Positions 1-46,941 of a stretch of 46,941 nt of DNA are shown in pieces (the first letter of the stretch is position 1; every line of letters begins with the position of its first letter). Location of the stretch: assembly GCA_030608465.1 (NCBI GenBank), contig JAUWEC010000003.1:1-46941 (forward strand). The letters run 5' to 3'. Below the pieces are notes generated by a model. The model worked only from the letters and a program-made list of their open reading frames with translations. It was not told where the DNA came from and made no database searches. The stretch is from Chloroflexota bacterium. GTDB lineage: Bacteria > Chloroflexota > Anaerolineae > Anaerolineales > UBA11858. A program made the position numbers and the translations under genes.

Positions 1-428
1 AGCATAGTGCTGGCGTCTGATCCGGACATGGGTTCGGTCAGGGAATAAGCTCCTATCTTCTCCCCGGAAGCCACCGGGACGATGAAAGTTTCTTTTTGAT
101 AGTCAGTCCCGTACAACAGCAATCCATAATTAAAGAGGGAATTGTTGACAGACATGATTGTGCCGTGGGACGCATCGGCTTTGCAGATTTCTTCCAATGC
201 CAGGACGTAAGACAACGTATCCATACCGGGGCCACCGTATTTTTCCGGCATTTCGATCCCCATAAAACCCATTTCACCCATTTTCTTGATCGTTTCTTTC
301 GGAAAATCACCGCTTTCGTCAAATTCTGCAGCGATGGGTTTAATTTCCTTTTCAGCGAAATCCCGGGCTGCTTTCTGAATCATTTTATGCTCATCGCTTA
401 AGGTGAACCCAAGACCATTTGCTGACAT
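1..428 (-). CDS. Acyl-CoA dehydrogenase (short-chain/butyryl-CoA type), N-terminal part; runs off the window edge
   Basis: Not in the ORF track. Manual translation from ATG 428 (GGAG RBS upstream): MSANGLGFTLSDEHKMIQKAARDFAEKEIKPIAAEFDE...MGEMGFMGIEMPEKYGG...IGAYSLTEPMSGSDA, a typical ACAD N-terminus with the LTEPxxGSD motif. Confidence 0.92.
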   Translation of the reverse strand, partial: MSANGLGFTLSDEHKMIQKAARDFAEKEIKPIAAEFDESGDFPKETIKKMGEMGFMGIEMPEKYGGPGMDTLSYVLALEEICKADASHGTIMSVNNSLFNYGLLLYGTDYQKETFIVPVASGEKIGAYSLTEPMSGSDASTM

Positions 429-546
429 TAAATAATCTCCTTCTTCTGGTTGGCTGTGAGTGGAATTGTATTTTTGATTATAGCATCACCTAGCGTCAAA
501 ATCCTACTCAGTGGCGTCAAACTTTCAAGCTGACCGGGTAAAAATC

Positions 547-580
547 AAAAACTGACCCGGAAACTGAAACTCCGGGCCAG
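547..580 (-). terminator. Intrinsic terminator after glmS
   Basis: Minus strand CTGGCCCGGA...TCCGGGTCAG stem followed by TTTTT. Confidence 0.7.
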
Positions 581-618
581 GTATATTATTTACACAAAAA
601 TTTGTTTTGGTGGATGGC

Positions 619-2427
619 TTAGTCTACCGTCAGGGTTTTACTGAGGTTGCGGGGAAAATCCGGATCATAGCCCCGACTAAGGCTGCAGCGGTAGGAAAGG
701 ATCTGGAGCGGGATAACACTGAGTAAAGCCAGAATCGCCGATCGCAGTTCTTCCGGAACGTCAACTTCTGGGATTATGATTGTTTCATGAGCATTCCCTT
801 CTAAGCGGGAATCCTGGAATCCAATCGCGATCACGTGGCCGCCCCTGCAGGTGACCTCGTTGATTCCGCTGACGATCAACGGAATATCATCCGGTCCAAC
901 CGTAAAGATTACCGGATATCCATCACTGACAGCAGATAAAGGTCCGTGTTTAAATTCTGTAGAAAGCATACCCTCGCAATGTGTATAAGTAATTTCCTTA
1001 AGTTTTAGCGCGCCTTCCAGGGCGACTGGGTAAGTGAGCCCGTAACCGAGAATGTAGAGGTCATTCCACCCGGTCAGTTTATTTACAACACGATCGATTT
1101 GACCGGACACTTCTTCCAGGGTGCGATCCATAATCTTTGGTATATCATTTAACGCGTCCGTGTTATATCCGCCGTATCTAAGAGCCAGGTAAAGCAATGC
1201 CAGCACCTGGTTGCTGTAGGTTTTGGTCGCAGGTACGCTAATTTCATATCCGCAGGTGAGCGGCAGGTAGACTTCACTGACCAGTGTCAGAGTTGAACCG
1301 ACCACATTTACCAGTCCGAGGATACCCATACCTTGTTCTTTGGCAGTTTTAATGGCGTTCAAAACATCCTTTGTCTCTCCACTTTGACTGATAAAAATCC
1401 CCACATCCTCAGGTCCAACTGAGGATCCGTATTGGGCGGTAAACTGTGGGGCAAGGACAGGTATTGCAGCTCTGCCGGCGAATTGATTGAAGTACACCGA
1501 ACCTAGTAAACCTGCGTGATAACTGGTACCACAGGCAATCAGGTAGATATTGCGAGCCCCCGCGAGTTTATCAAGAAATGGGTTCAGGTCTGGAGAATTG
1601 TCCAACATATGCAGCAGTTCTCCCGCAACCTGGCTCTGTTCATGGATTTCTTTGAGCATAAAATGGTCGAAACCGCCTTTCTGGGCAGCTTCCATGCTGT
1701 CATCAGCAATTTCAGGTTCCCGCTTAATTATGCTGCCGTCCTCAACACTAGTGATTTCATAACCTCCAGCCCAGATCGTAATGATCTCGCCATCATTAAG
1801 GCGGAGGATATTCCTGGTAATGGGCAGGATAGAAGGTAAATCTGAGCCTATACAGGTGAGGTCCTCTGTGATGCCTGCAACCAGCCCAGAGCCTTTTTTT
1901 ATCGCATAGAGGCGGTCTTCTCCCACTTTACCGATCACAAAAGAGTAATCCCCTTCCAGGTCTCGGGTTGCCATCCGGATGGCTTCAACCATTTCGAATC
2001 CCTGGTCGTGGTAGCGCTCAACTGCATGGACACAGCTTTCGCCATCGTTTTCTGATCGGACTATCATCCCTTCTGCCGCAAATTGCTCCCTTAGTTCCAC
2101 ATTGTTAACCACATTTCCGTTGTGGGCACCGACCAGATCCCCGTCACTGTCAAGATGCGGTTGGGAGTTTATCTGGGAGGGGGCGCCAAAAGTGGCCCAC
2201 CGCAGCTGGAGGATTGCCCGGTCTCCGGACATATCTTGAAAGTTATATTTTTCAGCGATTTCCTGGATTTTACCGGCATCCTTCCGGAGATCAATCACTC
2301 CCTCTTGCGGGATAGTCGCAGCCCCCACAGTGTCATAGCCGCGGTAGGATAACCGCTCACCCGCGCCAACCAATATAGGTCCCAGGTTTTGAATTTCTTT
2401 TGTAACAATTCCGAAAATGCCGCACAT
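619..2427 (-). CDS. glmS: Glutamine-fructose-6-phosphate aminotransferase (GlmS), with a divergent glutaminase domain
   Basis: MCGIFG N-terminal Cys, RWAT, HNG, two SIS domains (ACGTS, SQSGET, EGALKLKE, KHGP), C-terminal PRNLSKTLTVD. Confidence 0.88.
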   Translation of the reverse strand: MCGIFGIVTKEIQNLGPILVGAGERLSYRGYDTVGAATIPQEGVIDLRKDAGKIQEIAEKYNFQDMSGDRAILQLRWATFGAPSQINSQPHLDSDGDLVGAHNGNVVNNVELREQFAAEGMIVRSENDGESCVHAVERYHDQGFEMVEAIRMATRDLEGDYSFVIGKVGEDRLYAIKKGSGLVAGITEDLTCIGSDLPSILPITRNILRLNDGEIITIWAGGYEITSVEDGSIIKREPEIADDSMEAAQKGGFDHFMLKEIHEQSQVAGELLHMLDNSPDLNPFLDKLAGARNIYLIACGTSYHAGLLGSVYFNQFAGRAAIPVLAPQFTAQYGSSVGPEDVGIFISQSGETKDVLNAIKTAKEQGMGILGLVNVVGSTLTLVSEVYLPLTCGYEISVPATKTYSNQVLALLYLALRYGGYNTDALNDIPKIMDRTLEEVSGQIDRVVNKLTGWNDLYILGYGLTYPVALEGALKLKEITYTHCEGMLSTEFKHGPLSAVSDGYPVIFTVGPDDIPLIVSGINEVTCRGGHVIAIGFQDSRLEGNAHETIIIPEVDVPEELRSAILALLSVIPLQILSYRCSLSRGYDPDFPRNLSKTLTVD

Positions 2428-2647
2428 AGTTCAACTCCTGTTAGACCGGATGGATAGTTTACTATCTATGAGGTTTGTTCTGCCGTCCGGGTTTGAATTT
2501 TCGCAGCGGCTTTATTTTACCATTCAGAGCTGCTTTGTATCGTTATGATATACTTATTGCTACATTATTAGGTAATGGTAGGGCATAATTCTAGAAGGAC
2601 GCACAGGGGATGAGAAGCCTGCGCCAATCATCGCCTTACGAATAGTA

Positions 2648-2675
2648 TTGACAAGCTGTATTTTTCATATATACT
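2648..2675 (+). promoter_or_regulatory. Sigma70-type promoter of the Abi cassette
   Basis: TTGACA (2648-2653), 16 bp, TATACT (2670-2675). Confidence 0.75.
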
Positions 2676-2680
2676 GAAAG

Positions 2681-2739
2681 CAGTATACCCGCCAGGCCTC
2701 TGTCCTTCTGGACACGCTCAACTGTGGCGGGTTTTTTTT
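2681..2739 (+). ncRNA. Candidate abiF-type structured RNA (antitoxin or leader) ending in a terminator
   Basis: ACCCGCCA (2687-2694) pairs with TGGCGGGT (2725-2732), enclosing the hairpin TGTCC-TTCT-GGACA (2701-2714); T8 run at 2732-2739 directly before the Abi ORF. Confidence 0.65.
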
Positions 2740-3651
2740 ATGACAAAAGGTTGCATGAAATACACCAAACCGGCCCTCTCTTTTGTAGAACAGGCGCAAC
2801 GTTTACTTGACCGTGGATTGATTGCTCCAGACAAAGAAACGTTGGTAAGGCTATTGAGTGTTGTTAATTATTATCGTTTAAGCGCGTATTGGTATCCTTT
2901 TAGGCATATTGACCCTGTTACAGGGAAGGAATATTTTGATTCCGGCACGAAGTATGAGATTATTTGGCGACGGTATACTTTTGACCGCCGCTTACGTTTG
3001 CTTGTGATGGATGCTATTGAGCATATCGAAGTGGCGATTCTTCGCACAAAAATGGTTGAGAATTTCACTTTGGAGCATGGTCCGTTTGGGTATTGCAAAC
3101 AATCCAACTTTAAAGCCGGACTTGACCATGGTCGTTTAATGAGGGAGACAGAAAATGCGGTTGAGCGAAGCAATGAAAAATTCGTACAACGTTTTTTCAA
3201 CAAATACACCAGTGAACCGCGCTTACCGCTCTGGATGGCTGCCGAGGTGATGACTTTCGGGCAATTATTTACATTCTTTCGTTTCTTGCATTTCAAAGAG
3301 AAACAACACTTGGCTAGGACATTCGGTTTATATCCACCCGTATTCGAATCCTGGTTACATACCTTGAATTTCACCCGAAATACCTGTGCCCATCACGCTC
3401 GATTGTGGAACCGCGAAATCCCTATCCGGCCAAAAATACCAAAAAATCTTCCTGAGTGGCATGACCCCGTGAGGATTAACAACCAGCGTGTGTTTGCTAT
3501 ATTGACTATGTTGAAATATTTACTTTCTTACATTGCACCCCAGACTGATTGGAGTAGGCGTTTGTTGAGCTTGCTGGATGAATATGATGATATTCCTCTT
3601 AGAAATATGGGTTTCCCTGATAATTGGCAAGAGAGCACTTTGTGGAACTAG
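2740..3651 (+). CDS. Abi_2/AbiF-AbiD family HEPN ribonuclease (abortive infection); alternative start ATG 2755
   Basis: KPALSFxEQ...L..RGL, NYYRLSAYW, YxFDRRLR, PLWMAAEVMTFG and the HEPN RxxxxH motif RNTCAH(HARLWNR). Confidence 0.88.
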   Translation: MTKGCMKYTKPALSFVEQAQRLLDRGLIAPDKETLVRLLSVVNYYRLSAYWYPFRHIDPVTGKEYFDSGTKYEIIWRRYTFDRRLRLLVMDAIEHIEVAILRTKMVENFTLEHGPFGYCKQSNFKAGLDHGRLMRETENAVERSNEKFVQRFFNKYTSEPRLPLWMAAEVMTFGQLFTFFRFLHFKEKQHLARTFGLYPPVFESWLHTLNFTRNTCAHHARLWNREIPIRPKIPKNLPEWHDPVRINNQRVFAILTMLKYLLSYIAPQTDWSRRLLSLLDEYDDIPLRNMGFPDNWQESTLWN

Positions 3652-3774
3652 AAAAGCGAGTTTAAAGTGCGATGCACCTTATATGTGCAGCACACTTGAA
3701 TTGATTAAAGTCAGCAATAATCAATGATAAAATTCAAGTAAAATTTCCAGTTTCCAAATGAGAAGGAATTATAT

Positions 3775-4095
3775 ATGACAGACAAAATTTCATCGGATGT
3801 ATTTAAACGGCTAGTTGATCTTGCTTCCCTGGAGCTTCCGGAAGGAGAAGGTGAATACCTGCGGAAGGAATTAAACAATCAGATGGTCTCTATTGAGGTT
3901 CTGGAGTCAATTCCTATTGATGCAGAAACAGGGACTGCAGCCCATGGTGTTCCTTATACAGAAATGAACAGCCCTGTTCCCCGGGAAGATGTTTCCCGCC
4001 AGGATCCACACCGGGAAGATATCCTGAAACAGGCGCCGGAACTTGAAGATGGATATATCGTGGTTCCGGATATATCCCATGAGGAGCTGTATTAA
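3775..4095 (+). CDS. gatC: Asp/Glu-tRNA amidotransferase subunit C-like
   Basis: 106 aa, LASLEL N-terminal helix, PRED...ILKQAP...GYIVVP C-terminus; directly upstream of the amidase. Confidence 0.8.
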   Translation: MTDKISSDVFKRLVDLASLELPEGEGEYLRKELNNQMVSIEVLESIPIDAETGTAAHGVPYTEMNSPVPREDVSRQDPHREDILKQAPELEDGYIVVPDISHEELY

Positions 4096-4098
4096 CTC

Positions 4099-5697
4099 AT
4101 GAAAACTTATTATCTTCCCGCCTATGCAATCGCTGATTTAATTAAAAGCCGGCAGATCTCTGCTGTAGAAGTACTGGAAGAGACTCTGGAACGGGTTCGG
4201 TCTGTGGATGGTAGAGCCGGACAAGTTGATGTATCTAATGCGCAATCTAAAGAAGATCTTAATAGTGTCCACGCGTTTACCCAACTGGCTGATGAACATG
4301 CTCGGGGACAGGCAGAAAAGATTGACCAGATGGTGAAAGCAGGAGAAAACCCTGGTCCATTAGCTGGTGTCCCTTATACAGCAAAAGATATCTTTACTGT
4401 GAAGGGTATCCCTGCGACGGCAGGTTCGAAAATCCTCTCCAATTATATTGCTCCCTACACGGCAACGGTCATTGAGCGGATGGCTGAGGCTGGCGCCATG
4501 ATGATAGGAAAAGTTAACCTGGATGAATTTACCTACGGGTCTTCCAGTGAATCTTCTGCATTAAAACCGGTTCCCCGGAATCCCTGGGATACCAGCAGAG
4601 TTACGGGAGGTTCTTCCGGTGGCAGTGCTGCGGCAGTGGCTGCCGGAGAAGGAGCAATTTCGTTAGGAACGGATACCGGAGGCTCAATCCGACAGCCGGC
4701 CGCATTTTGTGGAACAGTAGGGCTAAAACCGACCTACGGCAGGGTTTCCCGCTATGGGCTGATCGCTTTTGGATCTTCCCTGGACTGCCCCGGTCCTCTC
4801 ACCCGCAATGTGATGGATGCAGCCCTGGTCCTGCAGGCAATCGCCGGGGAGGATCCCCGGGATAATACAGCTGCAGTGGTCCCTGTACCGGATTATCTGG
4901 CCGAATTGGAGAAAGATATCCACGGGTTAAGAATTGGTCTCTCAGAAGAATTCTTCAGGGTCACTTATTTTGATGCGAAAACCGGTGAACTTAAGGAAAA
5001 CCCCATTGATAATGAAATCAAGGATGCCATATTAAGTGTGGCCGGCTATTTGGCTCAATTGGGCGCGGATATAGTGGTTGATGTCCCGCTTCCCCATACA
5101 AAATACGGGATCCCAACCTATTTTGTGATTTCACGGGTGGAAGCTTCGTCAAATTTACTCAGATATGATGGCGTGAAGTATGGCTATCGGACTGATCAGC
5201 CGTTTGCGGATTTGCGGGAGCTGTACCGGAAGACGAGAGGTGCCGCATTTGGTGTAGAGCCAAAACTTCGTATGCTGATGGGTATCTATTTAAGCGCTGC
5301 TCAATTTGATAAAGGATATTACCAGCGAGCTCTGAAGGCCAGGGCGCTCATCCGGAGTGATTTTGAAACCATCTTTGATCCCAAGGGGAAGTATCGCCTG
5401 GATGCGCTGCTGACACCGACCACCCCCTCCACGGCTTTTCCTATTGGCGGTGTTTACGGGGACTCTGTGTTAATGCAGTATTCAGACCAGCTGACTGTGA
5501 CTACAAATCATGCCGGGATTCCTGGTTTAACCGTCCCGGTGGGTTTTGATAAAGAAGGCTTGCCCATCGGCGCCCAATTCCTAGGACCAGATTATTCTGA
5601 AGGTCTTTTATTGAGGTTGGGTCGCGCCTTTGAGAAGGTGACTGAAAACGAGGATTGGCGGGACAGACGCCCTCCACTACTTCCTGCTAATGACTGA
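4099..5697 (+). CDS. gatA: Amidase-signature protein, GatA-like
   Basis: AKD catalytic Lys, GGSSGGSAAAV, GTDTGGSIRQPA, EASSNLLRYDG. Confidence 0.85.
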   Translation: MKTYYLPAYAIADLIKSRQISAVEVLEETLERVRSVDGRAGQVDVSNAQSKEDLNSVHAFTQLADEHARGQAEKIDQMVKAGENPGPLAGVPYTAKDIFTVKGIPATAGSKILSNYIAPYTATVIERMAEAGAMMIGKVNLDEFTYGSSSESSALKPVPRNPWDTSRVTGGSSGGSAAAVAAGEGAISLGTDTGGSIRQPAAFCGTVGLKPTYGRVSRYGLIAFGSSLDCPGPLTRNVMDAALVLQAIAGEDPRDNTAAVVPVPDYLAELEKDIHGLRIGLSEEFFRVTYFDAKTGELKENPIDNEIKDAILSVAGYLAQLGADIVVDVPLPHTKYGIPTYFVISRVEASSNLLRYDGVKYGYRTDQPFADLRELYRKTRGAAFGVEPKLRMLMGIYLSAAQFDKGYYQRALKARALIRSDFETIFDPKGKYRLDALLTPTTPSTAFPIGGVYGDSVLMQYSDQLTVTTNHAGIPGLTVPVGFDKEGLPIGAQFLGPDYSEGLLLRLGRAFEKVTENEDWRDRRPPLLPAND

Positions 5698-6598
5698 GAA
5701 TAATAAAGCAATTGCAGTACTCGGCAATGTGACTCTGGATATTATTTGTAAAACAGTGGATGATGTCCCCAGATATGATTCAGTTGCCTTTCAGGAAGCT
5801 GCAGTGACCCCGGGAGGCTGTGGATCTAATACAGCCATTGGCCTTGCCAGGGAAGGAGAAGCAGTTTATTTAATTGCCTGTACCGGGGATGATGATGCCG
5901 CAGACATTCTCAACCAAACCTGGGATAGAATGGGAGTTGATACCCGATTCGTTCAGCGATTCGAAAAACAAGGATCCGGCATAAGTATTGGATTGATCGA
6001 TAGTGATTATCAGCCCCGGTTTATCCATACCTCAGGGGCGAATGCGAATCTGCGGCCAGAATCCCTTAAACCAGTCATCCTAAAAGAGCTTGAGGTTCAA
6101 CTATTACATGTTGCGGGATATTTTGTCCTGCCCGGGCTTCTTGTTCCAGGCTTTGAGGATGTATTAAGTCTTGCACAGGAGTGCGGGATATTCAATTCGT
6201 TGGATGTGGTCACTTCCCCAGCGATGGAAAACCCTGAATATTTATGGCCTCTGCTGCCCTTCCTGAATCTCTTCTTATGCAATCTCCGGGAGGCAGAAAT
6301 CTTAACCGGGTATGATGACCCCGAATCCGCTTCTGCGGAATTCCATGCGAAGGGAGCGGCTGCAGTCATCATTAAACTGGGATCAAAAGGATGCTGGCTG
6401 TCAGAGTCAGGTCAGGGATTACTCATCCCTGCGCCGCAAGTTGAGAATGTGATTGATACAACCGGTGCGGGGGACGCTTTCGCTGCCGGATTACTGACAG
6501 CGCTTCGGAAAGGTGAAAATTTAACTGGTGCCTGTCAGGCTGGAGTCTTTATTGGTTCCAGAGCGGTGCAATATCTGGGAGCCGTGAACCTTTCCTGA
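5690..6598 (+). CDS. PfkB/ribokinase-family carbohydrate kinase
   Basis: PGGCGSNTA, NLREAE, DTTGAGDAF signatures; overlaps the gatA stop. Confidence 0.9.
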   Translation: MTENNKAIAVLGNVTLDIICKTVDDVPRYDSVAFQEAAVTPGGCGSNTAIGLAREGEAVYLIACTGDDDAADILNQTWDRMGVDTRFVQRFEKQGSGISIGLIDSDYQPRFIHTSGANANLRPESLKPVILKELEVQLLHVAGYFVLPGLLVPGFEDVLSLAQECGIFNSLDVVTSPAMENPEYLWPLLPFLNLFLCNLREAEILTGYDDPESASAEFHAKGAAAVIIKLGSKGCWLSESGQGLLIPAPQVENVIDTTGAGDAFAAGLLTALRKGENLTGACQAGVFIGSRAVQYLGAVNLS

Positions 6599-6628
6599 TG
6601 GAGCGGACCCGCATAAACAGGATAAACC

Positions 6629-7342
6629 ATGTTTGATTGGATTGCTTTTGACGCAGATGATACTCTCTGGAAAAACGAGGAAACATACCTGCAGGGCAGA
6701 GAGGTCTTCCTACAAATCCTGGCTGATTATGATATTGAACAAGACGACCTGGATAGAGTAGATGAATTTGAAGTAGAAAATATCCAGTATTACGGTTACG
6801 GAGTGATGAGTTTTGTGCTCTCAATGATCGAGATGGCTATCGAGCTGACTGGAGAGAAGATTCATCCCGGGGATATCCGGAAGCTGCTTGATCTGGCGAA
6901 AGCGATGCTTACTGCGGAAGTTGAGGTATTTGATGGAGTCCGCCAACTGTTGGAAAAAATCTCAAAAGAGTATTCATTAATGCTGATTACGAAGGGGGAT
7001 CTTTTTCATCAGCGGCGCAAGTTGGAGGCATCCAAGTTAGCAGATTTCTTTCAGGTAGTAGAAGTTGTAAGTGATAAAACACCGGAGGTCTATCACGAGA
7101 TCCTGGAACGGCATCAAATTGACCCCCATCGTTTTATTATGGTTGGTAACTCACTTCGGTCTGATATCGTCCCGGTGTTGAAACTTGGCGCCTGGGTGAT
7201 ATATTTATCAGACCACCTTACCTGGTCCCATGAAGATGACCCGCTGGCTGAGATTATCCAGGATCGTTACCGCGAAGTGAAGGAAATTTCCCAGGTATTG
7301 AGTGTTGTAAAAACACTGGAAAAATTGACAGGAATTGCCTGA
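6629..7342 (+). CDS. HAD-superfamily hydrolase
   Basis: FDADDTLW motif I, LITKGD, MVGNSLRSDI. Confidence 0.9.
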   Translation: MFDWIAFDADDTLWKNEETYLQGREVFLQILADYDIEQDDLDRVDEFEVENIQYYGYGVMSFVLSMIEMAIELTGEKIHPGDIRKLLDLAKAMLTAEVEVFDGVRQLLEKISKEYSLMLITKGDLFHQRRKLEASKLADFFQVVEVVSDKTPEVYHEILERHQIDPHRFIMVGNSLRSDIVPVLKLGAWVIYLSDHLTWSHEDDPLAEIIQDRYREVKEISQVLSVVKTLEKLTGIA

Positions 7343-7400
7343 GTATTGTTGTAAAATTCCCTGGAATAGAATCGGAGTGGAGATTGAAGGAAAGGAATAA

Positions 7401-7919
7401 ATGATGCTTTATTTCTGGTTCTGGGTATTTTTTTCTGTGCTGCTGCTGGCCTTTACTCTCATCAGGCCCCATCCCTACCGATTTACCCGTTTTCTGGCAT
7501 TTGTTAGTCTCTTGGGACTGATATTCCTTAACGCGGACCGCTGGTTCGTTGATCCGTTTTCGGTTAGGCAGATTGTTTCCTGGATTTTCTTGGCAGGTTC
7601 TTTGTTTTTAGCTGTCCATGGTTTTACTCTGATAAAAACCGAAGGAAATCCAACCGGAGATTTTGAGGACACAACCAGCCTGATTACTCGGGGAGCTTAT
7701 CGGTTCATCCGGCACCCGCTGTATAGTTCTCTGCTGCTTTTTGGCCTGGGTGCATTCCTGAAAAGCCCTTCGTTGTTGGGAGGGGGGTTGGTGGGAGCCC
7801 TCTTTATAGGTGTGATCCTGACTGCCAGGATCGAGGAAAAACACAATCTGGAACGGTTTGGTGAAGAATATCAGCAATATATGGATAAGACCAAATGTTT
7901 TATTCCCTATATTTATTAA
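7401..7919 (+). CDS. Isoprenylcysteine carboxyl methyltransferase/PEMT-family membrane protein
   Basis: Multiple TM helices, LITRGAYRFIRHPLY, EE..L..FG..Y..Y. Confidence 0.85.
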   Translation: MMLYFWFWVFFSVLLLAFTLIRPHPYRFTRFLAFVSLLGLIFLNADRWFVDPFSVRQIVSWIFLAGSLFLAVHGFTLIKTEGNPTGDFEDTTSLITRGAYRFIRHPLYSSLLLFGLGAFLKSPSLLGGGLVGALFIGVILTARIEEKHNLERFGEEYQQYMDKTKCFIPYIY

Positions 7920-7981
7920 TTGGAAAAATATGTTAGTTTTAACGGAGATTTTGTTTAACTGAAAACATAATTAAAGGAATT

Positions 7982-8656
7982 GTGATAAGAATGCGCATCT
8001 TGGAAAAACAGGGTTATCATTTGGTGTCATTGATTTTTTTGCTTTCGGGGGTATATTTCTTCAGTCAAGGAGATTTTCTGGAAGGAGCGTTTTTAGGTGT
8101 GTCTTCCAGGACATGGCTGTGGCTCTCAATTTTAGCACCGGTGGTTCACCAAGTATATGTGGTGATTTTCTGGCGCGCTGAACTCCATTATCAATTACTG
8201 ACATCATGGTTTGGAGAGCGGGCATTTTTTGTCTGGGGGCTGGGCTTTATGGTCCTGCTTCTGGCCCGTCCAGTTTTTATCTTTGGTTTAGCCATTGCAA
8301 ATCAGGGCACATTGCCTATTCCCGACTGGCTGGGAATATTTTTATCTATTCTGTGCATCCCTCCGGTAATGTATTTAGGCTATTCGGTTCTGAAATATTT
8401 TGGAATAAAGAGAGCGTTGGGCATGGATCATTTTCAACCCCGGATCTACAGGGATATGCCATTTGTTAAAAAAGGTATATTTCAATGGTCATCAAACTCC
8501 ATGTACCTCTACGGGTTCCTTTTATTGTGGTTCCCGTGTTTGTTATTGCTGTCCAAAGCCGGACTGCTCTCAGCGCTTTTCAGTCATTTGTACATCTGGG
8601 TTCATTATTATTTCACTGAATATCCTGATATGAAGTTTATCTACCAATTTGAATAA
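7982..8656 (+). CDS. PEMT-like phospholipid methyltransferase-family membrane protein
   Basis: TM-rich, FVKKGIFQWSSNSMY, C-terminal TEYPDMKFIY. Confidence 0.65.
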   Translation: MIRMRILEKQGYHLVSLIFLLSGVYFFSQGDFLEGAFLGVSSRTWLWLSILAPVVHQVYVVIFWRAELHYQLLTSWFGERAFFVWGLGFMVLLLARPVFIFGLAIANQGTLPIPDWLGIFLSILCIPPVMYLGYSVLKYFGIKRALGMDHFQPRIYRDMPFVKKGIFQWSSNSMYLYGFLLLWFPCLLLLSKAGLLSALFSHLYIWVHYYFTEYPDMKFIYQFE

Positions 8657-8699
8657 TCTCATCTTCTCCTGATTGCCCGAATCTTATAACTTGGATTTC

Positions 8700-8730
8700 G
8701 GGAACTTTTGATGGGTGCTGGCCGTCATAA
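8700..8730 (+). promoter_or_regulatory. ECF-sigma-type promoter (copy 1)
   Basis: GGGAACTTTT-N13-CGTCATAA; same motif and spacing at 24643. Confidence 0.65.
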
Positions 8731-8764
8731 TAGCATCAACAAGAGTTATCTCAGGAGGAGAAGA

Positions 8765-11185
8765 ATGTGTCACATCAAGGATCTCCCAAAGAAAATACTG
8801 GCTAGTTTTGGTTTCGTTTTCATCCTGCTTGGGGTCACCTATCAGCCTGCCCTGGCGGATGGTTTTGTGATTCCCGACCCACCCCCGCTGTCCGGACCTG
8901 TGCTGCTGGAGGATATTTGGTTAACCATCCGTTACCACCGGGTATCTGTCACGATCGAAAATCAAATCGCAATCACGCATGTGGAGCAGGAATTTGTAAA
9001 TGAGTATGATTGGGAGGTTGAGGGGACATATATCTTTCCTATGCCCGTGGGGGCGTCAATTTCAAAATTTGTAATGTGGGTTGATGGTGTACCCGTGGAG
9101 GGGAAAATTCTACCCGCTGACCAAGCCCGAAAAATCTATGAAGATATCGTTCGCGAACGACGCGACCCTGCTTTATTGGAATATGTGGGACGGGATGCAG
9201 TGCAGGCACGTATTTTTCCTATTCCGGCTGGCGGATCAAGAAAAATTGAGCTGGAATATACTCAGGTGCTGCCCGTAGATAATGGTTTGGTGAGATATAG
9301 TTATCCACTTAATACAGAAAAGTTTTCTGCTCAGCCGCTGGCAGAGTGCTCAGTTCATATCACCCTTGTATCAGATCAACCGCTGCACACCATATATTCA
9401 CCCACTCATCAAGACCGGGTATATATCCAGCGGGAGGGAGATCATCGAGCGATTATTGGCTATGAGGAAAGATTTGTTCTGCCGGATCAGGATTTTGATC
9501 TAATTTACACATTCAGTAAGGAAGAGATAGGTTTGCATCTACTGACCTATCCTGACAAAATGTGGTTGAACGGATTGACCTATCCTGAAAAAACAGGGTT
9601 GACCGGAACAAGTCAGGAAGGATATTTTCTTCTGATGGCAGCGCCGACCGTGGAAGTCAATCAGATCGTACCCAGAGATATCATCCTGGTTCTGGACACC
9701 TCGGGATCAATGGAGGGGGAGAAGCTTAATCAAGCCAAAGAAGCTTCTAAATACGTATTAAATAACCTTAATCAGGAAGATCGTTTTAATGTGATTGCTT
9801 TTTCTACCGGAATTAAACACTTTGCCCTGGATCTGCAGCCTGTCTCCAGGGCGCCAGAGGCTGGGTCCTGGATCGACAGGATGGATGCGCTGGGGGGAAC
9901 AAATATCAACCTTGCCCTATTGGAAGCGCTTTCTCTCAGGACCGATTTGGAAGATGGTGAAGGGGGAAGACCGCTCGTGCTGCTTTTCCTGACAGATGGA
10001 CTGCCCACAGAAGGTGTCACGGATGTCCAACAGATCATCGCAAATATCAGGGCGACGGCATCAAGCAGCGTTCGTCTCTTTGCTTTTGGGGTGGGAGATG
10101 ATGTGAATACCCTGCTGCTGGATACCCTGGCGGCAGACAATCGCGGAATAACCAGTTATGTGCGTCCCCAGGAGCGGATCGATGAGGAAGTATCCGCCCT
10201 GTTTGCCAAGATCAAAACACCCGTGTTGACTGACCTGGAGTTGGACTTGGGCGGAATCCTGGTGGAAGAAATTTATCCACCGGATATTCCTGACTTGTTT
10301 TCTGGATCACAACTACTGCTTACAGGTCGTTATCGATACCCTGCAGGCAGTTCAGGGCAAACAAAAATTAAATTGTCAGGTTATGTAAATGGCGAAAAAA
10401 GGATATTTGTCTATGAAGCTGATTTTGCGCTGGCTGATGAGCCTGGAAATTCAACCAGTTATATTCCCAGATTGTGGGCAACCCGGAAGATAGGATATTT
10501 ATTATCCCAGATCCGCCTCAAGGGTGAAAACCAGGAATGGGTGGACGCGATTGTCCAACTCAGTATTAAATATGGGATTATTACACCCTATACCTCATTC
10601 CTGATTGAAGAGAGTGATTTTTTGACTGGAGAAGGACTGGAGGATGCTGCCCGGGATTTGATGGCACAATATTCCGGACCGGCAGTAGGTGCAGAAGCCG
10701 TTGAGAAATCTGATACCGAATCAAACCTACGTTCGGCGGAATCGTTTTACCAGGCGGAAATACAAAGTGGTGATTTCGATCAGGGATTTTATCAGCCGAT
10801 CCTAAAATATATTGAAGATAAAACTTTCCTCTATCAGAATGGAATTTGGATTGACACGGCGTTTAAACCTGGATCCATGGATATTCTGAAAATTGGGTTT
10901 GGATCACAGGTCTATTTTGAGTTACTTGCGGCCAGACCCTCTTGGGGAAAATATCTTGCGCTTGGAGACCGCGTGATTTTTGTGGCTGGCGAAATTGCTT
11001 ACGAAATTGTGGAAGGGGAAGGAGAGCTGGAGAGTTTACCAGCTCTCCTTTCACACCCGGAGGACGAAAACCAGGCAAATAATACTGAGCAGCCCTCCAA
11101 CCTTTCAGGTATTAAAGGGTTTTGCACTGCGCCTTTGCTGGCAGGATTGGCAGTTTTGGGGGTTTGGAAAAAGGAAATGAGATAG
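8765..11185 (+). CDS. Secreted VIT + vWA domain protein (inter-alpha-trypsin-inhibitor-like) with a C-terminal Cys/TM tail
   Basis: ATG 8765 after AGGAGG; signal peptide ending ALA-DG; VIT region (EGTYIFP, RDPALLE); vWA MIDAS DTSGSM, GGTNI, LTDG; RLWATRKI. Confidence 0.88.
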   Translation: MCHIKDLPKKILASFGFVFILLGVTYQPALADGFVIPDPPPLSGPVLLEDIWLTIRYHRVSVTIENQIAITHVEQEFVNEYDWEVEGTYIFPMPVGASISKFVMWVDGVPVEGKILPADQARKIYEDIVRERRDPALLEYVGRDAVQARIFPIPAGGSRKIELEYTQVLPVDNGLVRYSYPLNTEKFSAQPLAECSVHITLVSDQPLHTIYSPTHQDRVYIQREGDHRAIIGYEERFVLPDQDFDLIYTFSKEEIGLHLLTYPDKMWLNGLTYPEKTGLTGTSQEGYFLLMAAPTVEVNQIVPRDIILVLDTSGSMEGEKLNQAKEASKYVLNNLNQEDRFNVIAFSTGIKHFALDLQPVSRAPEAGSWIDRMDALGGTNINLALLEALSLRTDLEDGEGGRPLVLLFLTDGLPTEGVTDVQQIIANIRATASSSVRLFAFGVGDDVNTLLLDTLAADNRGITSYVRPQERIDEEVSALFAKIKTPVLTDLELDLGGILVEEIYPPDIPDLFSGSQLLLTGRYRYPAGSSGQTKIKLSGYVNGEKRIFVYEADFALADEPGNSTSYIPRLWATRKIGYLLSQIRLKGENQEWVDAIVQLSIKYGIITPYTSFLIEESDFLTGEGLEDAARDLMAQYSGPAVGAEAVEKSDTESNLRSAESFYQAEIQSGDFDQGFYQPILKYIEDKTFLYQNGIWIDTAFKPGSMDILKIGFGSQVYFELLAARPSWGKYLALGDRVIFVAGEIAYEIVEGEGELESLPALLSHPEDENQANNTEQPSNLSGIKGFCTAPLLAGLAVLGVWKKEMR
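9543..9608 (+). repeat. In-frame 33-bp tandem duplication inside the VIT-vWA gene
   Basis: tgacctatcctgacaaaatgtggttgaacggat / tgacctatcctgaaaaaacagggttgaccggaa (27/33 identical). Confidence 0.8.
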
Positions 11186-11300
11186 CTCTTGGAACTGAGT
11201 AAGTTAAATAAGAGTCGGGCGAGGAATAAAAGCCCGGCTCTTTTAGTACTTATCACGATTCGGTTTTTTCAGGATGATTTAGGTCTGGTAAAACCTGGAG

Positions 11301-11567
11301 TTACTCCTTATCAGATTGGAGGTGGGGGATAATTTTATTATAGATCCAGGCGACCATCAGGCCGAGTAAAAAGCCGTCCACGAAACCCCACAATAGGGCA
11401 ACCAGGCTGCCAATTGGGCTGAGTGTAAATCCACGGTACATGCGGCCGAGGAACATCACCTCCCTGGTTACTCCGTCAAAGGCCATCATCCACCACGTCA
11501 CTGCAAACCAGTTAATTCCCCAGACAAGACCTGAGGCGAGGGCAAAGGCTTTAATATTCAATTTCAT
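11301..11567 (-). CDS. Small 2-TM membrane protein (resembles a family often labelled bacteriophage holin)
   Basis: Real start ATG 11567 after GGAGGAG; MKLNIKAFALASGLVWG...GFVDGF..G...AWIYN. Confidence 0.6.
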   Translation of the reverse strand: MKLNIKAFALASGLVWGINWFAVTWWMMAFDGVTREVMFLGRMYRGFTLSPIGSLVALLWGFVDGFLLGLMVAWIYNKIIPHLQSDKE

Positions 11568-11811
11568 GAGAACTCCTCCCGGTGTGTCATCCTGGAAACT
11601 ACTTCTATTATACAGAGATTTATATTTTAGTGACAGATAATTGACTGAGTCAGCTGGAAACGGAAAATAGGTGGGGGTTTGTAAAAACATCCATTTTGGA
11701 TCAATTAGAAATAGACTAAACAGAAAACGTTGGGTCGAAAGACATGCCGTCTTTGATCGCGGGGGAATATCTGCTGAACCGAGGTCGTTTTGGATTGTTG
11801 GTGTCAATTCC

Positions 11812-11829
11812 TTGTGAAAAACATAACAA
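11812..11829. promoter_or_regulatory. Rex-like operator upstream of the SQR operon
   Basis: TTGTGAAAAACATAACAA versus Rex consensus TTGTGAA-N4-TTCACAA (2 mismatches). Confidence 0.4.
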
Positions 11830-11874
11830 CATAATAAATCTGTAAGAAATTATTAAAAGCCCTTTTCCTTATAG

Positions 11875-11903
11875 TGTAACATGGTACTATATGCCCTGTT
11901 ACA
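11875..11903 (+). promoter_or_regulatory. Extended -10 promoter flanked by an inverted repeat
   Basis: TGTAACA (11875-11881) and TGTTACA (11897-11903) bracket TGgTACTAT (11882-11890). Confidence 0.5.
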
Positions 11904-11986
11904 TAATGCCTTGAACAAGAGAACCGGAAGTATTTGTGACTGAATCCGGAAAACCAACCTCTGCCAAGGATCGGGAGAACGCATAT

Positions 11987-13222
11987 ATGAAAACATTATT
12001 AATTCTGGGTGCCGGTACCGGCGGCACCATGGTAGCCAACAAAATGGTTCACGAACTTGATTCCCGGGAATGGGAGATCATCATCGTTGATCGGGATGAA
12101 ACTCATTATTACCAGCCCGGCTTGCTGTTTATTCCCTTTGGAATTTACAACCCCCGGGATGTAGAAAAACCCAAGCGGGACTTTATCCCCCTTAATGTCA
12201 AGTTGATCCTTTCCGATATCGAGCTGATCGAACCGGAAAAGAACCGGGTTCTGTTATCCAGAGATAAACAAGTCATCAATTATGATTACCTGGTGATCGC
12301 AACCGGCAGTCATATTCATCCTAAAGAGACTGAGGGATTGCTCGATGGCGGCGGATGGCGGAAGAACATCTTTGATTTTTATTCACCTGACGGTGCTGCT
12401 GAACTGGCGCGGTATTTGAAGTTCTGGAAAGGCGGCAGAATGGTGGTAAATGTTTCGGAAATGCCGATTAAGTGTCCAGTAGCTCCTCTGGAATTTCTTT
12501 TCCTGGCTGACTGGTTTTTTCATGAACGGGGAATACGGGATCAGGTAGAAATTGTTTATGCCACACCGCTTGATGGGGCTTTTACTAAACCCAGAGCGGC
12601 CGAGGTCCTGGGAGGGATGTTGGAGAAGAAAGGCATTAGCCTGGAGCCGAATTTCAACATTGGTGAGGTAGACAATAAAAAAAATACCATTCGTTCCTGG
12701 GATGAGCGTGAAATCCCTTATGACCTGTTGATTTCGATTCCCACCAACATGGGCGCTGAGGTCATTAAACGCTCAGGCCTGGGTGATGAACTCAACTTCG
12801 TTCCTATTGATAAACATACCCTGCAATCTTCAGCCTGGGAAAATATCTGGGTGATTGGTGATGCTGGGAATGCCCCGACCTCGAAAGCTGGATCTGTAGC
12901 GCACTTTATGCTGGATGTTCTGATTGACAATATGCTTCGGCATATGGAGGGATTAGAGCCGTTGGCGGAGTTTGATGGACATGCCAATTGTTTTATTGAA
13001 TCTGGATTTGAACAGGGAATCTTGATTGATTTTAACTACGACGTGGAGCCGCTTCCGGGGAAATACCCCCTTCCCGGATTAGGACCATTTTCACTGCTTA
13101 AAGAATCCCCAGCAAACCATTGGGGCAAAATGATGTTCCGCTGGATGTATTGGAATATCTTGCTGAAAGGCGGAGAAATGCCCTTTGAATCTCAGATGAC
13201 CATGGCCGGGAAATGGCAGTGA
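11987..13222 (+). CDS. sqr: Sulfide:quinone oxidoreductase-like flavoprotein (type III-like)
   Basis: ATG 11987 after GGGAG; GAGTGG Rossmann motif, HYYQPG, IKCPVAPLE and FDGHANCFIE cysteines, IGDA..PTSKAG. Confidence 0.82.
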   Translation: MKTLLILGAGTGGTMVANKMVHELDSREWEIIIVDRDETHYYQPGLLFIPFGIYNPRDVEKPKRDFIPLNVKLILSDIELIEPEKNRVLLSRDKQVINYDYLVIATGSHIHPKETEGLLDGGGWRKNIFDFYSPDGAAELARYLKFWKGGRMVVNVSEMPIKCPVAPLEFLFLADWFFHERGIRDQVEIVYATPLDGAFTKPRAAEVLGGMLEKKGISLEPNFNIGEVDNKKNTIRSWDEREIPYDLLISIPTNMGAEVIKRSGLGDELNFVPIDKHTLQSSAWENIWVIGDAGNAPTSKAGSVAHFMLDVLIDNMLRHMEGLEPLAEFDGHANCFIESGFEQGILIDFNYDVEPLPGKYPLPGLGPFSLLKESPANHWGKMMFRWMYWNILLKGGEMPFESQMTMAGKWQ

Positions 13223-13231
13223 GTGTGATTG

Positions 13232-13810
13232 ATGGATAAAGATATCGTTTTACTTCATAAAAAAATAGATCAGCTGACCGCTCAGGTGGGAATTCTGACA
13301 GACCATGCTGAGATTGAACAACGCCGCAGCCGTGACCTGGATGAACTAAAGGCAGATTTAATACCAATTGGCAATCAACTGGTTCAGTTAACTATTAATG
13401 AACTGGCTGAAATTGGGACAGAATTTGAACTAGAGGATTTAATTTACCTCCTTAAAAGGGTTCTTCGAAATACCCATTTAATTCTGGCCATGATGGATCG
13501 TTTCGAGGCGCTGATGGGAATCGCCGACGAAATGGAACTGCTCGGGAAACAAGTCTTCTCAACTACCGTAGAAGGGCTTGATCGTTTAGAGAGAGAGGGC
13601 TTTTTCACCTTCGCCCGGGAAAGTTGGGGTGTGCTGGAGAAGATTGTAGCTGAGGTAGACCCGGCAGATATTCGTTCCATAGGGGAGGATCCGGGATCTC
13701 CGTCCACGATTGCGCTTTTGAGGGAATTGAACCAACCCGAAGTTCGAAAAGGAATGGCCCGTTTGTTACAGATTGTAAAGACCCTGGGTGGGAACACGCA
13801 GGATAACTGA
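13232..13810 (+). CDS. DUF1641-like helical protein
   Basis: Coiled-coil body, C-terminal LLRELNQPEVRKGM motif; follows SQR. Confidence 0.7.
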   Translation: MDKDIVLLHKKIDQLTAQVGILTDHAEIEQRRSRDLDELKADLIPIGNQLVQLTINELAEIGTEFELEDLIYLLKRVLRNTHLILAMMDRFEALMGIADEMELLGKQVFSTTVEGLDRLEREGFFTFARESWGVLEKIVAEVDPADIRSIGEDPGSPSTIALLRELNQPEVRKGMARLLQIVKTLGGNTQDN

Positions 13811-13841
13811 TCGTTATTTTATTAATAAAAGGAGATAGATA

Positions 13842-14150
13842 ATGACCCAAGATATTCTTGACACCGTTGCCTTTGATGATGACGGTTTTATGGAGGATGC
13901 GGCTGCCTGGACAGAAGAAATCGCCCAGGCAATTGCGGAAGCGCTGGAAGTTAACCTTTCAGATCGCCACTGGGATGTGATTAAGTTTGCCAGGCAGGAG
14001 TTTGAAACCCAGGGTGAACCGCCAACGCTGCGCCTAATCACTCAGCAAACAGAAGTCAGCATGAAAGAAATGTACCAATTATTCCCTGGGGGACCGGCGA
14101 AAATTACCGCCAATATTGCAGGACTTAAAAAACCAACCGGCTGTATCTAA
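13842..14150 (+). CDS. TusE/DsrC-family sulfur relay protein
   Basis: DDDGF...WTEEIA, HWDVI, LFPGGP, C-terminal KPTGCI (single terminal Cys). Confidence 0.9.
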   Translation: MTQDILDTVAFDDDGFMEDAAAWTEEIAQAIAEALEVNLSDRHWDVIKFARQEFETQGEPPTLRLITQQTEVSMKEMYQLFPGGPAKITANIAGLKKPTGCI

Positions 14151-14165
14151 GAAAAGGAGAAAAAG

Positions 14166-14678
14166 ATGGCAAAACCTTCAAGAGCTTTACATCAAGGTTC
14201 TGACGAAACTGGCGGGAGAAAGCTGGCGCTGATAGCTTCCAAAGGTTCGTTGGATATGGCTTACCCGCCTCTAATCCTGGCTAATGCTGCCAGAATGAGC
14301 GGCATTGAAGTAGAAATGTTCTTCACATTTTGGGGATTGGATATTATCACCAAGAAGAAAATGGGAAAACTAAATGTCGCTACTGTGGGTAATCCCAATA
14401 TGCACCCCTGGTTCGGGATCCCAACTTTGCTGGGAGCGCTGCCGGGAATGTCTGCCGCTGCTTCCTGGATGATGAGAGGAGAGATTAAAAAACTAGATTT
14501 TCCCCCCGTACCCGAGTTCATCAAGCTGCTCATTGATGCCGGCGCCAATGTTTATGGGTGCAAAATGTCCATGGACATGATGAAATTAACCCAGGATGAC
14601 CTGGTTGAAGGCTCAACAGTTTTGGGCGCAATGGAGTTTATGGATATTACCGAAGGCGCTCAAATTCTTTTTGTTTAA
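14166..14678 (+). CDS. DsrE/DsrF/DrsH-like sulfurtransferase (DsrE2 type)
   Basis: SKGSLDMAYPPLILA, FFTFWGL, YGCKMSMDMM. Confidence 0.88.
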   Translation: MAKPSRALHQGSDETGGRKLALIASKGSLDMAYPPLILANAARMSGIEVEMFFTFWGLDIITKKKMGKLNVATVGNPNMHPWFGIPTLLGALPGMSAAASWMMRGEIKKLDFPPVPEFIKLLIDAGANVYGCKMSMDMMKLTQDDLVEGSTVLGAMEFMDITEGAQILFV

Positions 14679-14699
14679 TCTTTACAAGTGATGAAAATT

Positions 14700-14733
14700 A
14701 AAACAGCCTCGAATGATTTCGAGGCTGTTTTTT
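14700..14733. terminator. Bidirectional intrinsic terminator
   Basis: AAAACAGCCTCGAA-TGAT-TTCGAGGCTGTTTTTT between convergent genes. Confidence 0.85.
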
Positions 14734-14750
14734 CATCTCCGGTTGAAAGA

Positions 14751-15377
14751 TTATTCTGTGCCGTCCGGATCCCTTGAAGCAATATGATATTGGCTGGGGC
14801 TTTCCCCCGGTCGGAAACCGGCTATTAAGATCAGTGCGCTGGTTACAGTATTCCCTGGATTGTGCCATTTATGTTCCAGTGAGGCAGAAAATAATAACGC
14901 ATCACCTGATTCCAGGAGATAAGCGTGATCGCCTATCTCGTACTCTAATTTACCCCGTAAACATAACACAAATTCATGACCTGAATGTGTCATATGGAAT
15001 CTGCCGCTGCTTGTGCCGGCTTCAAGGGTGATCATAAAAGGCTCAATCAAGCCGTCATAATGTTCGCCACCCAATCCTTCCCATAATCCCCGGTGGAGGG
15101 GAATGCGGTTCCTCTCTGCGGATCTGATAAAAACCACATCTTGTTTTGGGGGGGTTTCTTCAAAAAATGCCGTAACTGGAATTTCGAGAGCAACTGCAAT
15201 TTTGTACAACGTGCTCACTGAGGGGGAGGAAAGACCCCGTTCAATTACACTTAAAGCATTGGCTGATAAACCGCTTAATCGGCCCAACGCCCGGATTGAC
15301 AAATCCCGTTCCTCCCGGAGAGCACGCAGCCTTTCACTGATATTAACTGAGACGGCTTCCTTATCATAGATATCCAT
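14751..15377 (-). CDS. XRE-family HTH + cupin transcriptional regulator
   Basis: LRALREERDLSIRALG...LSVIERG..SPSVSTL; cupin HSGHEF...G.L...H. Confidence 0.9.
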   Translation of the reverse strand: MDIYDKEAVSVNISERLRALREERDLSIRALGRLSGLSANALSVIERGLSSPSVSTLYKIAVALEIPVTAFFEETPPKQDVVFIRSAERNRIPLHRGLWEGLGGEHYDGLIEPFMITLEAGTSSGRFHMTHSGHEFVLCLRGKLEYEIGDHAYLLESGDALLFSASLEHKWHNPGNTVTSALILIAGFRPGESPSQYHIASRDPDGTE

Positions 15378-15498
15378 AGCACCTCATCCTAAGTATACAG
15401 TCATGATTATATCAAAAGAAAACGCCATTCTGGATTTGTCGACAGGACTGTTTGTTTTTATATATTTATCGTTATTCGGAAGCAGCATTCTGGGAAGG

Positions 15499-15539
15499 AA
15501 ACCATAATAAACTTACAACTTTATTATGGTTTAGACGTA
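15499..15539. promoter_or_regulatory. Perfect 13-bp inverted repeat overlapping a SigW-like promoter of pspC
   Basis: AAACCATAATAAA (15499-15511) / TTTATTATGGTTT (15520-15532); TACAAC-N16-CGTA (15514-15539). Confidence 0.55.
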
Positions 15540-15585
15540 TATCGTGGTAGAGAAACAATAATTATTATTATCAGGAGAAAGAATA

Positions 15586-15840
15586 ATGGCTAATGAACAT
15601 AAAAAACTGTATCGCTCTGTGGACGACCGGATGATTGCGGGTATTTGTGCTGGGATCGCGGAATATTTTGATGTTGATCCTACACTGATCCGGCTCCTCT
15701 TTGTTTTTGGCTTTTTTGCGACCGGCAGCGGGCTTTTCTGGGCATATGTGATCATGATGATCGTCGTTCCGGAATATGTGCCTGCAGCCCAGGATGTAGT
15801 AACCGCAGAAGCTAAAGAGACAGCCCCGAAAAAGAAATAA
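15586..15840 (+). CDS. pspC: PspC-domain membrane protein
   Basis: KKLYRS.DDRMIAGICAGIAEYF..DPTLIRL...Y...P. Confidence 0.92.
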   Translation: MANEHKKLYRSVDDRMIAGICAGIAEYFDVDPTLIRLLFVFGFFATGSGLFWAYVIMMIVVPEYVPAAQDVVTAEAKETAPKKK

Positions 15841-15857
15841 TCTTACTGATAGGTTGA

Positions 15858-15896
15858 AACAGAAAGAGCCCGGATTTTTTCCGGGCTCTTTCTGTT
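15858..15896. terminator. Bidirectional terminator hairpin
   Basis: AACAGAAAGAGCCCGGA / TCCGGGCTCTTTCTGTT inverted repeat between convergent genes. Confidence 0.8.
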
Positions 15897-15919
15897 GATC
15901 TTTCATATATACTGGAGAA

Positions 15920-16300
15920 TTATTCGATAAATATTTCTACGTGTTCCTGGTCTTCCTCATCAATCACATCAACAATCTTCCCCCGGATATTTTCTGCCAA
16001 TGCTTCCTTCACAGTGTCCATCATCTGACCGCTTTTCATTTCAGGTGTAAATTGAGCGGCAATATTTAACCCCGCATCCACAAGTTTCATGGGTACGTTT
16101 ACATTAACCTTGGCTTTTCCGGTAGACATATCCGTAACCCTCACCCGCAGCCATCGATTAGAAAGACCACTTTTGGATACTTTTTTCGGTTTTTCGCTTC
16201 TTCGGGTTAAGGCCGATAAAAGCTTTGATCCTTCTTCTGCGGTGATTTTATCCTCATTGATCATATTCAGGATTTTCATCCGTTCTTCGCTGGTAACCAT
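15920..16300 (-). CDS. SHOCT-like (YvlB/LiaX N-terminal type) domain protein
   Basis: EERMKILNMI.E.KITAEEGSKLL.AL; C-terminal LRVRV..KVNVNVP..VEIFIE. Confidence 0.8.
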   Translation of the reverse strand: MVTSEERMKILNMINEDKITAEEGSKLLSALTRRSEKPKKVSKSGLSNRWLRVRVTDMSTGKAKVNVNVPMKLVDAGLNIAAQFTPEMKSGQMMDTVKEALAENIRGKIVDVIDEEDQEHVEIFIE

Positions 16301-16327
16301 GTTATTCTCCTCGTTAGGAACCGCTGC

Positions 16328-16972
16328 CTAACCAATATATATCTTTACTTGTTCTACTTCATCACCTTCATTTACGTCAATAATTAATGGCGTTTCTGCC
16401 TGGGAGCTTTCTCCCAATGCGAGAATGATTTCATCTACTCCTGTACCTTGCAGACCAGGGATGAAATTCCCAAAGGTCCGTAAGCTCCAAGCAAAGAATC
16501 GGATTGGCAGTGGAAAGCTGATCGCTATTCGCCTCGGAGTTTCTCCCGGTTTCTGCTGAATCCGGAGATGGAGCCAGGGCCCGGTCCGACTGTTCCAGCC
16601 CAGTACCAGAACACCAACTCCGATCAGAAATGGAATCCAGGCCAGGATAAATCCAAGGCCTATTCCCTCAGCAGACCAGGCCCAGTACATCAGGAAACTA
16701 CCGAACACGGTTATTCCCAACCCGATCCAGAAAGGGATAATCCACCATTTCTTCCATTTTTCAAGATCTTCCAGTACAGGTTGGGGATCAAACCCTTCTC
16801 CCGCTTCCGGGTCAGTTCCTCCTTCAAGCCTGGCTTTAGCGAGAAGGTATTCCTCGTCGAGATTATCCAGGGTTTCATCGAGCGCTTCGATTAACTTCAA
16901 ACCTTCCTGAGCGCTGATTGTTCCCCGCTGAATCATTTCTAGAATTTCCAAACGTTCGTTATTTGCGGTCAT
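16328..16972 (-). CDS. SHOCT-like + 2-TM membrane protein
   Basis: ERLEILEMIQRG.ISAQEG..L..AL; two TM helices; C-terminus paralogous to 15920-16300. Confidence 0.75.
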   Translation of the reverse strand: MTANNERLEILEMIQRGTISAQEGLKLIEALDETLDNLDEEYLLAKARLEGGTDPEAGEGFDPQPVLEDLEKWKKWWIIPFWIGLGITVFGSFLMYWAWSAEGIGLGFILAWIPFLIGVGVLVLGWNSRTGPWLHLRIQQKPGETPRRIAISFPLPIRFFAWSLRTFGNFIPGLQGTGVDEIILALGESSQAETPLIIDVNEGDEVEQVKIYIG

Positions 16973-18198
16973 CGTTTTTTCTTTCCTTCCAATGCCTTTA
17001 ATAGGTCGTCGGCTTCTTCAGGAGAGATTTTTTTCTCTTGAAGCATTTCCAGGATCATCAAGCGTTCGCTATCTGACACTGACTTTTTATCAATTTGTGA
17101 TGCAAAGAATTGATCCAGATCAAAATCCCTGGTTTTCCTTTTCATTTTTTGTGCTTTCCGTTGGGCTTTGGCGATACTCTTTTCTACCTTTGCCTGGGCT
17201 TTTACTGCCGCCAACTCTGCCTTTTGGACTGCCAGACGACTGCCTTCCTCGATTTGAATTTTGATCTGCTGCAGGTTCTCTTCAGATAAACCGGCTGATT
17301 CCATTGAATCAGACAGGCCAGATAAGGATTCCCTCAGATCAGCTTCAAAATGACGGAGATGGTTTTTTATTTGCTCAGCAGTCTGTGCTGAAAAATCAAC
17401 TGCAATATTTTCGAATTGTTCCGCGTTTATCTGGAGTGGCGATAACCAGCTGAAATTGTCGCTTGTTATAAATACGCTTCCACCTGCGGAAAGCATGATC
17501 GATGGACCTCCCTCACCGAGCTGTTTGGTGAAGTTCTTGTCGTTTACCTTTTCATCGATGCTGCCCAGTTTCACGGTTATATCTTTTTTTCCGCTCTCAA
17601 TTGAAAGCTCAGCATTACTGTCCTCTGGTACGGCAATAGATATATCGCCGCCAGCTGTGATACTGTATGCCTGCCAGGGAACCGGAGAAAAATTGACCTG
17701 GCCGTCTCCTCCTGCCAGAGCTTCAATACCGCCGGCCACTTTTTCGATCTGGATGTCTTTTCCGACCTGTTGAAGGGACAGCTGTCCTTTTACATTGTTG
17801 ATTAGACAGTCCTTACCCACATTTTCTATCACTAAATCTCCCTGGATGCGTTTCGCAAACAGATCACCGCCGACAGATTTTACATTTGATGGGCTGACAT
17901 CACTGAGTATGAGATCACCACCCACTGAGGAAATCTGAATCGGACTGCCGATTCCCTTAATCACCGCATCCTTGCCAACGGACTCGATAGTGACTGGCAA
18001 GTGATGGGGTAGATGGACAATGCCGTCATTTGGAAAGGTAATCTCAATCCGGTCTTTTTCTTTGCTGAATGAATCCTGCTTTGAAGGATCTTTGATCCGA
18101 ATCTCATCACGGTTCCAACCCGTCAGGTACAGGCTGCCTCCGGTGCTGATAATCACCAGCTGGGAGATATCATCAATAGGGATTGTATGTTGTGCCAT
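16969..18198 (-). CDS. DUF4097/adhesin-like beta-repeat protein with coiled coil and C-terminal SHOCT-like domain
   Basis: Repeated (S/N)VG(G/K)D motifs; C-terminal ERLMILEMLQEKKISPEEA..LL.AL. Confidence 0.75.
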   Translation of the reverse strand: MAQHTIPIDDISQLVIISTGGSLYLTGWNRDEIRIKDPSKQDSFSKEKDRIEITFPNDGIVHLPHHLPVTIESVGKDAVIKGIGSPIQISSVGGDLILSDVSPSNVKSVGGDLFAKRIQGDLVIENVGKDCLINNVKGQLSLQQVGKDIQIEKVAGGIEALAGGDGQVNFSPVPWQAYSITAGGDISIAVPEDSNAELSIESGKKDITVKLGSIDEKVNDKNFTKQLGEGGPSIMLSAGGSVFITSDNFSWLSPLQINAEQFENIAVDFSAQTAEQIKNHLRHFEADLRESLSGLSDSMESAGLSEENLQQIKIQIEEGSRLAVQKAELAAVKAQAKVEKSIAKAQRKAQKMKRKTRDFDLDQFFASQIDKKSVSDSERLMILEMLQEKKISPEEADDLLKALEGKKKR

Positions 18199-18203
18199 AG
18201 TCC

Positions 18204-18590
18204 TTATTTCTCCTCGTCTTTCAGCTGTTTGATGGCATCCTCATAACTAATTTTCCCGTCATCCAGGTCGTTCAGAATGCTCTGCCGTTCTTTTTCAGAT
18301 AACTCGGGAATTTCCTCTTGACCACCGGGTTCGTATCCAAGCGCCCGGATGACGTCATGCAGCAGCTTGCGAATTGTGGGGTAGGAATACCCAAGTTCCT
18401 TTTCCATATGGGTGATTTTGCCTTCCAACCTGACGAAAGTTTCTACAAAATCCATTTGTTCTGGAGTTAGCTGCGAGAAAGTGCGGGAAGTAAAACGGCC
18501 TTCAATGGTTGTATTGCAATCAAGGCAATTAATCTGGGTTACAATAACTTCTCCACCACAGATGGGGCATTGTGAGGGTAATGCATGCAT
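18204..18590 (-). CDS. DUF2089-family Zn-ribbon/HTH regulator
   Basis: CPICG...C..C.T.IEG.F; F...EG....MEKELGYSYPTIR; C-terminal SHOCT-like helix. Confidence 0.88.
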   Translation of the reverse strand: MHALPSQCPICGGEVIVTQINCLDCNTTIEGRFTSRTFSQLTPEQMDFVETFVRLEGKITHMEKELGYSYPTIRKLLHDVIRALGYEPGGQEEIPELSEKERQSILNDLDDGKISYEDAIKQLKDEEK

Positions 18591-18622
18591 GATCGGATCT
18601 CCTTTTTCGGAATAAAAAAATT

Positions 18623-18814
18623 CTATTGGGCTGTTTGATAACGGTTGATAATTTGTTGACCAGACTCAATTAATAATCTGCCAATCGTGATGAATATTAT
18701 GGCAGTCCATGGATCTGGTTTTTCCAGCAATTTCACCAGCCGGGAATAAGCTGCCTGTCTGTGAAGCTCCGTTTCATTGGTTTTAAACTCGTGTAAAGTT
18801 ACTGTAAACATCAC
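18623..18814 (-). CDS. Small hypothetical protein heading the DUF2089 operon
   Basis: 63 aa, GGGAGG RBS, lies directly after a sigma70 promoter. Confidence 0.55.
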   Translation of the reverse strand: MMFTVTLHEFKTNETELHRQAAYSRLVKLLEKPDPWTAIIFITIGRLLIESGQQIINRYQTAQ

Positions 18815-18847
18815 TGCCTCCCGTGGGGGATTATGAACAATACTTAC

Positions 18848-18875
18848 AGTATATCAAAATAATTCAGTTTGTCAA
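18848..18875 (-). promoter_or_regulatory. Sigma70 promoter of the DUF2089 operon
   Basis: Minus strand TTGACA-N16-TATACT with extended TG. Confidence 0.7.
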
Positions 18876-19025
18876 GAGAAAAAATAAGAAATATTGAACA
18901 ACTTATTAATATTATTGAATTGTCTTGATATGCTTAGCTTCTAAGCAGGTCAAAATGAGAAAAATTCCCTTTAAAGAACCAGCGTACTTTTTTTATTTCT
19001 TTGAGTCGAAATAGAAAAAACAACC

Positions 19026-20522
19026 CTAGGGAGTGATCTTCCGTGCGCTGAGCAGACTTTTTTCTTCTGCTTTCCCGCTGGCAATAACGGTCTCGGTAAA
19101 TCGGGTCAGGGTGCCCAAATATTCTGCTGCTCCATCATGAGCAATCCACCCGTCCAAATTGAAGGGTATAGTGCCTGAAGCGGGAATCCATTCCCCGTTG
19201 TACTTGCGGGCAATATGAATGTGAGAGCCGGTGCTTTCACCACCTTCGCAGGAAGGATGGCCGAGGAGATCTCCTGCTTCAACCGATGCTCCTTTTCGGG
19301 CTTTATCCTGGGTTCCTAGGTGGAGATATAAAATCACCCATCCAGTGAGTGTATCTCCATCGCCATCTAGGTCCAGCTCAATCAGGCCAGTATCTGATCT
19401 GGCAATAATCCCGGGTGCAACTGCTACAGCCCATTCACTGGTTATTTCACAACCGCCTGTTTCACTCGGAGGGGCAAAATCCAGCGCAGCCCAGGGATCT
19501 CCCTGCCCCCAACCGGTATGGGGACCTCCCGTGAAAGCCCAGGTCTTTCCACTTTCGAATGGAAGCCGCAGAGTCGGCTGTCTTAAACTTCCAGGAATAT
19601 GAGGCTCGCAATTCCAGGGATCCTCAAAATATGACTGATATATTTTCAGGAATCCATCCGGGCTGATTGTGTAGTCATATAATGCTTTAGGTTCCAGCTG
19701 GGAGAAGTAATACTGTAGGGCAACCGTCGCCGCATTTTGCCAGGGATCCGGATGCTCAATGGTTTGATCAAGGTACTCCAGTGTATCCAGATGGTTGACC
19801 AACCATCCGTAATATCCTTGGTTCAGAGAATTTGCAGCCCAAACTAACTGGATATATAAACCATGATAACCGGTTTTAACATAACCTAAAGGGTAATCCT
19901 CTAAATCATCAGGGGGTATGGGATTGCTTAACGCGCCGGTTTGATATTCCAATAAAGTCAGCAGCACTCGGGGACTGATGCTGAAACTTGTAGAAACATA
20001 GGAGACGATCTCTGCCCCACTGCGTTGCTGTTCAGCGGTATACTGTTGGTGATTTTTTAACCAACCGGGTTGAGACTCTACAAATTCTGTTACGTTGAAT
20101 CCAATTTGGGCAGGTCCATTAATAAAGGCGCAGTTAGGGAGGATTTGAAACTGAGATCCCCAGAGCGCTTCATAATAGATTGGGATCTGCATGGGCAAAC
20201 CTGGCGGGAGGGTTGTTGCTCCTTCTGGGATGATCGAATTTTCTGCCAGGATTTCCTCTACCGTTGTGTTAAACCTGAAAGCAAGATTAGATAATGTATC
20301 ACCGGATTGGGCGGTATAGTCCACTAATTCTCCGGGTGAATAAACTGGACGCTCTGACACCGGCCTGGGAGAGATGGTTGGGGTTGGCGTTATCGTGGGG
20401 AACTGAGTAGTAACCGGGTCCGGTATTTGCGGCAAGCAGGCGGAAAGCAGAAAAGCCAGGATCCAAAAACACTGAATCAGAAGTTTGGCTTGATTTCGAA
20501 TAAAATCTTGGAAGCGGGACAT
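19026..20522 (-). CDS. LysM + M23 (LasA-like) peptidase lipoprotein, paralog 3
   Basis: LSAC lipobox, TP-rich linker, LysM (YTAQSGDTL), SISPRVLL..LEYQ, GGPH-x12-D, YLH, HIH. Confidence 0.85.
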   Translation of the reverse strand: MSRFQDFIRNQAKLLIQCFWILAFLLSACLPQIPDPVTTQFPTITPTPTISPRPVSERPVYSPGELVDYTAQSGDTLSNLAFRFNTTVEEILAENSIIPEGATTLPPGLPMQIPIYYEALWGSQFQILPNCAFINGPAQIGFNVTEFVESQPGWLKNHQQYTAEQQRSGAEIVSYVSTSFSISPRVLLTLLEYQTGALSNPIPPDDLEDYPLGYVKTGYHGLYIQLVWAANSLNQGYYGWLVNHLDTLEYLDQTIEHPDPWQNAATVALQYYFSQLEPKALYDYTISPDGFLKIYQSYFEDPWNCEPHIPGSLRQPTLRLPFESGKTWAFTGGPHTGWGQGDPWAALDFAPPSETGGCEITSEWAVAVAPGIIARSDTGLIELDLDGDGDTLTGWVILYLHLGTQDKARKGASVEAGDLLGHPSCEGGESTGSHIHIARKYNGEWIPASGTIPFNLDGWIAHDGAAEYLGTLTRFTETVIASGKAEEKSLLSARKITP

Positions 20523-20534
20523 AGGTTTTCTATT

Positions 20535-22112
20535 TTACCGCTTAATTTGGCTTCCTGGAGCACTGTAAGGGCTGGCAGTGACGATACCTTCACCGGGTTT
20601 AGTGAGGCTTCCTTTATAAGCTGAAACACCATTATGCACTGTCCATCCACTTAAAAGAAAAGGAATCGGACCATCGGCTGTCATCCATTCCCCATTGTAT
20701 TTCCGCGCCATGTGGACATGGGTGCCGGTTGAAATACCACCTTCACAGGAAGGATGCCCCAGTTTGTCTCCGGAATTGACCTCATCACCCGCGTTTACAA
20801 GCCGTCCAGTAGTAGCTATATGGAGGTATAACAACACCCAGCCGGAATGCTCATTATTGTTGTAATCCAAGTTGATGGTCACTATGCCATCTTCTGCCCT
20901 GACGACCAATCCTGGCGCGGATGCTGTTACATAGGCGTAGGATTGTGAACACTCGCCTTTAAATCCAGAAGGGGCAAAATCAATTGCAGACCAGGAACCT
21001 TCCCGTTCCCAGGCCCCATGGGGGCCCCCGGTATAGTTCCAAACAGTACCCAGGGTGAAAGGCAGTTGAAGATTGGGCTGGACCAGATTGTGGGAAAAAA
21101 GGGGTTCATACTGCGTTCGATTTTCTGAGGAACCAAACATTTCTGCATAAGTTGTGATAAAGCCAGTATCATTATCCAGCGCCTGGATCCATTCATCACT
21201 TTCATGAATCTGTGAGAAAAAATACTGGAGGGCTACAGTTCCGGCGTTCAGGCTGGGCTCAATCCGGGCTGTTACATCACTAGAGGGGTTTTGGGAATTC
21301 CTAATTACAATCTCAGTCAATCGTCCTTCCCGCCAACCATAATAGCCTATCGAGAGCTGGTTGACCGCCCACCGAAGTTGATGTACGAGACCATCGTCAT
21401 CGTAATCTATGTGCCCCAGGGGATATTTCAGCTGGGCAAGGTTTTGAGGTTGACCAAATACCCAATGACTCTGGTATTCCAACAGGGCAAGCAGCAGAAA
21501 AGGATTGATGGAATTGTTTTGCGCAATCTGTTTAACAATCTCTCCCCCGCTGGTTAAGGTCGTGTGTTCATATTCTCGTGGTTTACTTAAATAGCCCCCG
21601 GCCTGTTCCACAAAACTGACCACATCAGAAGGAAAATCGGAATCCGTGATTGCTCGGGAATAAACAAATTCGCTATCTGGCAGCAGATGTACATCAGAGG
21701 TCGTATTGATTAATACCTGAGGAATAATCAGTAGGGTTCCCGGGTTGATAAAGGAAGTTTCAGGCAAAGTTACATTGGATTTGATTTGATCTTTCCCCAC
21801 GCCAAAATGGGTGGCAACAACAGCCATTGTGTCACCGGCTTGGGCATGGTAAACAATGGGTTCCCGCTCGACATTGGGCGTAGGCACTAATGTTTCTGTA
21901 GGTGGAATGAATACAGTTGGGGTCGGATAAAATTCAGCTGTGGGAGTTGCTGAATATATAAGGTCAGGTACTTGAGTTGGAGGCGGATCCGGGTTGGGTG
22001 TCACTGGCGTTGGGGTGTACCCCACGGGAGGGATAAAAACGGGAGGGTTTATTTGATATAAATTGCATCCCGTCAAGGAGAGCATGAGTAATAAAATGAT
22101 AATTCGTTTCAC
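20535..22112 (-). CDS. LysM + M23 (LasA-like) peptidase lipoprotein, paralog 2
   Basis: LTGC lipobox, LysM (YHAQAGDTM), SINPFLLL..LEYQS, GGPH-x12-D, YLH, HVH. Confidence 0.85.
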   Translation of the reverse strand: MKRIIILLLMLSLTGCNLYQINPPVFIPPVGYTPTPVTPNPDPPPTQVPDLIYSATPTAEFYPTPTVFIPPTETLVPTPNVEREPIVYHAQAGDTMAVVATHFGVGKDQIKSNVTLPETSFINPGTLLIIPQVLINTTSDVHLLPDSEFVYSRAITDSDFPSDVVSFVEQAGGYLSKPREYEHTTLTSGGEIVKQIAQNNSINPFLLLALLEYQSHWVFGQPQNLAQLKYPLGHIDYDDDGLVHQLRWAVNQLSIGYYGWREGRLTEIVIRNSQNPSSDVTARIEPSLNAGTVALQYFFSQIHESDEWIQALDNDTGFITTYAEMFGSSENRTQYEPLFSHNLVQPNLQLPFTLGTVWNYTGGPHGAWEREGSWSAIDFAPSGFKGECSQSYAYVTASAPGLVVRAEDGIVTINLDYNNNEHSGWVLLYLHIATTGRLVNAGDEVNSGDKLGHPSCEGGISTGTHVHMARKYNGEWMTADGPIPFLLSGWTVHNGVSAYKGSLTKPGEGIVTASPYSAPGSQIKR

Positions 22113-22118
22113 TGGTTT

Positions 22119-23624
22119 TTACCGTTGAATGTGATTGTAATCAGTATTGGTATCTTCAGCCCGAATCACTTGTTCACCGCGAGTCATTATGCCCTGATAA
22201 GCAAATCCCAAACCTTGGGAAACCCAGCCGTCCATGATAAAAGAGATATCCTGATCAGCGGGAATCCATTCTCCATTATACCGTCGGGCAATGTGAAGGT
22301 GAGTTCCGGTAGAGATTCCTCCTTCACAGGACGGATGTCCAATTCGGTCTCCCGCCTTTATACGGGATCCAGTCTTAACCCGGTCTCGGGTTTCAATATG
22401 CATATACAGGATAGACCACCCGGTCTGACTGTATGGATCTCCATCCAGACTTTGGACAACGGCACCGTGATCAGACCGGACGATTATGCCATCTGCTACC
22501 GCAACTACCCATGCATTGCTGCTACTGCAGCCTACATCACCGGGAATTGGTGCAAAATCAAGTGCCGCCCAGGCAGAACCGGTATCCCATCCGCCGTGGG
22601 GTCCTCCGGAGAATAACCAAGTTACACCGTCTTCGAATGGCAGCTGAAGCTGGGGTTGGGTTAGACCTTCGGGTACAAGGGGAGAAAATGTGTAATCAAA
22701 GGGATAGCCGAACAGGCTAGAATAGGTAGAAAAGAAGCCTTCCTCTGATACGGCAGATAACCAATTCTTGTAAGGGAGGAGCCGCGAAAACAAATGCTGC
22801 ACGCCTGCTGATCCGGCATTGATGGTCGCGTTTATGGGAACGTTAATCCCATCAGTCATTGTCCAGGTACCGATTCCTCTAACTTTCCAGAGGTAGTAAC
22901 CCCGATTCAGTTCGTCCGCTGCCCAGGCTAACTGTCGGTACAACCCCTCATATCCTGCTTCTTTATGATTTAGCGGGTAGGGATTGTCTTTATCGCTCCG
23001 CGTTGTTACCCACTGACTTTGATATTCGATCAGGGCAATCAGAAGGCGGGGATTTATGGAATAATCTTCGGAGATACGCTGGACAATTTCAGATCCAGTC
23101 TGAGATTCACCGTTTACTTCTTCCTGATAATCTTTTAAATACCCCGACTGGTTATTGATATATGAAACTGTATGAAAACGGACTGTATAAGGACTATGAA
23201 CTAATTCAGAGTCAGGTATTAATTTAAAACCAGGCCCCGTATCCTTTATATCAGGTGCAGGCAGCAGCAATGCCTGTCCGGTATAGATTAGACTGGGGTT
23301 GGCAATCTCGTTTGCGTCAATAATTTGTTGAGGGAGCAAATTATTCTGGTAAGCGATGGACTTTAATGTATCTCCCCACTGAACAATATAGGTAATATCT
23401 TCTGTGCGCAACGGTGGAAGTAGTTTAGGAGCGCTTGGCGTAGGGGTATAAATCGGCTGATCTGGAATTCTGGTTGGAGGTATGTAAGGATCCGCGGTGG
23501 CTTCTGGTTCAGAATCTGATTTCACTTTGGAAAAATTTATGTAGGGTGCTGTATGCGCCTGCTTGGTGCAGGCACTGACCATTAAAACCAATAAACTGAG
23601 GAAGAATCGCCTTGAAGTAGCCAT
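22119..23624 (-). CDS. LysM + M23 (LasA-like) peptidase lipoprotein, paralog 1
   Basis: SRRFFL...VSAC signal, LysM (YIVQWGDTL..IA), SINPRLLI..IEYQS, GGPH-x12-D, YMH, HLH. Confidence 0.85.
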   Translation of the reverse strand: MATSRRFFLSLLVLMVSACTKQAHTAPYINFSKVKSDSEPEATADPYIPPTRIPDQPIYTPTPSAPKLLPPLRTEDITYIVQWGDTLKSIAYQNNLLPQQIIDANEIANPSLIYTGQALLLPAPDIKDTGPGFKLIPDSELVHSPYTVRFHTVSYINNQSGYLKDYQEEVNGESQTGSEIVQRISEDYSINPRLLIALIEYQSQWVTTRSDKDNPYPLNHKEAGYEGLYRQLAWAADELNRGYYLWKVRGIGTWTMTDGINVPINATINAGSAGVQHLFSRLLPYKNWLSAVSEEGFFSTYSSLFGYPFDYTFSPLVPEGLTQPQLQLPFEDGVTWLFSGGPHGGWDTGSAWAALDFAPIPGDVGCSSSNAWVVAVADGIIVRSDHGAVVQSLDGDPYSQTGWSILYMHIETRDRVKTGSRIKAGDRIGHPSCEGGISTGTHLHIARRYNGEWIPADQDISFIMDGWVSQGLGFAYQGIMTRGEQVIRAEDTNTDYNHIQR

Positions 23625-23914
23625 ATCACTGGGTACATTTTACCTTTAAGTGAGGTTTTGCCAGTCTAAAAACCAGCTGCTGAGTTAAGGTTGCAAGAAC
23701 AATGCCATTCAGAGCAGCCTACGATCATGCTCATTGGATAATAGAAGATTATGATATTATGTCGGATTGAAGTTAATAATATTTTTGATTGATAACAATA
23801 ATCGTTTGATATTTTCAAATATACTTTACTGGAAACAAGGTTTCGCTTATGATTAGGAAAATTACTGTGATTAGTTACGGTAAATTAAATATGCCTGGGA
23901 GGAACCAGCCATAA

Positions 23915-24643
23915 ATGAAAGTATTAATCATATCTGACATACATGGGAATCGCACAGCTCTGGAAGCTGTACTGGAAGACGCTGGTGCGGTAGATGCTGT
24001 TTGGTGTTTGGGCGATATCATCGGTTATGGTCCCGACCCGAATGATTGTGTATCGATTGTCCGGGATCTTCCTAATTTGATCTGCTTGCGGGGGAATCAT
24101 GATAGTGCGGTGATTGGTCTAACTGAAAATGTTAAATTTAACTACTCAGCCCAAAAAGTGCTGGCGTGGACAGACGAACAACTCAATCCGGTTCACCGGC
24201 AATATTTACAGAGTCTTTCTCCGCAGGCTGAAGTTGATGATGTAACGCTGGTTCACGGAAGCCCCCGGGACCCAATTTGGGAATACATCATGGATGTCTA
24301 CACTGCAACAGCAAATTTCGATTATTTTAAAACACCTTATTGTTTTGTAGGACATTCTCATCTTCCCGTAATGTACTATATGAAGAATGGGAAAGAACTG
24401 GCATCCGTAAACTTTGTTTATCCAGGGGATAAAACCCTGCTCCCTGAAAACACCATAGTGAATCCCGGATCAGTTGGACAGCCAAGGGATCATGATCCCC
24501 GGGCAGCTTACACAATCTATGATACCGAGGAAAAGACTTGGGCGCAGCATCGGGTTACGTATGATGTTGCAGATGTCCAGCAAAGGATGACATTGGCTGG
24601 ATTGCCAACTGAATACATTCAACGGTTGGATTTGGGATGGTAG
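23915..24643 (+). CDS. Calcineurin-like metallophosphoesterase
   Basis: SDIHGN, LGDIIGYG, RGNHD, HGSP, GHSH, NPGSVGQPRD. Confidence 0.92.
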   Translation: MKVLIISDIHGNRTALEAVLEDAGAVDAVWCLGDIIGYGPDPNDCVSIVRDLPNLICLRGNHDSAVIGLTENVKFNYSAQKVLAWTDEQLNPVHRQYLQSLSPQAEVDDVTLVHGSPRDPIWEYIMDVYTATANFDYFKTPYCFVGHSHLPVMYYMKNGKELASVNFVYPGDKTLLPENTIVNPGSVGQPRDHDPRAAYTIYDTEEKTWAQHRVTYDVADVQQRMTLAGLPTEYIQRLDLGW

Positions 24644-24673
24644 GGAACTTTTCTAACAGATTTAGCGTCTTAA
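24643..24673 (+). promoter_or_regulatory. ECF-sigma-type promoter (copy 2)
   Basis: GGGAACTTTT-N13-CGTCTTAA. Confidence 0.65.
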
Positions 24674-24708
24674 GGGTGAAAAGTACACCTAAGAAAGGAG
24701 ATATGCTC

Positions 24709-25662
24709 ATGAGGAAACAATTAATTTTCTTGTCCGTTCTGGCCATTCTCTTATCTTCCTGTGCTGTGGGCAGTGCCGGATATGACTCCGAAGTTTTACT
24801 GGAAAGTGGAGCTCCCATGGCCAAGGGGATGGAATATACTGGTGACTCCTATTATGGTGAGGCTGAAAATTCAATCACCTCAGCATCCTACCAGGACCAG
24901 GGGATCCGAACTCAAGCAACCCAAGCCAGAATGGTAATTAAGAATGCATCCCTGTCAATTGTTGTTGAAGATCCGGGAGCAACTCTTGATGCCATCAGCG
25001 ATCTCGCTGCTGATTTGGGAGGATTTGTAGTAACCTCCAATCTGTACCGGATACAGGTAGATGGTGGTCTGGAAGTTCCCCAGGCCAATATAACAATCCG
25101 AGTACCTGCTGAGAAATTGGATCAGGCTTTAGCTGATATAAAATCAGGTGCAGGTCAGATTCTGAATGAAAACATCTCGGGGCAGGATGTAACTCAGGAA
25201 TATACTGATTTGGAATCCAGGTTGAGAAATCTAGAGAATGCGGAACAGCAGCTAACCAAGATCATGGAACAAGCCTATGAGACAGAGGATGTGTTAAGCG
25301 TCTACAACCGCTTGGTTGAGGTACAGGAACAAATAGAATTGATTAAAGGACAAATGCAATATTATGAGCAGTCTGCCTCTTTGTCCGCTATATCTGTAAA
25401 TATCCAGGCAAATGAGGCAGTACAGCCTCTCAAAATTGGGAATTGGCAGCCAGTTGGTGTAGCGAAACGAGCGATACAGGCTCTTATCAATACCCTGGAA
25501 TTTATTGCCAACCTTTTGATCTGGATTGTATTGTACATCCTCCCGGTTGTGCTAGTCCTGTATTTTCCTGTCCGCTGGATTTGGAAAGGACTGAAACGGT
25601 TATTTACCCGGAGGAAAAAGAAAAAGAATCAGGACAAAACTTCTGGAGAAAAGGAAAAATAG
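24709..25662 (+). CDS. DUF4349-family lipoprotein
   Basis: ATG 24709 after AAGGAG; LSSC lipobox; RMVIKNASL, ITIRVPA, DVTQEYTDLESRL coiled coil, C-terminal TM. Confidence 0.85.
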   Translation: MRKQLIFLSVLAILLSSCAVGSAGYDSEVLLESGAPMAKGMEYTGDSYYGEAENSITSASYQDQGIRTQATQARMVIKNASLSIVVEDPGATLDAISDLAADLGGFVVTSNLYRIQVDGGLEVPQANITIRVPAEKLDQALADIKSGAGQILNENISGQDVTQEYTDLESRLRNLENAEQQLTKIMEQAYETEDVLSVYNRLVEVQEQIELIKGQMQYYEQSASLSAISVNIQANEAVQPLKIGNWQPVGVAKRAIQALINTLEFIANLLIWIVLYILPVVLVLYFPVRWIWKGLKRLFTRRKKKKNQDKTSGEKEK

Positions 25663-25679
25663 TCTCTGAAAAGGCAATA

Positions 25680-25720
25680 AATAAAAGTCTGATTTCCGGA
25701 TTAGAAATCAGACTTTTATT
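25680..25720 (+). terminator. Terminator-like hairpin
   Basis: AATAAAAGTCTGATTTC / GAAATCAGACTTTTATT, 17-bp inverted repeat. Confidence 0.7.
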
Positions 25721-25757
25721 ATTCCTACGCTAAAGAATCCTTTATAATTCACATCAG

Positions 25758-26468
25758 ATGGAAACCTTAAAGACGGAAACTCAGAACTTGATCGGGATAG
25801 CTCTCAGTTCTTACCAATTATCCCTCCTGGACCGGTATAGACAGGAGCTGGATGAATGGAATGACAGGTTTAATCTCACCGCGATTCATGAACCGGAAAA
25901 GATCCGGGTAAAGCATTTTTTAGATTCCTTTAGTCCCTATCTGGTCATCCAAAACACATCTATAAACCGGTTGATTGATATCGGTACCGGAGCGGGTTTT
26001 CCCGGTATTCCATTAAAGATACTGCTGCCAGATACTGAAGTGGTTCTAGTAGATTCTATAAATAAAAAAACCGAGTTTTGCCAGCATATCATAGACAGTT
26101 TGAATTTAAAGGGAATTCAGGTAATCCAGGAACGAGTAGAGCGCCTCGCCCGGGATGTGGAATTCAGGGAAAAATTTGATTGGGCAGTAGCAAGGGCGGT
26201 TGCCAAGCTTTCCACGCTCAGTGAGTACATGCTCCCGTTTGTTAAAATCGGCGGAAATATGCTGGCGATGAAAGGGGATCAAGGTCCGTCTGAAGCCCAA
26301 AAAGCCCACCAGGTAGTAGGGTTATTGGGGGGTGAATTAACCCAGATAAAAAAAGTAACGCTTCCGGGAGTAACTGAAGACAGGTTCTTAATTACGATAG
26401 TAAAGAAAGCTTCAACCCCCGAGAAGTATCCCCGGCGGGTGGGCGTGCCCAGTAAAAAACCTCTCTGA
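25758..26468 (+). CDS. rsmG: 16S rRNA m7G527 methyltransferase
   Basis: WN..FNLTAI, KHFLDS, DIGTGAGFPG, ARAVA, YPRR.G.P.KKPL. Confidence 0.95.
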   Translation: METLKTETQNLIGIALSSYQLSLLDRYRQELDEWNDRFNLTAIHEPEKIRVKHFLDSFSPYLVIQNTSINRLIDIGTGAGFPGIPLKILLPDTEVVLVDSINKKTEFCQHIIDSLNLKGIQVIQERVERLARDVEFREKFDWAVARAVAKLSTLSEYMLPFVKIGGNMLAMKGDQGPSEAQKAHQVVGLLGGELTQIKKVTLPGVTEDRFLITIVKKASTPEKYPRRVGVPSKKPL

Positions 26469-27668
26469 TTAAACAGTCAGCTGACCATTTCGAATTTCCC
26501 ATCTGGTTGCGGTTTTCCGAAACTCATCAGAGAATAAATTCAGATCGGTCGTTGTTAACAGCAATTGTTCGGTTTTTGTCAGGCGTTCCAATAAATCCTG
26601 CCGGCGGTAATCATCCAATTCAGCCAGTACTTCATCAAGCAGTAATACCGGCCATTGGCCGTTTTTCTCTTTTAACCAGGCAACTTCTGCTAATTTGATT
26701 GCCAGTAAAGCAGTCCGCAGCTGCCCCCGGGAACCAAAATTACCAAGATCAATACCGTTGCTGATAAAACGCAAATCATCCCGATGTGGCCCAAGAGTGG
26801 TCACACCGCGGCTGATTTCCTCTTTCCGCTGTGCAAGAAGTCTTTCCCGGAAACCTCCCTGAATCTCCTTTAATTCCAGGCCGGATCTGTCTATCGGGTT
26901 ATCTAGCGGTAATTCAATTTGCCCGGGAGGAGATGGCATCGGTTCATAGGAGGGCAGATAGTTCAAGCGCATGATTTCTTCCCCCCTGGTGAGCTCTTGA
27001 TGGATTGAGGCAGATAAATGCCCGAGATCCCTGATCGCCTGGATCCGGGCGTGCACAATATAGGACCCTGCCTGGATGATTCTTTCATCCCAATAGGACA
27101 ATTGATCCGGGTCACCGGAGCGCTCATTAAGTTGTTTTAATAAGGCGTTCCGTTGGGTAAGGGCTTTATTATATTCTGACAGGGATTCGTTATAACGGGG
27201 ATCCACCTGGGATATGGTCATGTTGAGATAATGCCGGCGGCGCTGGGGAGAGCCTGTAGCTATCTGAAGCATGTGAGGGAGGAACAGAACCGCATTAAAA
27301 TGACCGATAACAGAATTGATTTTAGTCTGGCTTCCATCCAGCAGAACTTCTTTTCGAATGCTGGCGTTTCCATTGGACAGCGTATCCCGGATTATCCGGA
27401 TTTCCAGGTGGTGATTTTTTTCCCCTTTCCGGTAATCCGCCACGATCCTGCAAACCGCCAGGTCATTTTGAAGAGCAGAAAAATTGATCAATTCGGCTGT
27501 ATTGGATGCTTGAAATGAATCTAAAGTTGACAGGTAATTGACTGCCTCTAGAAGACTGGTTTTCCCTTGAGCGTTATCCCCGACTAATATAAGTGCGTTT
27601 TGGGGAATGTCCTGGTCAAACCGGGAGAATATTCGAAAATCTGTCAGAGATAGATGAGTGAGATACAT
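26469..27668 (-). CDS. recF: DNA replication/repair protein RecF
   Basis: GDNAQGKTSLLEA Walker A, GPHRDD, GSRGQ, LLLDEV.AELD. Confidence 0.95.
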   Translation of the reverse strand: MYLTHLSLTDFRIFSRFDQDIPQNALILVGDNAQGKTSLLEAVNYLSTLDSFQASNTAELINFSALQNDLAVCRIVADYRKGEKNHHLEIRIIRDTLSNGNASIRKEVLLDGSQTKINSVIGHFNAVLFLPHMLQIATGSPQRRRHYLNMTISQVDPRYNESLSEYNKALTQRNALLKQLNERSGDPDQLSYWDERIIQAGSYIVHARIQAIRDLGHLSASIHQELTRGEEIMRLNYLPSYEPMPSPPGQIELPLDNPIDRSGLELKEIQGGFRERLLAQRKEEISRGVTTLGPHRDDLRFISNGIDLGNFGSRGQLRTALLAIKLAEVAWLKEKNGQWPVLLLDEVLAELDDYRRQDLLERLTKTEQLLLTTTDLNLFSDEFRKTATRWEIRNGQLTV

Positions 27669-27673
27669 AAAGG

Positions 27674-28174
27674 CTAAACAGGATAGTGTTCTTCATCGGT
27701 TTCCCAGACACTCGTCGCCCGATCGGTAAAGAGGATACCATTAATATGATCGATTTCGTGCTGGAAAATCCGTGCGACCCACCCCTGCAATCGCATCTTT
27801 AATGGTTCGCCGAAGCGATCTTGACCTTCTAAAACAATTTCATCTGCGCGTTCGATTTCTCCCATTAGTCCTGGAATTGACAGGCAGCCTTCTGCCCCGG
27901 TTACAATCTCCTGGGAAAAACGGGTCACCCGGGGATTGATCACGACATACAATGTCGGTGGAATTTCCTCATTCTCTTCAGTTCCGTATTCCACCAGGAT
28001 CACCTGCTGCGGGACGTTAACCTGAGGGGCTGCCAATCCGGCTCCGGAGTTCTCATGCAGTGTTTCAATCATGTCCTCGATTAATTGTTGAAGGTCGGGA
28101 CCAAAAACAGATACTTTTTCGGATTTTTTTCTTAACGTTTGGTGGGGGACAATAATAATTTCTCGCGCTGCCAT
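27674..28174 (-). CDS. def: Peptide deformylase
   Basis: GAGLAAPQ, EGCLS, QHEIDH. Confidence 0.96.
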   Translation of the reverse strand: MAAREIIIVPHQTLRKKSEKVSVFGPDLQQLIEDMIETLHENSGAGLAAPQVNVPQQVILVEYGTEENEEIPPTLYVVINPRVTRFSQEIVTGAEGCLSIPGLMGEIERADEIVLEGQDRFGEPLKMRLQGWVARIFQHEIDHINGILFTDRATSVWETDEEHYPV

Positions 28175-28211
28175 AGAGGGACTGCTCCAGTGATCTACCG
28201 TTAATACTCAA

Positions 28212-29840
28212 TCAGGAATCTGAATTTTCAGGATCTGGCGTTTTGCCAGTGCTTTCTTCGTGATAAGCCGCTAAAAATTCTACCATATCATCCCGCCGAC
28301 GGTGAGCATCTTCCAACTCTTTTTGTTTTACTACTGTATTATATCGTTCAAATATTTCATTTTGGACTGATATGGGATGAGCGACATATTCAAAATCTAA
28401 TTGAATATCTCCGATATTGATCGCGACTGTGCCGTAATCAAACAGCCTTTGGATTATATTCTCCCTTTTATAATCCAGGCTGAGAATATTTTCCAGCAGC
28501 GCAGAGCGCTTGGTTTCTCTCCCAAATGGTTTTCGATCCAGGTCAATGATATGTTTATCCGTAATTTGAAAACGGTCATTTGCCCAATCAGCAAACACAT
28601 AGCCCAGGGCGGCTAAATTCACAGCAAGCATTATTAAGATCACCGGTAGAGATGGATAAGGCAAAAGCTCGACTAAACGGGCGAAAAAAGAGACCCCAAG
28701 GCCGATAAAGGCCAACAAAAGCCACCAGGAATTCCGGATCAGGACAAATATATGTTTCCGATAATTGATTACCCCATTGATCTCATACCTGGCGCGAAAG
28801 AGATTAAAGAATTCCTGGAGAGGTGTGATCGTCTCAGTTAGTTGGGGGCCTCCCTCCATTTCCAAATCAGTAAACTCAGGTTCAGTTTCGAGGGAGGTTG
28901 AACTCCCTGACAGGCCCAGTCGTGTGCGGATGGTTTGGTTGATATTTGCGGTTTCTGTTCTTTGAGCTCTCGTTTTTGCAATCTCCTGCGCTTCGGAAAT
29001 AAGGTCCAGCAGCATTTCAGGATGGGCTGTGTTCCGCATTGGGATATTTCCCGTATATGTACGGACAATGACATCCCCATACCCAAATAGTCGCTGAATC
29101 TGGTTTGTTGAGATATTAACCGATAGAATTGACTGCAGGGGAACCTCTCTCCTCTGATCGTGAAGCCAGATCACTTTTTCCACCCAGGCTGCCCGTTCAC
29201 TGGTGACAAGGTAAAAATCATTCCGCCAGTCAAGCCACAACCATATGCTCCATAAACAGAAGATCAGAAAGGTAATTGGCAGAAATAGCCCTAAATTCAA
29301 ATTAAGAAGAACCGCACCGATCCCGGTTAAGATCAAAAAAATCAGCGGCAGCATCAGTTGAGAATACAAAACGTTGATGTGTTTGCGGTCAACAAAACGG
29401 ATCGTTTCGTCAGTGCCGATCCAGGGGAACACATGGGTTTGAAGAATGGCAGCACTATTTTTCATGCCGGAAATTCTGGATTTTATGGATGGGTACGCAG
29501 AGAGGATAGCCATATACCCGCGTTTATTTACTGCCAGGATGGTTGTTTTTTCTAGCGCTTGAGCTGTTTCACTTCGCAGTCCCTCTTTAATTAACTCCCG
29601 TTCTCCAAAATGACCTTTGGCGTCGATCACAGATGAGTTCTGATTTTCATCCTGGAGAATGATTTTTCCGGATACAATGAGGAAAAAATTTCTCCCCGGG
29701 AATCCTGTCCGGTAGAGCACTTCTCCCTTTTCCAATACGATAGGTTTAAATAGCGGCAAGATCTGCCCTAATTCCTCATCGGTCAGGTAATTAAAGAGAA
29801 AATGTTCGTGGAGAAAGGAGTAAATCGTTTTGGAATCCAT
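28212..29840 (-). CDS. Membrane protein: cNMP-binding domain + two TM-pair/bacterial PH (bPH_2-like) modules
   Basis: Likely start ATG 29840; FGE..L....RSETA cNMP motif; two repeats of RKH-TM-TM-DW.ND....T...I...FGYG.V. Confidence 0.75.
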   Translation of the reverse strand: MDSKTIYSFLHEHFLFNYLTDEELGQILPLFKPIVLEKGEVLYRTGFPGRNFFLIVSGKIILQDENQNSSVIDAKGHFGERELIKEGLRSETAQALEKTTILAVNKRGYMAILSAYPSIKSRISGMKNSAAILQTHVFPWIGTDETIRFVDRKHINVLYSQLMLPLIFLILTGIGAVLLNLNLGLFLPITFLIFCLWSIWLWLDWRNDFYLVTSERAAWVEKVIWLHDQRREVPLQSILSVNISTNQIQRLFGYGDVIVRTYTGNIPMRNTAHPEMLLDLISEAQEIAKTRAQRTETANINQTIRTRLGLSGSSTSLETEPEFTDLEMEGGPQLTETITPLQEFFNLFRARYEINGVINYRKHIFVLIRNSWWLLLAFIGLGVSFFARLVELLPYPSLPVILIMLAVNLAALGYVFADWANDRFQITDKHIIDLDRKPFGRETKRSALLENILSLDYKRENIIQRLFDYGTVAINIGDIQLDFEYVAHPISVQNEIFERYNTVVKQKELEDAHRRRDDMVEFLAAYHEESTGKTPDPENSDS

Positions 29841-30031
29841 AGGCTCTCTAAAAATAGATTTTAACACAACTCAAGTTTTCAATGAACGCGATTGACCCTC
29901 CTGCCCAACCTGTGAAGTTCAGGGAACAGAATAAGTTCCTGCTCGATAGTGAGAGATGAACCTGTCGATCAGGATTATCAGTGATAGAATATTGTACATT
30001 CAAAAATTGTACAGATTTAGGAGCAAGAAGT

Positions 30032-31492
30032 ATGCCTATTAATTTTGGTACTGATGGCTGGCGAGCAGTCATATCTGACACTTTCACATTCCATAATCTG
30101 CGTCTGGTAACTCAGGCGATCGCAGATGCCATTCATTCCGGTCACTGGCACCGAAAATCTGCTGGAGACATTAATCCAGACGCTGACCGGATTGTGGTGG
30201 GTTTTGACACCAGGTTTTTGTCCGATCGATATGCCCGGGATGTTGCCCGGGTGATGGCTGCCAATGGGTACACAGTGTATATTGCACAAGCAGACGCATC
30301 CACGCCATCCATATCCTATGCAGTAAAAAACTTGAATGCGATTGCCGGCATTGTCATTACTGCATCGCATAACGCCCCCCGCTATAACGGGGTTAAGTTA
30401 AAGGCTGCCAATGGATGTTCGGCTTCGTCAGAACAATCCCGACGGGTGGAAATCTATTTGAATGACAACCAGGAACGAGGACGGGGCCCGAATTCAATGG
30501 AATGGGACCAGGCAGTGGAAGACGGGTTGATTGTGAATTTTAATCCCGTTCCGGACTATTATCAACACCTGAGAACTTTGATCAATTTTGATGCGATTGC
30601 AGCAAATCCTCCCCAGGTAGTTGTGGATTCCATGCACGGGTCCGGGCGGGGTATGATTAAGGGGATTTTAACCGGGACTGGCTGCGAGGTTAAGGAAATC
30701 CGTGGAGAAATGAACCCGGGATTTGGAGGAGCGCATCCGGAACCGATTGGCTCCCATCTGGGCGCTCTGGCGGGGGCGATTAGCACAGGCATGGGTAATT
30801 TTGGTTTGGCACTGGATGGCGATGGAGATCGGATTGGTGCTATGGATGAAAGGTGTAATTTTGTTGATCCCCATAAAATCATGGCGCTGGCTTTCCGGTA
30901 TCTCGTTGAGGAAAGGGGTTGGAAAGGGCCTGTCGTTAGAACAGTATCCACCACAAGAATGATTGACCGACTGGCCGCAAAGTACGGTTTGCCTGTTTAT
31001 GAAACACCCGTAGGATTTAATCACATCGCCGATTATATGATCTCAGAGGACATCCTCATCGGAGGAGAAGAATCTGGAGGGATTTCTTTCCGGGGAAACA
31101 TTCCAGAAGGGGATGGGGTTCTGATGGGTCTGCTCTTGATTGAAATGGTTGCGGTGTACCAGAAATCGCTTAATACTCTGGTTAACGAACTGCTGGACGA
31201 AGTCGGTCCGGCGTATTATGAACGGAAAGATCAGCGGCTAAAATATCCTATCCAGAAACAAAAAATGGTGCAGTATTTGCAAGACAATCAACCGGATGTA
31301 ATCGGAGGGATCAAAGTTACTGATTTATTGACGGTAGATGGCGTGAAATATATTATGGAAGATGATTCCTGGCTGTTGATTCGGCCATCGGGAACTGAAC
31401 CGGTTCTGCGGGTATATGCTGAGTGTAGAAGCAAGGAGATGGTTCAAACTCTGTTAGCATACGGGGAAACTGTCGCAGAAAACATCACCTGA
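30032..31492 (+). CDS. Phosphoglucomutase/phosphomannomutase
   Basis: ATG 30032; FGTDGWR, TASHN, DGDGDR, GGEESGG, RPSGTEP. Confidence 0.93.
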   Translation: MPINFGTDGWRAVISDTFTFHNLRLVTQAIADAIHSGHWHRKSAGDINPDADRIVVGFDTRFLSDRYARDVARVMAANGYTVYIAQADASTPSISYAVKNLNAIAGIVITASHNAPRYNGVKLKAANGCSASSEQSRRVEIYLNDNQERGRGPNSMEWDQAVEDGLIVNFNPVPDYYQHLRTLINFDAIAANPPQVVVDSMHGSGRGMIKGILTGTGCEVKEIRGEMNPGFGGAHPEPIGSHLGALAGAISTGMGNFGLALDGDGDRIGAMDERCNFVDPHKIMALAFRYLVEERGWKGPVVRTVSTTRMIDRLAAKYGLPVYETPVGFNHIADYMISEDILIGGEESGGISFRGNIPEGDGVLMGLLLIEMVAVYQKSLNTLVNELLDEVGPAYYERKDQRLKYPIQKQKMVQYLQDNQPDVIGGIKVTDLLTVDGVKYIMEDDSWLLIRPSGTEPVLRVYAECRSKEMVQTLLAYGETVAENIT

Positions 31493-31514
31493 ACGAAAAC
31501 CGGCAATTAACCAA

Positions 31515-31556
31515 ACAACCACAGCAGTTAACGAGATTGCTGTGGTTGTCTTTTTT
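31515..31556 (+). terminator. Intrinsic terminator
   Basis: ACAACCACAGCA / TGCTGTGGTTGT followed by CTTTTTT. Confidence 0.8.
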
Positions 31557-31591
31557 ATCAACGAAAACTGACAGGGTACTTCCTCAGGTTT

Positions 31592-32191
31592 CTACGTTGA
31601 GGATGCGCGTAAACGGCGGCTGAGGATGATTACCACCATTAACACACCCGCAGCTAAGAGAAGTCCCGGGACACCAAAATCATCTGCAAAACCCGTGTCA
31701 GGCAGTGCAGTAGTGGTCGGGATTGGCGTTTCCCCTCCTCCATCTCCCGCTTGCTGAGTCAACAGGGCTGCAACAGTAGCAGTTGCAGGATCCAGCGTCT
31801 CATCACCAGCTGCTTCAGGTGTATTGGTGGGTGCCAATACCGGAGTAGAAGTGTTGGTGGGGACCGGTGTTAAAGTTTCGGTTGGCGGAAGAGTAGCCGT
31901 TAAGGTTGGTGTCAGTGTGATTTGTTTTGCGATTGCAGTAAGCTGGGCTTCTTCCGCGACAGCTGTATTAGTGGCGTTGATTGCTGCTACCTGAGTCTGC
32001 TGTCCGGTATCACGACTGGGTAAGTAAACGACAGCGTAAGCGGCAATAGCGAGTAATGCAATCAGGAGGATTCCGCCCAGGATTCCGGCAACCACCAGGA
32101 AGGTCCGGTTGGACCCCCTGCTTGTTGAGATAGTTTCTTCGGAATCTATTTCCTCGAATTCCAGATCATCAAAATCATTCATCATGCCCAT
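31592..32191 (-). CDS. Thr/Pro-rich surface protein with N-terminal TM and C-terminal LPDTG sorting signal
   Basis: Acidic N-tail, TM, T/P stalk, LPDTG + hydrophobic helix + RRLR. Confidence 0.75.
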   Translation of the reverse strand: MGMMNDFDDLEFEEIDSEETISTSRGSNRTFLVVAGILGGILLIALLAIAAYAVVYLPSRDTGQQTQVAAINATNTAVAEEAQLTAIAKQITLTPTLTATLPPTETLTPVPTNTSTPVLAPTNTPEAAGDETLDPATATVAALLTQQAGDGGGETPIPTTTALPDTGFADDFGVPGLLLAAGVLMVVIILSRRLRASST

Positions 32192-32245
32192 AGTTCTCTC
32201 TCCTCAATTTGCCCTGTCAATTATGCAGCAAAATTGTATTTGTTC

Positions 32246-33304
32246 TTATTCCTTAAGAATCTCGACGTTTGATAGCGGAATTGCAGCTCGTTTTTCATGG
32301 CCATAGGATACTTCAGCCGTACGGGTTTCAATACCATTTGATAATAGCTGTTTTCTGGGATAAATATAGTCTATTGTCCCGATTTGAGGTGCTTGGGGAC
32401 CATTAACTATGATAACTCTTTTTCCTGAAGAAAGGGTTTCAGTCTCAATCGGTAAATCAGGTTCTGGTTGGTTAGGTTGGGAAATTATTATTTCGGGATA
32501 TTTTCCCAAAAACGGATCATACACCTGGGCGTTTAAAGCAATATTCCTGTCTCTATTGGCTACCAGTATTTTCTCTGCAGCGCTGTTCATTGGAGTTGAT
32601 CCAAATCCATCGATAACCAAGATTGGATAACTTATTGATTGAGCGGCCGGAATCAAATCTGACGAGATGCTTCCCAGGATTAACCCTTTAATAGGAATAT
32701 TGGCAGCGATTTCCAGCACTTCCGGATTGCTGCAGTATCCAGCTGCCAGAATTGCGCCCCGGAATCCGATATTTATTTGTTCCGCCGACAATTCCTGATT
32801 AAGATTATTGCTGACAGGTTGAATAACACCATAGGTGATATTTCCATTGCCCCACAAACCCTGAATTAATGCGCCCCGGGTTTCGATGATTGCTCCCCGC
32901 TCAGGAATAATATTGGTCACCGTTCCTTCCATGCCAGCCTGAAGTTCAAACGGTTGTGAGGTAATTTCGTAAAGCACTTTTCCTTCTCCGGCAATTTTCA
33001 CTAGCCCCGAAAATGGAGCCCGGATAACTCTCTGGAATAAGCCAATTGGACCAGCGATTACATCTCCTGTTGAAAGCTCATCCCCGGCTCGCCGCTGAAG
33101 CAGTTCATCTGCCCGGGCAGGAGTTACATTTAAACCCTGGGCAATATCAAGCAGTAAATATTTGGCCATGAGCGGCGCTACCACAATCACATCTGTGGGA
33201 GTGACTTTCTGCATACGGCGAACGATTACATGTCCGTCCGAAGACAGGACGCGCTCCCGCCTGATATTCGTAAGTGCGTGGATGTGCTTTACCTTACTTA
33301 ACAT
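32246..33304 (-). CDS. Uncharacterised soluble protein with barrel-sandwich-hybrid-like repeats and a C-terminal KOW-like motif
   Basis: GDELSTGDVIA...IRAPFSGLV, LQAGMEGTV, IQGLWGNG, GKRVIIVNGP...GTI. Confidence 0.6.
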   Translation of the reverse strand: MLSKVKHIHALTNIRRERVLSSDGHVIVRRMQKVTPTDVIVVAPLMAKYLLLDIAQGLNVTPARADELLQRRAGDELSTGDVIAGPIGLFQRVIRAPFSGLVKIAGEGKVLYEITSQPFELQAGMEGTVTNIIPERGAIIETRGALIQGLWGNGNITYGVIQPVSNNLNQELSAEQINIGFRGAILAAGYCSNPEVLEIAANIPIKGLILGSISSDLIPAAQSISYPILVIDGFGSTPMNSAAEKILVANRDRNIALNAQVYDPFLGKYPEIIISQPNQPEPDLPIETETLSSGKRVIIVNGPQAPQIGTIDYIYPRKQLLSNGIETRTAEVSYGHEKRAAIPLSNVEILKE

Positions 33305-33344
33305 AATGTACCATTATAGTTCAGGTGCCTCTGCTTTGGTTTCA

Positions 33345-35102
33345 TTATTCATATTTCAGCAGAGTTTTAATCCAGGTCTCATTCCTTTTCCAATTCTTTT
33401 CCTGATCCTGTAAAAAGTGTAGCGGACGACCCCTGGCATCAATGATGATGCCTAATGATCCACCTACTGCGTTCACCTTTCCGCTCTTGCCAGGTCCTCC
33501 CATACCGACATCGAAGCGGTGCAGGGGACGGAGGTGAAGGGAGACTTTTTCTCCTAATTCGATTGGAAGAACAGTCAATGACCCGAATTTAATTTCACGG
33601 GTAAAAGTTCTCCCATCTTCCCGGTTTACTCGGATTCTTAGAATTGGGGTTCCGGGTCTGGCATATCCCATTGGTGCAATAATTGTGCCTAAATTTAGAA
33701 ATGTATTTGATTCAATAACCTGAACTGTTAACAGGGGATTGATATCACTTGCCGCACCCAATCCGGGCAATAAGTCGTTTTGATCCAGCGCGAGAGTTGT
33801 TACGCCGGTCGGTTGAATACCATCCAGTAGAATTGACAGGCTTTGTGATCGGGTGGGAGCCTGAGTTAGAATTCTGCCTAATCCAATGATGGGTTCAATT
33901 GGAGGCATAAGCGAGCTGGACGCTGCAGATCGCTTATGAAGGCTGGGAATGGTTTTTTTAGAAGCGATTCTTAAAGCCTGTTTGGCGAGGGCAATCTCAA
34001 TTTCCAGGTGTTCAGATTCTGTCGGCAGACTGGCAGGATACGCAGACTTGGTATAGATATAGTCCCGGACGTCCTGCTCGGCTAGTTTAAGCGGCAGCCA
34101 GCGGGTAATTTCCTCAAGGGAGCTCTCCTCCAAGACTCCGGTACAACCGGCTCCAACACCAAGTCCTGGAAAGACTCGGAGTGTTTCCTCGCCCGAAGAC
34201 GCCGCGGCCAGAATTGTGGCGTACGATCCAATGTCAATACCCATGACCCCTTTTTCTGGTTCATATTTTTCGCTCAAAAAACGGATCACCCGTCCGAGTG
34301 CTGATGCGGTGGAGGTAAAGTTGTCATCCGTCCATGATAAGACTTCCCTGATTCCGCCGGTTTGCTTTATCCGGACATCTTTATAGATTTCATTGAGCTC
34401 ATTTTGGGCGGGGTAAATGTTCTCCTTTCCTAGAACCGGCTGAATATTAGGGGCGATGCGCAATTTGCTGATTTTTTCCAATCCTGACTTCACTTCTTCT
34501 TGAAGTTCTTCATTGCCGGCATATAAGATGTGAGGTCTTTGGCTTTCATCTATAAGATAACTTGATAAGCCGATGCTTTCCAAAATATTAAGGAGAGATT
34601 TTGAAGCGCCTTTATTTGTGCCCCCGGTGATGATGATTAAGTCTGGGCGCTTTTCGGTCAGTAAATTGATCCTGTCTGATGATGTGCGCCGGTCATTGAG
34701 TGAAATTTCAGCCATGATTTTGGAATATGTTGTGTGAGCCAGGTATTGGGCATTAAGCAAAGATACATTATCCAGCAGCCCAACTGTCACCACAGATATT
34801 GGATTTCCGGCGGACATGGTCGCCGCCATGATGTCAACGCCTTGATTATCCTTGGTACTGGGAATGATCAATCCCTCTTTCTCGCTGAAGAATGTCCTAC
34901 TGGTGATATGCTGAAGTTCTTCAATTGCTCTCCAGGCGCCCTCGGTTACATCAAAGAGGGGTGCGCCGGCAGTTGTGGGAGCGGATGCAGAAGCTACAAA
35001 CCGGTACTTGCCGCTCACCACATCAAAGAATAAAGCCCTGGTGATCGTGTTGCCGATATCTAATGTTATGAGAGATTTTGCCGATACAGTGGTTATATCC
35101 AT
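33345..35102 (-). CDS. GlmL/MutL-like (glutamate mutase reactivase family) ASKHA/actin-fold ATPase
   Basis: LDIGNTITRA (phosphate-1), TMSAG, PDLIIITGGTNKG, GIDIGSYAT (phosphate-2), GIIIDARGRP. Confidence 0.75.
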   Translation of the reverse strand: MDITTVSAKSLITLDIGNTITRALFFDVVSGKYRFVASASAPTTAGAPLFDVTEGAWRAIEELQHITSRTFFSEKEGLIIPSTKDNQGVDIMAATMSAGNPISVVTVGLLDNVSLLNAQYLAHTTYSKIMAEISLNDRRTSSDRINLLTEKRPDLIIITGGTNKGASKSLLNILESIGLSSYLIDESQRPHILYAGNEELQEEVKSGLEKISKLRIAPNIQPVLGKENIYPAQNELNEIYKDVRIKQTGGIREVLSWTDDNFTSTASALGRVIRFLSEKYEPEKGVMGIDIGSYATILAAASSGEETLRVFPGLGVGAGCTGVLEESSLEEITRWLPLKLAEQDVRDYIYTKSAYPASLPTESEHLEIEIALAKQALRIASKKTIPSLHKRSAASSSLMPPIEPIIGLGRILTQAPTRSQSLSILLDGIQPTGVTTLALDQNDLLPGLGAASDINPLLTVQVIESNTFLNLGTIIAPMGYARPGTPILRIRVNREDGRTFTREIKFGSLTVLPIELGEKVSLHLRPLHRFDVGMGGPGKSGKVNAVGGSLGIIIDARGRPLHFLQDQEKNWKRNETWIKTLLKYE

Positions 35103-35110
35103 ATTAATTA

Positions 35111-35818
35111 TTAAGTCGAAAACAGCGTAAACCCAATACTATTCAAAAATTCCCAGACAAATGTCAACCGTTCAACCAGCGCTGCTAGGGAAGATAAATA
35201 GACACCGGCGTAAAGTGCCCCAAAGGTTATTGCCAGAAAGACTTTACCGATTTTACTTATATTTTCAATAATAGGCAGTCGTTCATTCGACTGTCCCGGT
35301 GTTTCCCGAGTCCCAAAATGGAAATAAATTAAAGTAGTAATGGTACCCAAGACGATTATAAAGCCATTAATAGCCTGGTCCCATCGGCTGGTTGAGATTG
35401 CATAAGCAGATGGATCCACGCTGTTGATAGTTCCCAAGATCTGTGGGAATAACGTTCCAGTAATTGCCCCACCGACCGCGGTTGCTGCCCCAATCCCAAC
35501 CAGGATTGCTACAGACCAATTCCCCGCTTTGCGAAACGGTGTGGCTTTGGTTAATAAAAAGAGACCGGGGATAAACAACAGGAGGGATAACAAGCGTTCT
35601 CCCTGCGTTCCATTGATGAGGGGAATTATCAGGCGGGGGATCAACACATTATTGATGGTTATGAGGGCAACATATGCTGCTGAAACACCAATAAAAATGT
35701 GGATTGCAAGTCGGAAGAAAGGATTGTCTCCCAATAGGTAGCTGAAGATTAAGATGGTAAGCAAAAAACCCAGTCCAAGTCCTATGAAATCAAATAGGCT
35801 TATTATGGTGAGGTTCAC
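35111..35818 (-). CDS. Uncharacterised multi-pass membrane protein
   Basis: About 6 TM helices; TILIFSYLLGDNPFFR..HIFIG motif. Confidence 0.75.
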   Translation of the reverse strand: MNLTIISLFDFIGLGLGFLLTILIFSYLLGDNPFFRLAIHIFIGVSAAYVALITINNVLIPRLIIPLINGTQGERLLSLLLFIPGLFLLTKATPFRKAGNWSVAILVGIGAATAVGGAITGTLFPQILGTINSVDPSAYAISTSRWDQAINGFIIVLGTITTLIYFHFGTRETPGQSNERLPIIENISKIGKVFLAITFGALYAGVYLSSLAALVERLTFVWEFLNSIGFTLFST

Positions 35819-38256
35819 TTAATCTCTCCTATCAGTCCGGCTCTGTGGCGAGAAAATAATGAAAACACGCCATTTGCCAATCCGCCAATAAATATTGTCC
35901 CCACAGTGATGAAAATGCCGATGTTAAACGGAAGCCAGGCTGCATTTGCAAGGTTCGGCTGTTCCCGGAGATGTTCATAATTCAGACCGTGAATTACTCC
36001 TGAAACGTACCCTGAGAGTAGTTGGGGAGAAGCCCGGAAATATGGCTGGATTAATGGTTCTACCTGAGCGCTGACCACCATATTCAAGGGTGTATTTTCA
36101 AGATGGGTGCCTACCTGTTCGATCCAGATTTTTGCTGTATTAGGATCATCTGTAATAACCAGAATCATAGCAAAATCCCCGATTGAATCCACTTTGGTCA
36201 GGGGAGGGGATTCCCAGGCGTTGCTTCCATCAAAAGCGAGGGGAATGATTTTTTTAGGGGCGATCATAAAGCTTACCAAACCTGCAGACTCGCCGGGTAA
36301 ATATCCCAGGTTGATATACTGCTGGTTGTGTTTATAAGCGTGTTTTTCTTGCGTGGAAGTCAGGAAAAATTCAGCCAATACCGGTCCGGTCGGTTGTGTG
36401 GAAACAAACGAAAGATATGTGCCTTGTTCCATCAGATGGTCTACAACAGCAGCCGCGGCAATGTGCATTTCAGCAGTTGCGGCGGGTTGATAATCAAAGG
36501 CTATCAAAACAGGTTGTCCGTCGTATAACTCATCAATCTGATTATATAAAGCGCCATAACCAGAATTATTGATTTGCCCTTCTGGAGGTAGTTGTGTATC
36601 AACAGTTCCCCCAAAGATAATCGTTCCACCGATTGTGATGATTAGAATGATGGCAATCAACCAGCGGAGAATTCTTTGGGTCTGAACTGGAGCGGCTTTT
36701 TTAATGGGTTTTACTTTCTTTTCTTCTCCAATAAGCTTTCTCAGCAGATTTACATATTCCTGGTGGGATTTTGTTGCTGTGAGGTCAAGAGGTTTCCTGG
36801 CTGCATGTTCTGTATCAGGGGCAAATTCGGCTTCTGCGGGAAGAACACTGGGGATTCCGGCCAGAGGGCCGTAGTTTTCGATATAGTCCTCGTCCTCCGA
36901 TAGGCCAGTCGAATCCATAGATTCAACCACTGGACGCATTGCTTCCACCCAGCCGGGTAAATCGCCGGGTGATATTTCATCTTCAATGACGAGAGTACCT
37001 TCTTCTCCAGAGGCTGTTGTCAGCCAGCTGGGAAGTTCCTCGCTAAATAAATCATCATAGAATTCCTCTTCTTCAATTTGGAATGGATCGACTCCAGCAA
37101 GGAACCGAAGTTCTTCCGGAATATCTTGGGCATCCTTCGCAGATGTACTGACATCATCGGCTGCCCAGGAAGGAAATTTCTTGTGCTCTACGCTCTCTTC
37201 AATTGATATTTGGGTCGTTTCTTTTTCCTCTATCTTCTCTTCAGAGATCGTTTCCTCAGAATCCTCGAGTTTGATATCTGAGTCATAGAGATCTTTTTTC
37301 TGTAAGAATTCATTCAGTTTTTCATCATCTCCATCCATCTGCAGCCAATCTGGCAGTTCATCCGCGGTTGCATCGGACTCCTCTGGTTTTGCTTTCTGGC
37401 CCACTTCCGTTTTTCCTGTAACTGACAACCAATCAGGAAATGAAGAGTCATCATCTACTTCATCCCTGCTCTTATTCAATCTTTTAATTTTCTCAAGCCA
37501 GTCGGTGCCGGATTTCCCTTCAAGTGGAGGGGACACAGGTACAACCTCAGATTCCCGATCCTCATCGGCGGTTGAGTCCGGATCTTGTAGCATGTCCAGC
37601 CATCCCGAGTCCTCCGAAAAGGATGCTGGCTCCAGATCCGGTTCGGCATCATCCAATGGTTCAGTCGGCTGGATGCTGATTTGATTGTCGATTTCTTCAG
37701 AAGAGAAGAAGTCATTCAGCAGGGAAGGATCATCCGATTCGGTTGGTTGGATGCTGTCTTGGTCACCAATTTCTTCTGATGAGGAAAAGTCCTTCAGTGG
37801 GGATGAATCATGTAGTTCGCTCGGCTCAAGGCTGTCACGAACATCGTCTTCATCAGGTGGAAAGAAGTCATTTCTCAGGGATGAAGCTTCTGGTTCGGTT
37901 GGTTGGATGCTGTCTTGGTCACCAATTTCTTCTGATGAGGAAAAGTCCTTCAGTGGGGATGAATCATGTAGTTCGCTCGGCTCAAGGCTGTCATGATCAT
38001 CGTTTTCATCAGGTGGAAAGAAATCATTTCTCAGGGATGAAGCTTCTGGTTCGATTGATTGGAAGAAATCATCCAGACGTGATGAATCATCGGGTTCAAC
38101 CGGCGGTAGGCTGCCAAGAGCATCGAGCTCTTCAGGAGGGAGGAGATCGTTACGTAAAGAAAAATCATCAAACCCCAAGGGGCTACCGCAAAATTCACAA
38201 GACTCTTGATCGTCTGAATTTGACCTACCGCAGGTGGGGCAGAGGATATCAGTCAT
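35815..38256 (-). CDS. Zn-ribbon + long acidic disordered region + TM + alpha/beta domain + TM (813 aa)
   Basis: Real start ATG 38256, two bases after the upstream stop; CPTCG..N...CEFCG; D/E/P/S-rich region; VLIAFDYQP, YINLGYLPG. Confidence 0.75.
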   Translation of the reverse strand: MTDILCPTCGRSNSDDQESCEFCGSPLGFDDFSLRNDLLPPEELDALGSLPPVEPDDSSRLDDFFQSIEPEASSLRNDFFPPDENDDHDSLEPSELHDSSPLKDFSSSEEIGDQDSIQPTEPEASSLRNDFFPPDEDDVRDSLEPSELHDSSPLKDFSSSEEIGDQDSIQPTESDDPSLLNDFFSSEEIDNQISIQPTEPLDDAEPDLEPASFSEDSGWLDMLQDPDSTADEDRESEVVPVSPPLEGKSGTDWLEKIKRLNKSRDEVDDDSSFPDWLSVTGKTEVGQKAKPEESDATADELPDWLQMDGDDEKLNEFLQKKDLYDSDIKLEDSEETISEEKIEEKETTQISIEESVEHKKFPSWAADDVSTSAKDAQDIPEELRFLAGVDPFQIEEEEFYDDLFSEELPSWLTTASGEEGTLVIEDEISPGDLPGWVEAMRPVVESMDSTGLSEDEDYIENYGPLAGIPSVLPAEAEFAPDTEHAARKPLDLTATKSHQEYVNLLRKLIGEEKKVKPIKKAAPVQTQRILRWLIAIILIITIGGTIIFGGTVDTQLPPEGQINNSGYGALYNQIDELYDGQPVLIAFDYQPAATAEMHIAAAAVVDHLMEQGTYLSFVSTQPTGPVLAEFFLTSTQEKHAYKHNQQYINLGYLPGESAGLVSFMIAPKKIIPLAFDGSNAWESPPLTKVDSIGDFAMILVITDDPNTAKIWIEQVGTHLENTPLNMVVSAQVEPLIQPYFRASPQLLSGYVSGVIHGLNYEHLREQPNLANAAWLPFNIGIFITVGTIFIGGLANGVFSLFSRHRAGLIGEIK
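37738..38053. repeat. 156-bp near-perfect tandem duplication (52 aa) with a 78-bp sub-period
   Basis: Units start at 37741 and 37897, with a third junction at 38053; protein EPEASSLRNDFFPPDE...DQDSIQPT twice, plus degenerate flanking half-units. Confidence 0.92.
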
Positions 38257-38258
38257 CG

Positions 38259-38903
38259 TTAGTCCCCATAAGGACGGTCTGTTCCCATAAGGATCCTGAT
38301 CCCGGTGGTTATGGTTCCCAACGCGATTCCTATCAGCAGACCGCGCGCTCCGCCGAGTGCAGGAACACGAACAATCCAATCACGAATGACATGCAGGAAA
38401 GGAAGGGTAGCAGAGGGAATAGAAAACGAGCCGAGCAGGACCAGGAGAATCACAAAAAAGAAAGTGATCGAGAAAAGATCCATCCTTTTTCGCAGGATAC
38501 TGGCCGCGGCGTAGGTCAGACTGACGGCAATAACAGCTAATAAACTAGTTTCAATCGGCAGTTGAATATAAGTGAATATCCAATTTGTCATCTGGAAATT
38601 GGGTTGTCCGAGCATGTAGGATTGGACCATGTCAATAATTCCCACCACTAAAGTCAACAAAAGAGCGATGACTAGAATGAGACTGTACCCGCTGTTTTCG
38701 TTGTCAGACCCCATCTTTTTAAAGTGGACTGAGAGCAGATTAATGATTCCAACCAGCAGCGCAACTGCAGCTAGTACCAGTCCCGTCCGTAACAAAGCGA
38801 AACGAATATTGGTGATTGATGGGATAAAATACCCGGCCAGGACGACAACCCCCACCCCGATGGCAATCGCTGCCGAGACGGGTGCTCTTAATTTAATATT
38901 CAC
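38259..38903 (-). CDS. Uncharacterised multi-pass membrane protein
   Basis: About 6 TM helices; C-terminal WI..VP..GGARGLLIGIALG.....RIL.G.DRPY. Confidence 0.75.
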   Translation of the reverse strand: MNIKLRAPVSAAIAIGVGVVVLAGYFIPSITNIRFALLRTGLVLAAVALLVGIINLLSVHFKKMGSDNENSGYSLILVIALLLTLVVGIIDMVQSYMLGQPNFQMTNWIFTYIQLPIETSLLAVIAVSLTYAAASILRKRMDLFSITFFFVILLVLLGSFSIPSATLPFLHVIRDWIVRVPALGGARGLLIGIALGTITTGIRILMGTDRPYGD

Positions 38904-39697
38904 ATTGAACCTGCCAGAATATATTCAAAGAAAGTATCAATTCCAAGAAATTTCAATAAGACACTTCCGAGAATGATGAAGATGATAATCCATCTGAAAA
39001 TATCCTGGGCAGAAATGCTGGCCAGATGGATTTTACCGGCGCCCAGGTATGCGCCGCCGGCATATAATTCTTCTCCTATCAGGGGATCTGACGCTGATGC
39101 ATATATTACAGCCTGCGCAGGAAGTTGAGCAGTGCCGGCAATTGTCGGGGTGCTCTGCCGTTCTCCAGCGGTGGTTAACCAGGTTATTTCGCTGCCAAAC
39201 CAACCGGTGTGAATATTCGCGGAAACATTTTTATCCCGGATGGTTGTGAGGGTTCCTGCCGCATAAGAAAATGGTGTCACGCCAACCAGTTCCCCGGAAG
39301 GATTTTTACCCTTGTCAGCGACACTGATTGCTTTAGAGGTCCCCTGAATGGTGTCTTGTGCCAGGATTGAAATTACTGCATTACCAGTGGAAACGACCGG
39401 GGGATAATCACATACAGATGATTTTTCAATGACCTGTTTTAATATACTTAATCCCGCCAGAGCCGCAGCGGATTCCGGACCCGTGATTCCCCCCCTCCCC
39501 AGAGAGATATGCAGCTGCGTGCCGTCTTCTACTGAGACATTTATCTCCTGGTTGATCTTATCGTAGGCAGGTATGGGTCGGATATTTTTCTGCTTCGGTT
39601 CCTGATTGATGATCGAAAAAAAGATCATTAGACCGAGGAAGAGTACAATTACCACAATCCCTGTGAAGCCTGTAGCTGACACAGTGTTAACCTCCAA
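38900..39697 (-). CDS. DUF6754-like membrane-anchored protein
   Basis: TM, IRPIPAY..I...VEDG..LHISLG, SYAAG, LIGEELYA.GAYL, C-terminal TM; family assignment from memory. Confidence 0.62.
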   Translation of the reverse strand: MEVNTVSATGFTGIVVIVLFLGLMIFFSIINQEPKQKNIRPIPAYDKINQEINVSVEDGTQLHISLGRGGITGPESAAALAGLSILKQVIEKSSVCDYPPVVSTGNAVISILAQDTIQGTSKAISVADKGKNPSGELVGVTPFSYAAGTLTTIRDKNVSANIHTGWFGSEITWLTTAGERQSTPTIAGTAQLPAQAVIYASASDPLIGEELYAGGAYLGAGKIHLASISAQDIFRWIIIFIILGSVLLKFLGIDTFFEYILAGSM

Positions 39698-39952
39698 CTA
39701 CGCTGTTGGCTCGAAGGACCTGAGAGCCTTGATAAATATTGCGGTTTCCGTTGGGTCCTCTAATATCCTGGCAAAGTCTCGGGACTGTTCATTGGAAATA
39801 AAAGGAGACAAAACTGGTTGGCTTAAATATACCAACTGGGCACCAAGCAGATTGATTGGACCTGAAGCTTCCAAAAAGGTTGCTGTGAGATGATGGAGCC
39901 GCAATTTATATAGCGTTTTGATCCAATTTTCCCTATTTTCTTGAATCTTCAT
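39698..39952 (-). CDS. Small hypothetical protein, first gene of the operon
   Basis: 84 aa; FLEA.GP..LLGAQLVY..QP; stop codon abuts the next start; TGcTATACT upstream. Confidence 0.65.
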   Translation of the reverse strand: MKIQENRENWIKTLYKLRLHHLTATFLEASGPINLLGAQLVYLSQPVLSPFISNEQSRDFARILEDPTETAIFIKALRSFEPTA

Positions 39953-40123
39953 AGTTCAGAATTAGTATAGCATAGTTTCATTTTTCAAGTGAGTGGTGCC
40001 TGTCTGCACGGATGTGACTTAAGATATCCAGCATTGATTATTTCTCATACTGTGCTCCCCAGGGCGGGTAAAGTAATATATGATATAGGTGGTAAGGTAA
40101 AATTGGACATTTTTGGAGGAATT

Positions 40124-40999
40124 ATGCAGCCCGATTTAACTGATAAAATCTTGGAATTGGTGCGTTTGACATCGACTGATTTACCTTGGGATGTAGAGGA
40201 AAAATTACGAAAATCAAAGGATCAAGAAACTGAGGGCTCGGCTGCAGAGGGCGCATTGGATACGATCCTGAAAAATGTTGAAATGGCCAGAGCAAATTCA
40301 ACTCCGATATGTCAAGATACAGGGACCCCAATTTTTTATATCTCTTACCCGGATGGCTGGAGTACGAGGAAACTTTCTACCCAAATCAGGGACGCGGTGA
40401 TTCAAGCAACGGCTAAGGCGTATTTGCGACCGAATTCAGTTAATTCGGTGACTGGAAAGAATACTGGAGATAACAGCGGGGATGAACATTATCCATCCCT
40501 ACACTTTCAAGAAGTTGAGGGAGATGAATTAATAATAGACCTGATGCTGAAGGGCGGAGGGTGTGAAAACGTAAGCGCTCAGTATAAACTTCCGGATGCA
40601 TCACTGAAAGCAGACCGAGACCTGGATGGTGTGCGAAAAACTGCTTTGGACGCGGTGATGAAAGCCCAAGGCAAGGGTTGTGCACCTGGTGTGCTGGGCA
40701 TTGCTATCGGCGGTGACCGCGGATCATCCTATGCTGCTTCTAAAGAGGCCTTGCTCCGGCAGGTGGATGATAAAAACCCCGATCCAACGCTGGCTGAACT
40801 GGAAGATAAGATCACCCAGCAGGCTAATCAGCTGGATATTGGTCCGATGGGATTCCACGGAAAAACTACAGTCCTGGGTACAAAAGTAAAGAACCTGCAC
40901 CGTCTTCCAGCCAGTTATTTTGTCTCCATATCCTATATGTGCTGGGCTTTTCGACGCCGACGGATGATTTTCCAAAACGGGGAAACGGAATATCAATAA
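40124..40999 (+). CDS. Class I (Fe-S) fumarate/tartrate hydratase, alpha subunit
   Basis: ATG 40124 after GGAGG; PICQDTG, KGGGCEN, GCAPG, CWA. Confidence 0.9.
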   Translation: MQPDLTDKILELVRLTSTDLPWDVEEKLRKSKDQETEGSAAEGALDTILKNVEMARANSTPICQDTGTPIFYISYPDGWSTRKLSTQIRDAVIQATAKAYLRPNSVNSVTGKNTGDNSGDEHYPSLHFQEVEGDELIIDLMLKGGGCENVSAQYKLPDASLKADRDLDGVRKTALDAVMKAQGKGCAPGVLGIAIGGDRGSSYAASKEALLRQVDDKNPDPTLAELEDKITQQANQLDIGPMGFHGKTTVLGTKVKNLHRLPASYFVSISYMCWAFRRRRMIFQNGETEYQ

Positions 41000-41023
41000 A
41001 TCTCTCCAGAGAAAAGTTATAAA

Positions 41024-41059
41024 ACCGGACAGAAAACTAGTTCTTGTCCGGTGTTTTTT
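41024..41059 (+). terminator. Intrinsic terminator
   Basis: ACCGGACA...TGTCCGGT followed by GTTTTTT. Confidence 0.65.
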
Positions 41060-41122
41060 GTCCAGAACAGGCCATAGCCGGCAACAGGAAGAGAAACCAG
41101 TTCTTTCCCACTGAATTGTTAA

Positions 41123-42409
41123 TCAGGTTACCTTTAATTGTTTTTTTGAATACTCTTGGTAAATGCCATCTTCCAGGATGGTTTTAATCCGATTAAGTGC
41201 CCGATGAATATCTGAATAAGTGGTATATAGAGGAGCGATACCCAAACGAATATTGTCAGGGGCGCGAAAGTCCGGAATGACTCGCAGGGATGAGTCATCC
41301 GGCAAGGGATCAATTAAAGCCCGGCAAATGCGGTACGCTTCGGGATGCCTCAAGGAGACATGAGATCCCCGTTGGATTGGATCAAGGGGTGAACCGAGTT
41401 GAAAACCGAGCGGATTAAGCCACTCCTGAGCGAGATATATGAGGTACTCAGTTTGCTGGATACTCTTTTCCCGCAGGTGCCCCATACCTGCTTCCAGCAG
41501 GATATCGAGAGCCGGTTCGATTCCCATCATGGAAAGGATATGGGGAGTGCTGATTTGAAACCGGGATATTCCCTCAGCCGGAGTGAAGTCCAGATTAAAA
41601 TCAAATGGAGATTGGTCAGCAAACCAACCCCAGATGGGGGGGATTAATTGGTTCTGGAGATCCTTTCGTACATACAAAAAAGCTGGTGCCCCCGGTCCTC
41701 CATTCAAATATTTATAAGTACAGCCAACAGCCAGATCTACCTGCCATTCATTGAGTTTCAGTGGAACCGCACCCACGGAATGTGAGAGGTCCCATAAGGC
41801 AAGAGCGCCGGCTTGATGGGCAAGTTTGGTTACTGATTCCATCTCATACATGAAAGCACTTTTAAACGCCACATGGGTGAGGGCTACCAGCGCAGTGTCT
41901 TCGGTGATCGCATCTTGAATACGCTGGTCGCCGATGGTGATAGAATCTTCCGATTTAAGCAGCTTTAATCGGTGCTTATTCCCTAATAGTTCAATGACGC
42001 CCTGAAAAACATACAGGTCTGATGGAAAATTAAATTCATCACTGAGAAGGATTGATCTATCAACCCGGAATCGCAAAGCTGCAGCCGTGAGTTTAAAAAG
42101 ATTTAATGAAGTTGTGTCGCAAACCAACACTTCGTCAGGCTCCGCGCCGATCAAATCTGCCAGTTTTGCTCCCAACTGACCCGGTTTTTCAAACCAACCG
42201 CGATTCCATCCCCGGACAAGGTCTTTTCCCCATTGATTTTTGACAACGTCCTGAAGATGAGGGACGGTGGCTTGAGGAAGTCTTCCCAGCGAGTTACCGT
42301 CTAAATAAATTAAGTCAGGGTCGTCGATAACAAATCGTTCCCGGAAACCAGCCAGCGTATCCTGGTTATCAAGCTGTAGGGCATAAACTTCTTCAGTAGA
42401 TTTTTCCAT
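41123..42409 (-). CDS. kynU: Kynureninase
   Basis: YLDGNSLG, NFPSDLY, WDLSHSVG, GCTYKYLNGGPG, RGSHVS. Confidence 0.93.
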   Translation of the reverse strand: MEKSTEEVYALQLDNQDTLAGFRERFVIDDPDLIYLDGNSLGRLPQATVPHLQDVVKNQWGKDLVRGWNRGWFEKPGQLGAKLADLIGAEPDEVLVCDTTSLNLFKLTAAALRFRVDRSILLSDEFNFPSDLYVFQGVIELLGNKHRLKLLKSEDSITIGDQRIQDAITEDTALVALTHVAFKSAFMYEMESVTKLAHQAGALALWDLSHSVGAVPLKLNEWQVDLAVGCTYKYLNGGPGAPAFLYVRKDLQNQLIPPIWGWFADQSPFDFNLDFTPAEGISRFQISTPHILSMMGIEPALDILLEAGMGHLREKSIQQTEYLIYLAQEWLNPLGFQLGSPLDPIQRGSHVSLRHPEAYRICRALIDPLPDDSSLRVIPDFRAPDNIRLGIAPLYTTYSDIHRALNRIKTILEDGIYQEYSKKQLKVT

Positions 42410-42597
42410 GGACGAATCCCTCTTTCAAGAATATCAGTGATCACCATTACAAAGCTGGAAAATATATTACGCAACGGATCAATAATAAAATTCACCCATA
42501 ACTCTTACATGGAGCCAGAAGGATGCAAACCTTCCTCAGTGAGCAATGCGGTGTCTTGGGCTGCTCTCCAGGAGACGGGAGTGATATCTTGTGTTCT

Positions 42598-43311
42598 TCA
42601 ATCTGCGAAATGCGAATAGCGGCTTTCTGCCAGACGCTGTTTGCCTTCTTCTAATAAATCGTCTGGAATGACTCTAAAGGTCTCCCCCACATTAGGGTCT
42701 TGGGGTGTGCGGGGAGCTTTTCCATATGCAATGGAATTTATTGCTTCAACCATCAATTCTCCTGCCAGTATGGCAATGCGATAATTAATGCTTTCATAAG
42801 TATCATGGCGATAGACAGGAAGCTGCCTTGAGACAATAATGTCGCCGGTATCAATTCCTGGGTCTATAAAGTGAGCGGTAGCACCTTGCGGCATGTCTTT
42901 ATATAAAGCCCAGCCTACCGAAGATGCCCCGCGCAGCCAAGGAAGTAAGCCTGGATGTGAATTGACCGTAGATTGGCACGGCACTTCAAGGATGTTTGGT
43001 TTGATGATGCGCGTTCCACCTAATACTAGTACATCAGGTTTATCGGCTAAGAGCAATTCTTTACAGGTGTCGTCATTATGATTGGATACACAATATACCG
43101 GTATCTTCCTCCCAGAGATCAATTGCGTCAGATGCGGTGGCACTGGCTGACCTGCAATGCGCGTCAGGAATTTTTCGCGCTCTACATCACCCACATTTGA
43201 CACCTCTTGGATGATCATACTGGGTACCAAGTCGTTTTCCAATAGGATTCGCAGCATCTCCCGTCCATAGGGATGTTCTTCTAATACTAGAAAAGCAAAG
43301 TGGAGGGACAT
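42598..43311 (-). CDS. Formyltransferase-family protein (N-terminal domain only)
   Basis: NSHPGLLP..RG, GATAH.ID.GIDTGDI; lacks the Fmt C-terminal domain. Confidence 0.8.
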   Translation of the reverse strand: MSLHFAFLVLEEHPYGREMLRILLENDLVPSMIIQEVSNVGDVEREKFLTRIAGQPVPPHLTQLISGRKIPVYCVSNHNDDTCKELLLADKPDVLVLGGTRIIKPNILEVPCQSTVNSHPGLLPWLRGASSVGWALYKDMPQGATAHFIDPGIDTGDIIVSRQLPVYRHDTYESINYRIAILAGELMVEAINSIAYGKAPRTPQDPNVGETFRVIPDDLLEEGKQRLAESRYSHFAD

Positions 43312-43342
43312 AACGGCTTACCGCCCTATACACAAGGTCAGG

Positions 43343-44569
43343 TCAGATTACTTTTATAAAACGGCGCTTACCAACCTGCAGCACCCCTTTCCCGGGGAAC
43401 TTGGCATGTGGGTCTTCCAATATTTGATCATCAAGGCGGACTGCATTTTGTTGAATCAACCGCCGGGCCTGGCTGCGGCTCTCGGTGAGACCGCTTTCTT
43501 GAAGCATATCCAGGACTGATTGGCCTTTTTTAAGTTTGTATTCATTCATCTCCTCAGGCTGGCCCTGCTCCTGGAAGACTCGGACGAATTCAGCCTCAGC
43601 TTTTTCTGCTGCCTTCTGTCCATGGTAGATGGTTACAATTTCGCGAGCCAGTTTCATCTTGGCTTCTTTTGGGTGCAGGCTGCCGCTAGAGATCTTTTCT
43701 TCAAAGGATTTAATCTCATCTGGAGTCCAGCGGGTTACCAGCCGACTGAAGATTCCCATGGCCTTATCCGGAATGCTCATTAATTTTCCATACATGTCTT
43801 TGGGATCACCTGTGATGACAATATGGTTGCCCAAAGACTTGCTCATCCTGATTTCACCGTCTGTGCCCGGCAGAATGGACATGATAATGCTAATATTGGG
43901 TTTCTTCCCCAGGGCTGTCATCAGCTTCCTGGAAGCTGTGACTATATTAAATAACTGATCGCTGCCCCCTATCTGGACATCTGCGTCCAGGGTAAAGGCG
44001 TCATATCCCTGCATCAGGGCATAATAAAATTCGTGCAGGTAAATAGCTTCGTTATTTTGAAACCGTTTGGCAAAATTATCCCGGGTCAGGAACTGTCCTA
44101 CAGTGAAATTAGAGCTTAAGTGGATCAGGTCTTTAAAGGTCAGTTTTGATAACCATTCTGAGTTGTGACGGATAATGGTTTTTTCAGGATCCAGAACTTT
44201 GAAGCTTTGTTCAGCATAGGTTTGTCCGTTTTGGGCAACCTGCTCAGGGGACAGGCGGGGTCTCAGTTTGTCCTTGTCGGAGGGATCACCTATCAGGGAT
44301 GTGAAATCGCCTATCACGAATGTCACTTCGTGACCTAGTTCCTGGAATTGCCTTAGTTTGCGCATGGTTACGGTATGACCCAGGTGCAAATCAGGAGCAG
44401 TTGGATCATATCCGCAGTAGACTTTGAGGGGGCGTTTTTCCTTTTCAGCTTGCAGCAGCCGTTCCTTTAATTCCGCTGCCATGGCTTTTTTTACCTGATC
44501 ATCACCATATTCGGCGCCCTGCATCAGGTAAGCTACTTGTTCGTCAATTGTCATTTTTTTCTTAGCCAT
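43343..44569 (-). CDS. tyrS: Tyrosyl-tRNA synthetase
   Basis: GYDPTAPDLHLGH, IGDPS, Y.LMQGYD, GGSDQ, RMSKS, C-terminal S4 domain. Confidence 0.96.
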   Translation of the reverse strand: MAKKKMTIDEQVAYLMQGAEYGDDQVKKAMAAELKERLLQAEKEKRPLKVYCGYDPTAPDLHLGHTVTMRKLRQFQELGHEVTFVIGDFTSLIGDPSDKDKLRPRLSPEQVAQNGQTYAEQSFKVLDPEKTIIRHNSEWLSKLTFKDLIHLSSNFTVGQFLTRDNFAKRFQNNEAIYLHEFYYALMQGYDAFTLDADVQIGGSDQLFNIVTASRKLMTALGKKPNISIIMSILPGTDGEIRMSKSLGNHIVITGDPKDMYGKLMSIPDKAMGIFSRLVTRWTPDEIKSFEEKISSGSLHPKEAKMKLAREIVTIYHGQKAAEKAEAEFVRVFQEQGQPEEMNEYKLKKGQSVLDMLQESGLTESRSQARRLIQQNAVRLDDQILEDPHAKFPGKGVLQVGKRRFIKVI

Positions 44570-44598
44570 CAGGTTCTCCCTGTTCTAATCAGGCTACT

Positions 44599-44633
44599 AA
44601 AAATAATAACACGCCCCCACAAGGGAGGGCGTG
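44599..44633 (-). terminator. Attenuator-type intrinsic terminator in the tyrS 5' leader
   Basis: CACGCCCTC-CCTTGT-GGGGGCGTG followed by TTATTATTTTT, about 30 nt before the tyrS start. Confidence 0.8.
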
Positions 44634-44669
44634 ATGAGAAGCACTGGTCTGTTGTTCGATCCAGCGCTT

Positions 44670-44720
44670 CTAAAGAGGATAATAATATCCAGTCAGATTT
44701 TGTGGTTTTTCACTGAACAT
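44670..44720 (-). CDS. Putative tyrS leader peptide MFSEKPQNLTGYYYPL
   Basis: ATG...GGA TAT TAT TAT CCT CTT TAG; three tandem Tyr codons; ATG lies 7 nt after TGtTATAAT. Confidence 0.75.
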   Translation of the reverse strand: MFSEKPQNLTGYYYPL

Positions 44721-44727
44721 AAATTTG

Positions 44728-44736
44728 ATTATAACA
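44728..44736 (-). promoter_or_regulatory. Extended -10 promoter for the leader-tyrS transcript
   Basis: TG-T-TATAAT on the minus strand. Confidence 0.7.
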
Positions 44737-44751
44737 AATAATTAATCTATC

Positions 44752-44781
44752 GGATACAGTTTCCTCAATGAAACCGTATCC
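44752..44781. terminator. Hairpin downstream of ileS
   Basis: GGATACAGTTTC / GAAACCGTATCC inverted repeat; weak U-tract on the minus strand. Confidence 0.45.
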
Positions 44782-44813
44782 TCAAAAAAAGAAACCATGC
44801 CCTACGTGTTTAT

Positions 44814-46941
44814 CTACTCAACAACCTTTAATCCCAAGGTCACTTCCTCACCTTCGAAACTTGAGGTTCCGCTGTACATGTCTTTTTCCGGGTCGCCTTC
44901 ACTCATTTCTACCGTGAGAGTCTCTTCCATGATGTAGTCTCGATGGGTTTCAATAGCGTTTTGGAGGGTTGGCGAAGCCTGGTAAACCAGGGAAATCCGG
45001 TCGGATATATTAAATTCTGCTTGTTTTCGGAAGTCCTGGATGCGGCGAATGATTTCCCGCGCAAGTCCTTCATCCCGCAGTTCCGCAGTGATCTCGGTTT
45101 CAATGGCAATGGTAAGCAGTTTGCTGTCCACTGTGGATAAGCCTTCTGCTGCTTCACTGCGGAGGAGGACTTCTTCTGCGGTGAGCTGGATTTGTTTCCC
45201 CTCCAGTTCTAGGGGTATATTTTTGCCTTCATTCACCAGGGTGACAATTTCCTCCGGATCCTTTTCAGACAAAGCGGCTTGAACTTTTGGGAAGTCCGTC
45301 CCGTACTTTGGTCCCAGGGCACGATTGTTTGGAAGCACCTTATAGACCAGGAGGGATTTTGCATCCTGGACAAATACCAGGTCCTTAACATTTAGCTCGT
45401 CTTTGACGATTTCAATCAGCTCTTTATCAAGTTCTGCTCGACCTTCTTTGACGTGAACCAGTACTTGAGCGAGAGGTTGACGGACTTTGATCCCAACATT
45501 GCTGCGGGCGCTTAGTCCCTGGCTGGCGGTTTCCCGGGCTAATTTCATCTGATCGATTAATTTTTGATCGATGGCATTCTGATCTACATCAGGCCAGAGG
45601 GTGTGGTGGATACTCTGGTGGGCATCCGGGTATAATGACCTGACAAGGTTCTGGTAGATTTGTTCGGTGAGGAAAGGAATCACCGGGGCCAAGGAGCGGC
45701 TCATCTTTACCAGGACGTGCCAGAGCGTTTCGTAGGCGGTGTTTTTATCCTGGTCAGTCTCTGTTTTCCAATATCGCCTCCGGGAGCGGCGGACATACCA
45801 GTTACTCAGATCATCCAGGAGGGACTCGAATTCCAGGGTAGCGTTATATGCGTTTGAGTTTTCCAGATCCGATGTGACCTGTTCTACGGTCTGGTTTAAC
45901 CGGGCCAGGATCCAGCGGTCCAGCGGATTTTGACTTTCTGGTGTAGGTCCTTCGGGATAATCCTGGTCAAATTTCTTTGATTCAGGGGACCAACCGTCGA
46001 TTTCGGCATAGGTGGTAAAGAAGGAATAGACATTCCAGAAAGGAATGATGAACCGGCGGCGGGTTTCCTCCGCGCGGTGATAACCAAACAACAGGTTGTT
46101 TTCCGGTTTATGCGCGCTGTACAGCCAGCGCATAACATCCACGCCCATTTTATCCGCGGCTTCGTTGAACTCTATTGAATTTCCCGAGGATTTATGCATT
46201 TCCCGGCCATCTTCTGCATGCAAGCTGGCGTAGCTGAAATTCTCCAGGAAAGGAGGCGAGTTGTCCAGAACGGTCCCCATGGCAAGTAAACTGTAGAACC
46301 AATTGCGGAATTGTCCCGGAAATGATTCGCTGATCCAGTGAGCGGGATACCACTTTTCCCAGAATTTCGGATCAGTCCGGAAACTCAAAGTGGAAAATGG
46401 CACAATGCCCGCATCCAGCCAGGGATTGCCCACATCGGGAATACGGGTCATCTTTCCACCGCATTTATCGCAGGCCAACACTACCTCATCGATAAACGGG
46501 CGGTGAGGTGTATGCCCTTTGAGGGCGTCAAATCCCTCTATGGCTCTTTCTTCCAATTCCTCTTCATCACCAATCACATGGAAATGATCACAATCCTGAC
46601 ATACCCAGATCGGCAAGGCTAATCCCCAGTAGCGTTTTTTGGAAATCATCCAGTCGTGCATGTTTCGCAGCCAATCCAATTCACGGGCGTATCCAAAATC
46701 AGGGATCCAGCGGATTTGATCCACTACATCCATAATTTGATAGCGCAGGCTGGACTCCTTCTCTTCCGCGGTAATCTCTTCCCGGGGTTTCTGGTAGTTC
46801 TCACCCATGTTGATGAACCATTCATCCACCAGACGGAAAACGAGTTCGGTTTTACAGCGCCAACAGGTGGGATAGCGGTGCGTATAGGGTTCTACATGAT
46901 ATAGAATGTCTTTTTCTTCCAGGTTTTTAAAAATTTCATCC
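44814..46941 (-). CDS. ileS: Isoleucyl-tRNA synthetase type 2, 5' end outside the window
   Basis: Frame is open to the window edge (HRYPTCWRCK); DWMISKKRYWG, PWLDAG, EMHKS, LSNWYVRRSRRR, IKVRQPL, EG.AREI.RRIQ. Confidence 0.93.
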   Translation of the reverse strand, partial: DEIFKNLEEKDILYHVEPYTHRYPTCWRCKTELVFRLVDEWFINMGENYQKPREEITAEEKESSLRYQIMDVVDQIRWIPDFGYARELDWLRNMHDWMISKKRYWGLALPIWVCQDCDHFHVIGDEEELEERAIEGFDALKGHTPHRPFIDEVVLACDKCGGKMTRIPDVGNPWLDAGIVPFSTLSFRTDPKFWEKWYPAHWISESFPGQFRNWFYSLLAMGTVLDNSPPFLENFSYASLHAEDGREMHKSSGNSIEFNEAADKMGVDVMRWLYSAHKPENNLLFGYHRAEETRRRFIIPFWNVYSFFTTYAEIDGWSPESKKFDQDYPEGPTPESQNPLDRWILARLNQTVEQVTSDLENSNAYNATLEFESLLDDLSNWYVRRSRRRYWKTETDQDKNTAYETLWHVLVKMSRSLAPVIPFLTEQIYQNLVRSLYPDAHQSIHHTLWPDVDQNAIDQKLIDQMKLARETASQGLSARSNVGIKVRQPLAQVLVHVKEGRAELDKELIEIVKDELNVKDLVFVQDAKSLLVYKVLPNNRALGPKYGTDFPKVQAALSEKDPEEIVTLVNEGKNIPLELEGKQIQLTAEEVLLRSEAAEGLSTVDSKLLTIAIETEITAELRDEGLAREIIRRIQDFRKQAEFNISDRISLVYQASPTLQNAIETHRDYIMEETLTVEMSEGDPEKDMYSGTSSFEGEEVTLGLKVVE

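Follow-up and report, generated by a model that had tools for sequence, protein, structure and literature searches.

A conserved Chloroflexota gene cluster with a long-form MutL/GlmL-family ATPase and a possible role as an ATP-coupled, membrane-associated envelope machine

Gene organization of the cluster

The cluster occupies the minus strand of the window, which is the whole 46,941-nucleotide stretch of DNA that was analysed. The genes, the domains discussed below and a nearby hairpin are located as follows.

g1, 39698..39952, minus strand: 84 aa; first gene of the cluster, a small protein
g2, 38900..39697, minus strand: 265 aa; DUF6754 protein, TM - soluble alpha/beta domain - TM
g3, 38259..38903, minus strand: 214 aa; ~6 TM segments; 4-nt overlap with g2
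g4, 35815..38256, minus strand: 813 aa from ATG
g4 zinc ribbon, 38176..38241, minus strand: residues 6-27; Zn_Ribbon_1 match below the cut-off
g4 motif array, 36946..37440, minus strand: five [LFIVM]-P-x-W-[LMVIA] motifs at residues 273, 301, 361, 408 and 433
g4 conserved core, 35815..36714, minus strand: last 299 residues; TM - three-layer alpha/beta/alpha domain - TM
g5, 35111..35818, minus strand: 235 aa; ~6 TM segments; 4-nt overlap with g4
g6, 33345..35102, minus strand: 585 aa; long-form MutL/GlmL-family ASKHA ATPase
g6 C-terminal extra domain, 33348..33707, minus strand: residues 466-585; D-A-R-G-R-P motif
g7, 32246..33304, minus strand: 352 aa; barrel-sandwich hybrid, swivelling beta/beta/alpha domain and KOW/Tudor-like barrel
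g8, 31592..32191, minus strand: 199 aa; signal-anchored, Pro/Thr-rich, LPDTG sorting signal
hairpin, 31515..31549, no strand: 15-bp stem, between g8 and a convergent phosphoglucomutase gene

The junctions between g1 and g7, calculated from the ORF coordinates, are 0, -4, +2, -4, +8 and +40 nt, which reproduces exactly the spacings of the seven co-oriented genes at 32246-39952 in the original prediction. The gene g8 starts 54 nt past g7 in the same orientation and is conserved after g7 in Anaerolineales loci. The unit here is thus eight genes: the seven-gene operon proposed earlier stands as described for g1-g7, but its gene count does not. An alternative start of g4, a TTG that opens an 854-aa ORF from 38379, is also available. 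A hydropathy scan assigned 2, 6, 2 and 6 TM segments to g2, g3, g4 and g5, respectively, and none to g1, g6 and g7. The 15-bp-stem hairpin is a possible terminator common to g8 and the phosphoglucomutase gene; overall, the pattern scan showed no enrichment over shuffles.

The membrane cassette

The g2 protein matches Pfam DUF6754 (PF20539) with 94.6 bits against a cut-off of 27, as the DUF6754-like assignment anticipated, and the family comprises 2385 representative clusters at E<=1e-3. The K/R residues that follow TM1 place its soluble domain, by prediction, in the cytoplasm. The two polytopic proteins belong to no known family: g3 has neither a PDB match nor a consistent Pfam match, g5 has no PDB, Pfam or Atlas match, and the two exhibit no detectable kinship with one another (hhalign probability 0.2%). 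The g4 polypeptide starts with a zinc ribbon, followed by an acidic disordered region that holds a 53-aa tandem duplication and five Φ-P-x-W-Φ motifs; its C-terminal part is a Rossmann-like ectodomain flanked by one TM segment on each side. The core alone of all these parts is present in every lineage, and short g4 versions of 279-330 aa are known from other lineages. The core was modelled with a pLDDT of 85.7 and a pTM of 0.73, and its fold matches are generic Rossmann-like ones only, the best of which (1kjn_B) yields a Z score of 9.7 and an RMSD of 3.3 over 142 aa. The positive-inside rule places this domain outside the cytoplasm. Family and PDB profile searches matched no cassette membrane protein to a characterised transporter.

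The long-form ATPase and its relation to glutamate mutase

The g6 protein matches Pfam MutL (PF13941) with 208.4 bits, and shares with GlmL/MutL, the accessory protein of B12 glutamate mutase, the ASKHA fold and the nucleotide-binding signature. The public source names call the ATPase 'glutamate mutase L' in 3 of 120 cases among the matches listed, the concealment by annotation that had been foreseen. The Pfam match and these names favour taking g6 for a bona fide GlmL. However, the score against the GlmL equivalog NF040745 of NCBIfam is 99.6 bits, far below the cut-off of 475, and g6 exceeds GlmL in length by 120 residues, which include an additional conserved domain. In 122 long forms, the nucleotide-binding signature is kept at D/E15 (118 sequences), G17 (115), D290 (114), G292 (115) and G409 (122), and the extra C-terminal domain at D555 (121), R557 (121), P560 (120) and W577 (118), with a near-invariant D-A-R-G-R-P motif. 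This domain is the mark of the long form: it occurs in every long-form ORF match (27 from the phylum, loci L010-L030, and 8 from metagenomes, loci L151-L158) and is absent from 7 of 7 short GlmL-type ORFs of 443-483 aa.

The genomic distribution separates the two proteins further. Short GlmL-type genes directly adjoin GlmE in genomes G056 and G235, whereas g6 was never found with GlmE and has genes for membrane proteins as its neighbours. Glutamate mutase E (PF06368) was not found in the window's own MAG, which is 86% complete; it is present in 6 of 301 phylum genomes and in none of the 79 genomes that carry DUF6754, so that strict co-occurrence with the mutase fails, as originally expected. 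The 32 other large ORFs of the 47-kb window have no mutase or B12-binding family match, which agrees with the prediction. The cluster is independent of glutamate mutase, and the identification of g6 as GlmL is extremely improbable; the cluster is not a glutamate mutase accessory system, and g6 is mislabelled. Pfam searches gave g6 no FtsA or MreB family match at E<=0.1.

Conservation and modularity

Of 100 Chloroflexota loci, 54 have the exact g1-g8 order and the majority of the others are truncated by contig ends; g2-g3-g4-g5-g6 occur in order in 17 of 20 fetched phylum loci. The 80 named loci all belong to one order-level group and are not independent. With the order conserved across 100 related loci, the arrangement is far beyond chance. 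A hand comparison of position tables located a PF13941 match within ~8 kb on the same contig in 57 of the 79 DUF6754 genomes, and the seemingly unlinked families f20 and f27 are explained by contig breaks inside g4. Outside these lineages, 23 of 30 metagenome loci, with GC of 0.30-0.66, have the cassette in the order g2-g3-g4-g5. The gene order is therefore conserved, as had been proposed. The original prediction mentioned similar neighbourhoods in other anaerobes; the cluster is a Chloroflexota-wide feature and has no particular tie to anaerobes.

An alternative order, g1-g6-g7-g2-g3-g4-g5, was observed in one diderm metagenomic lineage, on contigs that also bear a TonB-dependent receptor. 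Orthologues of g1, for which no Pfam or NCBIfam family was found, come first in both this and the Chloroflexota order. The g6 and g7 genes also adjoin each other in 16 more loci, whose families have no Pfam DUF6754 match, occur without the cassette in many families, and have near-equal tallies of 168 and 169 of 301 phylum genomes; in 5 of 5 genomes whose operon is without g7, g7 is present elsewhere. Conversely, low-GC metagenome loci contain the cassette with no g6 within 8-10 kb. The set is thus composed of two separable modules, a membrane cassette (g2-g5) and an ATPase module (g1, g6 and g7), with a gap of 8 nt at the g5-g6 module boundary here. SEDS is present in 269 of 301 phylum genomes as against 169 for g7, and the system was not found in several peptidoglycan-bearing families, so that it is not a universal wall function.

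The zinc ribbon and motif array of g4

The g4 N-terminus matches Zn_Ribbon_1 with 22.7 bits (E 8.5e-5), below the cut-off of 25. Orthologues share this N-terminus, as do the stand-alone zinc-ribbon proteins encoded upstream of the ATPase. The motif that follows has a genome-wide rate of 0.12 per 1000 aa (121 matches in 1,016,114 aa of ORFs of at least 80 aa), and arrays in g4 orthologues contain up to 41 motifs. Taken together, 634 motifs give the consensus [DE]-[LVI]-P-[DAS]-W-L-[RQ]. Written as [DE]-Φ-P-x-W-L-[RQ], it aligns in register with the two FtsZ tails of this MAG, ...LDIPTFLRNR and ...LDVPAFMRRR. The FtsZ C-terminal conserved peptide is described as a stretch of 8 residues, among them a conserved Asp, Pro and Phe, which binds FtsA, ZipA, SepF and others (PMC9939409). 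What appears to be new is a zinc-ribbon protein that bears five motifs in register with this peptide; their aromatic residue is always Trp, whereas FtsZ has Phe. A TPR-disordered-HhH-TPR protein on contig C85 of the MAG is a second array protein, with 13 motif copies.

Motif arrays are absent from family f17, locus L043 and all 30 non-Chloroflexota loci though the cluster genes persist there, which marks the motif tether as an add-on and not part of the core. In some families, the zinc-ribbon/motif region is located on a separate membrane-tethered protein beside g6 and is not fused to g4. The stand-alone zinc-ribbon proteins possess basic/aromatic C-terminal tails in 3 of 3 cases, six extended ATPases in alignment A5 have similar tails, and in L190 and L192 the proteins with motifs that are encoded upstream of g6 carry C-terminal TM anchors. 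Basic/aromatic tails on an ATPase or its tether resemble MinD. Membrane targeting of the module is reached in several ways, namely fusion to the g4 core, basic/aromatic tails and TM anchors.

The g7 and g8 proteins and the envelope context

The g7 model (pLDDT 84.2) divides into three domains. Residues 15-142 resemble EmrA and BCCP (Z score of 7.4), residues 144-276 align with Enzyme I (2wqd_A) with a Z score of 11.0 and RMSD of 2.3 over 106 aa, and residues 290-352 align with a KOW domain (5ohq_A) with a Z score of 8.6 and RMSD of 1.5 over 52 aa. The Pfam KOW match of the C-terminus, 18.3 bits, is below the cut-off of 22.3; the assignment was confirmed by a PDB profile search (Spt5 KOW, E 7.1e-7) together with the fold. 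The swivel domain has no invariant His, and the modelled protein would be adaptor-like.

The C-terminus of g8, with LPDTG, a hydrophobic stretch and RRLR, constitutes a sortase sorting signal. LPx[TSA]G occurs in the last 60 aa of 56 of the 83 g8 orthologues above 40 bits, and the MAG encodes a sortase (PF04203, 106.9 bits); PT-rich LPXTG proteins are common. A glycosylation link comes from two families only: in f27, a PMT_2-type GT-C glycosyltransferase gene is inserted between g5 and g6, and in f20 a related membrane protein gene without a Pfam match occupies this site, as do genes for a GT2, an EamA-like small transporter and an NDP-sugar epimerase. The MAG also encodes FtsA, two FtsZ and MreB.

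A proposed envelope machine and its alternatives

Our best explanation, a tentative one with a probability of roughly 0.45, is that the cluster encodes a conserved, undescribed ATP-coupled membrane-associated envelope machine. In this proposal, g2, the g4 core and the unrelated ~6-TM proteins g3 and g5 would form an integral-membrane cassette (module M), with the g2 soluble domain at the cytoplasmic face and the g4 Rossmann-like domain at the outer face, each with a TM helix at both ends. The small protein g1, the ATPase g6 and the adaptor g7 would form a cytoplasmic module A that docks on module M, giving one stoichiometric physical complex driven by ATP. Binding and hydrolysis of ATP by g6, a putative ATPase judged by its conserved signature, would drive or gate a cell-surface process, most likely one that assembles or exports a glycan or glycoprotein constituent of the surface. 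In Chloroflexota, the disordered acidic motif array fused with the zinc ribbon onto g4 may be a multivalent tether through which a partner from the cytoplasm is enriched at the membrane. The Anaerolineales operon additionally encodes the PT-rich sortase substrate g8.

Of the three outcomes that the original prediction named as refuting it, none occurred, and its interpretation is partly supported. The proposal is favoured by the tight junctions, the order conserved in Chloroflexota loci, the joining of the same genes in a second order elsewhere, the wide adjacency and nearly equal tallies of g6 and g7, the several routes of membrane targeting, the nucleotide-binding signature kept in 122 sequences and the distinctness of g6 from GlmL. 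The GT-C insertions, the g8 LPXTG signal, the MAG sortase and the g4 domain predicted outside point to the envelope. Against it, the modules are separable and could act independently, and GlmL, the characterised kin of g6, is regarded as a chaperone for enzymes rather than a motor in the membrane. In addition, the g4 core and g7 have generic or adaptor-like folds that reveal no chemistry, and the swivel has no invariant His; the glycosylation link involves two families, PT-rich LPXTG proteins are widespread, and several peptidoglycan-bearing families are without the cluster.

Known machines offer partial parallels. In PilM-PilN-PilO, GspL and MreB-MreC-MreD-RodZ, ASKHA proteins dock on small membrane proteins, and as here the gene for a cytoplasmic actin-fold protein accompanies those for bitopic and polytopic membrane proteins extending to the outer face; however, no similarity to their partners was found by sequence or profile, and the cluster contains no pilus, secretin or elongasome genes. 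Wzc and CpsC/CpsD are polysaccharide co-polymerases with a cytoplasmic ATPase. They share with this cluster the TM-ectodomain-TM arrangement beside such an ATPase, and the polyprenol-sugar glycosylation genes of two families fit the comparison, but here an ASKHA protein takes the place of the P-loop BY-kinase, a Rossmann-like ectodomain that of the helical co-polymerase domain, and Wzx/Wzy genes are absent.

Module A could instead be a cytoskeletal or scaffold system, which we consider unlikely. Here g6 would polymerise on the membrane like other actin-fold proteins, and the acidic repeat protein g4 would tether g6, or the divisome FtsA, via its FtsZ-tail-like motifs, organising cell shape, septa or filament architecture and not transport. 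The FtsA-FtsZ peptide pair likewise combines a membrane actin-fold ATPase with a disordered partner bearing a D-Φ-P-x-aromatic-L-R type docking motif, and MamJ of MamK-MamJ is acidic and repetitive like g4. The membership of g6 in the actin fold superfamily, arrays that reach 36-41 copies, the second array protein of the MAG and the MinD-like tails are consistent with a scaffold, as is the register of the 634 motifs with the MAG's own FtsZ tails. Yet g6 belongs to another, MutL/hydantoinase-like branch of the superfamily without FtsA or MreB matches, and to our knowledge no PF13941 member polymerises. The motif has Trp and sits in 5-41 copies on a membrane protein; the arrays are missing from f17, L043 and all 30 non-Chloroflexota loci, and the MAG already has its own FtsA, FtsZ and MreB. 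The motif does fit the FtsZ peptide as described in PMC9939409.

Somewhat less probable still is that g6, g1 and g7 form a chaperone or reactivase that depends on ATP, the role proposed for GlmL, DdrAB and EutA. Its client, labile or equipped with a cofactor, would be a cassette membrane protein or an unlinked enzyme that the module repairs, loads or remodels. The founding members of PF13941 are linked to B12 mutases, as the GlmL-type genes beside GlmE illustrate, and g6-g7 is the most widely conserved pair, often without the cassette. DdrAB/GdrAB combine an ASKHA ATPase and a small subunit with a swivelling beta/beta/alpha domain; the pairing of g6 with the g7 swivel recalls diol dehydratase reactivase by analogy, and g6, g7 and g1 appear comparable in size and fold. 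On the other hand, the swivel here is on a separate protein with barrel-sandwich and KOW domains, and no dehydratase, B12 enzyme or candidate client is linked, GlmE being rare in the phylum and never with DUF6754. Repeated independent membrane targeting would also be unexpected for a soluble-enzyme chaperone, and the near-invariant C-terminal domain of the long form is foreign to GlmL.

Compared with the envelope machine, a purely inherited association, in which the cassette and the ATPase pair are functionally unrelated and merely joined in Chloroflexota, is improbable. Each unit does occur alone in some lineages, and the named loci come from one order-level group. However, two distant lineages both combine the units, each in its own gene order, and the close spacing, with 4-nt overlaps and gaps of 0-8 nt, crosses the module boundary. 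Moreover, g1 accompanies g6-g7 in one of these orders but g2 in the other, and the zinc-ribbon/motif region is either fused to the cassette protein or encoded beside the ATPase.

Organization of the gene cluster

The original prediction described seven co-oriented genes with tight junctions, and the ORF coordinates yield the same junction values of 0, -4, +2, -4, +8 and +40 nt. The seven genes are real, and the unit is extended by a co-oriented eighth gene. The genes, designated g1 to g8, are:

39952..39698, minus strand: g1, 84 aa
39697..38900, minus strand: g2, 265 aa, DUF6754 (PF20539)
38903..38259, minus strand: g3, 214 aa, membrane protein
38256..35815, minus strand: g4, 813 aa counted from ATG, with zinc ribbon, motif array and TM-Rossmann-TM core
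35818..35111, minus strand: g5, 235 aa, membrane protein
35102..33345, minus strand: g6, 585 aa, ATPase, MutL (PF13941)
33304..32246, minus strand: g7, 352 aa, adaptor
32191..31592, minus strand: g8, LPDTG protein, eighth co-oriented gene, 54 nt past g7

The g2-g3-g4-g5 genes are termed here the membrane cassette and g1, g6 and g7 the ATPase module. Hydropathy assigns two TM segments each to g2 and g4, and six each to g3 and g5. Four of the eight proteins (g1, g3, g5 and g8) have no Pfam family match, and the Pfam matches of the g4 zinc ribbon and the g7 KOW domain are both sub-threshold. When g4 is read from its ATG, the zinc ribbon stands at the extreme N-terminus, matching the orthologues. 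A promoter and terminator pattern scan showed no enrichment over shuffled sequences (12 against 13.7 and 9 against 9.9). A hairpin with a 15-bp stem and a T-run at window positions 31515-31549, between g8 and the convergent phosphoglucomutase gene, may be a bidirectional terminator.

Conservation in Chloroflexota

Twenty regions were fetched from 20 genomes of different families, 17 chosen for nearby DUF6754 and MutL matches and three for MutL only. After one profile-building round, g2-g3-g4-g5-g6 were found in order in 17 of the 20 regions, with a g1-like ORF ahead in 16. The choice of regions did not draw on g3, g4 or g5, so that their recovery counts as an independent result. Relatives of g6 numbered at least 548 when one genome per species was scanned, and the best 80 of these loci are all titled as Anaerolineales, Anaerolineae, Anaerolinea, Chloroflexota, Chloroflexi or 'Chloroflexia' MAGs (metagenome-assembled genomes). 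The exact g1 to g8 order occurs in 54 of 100 loci (L031-L130), and most of the others are truncated by contig boundaries or contain ORFs broken into two parts. The coupled cluster of ATPase and membrane protein genes originally noticed is thus confirmed, and it extends to g8 and comprises two modules.

Among 301 genomes sampled across the phylum, Pfam matches to PF13941 were found in 168 (including the genomes flagged as unpublished G038 and G272, at most two) and to DUF6754 in 79. A MutL match is present anywhere in the genome in 76 of the 79 DUF6754 genomes, and on the same contig within ~8 kb in 57, as judged by comparing the place tables by hand. In many of the remaining DUF6754 genomes the matches lie close to contig ends of fragmented assemblies, for which the repetitiveness of g4 offers a plausible explanation. 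The break is seen directly in families f20 and f27, where one contig ends in g1-g2-g3(-g4) and g5...g6 are on another. DUF6754 was present in 19/19, 18/18 and 13/15 sampled genomes of three families. The cluster is single-copy and occurs in every sampled genome of several families, which makes a role in core cell biology likely. SEDS proteins (PF01098) are encoded by 269 of the 301 genomes (including the flagged unpublished G145, G038, G227, G173 and G272, at most five), and families lacking the system are among them, so that peptidoglycan synthesis is at most necessary and not explanatory.

The ATPase g6 and its relation to GlmL

g6 aligns with positions 2-448 of the 450-position Pfam MutL model with 208.4 bits, above the gathering cut-off. 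On the NCBIfam GlmL equivalog NF040745 it scores 99.6 bits against the curated cut-off of 475, and it also fails TIGR01319 (67.4 versus 204 bits) and NF040744 (62.5 versus 600 bits). GlmL has ~460 residues and no extra C-terminal domain, whereas g6 has 585. A profile of the C-terminal domain (residues 466-585) matched all 35 long-form ORFs (27 of loci L010-L030 and eight of the metagenome loci L151-L158) and none of seven short GlmL-type ORFs of 443-483 aa. Conservation was counted over 122 long-form sequences, with only ORFs of at least 500 aa taken. The nucleotide-binding signature is retained (D/E15 in 118, G17 in 115, D290 in 114, G292 in 115 and G409 in 122), as is a C-terminal D-A-R-G-R-P motif (D555 in 121, R557 in 121 and P560 in 120). 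Over-extended or atypical ORFs (L034, L035, L037, L039 and L046) were left out of the g6 alignment A5.

As originally stated, no glutamate mutase subunit or B12-binding gene is among the families matched by the other ORFs of the window. The MAG that holds the window (2.75 Mb, 86% complete) has one PF13941 gene and no match to glutamate mutase E (PF06368). PF06368 was found in six of the 301 genomes (G056, G092, G220, G235, G268 and G281) and in none of the 79 with DUF6754, which disposes of a strict co-occurrence with glutamate mutase E. As a positive control, a short GlmL-type gene adjoins GlmE in G056 and G235. The four genomes of family f3 (G076, G148, G184 and G266) encode both a long-form ATPase and a short GlmL-type protein (~490 bits on PF13941); no GlmE was found in them, and the short protein could be the accessory of another B12 aminomutase.

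Close homologues of g6 are named 'glutamate mutase L' or 'TIGR01319 family' in public sources. This label is wrong for the g6 clade; applied by automated annotation it hides the system and wrongly implies glutamate fermentation. A Pfam search at E<=0.1 returned PF13941 only, with no FtsA, MreB, ParM or MamK family membership, and the MAG has separate genes for FtsA and MreB outside the cluster. The g6 profile matched nothing below E 0.1 among PDB sequences. A search for fused long forms (1025-2925 aa) found none, which is weak evidence. FcmB of cyanobacteria, a ParM-derived actin (PMC12645912), was considered and rejected as unrelated.

Domain structure of the adaptor g7

The g7 model (pLDDT 84.2) comprises three domains: a barrel-sandwich hybrid, a swivelling beta/beta/alpha domain and a KOW/Tudor barrel. 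The barrel-sandwich hybrid superposes on EmrA (4tko_B) with a Z score of 7.4 and RMSD of 1.9 over 56 aa. The swivelling domain, residues 144-276, aligns with Enzyme I (2wqd_A; Z score 11.0, RMSD 2.3, 106 aa), rifampin phosphotransferase (5hv1_A; Z score 10.2) and aconitase X (7cnr_B; Z score 9.9). It thus shares its fold with the mobile, phospho-histidine domain of PEP-utilising enzymes, in which a conserved phospho-carrier histidine would be expected. The invariant columns of a 12-sequence alignment of g7 are seven Gly and one Val, with no invariant His, so a phospho-carrier role is unlikely. The KOW domain of the window protein alone scores 18.3 bits on Pfam versus a cut-off of 22.3; the g7 profile matches Spt5 KOW with E 7.1e-7, and the modelled KOW/Tudor-like SH3 barrel superposes on 5ohq_A with a Z score of 8.6 and RMSD of 1.5 over 52 aa. 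Loci L038 and L039, with over-extended or atypical ORFs, were left out of the g7 alignment A1.

Matches of g7 orthologues to RnfC_N and NQRA_N are all sub-threshold (18-23.5 bits), and the model aligns with NqrA (4u9o_A) with a Z score of 7.3 and RMSD of 2.7 over 65 aa. Rnf and Nqr complexes contain 6-TM subunits, RnfA/E or NqrD/E, whereas g3 and g5 have no Pfam match and are mutually unrelated. The FeS and FMN domains typical of Rnf/Nqr were not found by Pfam in the cluster.

The membrane proteins

g2 matches DUF6754 with 94.6 bits over model positions 13-255 of 257, above the gathering cut-off. K/R residues lie right behind TM1 in most g2 orthologues, hence the soluble domain should be cytoplasmic; the g4 core is flanked by basic residues on both sides and should face outward. 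The g4 core was modelled (pLDDT 85.7) as a three-layer alpha/beta/alpha sandwich with a long helix on either side. Its structural matches are only generic Rossmann-like ones (1kjn_B, Z score 9.7, RMSD 3.3, 142 aa; KtrA/RCK, Z score about 8-8.8), and Foldseek found no PDB match at E<=1e-3. As a lead, the g4 core matched only unnamed clusters in the ESM Atlas (score 0.90), most commonly from Planctomycetota, Zixiibacteriota and Myxococcota; g5 gave no usable match there.

Profiles of g2, g3, g5 and the g4 core matched nothing below E 0.1 among PDB sequences, and no relatives of g3 or g5 were detectable in Pfam, NCBIfam or the PDB. The 6-TM proteins therefore show no match to a characterised transporter in these databases, in keeping with the original prediction. 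A Pfam search at E<=1 with all members of alignments A2 and A3 returned no family common to more than three members. Rows with over-extended or atypical ORFs were left out of A3 (g5; L031, L037 and L039) and A7 (g4 core; L034). Paralogy of g3 and g5 was rejected (hhalign probability 0.2%). For g2 and the g4 core the score is not significant (probability 0.75%, E 0.075), although the two align at equivalent positions behind TM1.

Two modules and relatives beyond Chloroflexota

The g7 profile matches 169 of the 301 genomes (including the flagged unpublished G227 and G038, at most two), and the families are nearly those of MutL. The flagged genomes enter these tallies, but none of the individual claims or loci depends on them. 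Among families without a Pfam DUF6754 match, another 16 loci have g7 directly behind g6; one of these, L187, has a full but diverged cassette. Three loci of families f29 and f32 have g6 and g7 only. Where the operon lacks g7, the gene is encoded elsewhere in the genome in all five genomes tested (257-284 bits).

At E<=1e-3, 1.84 billion proteins contain 2385 representative clusters of the DUF6754 family, and the occurrence of the cassette in other phyla makes its function of general interest. Some members, 894-943 aa in length, carry a lipoprotein-like signal and an N-terminal ectodomain of ~650 aa. Thirty metagenome loci (GC 0.30-0.66) were collected around relatives of one such protein. The g2-g3-g4core-g5 cassette is found in the same order in 23 of them; six of the other seven are cut at contig ends and L171 lacks g3. 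Eight of the 30 have the arrangement g1-g6-g7-g2-g3-g4-g5, five complete (L152-L155 and L158) and three cut; they probably represent one lineage and do not count as independent. On Pfam MutL the g6 of this arrangement reaches 448.5 bits, and it has the C-terminal domain. A TonB-dependent receptor encoded on a contig of this arrangement points to a diderm host; Chloroflexota are not known to have such receptors. In the low-GC metagenome loci no g6 was found within 8-10 kb of the cassette. Two GC-rich loci contain three extra tandem g4-core paralogues of 296-304 aa each behind the cassette (L166:14054-16759 and L168:13972-16677).

The g4 motif array

The disordered region of g4 contains five [LFIVM]-P-x-W-[LMVIA] motifs. 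In the MAG ORFs of at least 80 aa, 121 instances are found in a total of 1,016,114 aa, corresponding to an expectation of ~0.1 for g4. Motif counts in g4 orthologues range from 0 (family f17, L043) to 36-41 (L041, L042 and L044), and the consensus of 634 motifs with sufficient flanks is [DE]-[LVI]-P-[DAS]-W-L-[RQ]; the aromatic residue is Trp in all 634 as a consequence of the search pattern. In f29, f32 and f14 a separate zinc-ribbon protein is encoded immediately upstream of g6 (7, 7, 6 and 3 motifs), and in the three cases examined it ends in a basic/aromatic tail. Extended ATPases, present in six loci, have C-terminal tails like these, and two of the six ATPases contain motifs too. In L190 and L192 the protein upstream of g6 has two motifs and a C-terminal TM anchor. 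Motif-rich ORFs were not found in the 30 non-Chloroflexota loci.

Only one other MAG protein is enriched in the motif. This 1384-aa protein (C85:2035-6189, plus strand, locus L149) has TPRs at both ends, a helix-hairpin-helix and a long acidic disordered region with 13 motifs, and may share a motif-binding partner with g4. The acidic region of g4 also includes a near-perfect ~53-aa tandem duplication (window 36946-38100, minus strand), in which EPEASSLRNDFFPPDE...GDQDSIQPTE is present twice; repeats of this type probably break short-read assemblies in relatives.

The g4 motif aligns in register with the C-terminal peptides of the two FtsZ proteins of the MAG, ...LDIPTFLRNRNRNR and ...LDVPAFMRRRAY. 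Four of its positions also agree with these tails, and it is a candidate docking motif of the FtsZ type D-[IV]-P-x-F-[LM]-[RK], with Trp in g4 in place of Phe. PMC9939409 describes the FtsZ peptide as an 8-residue segment in which Asp, Pro and Phe are conserved and which binds FtsA, ZipA, SepF, SlmA and ZapD, a description that the g4 motif fits. The two FtsZ proteins (contigs C215 and C54, loci L136 and L137) have different C-terminal peptides, and one adjoins FtsA. A predicted complex of g6 (alignment A5) and g4 residues 264-323 scored 0.08 relative to a mark of 0.32, which speaks neither for nor against binding. The D-Φ-P-x-W-L-R repeat offers a directly testable handle on the binding partner, which may be g6, g7, FtsA or another protein, and if it engages an FtsA-like site, g4 would be a rare bacterial multivalent short-linear-motif scaffold.

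Links to the cell surface

g8 begins with an acidic N-terminus and a signal anchor, continues with a Pro/Thr-rich stretch and ends in an LPDTG motif followed by a hydrophobic segment and RRLR. Its C-terminus, ...ALPDTGFADDFGVPGLLLAAGVLMVVIILSRRLRASST, has the features of a sortase sorting signal, and g8 is a putative sortase substrate. LPx[TSA]G occurs within the last 60 aa of 56 of the 83 g8 orthologues scoring above 40 bits, and the MAG encodes a sortase (PF04203, 106.9 bits).

Two families lacking g7 in the operon carry inserts between g5 and g6 (L194:3828-7497 and L196:6470-8083 for the f20 and f27 loci). The f27 insert is a 537-aa PMT_2-type GT-C glycosyltransferase that overlaps g5 by 4 nt and is separated from g6 by 3 nt. 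The f20 insert has four genes, for a related 549-aa membrane protein without a Pfam match, a small EamA-like transporter, a GT2 and an NAD-dependent sugar epimerase/dehydratase. Together these are the gene complement of a polyprenol-phosphate-sugar pathway, which acts at the outer face. The glycosylation inserts, the outward g4 domain, the large g2 ectodomain in diderm relatives and the PT-rich g8 together point to the cell surface, although the link from the inserts, seen in two families, is circumstantial.

Functional interpretation

The gene order is conserved and independent of glutamate mutase E. The ATP-driven membrane complex originally proposed is most likely, with a probability of about 0.45, an undescribed ATP-coupled envelope machine composed of the membrane cassette and the ATPase/adaptor module, to which Chloroflexota add a multivalent tether. 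A cytoskeletal or scaffold role is rather unlikely; beside the FtsZ-like motif of g4 stands the absence of FtsA, MreB, ParM or MamK family membership in g6. A chaperone or reactivase role for the MutL-type ATPase, with its conserved nucleotide-binding signature and neighbouring membrane cassette, is slightly less probable still. The cassette and the ATPase pair are each found apart from the other, yet that they are unrelated neighbours is improbable, since the linkage of the same genes in two different orders argues for a functional tie. Lastly, PF13941 membership and the names of homologues speak for g6 as a true GlmL, which is nonetheless hardly credible considering the equivalog score far below cut-off, the additional C-terminal domain and the lack of GlmE in every DUF6754 genome.

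The ATP-coupled envelope machine can be specified further, though such a scheme is tentative and on balance doubtful. It would be a new actin-superfamily-driven envelope machine, widespread in Chloroflexota and with its cassette also in diderm phyla, in which a membrane core of four proteins recruits the MutL-type ATPase and the swivel/KOW adaptor. In Chloroflexota a multivalent array of up to 41 FtsZ-tail-like D-Φ-P-x-W-L-R docking motifs would mediate this recruitment. The array would then be a bacterial short-linear-motif scaffold that couples ATP consumption in the cytoplasm to the assembly of surface glycoproteins or a sheath, and possibly also to the division machinery. Chloroflexota abound in sediments, soils and wastewater sludge, and little is understood of their envelope, filament formation or gliding. 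No description of the system came to light in open-access full texts (DUF6754, PF13941, GlmL family, the motif and ASKHA in Chloroflexi), and one elsewhere is possible.

Other genes of the window

The rest of the window is ordinary chromosome, encoding a GlmS-type amidotransferase, amidase, PfkB kinase, RecF, peptide deformylase, phosphoglucomutase, fumarase, TyrRS and IleRS. The eight cluster proteins gave no match to PADLOC defence models, so by PADLOC the cluster is not a defence system. Three tandem paralogues of ~500 aa with LysM and/or peptidase M23 domains (19026-23624, minus strand), resembling cell-wall hydrolases, lie 9 kb away from the cluster. At 15920-18590 (minus strand) a DUF2089 zinc-ribbon/HTH gene is followed by three co-oriented SHOCT-like DUF2089-C genes. 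An Abi_2 (abortive-infection-like) gene is located at 2740-3651 (plus strand; 180.5 bits) amid housekeeping genes.

What the first reader, a model, noticed from the sequence alone, without database searches (positions are those of the whole stretch)
44570..44736. Candidate tyrosine-sensing ribosomal attenuator: leaderless YYY leader peptide upstream of tyrS
Seen: on the minus strand an extended -10 (TGtTATAAT, 44736-44728) lies 7 nt before an ATG (44720) with no RBS, so the start is probably leaderless. It opens a 16-codon ORF, MFSEKPQNLTGYYYPL, with three consecutive TAT codons near its end. The stop codon overlaps an 11-bp hairpin (AGAAGCGCTGG/CCAGTGCTTCT, 44671-44637). A GC-rich terminator with U-tract follows (44633-44599), then the tyrS RBS. 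The Tyr codons also sit in a small GGATA/TATCC stem. Established: leader-peptide attenuation controls trp, his, thr and pheST, while tyrS in monoderm bacteria is normally under a T-box, and I saw no T-box motif here. Inference: ribosome stalling at Tyr codons when Tyr-tRNA is low allows read-through into tyrS. I know of no described Tyr leader peptide for tyrS, and I could not identify the antiterminator pairing by eye.
Basis: partly seen in the sequence, partly recalled or inferred. Interest (0 to 1): 0.88.

Follow-up and report, generated by a model that had tools for sequence, protein, structure and literature searches.

The report
Tyrosine-sensing leader peptide attenuator of tyrS
A tiny, probably leaderless gene with three tyrosine codons sits in front of a transcription terminator and the tyrosyl-tRNA synthetase gene, and the same design recurs across Anaerolineales, so it most likely lets the cell make more synthetase when charged tyrosine tRNA runs short.

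Summary
On the minus strand lie TGtTATAAT, 7 nt, ATG, a 16-codon ORF MFSEKPQNLTGYYYPL, a UAG stop that opens an 11-bp hairpin (H1), 3 nt, a terminator, then tyrS. No Rfam family matches, yet the T-box model finds 5 sites elsewhere in this genome.

Of 130 tyrS loci from the order (Anaerolineales by record titles), 100 have a Tyr-Tyr or Tyr-x-Tyr ORF tail ending at most 75 nt before a terminator (43 of 55 genera). Tyr doublets before a stop occur in 95 of 130 loci; the next amino acid reaches 44. Only the Tyr codons, reading frame and spacing are conserved.

- In 42 loci the ORF starts 6-9 nt after a -10 box.
- In 50 loci the Tyr codons end a full-length upstream membrane-protein gene.
- Most other families have a classical antiterminator that a ribosome at the stop codon would cover.
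- The window's own family has none. It has a covarying stop-overlapping hairpin 0-3 nt from the terminator.

How that hairpin blocks termination is unresolved; I favour a steric effect. I found no published tyrS leader peptide. Verdict: real, a new variant of leader-peptide attenuation. No expression data support it yet.

The parts
44814..46829 (-). 3' part of ileS (upstream gene; context only)
   Evidence: ORF 44814-46829. It matches TIGR00392 ileS at E 7e-94 over profile positions 422-852.
44752..44781 (-). Hairpin after ileS (GGATACGGTTTC / GAAACTGTATCC), a likely ileS terminator just upstream of the leader promoter
   Evidence: Read. Equivalent hairpins stand in the same place in L003, L006, L007, L009, L010, L012 and L028. 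Its function is inferred.
44728..44736 (-). Extended -10 promoter element TGtTATAAT
   Evidence: TAnAAT lies 6-7 nt before the leader ATG in 40 of 42 short-ORF loci, with TGn in 28. The consensus scan did not list it, because no -35 hexamer fits.
44670..44720 (-). Leader ORF, 16 codons plus UAG: MFSEKPQNLTGYYYPL. There is no SD, and it starts 7 nt after the -10 box, so it is probably leaderless.
   Evidence: In the genus, ORF length is 16 codons in 16 of 18 aligned sequences, and the indels are multiples of 3.
44679..44687 (-). Three consecutive UAU Tyr codons, the proposed sensor
   Evidence: Tyr doublets are enriched in 95 of 130 loci. Synonymous variation is seen: TATTAT 64, TATTAC 25, TACTAT 6.
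44637..44671 (-). Hairpin H1, 11 bp, whose 5' base is the A of the UAG stop
   Evidence: dG -19.9. Covariation across 40 family sequences: column pair 19-53 AU 25 / GC 15; 21-51 GC 25 / AU 7; 25-47 UA 20 / GC 11.
44599..44633 (-). Intrinsic terminator T: stem-loop 44633-44610 plus U-rich tail UUAUUAUUUUU, 3 nt after H1
   Evidence: The H1-T spacer is 0-3 nt in 40 of 41 family loci.
44574..44580 (-). tyrS Shine-Dalgarno GGGAGAA
   Evidence: conserved in the genus alignment.
43343..44569 (-). tyrS, tyrosine--tRNA ligase, 408 aa
   Evidence: TIGR00234 E 3.6e-108, 362 bits against a cutoff of 113.8.

Best explanation
This is a ribosome-mediated transcription attenuator that senses charged tRNA-Tyr and controls tyrS.

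Proposed sequence of events:
1. Transcription starts at or next to the leader AUG, so 70S ribosomes load on the 5' end and translate just behind RNA polymerase.
2. When Tyr-tRNA(Tyr) is plentiful, the ribosome runs to the UAG. Its footprint then holds the whole 5' arm of hairpin H1. H1 cannot form, the RNA before the terminator stays single-stranded, the terminator folds, and transcription stops before tyrS.
3. When Tyr-tRNA(Tyr) is scarce, the ribosome waits with a UAU codon in its A site. Its front edge then lies just before H1, so H1 folds. This stable helix, anchored on a stalled ribosome and only 3 nt from the terminator's 5' base, lowers termination, and tyrS is transcribed.

What is shown: the anatomy, its conservation, the covariation of H1 and the fixed spacings.

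What is inferred: the leaderless start, translation of the ORF, the direction of the response, and how H1 antagonises the terminator. My preferred reading of that last step is steric. H1 loops out 35 nt, which brings the stalled ribosome and a bulky helix next to the terminator base. The bottom pairs of the terminator then cannot close inside the RNA exit channel of the polymerase.

In most other families of the order the same sensor drives an ordinary antiterminator instead.
For: Anatomy.

Orthologous conservation:
- A Tyr-tailed ORF plus terminator precedes tyrS in 100 of 130 loci and 43 of 55 genera of the order, and in 27 of 32 loci of the genus.
- Five of 28 loci from other orders have it too.

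Specificity for Tyr: 95 of 130 loci, against at most 44 for any other amino acid and 2-19 for the other two-codon amino acids.

Coding signature:
- The peptides are not conserved except for Tyr.
- The Tyr codons vary synonymously.
- The ATG is 6-7 nt from the -10 box in 40 of 42 loci.
- 2-5 codons separate the Tyr run from the stop, 3 codons in 67 of 95 loci.

Spacing in the window's family:
- H1's 5' base lies 13-17 nt after the first base of the first Tyr codon in 40 of 41 loci. From recalled toeprint values, that is about the reach of a ribosome with that codon in its A site.
- The stop is UAG at the H1 base in 41 of 41 loci.
- The H1-T spacer is 0-3 nt in 40 of 41 loci.

Structure and direction:
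- H1 covaries.
- The direction of control is fixed by sister families. There, the strand that starts a median of 2 nt after the stop pairs with the terminator apex. Median energy is -20.65 kcal/mol, and 34 of 50 loci beat 95% of shuffles (sequences). A ribosome at the stop would cover that strand and a ribosome at the Tyr codons would not.

Context: there is no T-box here, yet T-boxes precede pheS, ileS, thrS and leuS in the same genome.

Physical precedent: in E. coli the tR2 terminator falls from about 90% to under 10% efficiency when a stop codon lies 5 bp before it, and needs more than 30 bp for full efficiency (PMC4824070; abstract and sections 9, 10 and 15 read).
Against: No transcription start, 3' end, ribosome or starvation data exist. 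The one RNA run holding part of the stretch gave only contigs of relatives.

In this family no antiterminator pairing exists:
- The spacer-terminator duplex has median -12.25 kcal/mol, z = +0.71, and 0 of 42 loci beat shuffles.
- The H1 loop pairs with the terminator 5' arm no better than shuffled loops do.
- Constrained folds keep the terminator in the free, stalled and stop states alike.

By RNA pairing alone, therefore, the terminator should form in both states. The steric step has no direct precedent that I know of.

In the 5 loci from other orders the H1-T spacer is 3-5 nt by the folds, which is looser than 0-3 nt.

The U-tract here is interrupted (UUAUUAUUUUU), so the terminator may be leaky whatever happens upstream.

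Exceptions within the genus: L003 has His codons (CAT CAT) where the others have Tyr, L016 and L018 have one Tyr, and L017 and L019 have no leader.

In all, 26 of 130 loci have nothing of the kind, among them 9 of 11 in family f15 and 3 of 3 in f8 by the YY/YxY-plus-terminator rule.
Confidence: 0.78

Rival explanations
1. Translational rather than transcriptional control. The CU-rich 3' arm of H1 (GUGCUUCUC) acts as an anti-Shine-Dalgarno. When ribosomes on the leader keep H1 open, it pairs with the tyrS SD region (GGGAGAAGC-like) and blocks tyrS translation. A ribosome stalled at Tyr lets H1 form and frees the SD. The terminator would be a constant, partial one. This could also act alongside attenuation.
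For: The 5' arm of H1 (UAGAAGCGCUG) resembles the tyrS SD region (GGGAGAAGCAG) in several species. By my reading of the alignment, 5-9 bp can form between the H1 3' arm and the SD region, for example UGCUUCUC with GAGAAGCA in L009. One search lists a conserved 4-bp UUCU/GGGA contact.
Against: - H1 (11 bp, -13 to -21 kcal/mol) is far more stable than a 5-9 bp long-range pairing, so it would re-form as soon as the ribosome leaves.
- Any CU-rich strand pairs with an SD, so the complementarity is weak evidence.
- It gives no reason for the conserved 0-3 nt H1-terminator spacing.
- Sister families use a plain antiterminator on the same terminator.
- I made no statistical test of this pairing.
Confidence: 0.1
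2. A regulatory nascent peptide, TnaC-like. The Tyr-Tyr-x-Arg end of the peptide would sense free tyrosine or another ligand in the ribosomal tunnel and arrest the ribosome, rather than the codons sensing tRNA charging.
For: Arg often follows the Tyr run by one or two residues, as in YY[AST]R[PDKG] in the long-gene form and YYRL, YYYRD or YYSRS in the genus. Pro before the stop is common in the family.
Against: - In the family, the [AST]-R-P codons (NCC CGU CCG) form RNA pairs with the bases after the stop, which explains their conservation at the RNA level.
- Peptides in the genus differ at every position except Tyr.
- Arrest by free tyrosine would switch tyrS on when tyrosine is high, which makes no physiological sense for a synthetase.
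- 64 of 95 loci use UAU UAU and the codons vary synonymously.
Confidence: 0.04
3. A protein- or tRNA-binding leader RNA. This could be a divergent T-box, or autoregulation by TyrRS binding H1 or the terminator, in which case the short ORF would be incidental.
For: The stems of H1 and the terminator are conserved in sequence within the genus, not only in structure. Synthetase autoregulation through mRNA mimicry is known for E. coli thrS (recalled).
Against: - No Rfam match at E <= 10, although the T-box model finds 5 sites in this genome.
- The in-frame ATG, the Tyr codons and the stop keep fixed spacings while the sequences change across families.
- H1 sequences differ completely between genera yet always start at the stop codon.
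Confidence: 0.04
4. Chance ORF between an ordinary promoter and a leaky terminator, with no sensing at all.
For: The genome has 45.7% G+C, and TAT is the commoner Tyr codon at 64%, so TATTAT strings are not rare in spacers.
Against: Tyr doublets before an in-frame stop occur in 95 of 130 loci, against 2-19 for the other two-codon amino acids. They are found in 43 of 55 genera together with a terminator. A scan of the whole genome found no other leaderless short ORF with an amino-acid run before a terminator; it gave 5 hits, and only the tyrS one has a run.
Confidence: 0.02

Closest known systems
E. coli pheST attenuator (pheM leader peptide), and the predicted trpS and leuS attenuators of Streptomyces
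   Same: A short upstream ORF rich in the cognate codon, followed by an intrinsic terminator, controls an aminoacyl-tRNA synthetase gene by ribosome stalling. For pheST I saw a passage in PMC11802643 citing Springer 1985. For trpS and leuS I read the abstract and passages of PMC1262725.
   Different: - The amino acid is tyrosine and the gene is tyrS. My searches found no report of that.
- The ORF is probably leaderless.
- The window's family has no antiterminator sharing bases with the terminator.
- In 50 of 130 loci the sensor codons end a full-length gene.
Classical trp/his/leu/thr/phe operon attenuators (Rfam leader families)
   Same: Ribosome position on a leader ORF decides between RNA folds ahead of a terminator. 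Sister families of the order show the classical form, with an antiterminator that competes with the terminator.
   Different: - No Rfam leader family matches.
- The sister-family form has three parts and no 1:2 protector helix, so an untranslated leader should read through.
- The window's form has two adjacent, non-overlapping hairpins.
T-box riboswitch upstream of tyrS in Bacillus and other Firmicutes
   Same: It has the same regulated gene and the same physiological logic: low charged tRNA-Tyr leads to terminator read-through. The same genome uses T-boxes for pheS, ileS, thrS and leuS.
   Different: There is no T-box structure. Sensing is through translation of Tyr codons, not through direct tRNA binding.
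AroR leader peptide (Phe-Tyr-Phe) upstream of aroF in Corynebacterium glutamicum
   Same: A leader peptide containing a Tyr codon controls an aromatic amino-acid gene by attenuation (passage in PMC11802643 citing Neshat 2014).
   Different: According to that passage, tyrosine availability does not affect that operon; it responds to Phe. It controls biosynthesis, not a synthetase.
Ribosome repression of terminators close to stop codons (pyrBI attenuator; tR2 position series)
   Same: A ribosome close to a terminator prevents the hairpin from closing. Efficiency falls to under 10% with the stop 5 bp away and needs more than 30 bp for the maximum (PMC4824070, sections 9-10). This is what the proposed H1 step works like.
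   Different: Here the ribosome never reaches the terminator. A hairpin that forms only on stalling would shorten the path between them. That is my inference and has not been described, as far as I know.

Membership tests
Leader-peptide (ribosome-mediated) transcription attenuators | Short translated ORF upstream of the regulated gene with a run of codons for the cognate amino acid | tested here: met
   A 16-codon ORF with UAU UAU UAU. The Tyr run is conserved in 95 of 130 loci and specific to Tyr. Translation itself is inferred from frame conservation.
Leader-peptide (ribosome-mediated) transcription attenuators | Intrinsic terminator between the leader ORF and the regulated gene | tested here: met
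   Terminator scan hit at 44633-44610 with a T-rich tail. It is conserved with 8 consensus pairs in 40 sequences. Activity was not tested.
Leader-peptide (ribosome-mediated) transcription attenuators | Antiterminator helix that shares bases with the terminator and is favoured when the ribosome stalls | tested here: not met
   Window and family: best duplexes are -6.6 to -11 kcal/mol against a terminator of about -17. Spacer-terminator pairing has z = +0.71, and 0 of 42 loci beat shuffles. No conserved alternative helix appears except a weak 8-bp, G-U-rich one. The feature is met in other families of the order, where 34 of 50 loci beat shuffles.
Leader-peptide (ribosome-mediated) transcription attenuators | Fixed distance between the regulatory codons and the RNA element whose folding the ribosome controls | tested here: met
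   The H1 base lies 13-17 nt after the first Tyr codon in 40 of 41 family loci.
Leader-peptide (ribosome-mediated) transcription attenuators | Read-through rises on starvation for the cognate amino acid and depends on the regulatory codons | not testable with these tools
   No usable expression data.
T-box riboswitch (RF00230) | Match to the T-box covariance model (Stem I specifier, T-box antiterminator) | tested here: not met
   No hit at E <= 10 in 43000-46000. The same family gives 5 hits elsewhere in the genome, 2 of them above the gathering score.
Rfam amino-acid leader families (His, Leu, Thr, Trp, Phe leaders) | Match to any curated leader model | tested here: not met
   No hit at E <= 10 against all 4227 Rfam 15 families.
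Arrest peptides of the TnaC/SecM kind | Conserved peptide sequence acting in the exit tunnel | tested here: not met
   Leader peptides of 42 loci share only the Tyr run.

The most novel reading that the evidence does not exclude
Two things here would be new in kind.

1. In the window's family, a hairpin that forms only when the ribosome stalls acts as an antiterminator without sharing a single base with the terminator. It does so because it sits 0-3 nt from the terminator base and ties a stalled ribosome to it. This is steric, 'looped-out spacer' antitermination. The design recurs in other orders of Anaerolineae with unrelated sequences.

2. In many Anaerolineales the sensor codons are the last residues of a full-length membrane-protein gene. 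An ordinary protein's C-terminal tail would then double as the leader peptide of the next gene's attenuator.
Probability: 0.35. Interest if true: 0.85.

Novelty: new variant of a known kind. Interest (0 to 1): 0.75.

Why it matters
Leader-peptide attenuation has been described for Trp, His, Phe, Leu, Thr and Ile/Val operons and for a few synthetase genes (pheST; predicted trpS and leuS). tyrS is the textbook T-box gene.

A tyrosine-sensing leader peptide on tyrS, conserved across a large order of Chloroflexota that also uses T-boxes for other synthetases, would:
- add a new amino acid to the attenuation repertoire;
- show that the two tRNA-charge sensors coexist in one genome, each assigned to particular genes.

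The variants form a natural series for asking what an attenuator minimally needs. They comprise a leaderless mini-ORF, an SD-led ORF, the tail of a real gene, a classical antiterminator and an adjacent non-overlapping hairpin.

If the adjacent-hairpin form works by steric hindrance, it is a new way to couple ribosome position to intrinsic termination. It would also be a compact part for synthetic control.

A MAG labelled Anaerolinea thermophila carries a classical-type copy (L165). If the cultured strain does too, which I did not check, bench tests are possible.

Tried and rejected
- RNA evidence. One search for RNA runs found one metatranscriptome with 13% of the words and three same-sample runs with none. 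Laying them gave 6 contig pieces, 4 of them 90-95% alike, so they come from relatives. One piece ends at 44599, just after the terminator tail. Contigs cannot show RNA ends, so I draw nothing from this.
- Antiterminator in the own genus. I tried duplex searches of the H1 5' arm, the H1 3' arm and the ORF against the terminator. I also tried a scan of all column pairs of the genus alignment, the H1 loop against the terminator 5' arm with shuffled controls, and folds with ribosome-masked segments. Only a weak 8-bp G-U-rich pairing of the H1 3' arm with the terminator 3' arm is conserved. I reject it as an antiterminator. It is weaker and more distant than the terminator's own 5' arm, and it would give the wrong direction of control.
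- Read-through of UAG into the terminator. The frame stays open in the window by my reading of the sequence, but L002 has UGA three codons later. Rejected.
- A tRNA-Tyr anticodon mimic (GUA) in the terminator tail. It is absent from several genus members (L003, L011, L015, L032). Rejected.
- Other leader-peptide attenuators in this genome. A strict leaderless scan gave 5 hits, of which only tyrS has an amino-acid run. A looser scan of 315 terminator-like sites gave 59 tails with runs, but none before another synthetase apart from a frame inside the pheS T-box. Nothing convincing emerged.
- The upstream membrane-protein gene of the long form was not found in the own genome (86% complete). It was also not found in 5 genomes without that form. 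These negative results come from one query only.
- MAFFT alignment of 42 classical-type leaders misaligned the antiterminator, and the column scan found only short helices. I used per-sequence duplexes with shuffles instead.
- Literature. Searches (terms: leader peptide, attenuation/attenuator, tyrS, tyrosyl-tRNA synthetase, aminoacyl-tRNA synthetase, Chloroflexi, tyrosine codons, Anaerolineae) returned no paper describing a tyrS leader peptide. Lopatovskaya et al. 2010 (Mol Biol 44:128), the broadest survey of attenuators of synthetase genes, is not held. I could not check it, and it or its supplements may bear on the novelty claim. Supplements of all papers were closed.
Full report
**What is in the window.** On the minus strand, ileS ends at 44814. 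A 12-bp hairpin follows it at 44781-44752.

Next comes an extended -10 box, TGTTATAAT (44736-44728), then 7 nt, then an ATG at 44720 with no purine-rich ribosome-binding site before it. The ATG opens ATG TTC AGT GAA AAA CCA CAA AAT CTG ACT GGA TAT TAT TAT CCT CTT TAG, which encodes MFSEKPQNLTGYYYPL.

- The A of the UAG stop is the first base of an 11-bp hairpin, H1 (44671-44637).
- Three nucleotides later comes a G+C-rich stem-loop with a U-rich tail (44633-44599). The terminator scan lists it.
- The tyrS Shine-Dalgarno GGGAGAA and the tyrS ATG at 44569 follow. The product is 408 aa and matches TIGR00234 at E 3.6e-108.

The leader folds into H1 plus the terminator at -53.4 kcal/mol, z = -4.89.

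**It is not a known RNA family.** A permissive Rfam search of 43000-46000 (E <= 10, 4227 families) returned only one chance hit inside tyrS.

This absence means something, because the T-box model finds five sites elsewhere in the same genome, two of them above the gathering score. These sites precede pheS, the 5' part of ileS, thrS, leuS and one unidentified gene. So this organism uses T-boxes for several synthetase genes, but not for tyrS.

**Comparative test.** tyrS was found in 38 of 41 relatives and in 364 of 401 genomes of the order (this tally includes one unpublished genome, G239, which I did not otherwise use).

I collected 130 upstream regions. They were the 30 best matches plus 100 taken from the roughly 150 best-scoring places listed: all new members of the genus and family, then the first-listed members of the other families. 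Families with more divergent tyrS are therefore under-sampled. Record titles place the group in Anaerolineales.

Counting, in any frame, doublets of one amino acid within six codons of a stop between -300 and -20 of tyrS gave the following:

| Amino acid | Loci with a doublet (of 130) |
|---|---|
| Tyr | 95 |
| Leu | 44 |
| Arg | 33 |
| Lys | 19 |
| Phe | 18 |
| Asp | 7 |
| His | 6 |
| Cys | 5 |
| Asn | 4 |
| Gln | 4 |
| Glu | 2 |

I then required a Tyr-Tyr or Tyr-x-Tyr tail whose stop lies at most 75 nt before a terminator-like hairpin. That gave 100 of 130 loci, 43 of 55 genera, and 27 of 32 loci of the window's genus. Related genomes are not independent, so the genus count is the fairer figure.

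**Signature of translation.** Leader peptides differ at every position except the Tyr run.

- The first two Tyr codons are TATTAT in 64 loci, TATTAC in 25 and TACTAT in 6.
- The run is followed by 2-5 codons, 3 of them in 67 of 95 loci.
- The stop is TAG in 52 loci, TGA in 28 and TAA in 15.
- In the genus alignment the ORF has 16 codons in 16 of 18 sequences, and the two exceptions lack exactly two codons.
- In 42 loci the in-frame ATG follows a TAnAAT box by 6 nt (20 loci), 7 nt (20), 8 nt (1) or 9 nt (1), and TGn precedes the box in 28. This is the usual distance from a -10 box to a transcription start, so a leaderless mRNA is the natural reading. It has not been mapped.

**Three forms of the sensor ORF.**

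- **Leaderless mini-ORF:** 42 loci, as in the window.
- **Tail of a long gene:** 50 loci. The Tyr codons are the last residues of a long upstream ORF...YY[AST]R[PDKG]-stop. It encodes a conserved, roughly 170-aa predicted membrane protein with a weak bPH_6 match (E 7.8e-4, below the Pfam cutoff). Two families are 41% identical up to the tail. The nearest Atlas clusters are Chloroflexota hypothetical proteins. I did not find this gene in the window's genome or in five genomes that lack this form.
- **Short ORF without a -10 box at the ATG:** 8 loci.

The tails NRYYSRP-stop of a mini-ORF (L040) and ..RYYSRP-stop of the long gene (L048) come from the same family. They suggest that the mini-ORFs are what remains of the long gene's end. 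This is inference.

**Two forms of the RNA switch.** In families other than the window's, a strand that begins a median of 2 nt after the stop codon pairs with the terminator apex. A typical case is CUCUGCGGUGAG pairing with CUCACCGCAGAG, which spans the end of the 5' arm, the loop and the start of the 3' arm.

- Median duplex energy is -20.65 kcal/mol, z = -2.3, and 34 of 50 loci beat 95% of shuffles.
- The changes compensate from species to species, by my reading. Examples are CAACGG/CCGUUG in L078, GAUGG/CCAUC in L083 and CAGUG/CACUG in L116.
- A ribosome with the stop codon in its A site reaches about 13 nt further (recalled toeprint values) and would cover the first half of this strand. 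A ribosome waiting at the Tyr codons 3-5 codons upstream would not.

This is ordinary attenuation logic, and it fixes the direction of control: stalling gives read-through.

In the window's family the same measure gives -12.25 kcal/mol, z = +0.71, and 0 of 42 loci beat shuffles. Further searches found no antiterminator either. What the family has instead is H1:

- It starts between -2 and +2 of the first base of the stop.
- The stop is UAG in 41 of 41 loci.
- It has -11.5 to -24 kcal/mol.
- It covaries: AGAAGCGCUG/CAGUGCUUCU in the genus and (C)GUAGGGACG/CGUUCCUAC(G) in the other genera. Column pair 19-53 is AU in 25 sequences and GC in 15.
- Its 5' base lies 13-17 nt after the first base of the first Tyr codon in 40 of 41 loci.
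- It ends 0-3 nt before the terminator in 40 of 41 loci.

In the other genera of the family, the codons NCC CGU CCG before the stop can also pair with the GGACGGG after it. This accounts for the conserved [AST]-R-P at the RNA level.

In 28 tyrS loci from 28 other families of the class, five have SD-led ORFs of 16-25 codons ending ..Y-x-Y-x-S-G-L-UAG. In these the stop is embedded in the 5' arm of a very stable hairpin, which is followed after 3-5 nt by a terminator. The adjacent-hairpin design is therefore not peculiar to one genus.

**How it most likely works.** The inference runs as follows.

1. With the first Tyr codon in the A site, the front of the ribosome reaches just to the base of H1, so H1 folds.
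2. With the stop in the A site, the ribosome holds the entire 5' arm, so H1 is open and its 3' arm is single-stranded.
3. By the logic of the sister families, and of any synthetase gene, the stalled state must be the ON state.
4. Folded H1 must therefore lower termination at a terminator with which it shares no bases.

Equilibrium folds show the terminator in all states, so RNA pairing alone does not explain this.

The conserved 0-3 nt spacing points to a steric effect. The terminator's lowest pairs must close inside the polymerase's RNA exit channel. A rigid helix tied to the stem base by 0-3 nt, itself anchored on a stalled ribosome, should hinder that.

H1 also removes 35 nt from the path between ribosome and terminator. 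The linear distance from stop to terminator is 38-39 nt in the genus. From a stalled A site, with H1 folded, only about 12-19 nt of unlooped chain remain by my count.

In E. coli, tR2 termination is nearly abolished when the stop codon is 5-9 bp away. It is 0.12-0.8 at 17-18 bp and about 0.9 beyond 30 bp (PMC4824070, sections 9-10). The two states here fall on either side of that range.

This step is a hypothesis. Alternatives are a hairpin that acts on the polymerase itself, or a translational layer through the anti-SD-like 3' arm of H1.

**Exceptions and limits.**

- In the genus, L003 has CAT CAT (His) exactly where its closest relatives have TAT TAT. L016 and L018 keep one Tyr. L017 and L019 have no leader ORF.
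- 26 of 130 loci show nothing of the kind. Family f15 (9 of 11) has a promoter directly before tyrS, and 20 such loci have no Rfam match either.
- Three f8 loci and one other have Y-I-Y or Y-V-Y ORFs that my rule missed or that lack a detected terminator.
- My terminator finders are crude, so counts could shift by a few loci.
- No expression data are available.
- UAU makes up 64% of Tyr codons in long ORFs, Tyr is 3.15% of codons, and one tRNA-Tyr(GUA) gene was found.

**Comparison with what is known.** The element works like the pheST attenuator of E. coli and the predicted trpS and leuS attenuators of Streptomyces (PMC1262725, abstract and passages; PMC11802643, passage).

It fails one defining feature of the classical family, the overlapping antiterminator, in the window's own lineage. 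It is not a T-box.

The only Tyr-containing regulatory leader I found in print is AroR of Corynebacterium glutamicum, which is reported not to respond to tyrosine (PMC11802643, passage).

Three full-text searches found no tyrS leader peptide. The 2010 survey by Lopatovskaya et al. could not be read. From memory I do not recall tyrS in it, but that is recall, not a check.

**Verdict.** The feature is real and conserved. It is a new variant of a known kind of control, with two unusual sides that deserve experiments: a sensor at the end of a full-length gene, and a non-overlapping stall-dependent hairpin in place of an antiterminator.

Noticed in passing
own genome, other contigs: L211 (C159:8067-8328 -), L212 (C13:1092-1375 -), L213 (C177:1854-2094 -), L214 (C11:5149-5402 +), L215 (C156:3442-3570 +): Five T-box matches, 2 of them above the Rfam gathering score. 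They precede pheS, the 5' part of ileS, thrS, an unidentified 462-aa protein and leuS. The ileS whose 3' part lies in the window is therefore probably T-box controlled, while its neighbour tyrS uses a leader peptide.
   Followed up: partly
L021:900-1418 (+), L027:899-1414 (+), and about 50 further loci: A conserved, roughly 170-aa predicted membrane protein (weak bPH_6 match, Chloroflexota hypothetical clusters) lies directly upstream of tyrS in many Anaerolineales. It ends in ..YY[AST]R[PDKG]-stop, 17-43 nt before the terminator. Its C-terminal tail seems to serve as the attenuator's sensor. The gene was not found in the window's genome or in 5 genomes lacking this arrangement.
   Followed up: partly
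L003 (same genus), leader ORF MKINHLRNSFFHHSKL: Both sensor codons are CAT CAT (His) where the closest relatives (L007, L011, L034) have TAT TAT, while H1 and the terminator are intact. This may be a decayed or retargeted sensor. Both UAU and CAU are codons read by queuosine-modified tRNAs (recalled), so a link to that modification is conceivable.
   Followed up: no
L222, L225, L229, L238, L239 (other orders of the class): SD-led leader ORFs of 16-25 codons end ..Y-x-Y-x-S-G-L-UAG. The motif AGCGGAUUGUAGCGC forms the 5' arm of a very stable hairpin (whole-segment folds -47 to -64 kcal/mol), followed after 3-5 nt by a terminator. This is a second sequence family with the adjacent-hairpin design.
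   Followed up: partly
L205 (record labelled as a delta proteobacterium MAG, tyrS 61% identical): The leader ORF MMIKQTGTIYYYNYYYPFYSGEGAYAPVV has 8 Tyr codons, including two runs of three, before a terminator and tyrS.
   Followed up: no
L071, L072 (family f8), L199: Short ORFs with R-Y-I-Y or E-Y-V-Y lie upstream of tyrS. My YY/YxY-plus-terminator rule scored them as 'none', so the family counts for f8 are probably too low.
   Followed up: no
window 44752-44781 (-): A 12-bp hairpin sits right after ileS, and its weak U-tract runs into the leader promoter region. Equivalent hairpins occur in several genus members. It is probably the ileS terminator, which would make the tyrS leader promoter independent of ileS.
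   Followed up: partly
window 42598-43311 (-): A 237-aa formyltransferase-like ORF begins 32 nt after tyrS on the same strand. Its matches are weak and below cutoff: PurN E 3.2e-18, Fmt E 3.9e-15. It may be co-transcribed with tyrS and so fall under the same attenuator.
   Followed up: no
window 44599-44609 (-) and genus alignment: In the core of the genus the terminator tail is the conserved, interrupted U-tract UUAUUAUGUA, which repeats the UAUUAU of the sensor codons. More distant members have ordinary U-tracts. I found no pairing or other reason for this.
   Followed up: partly
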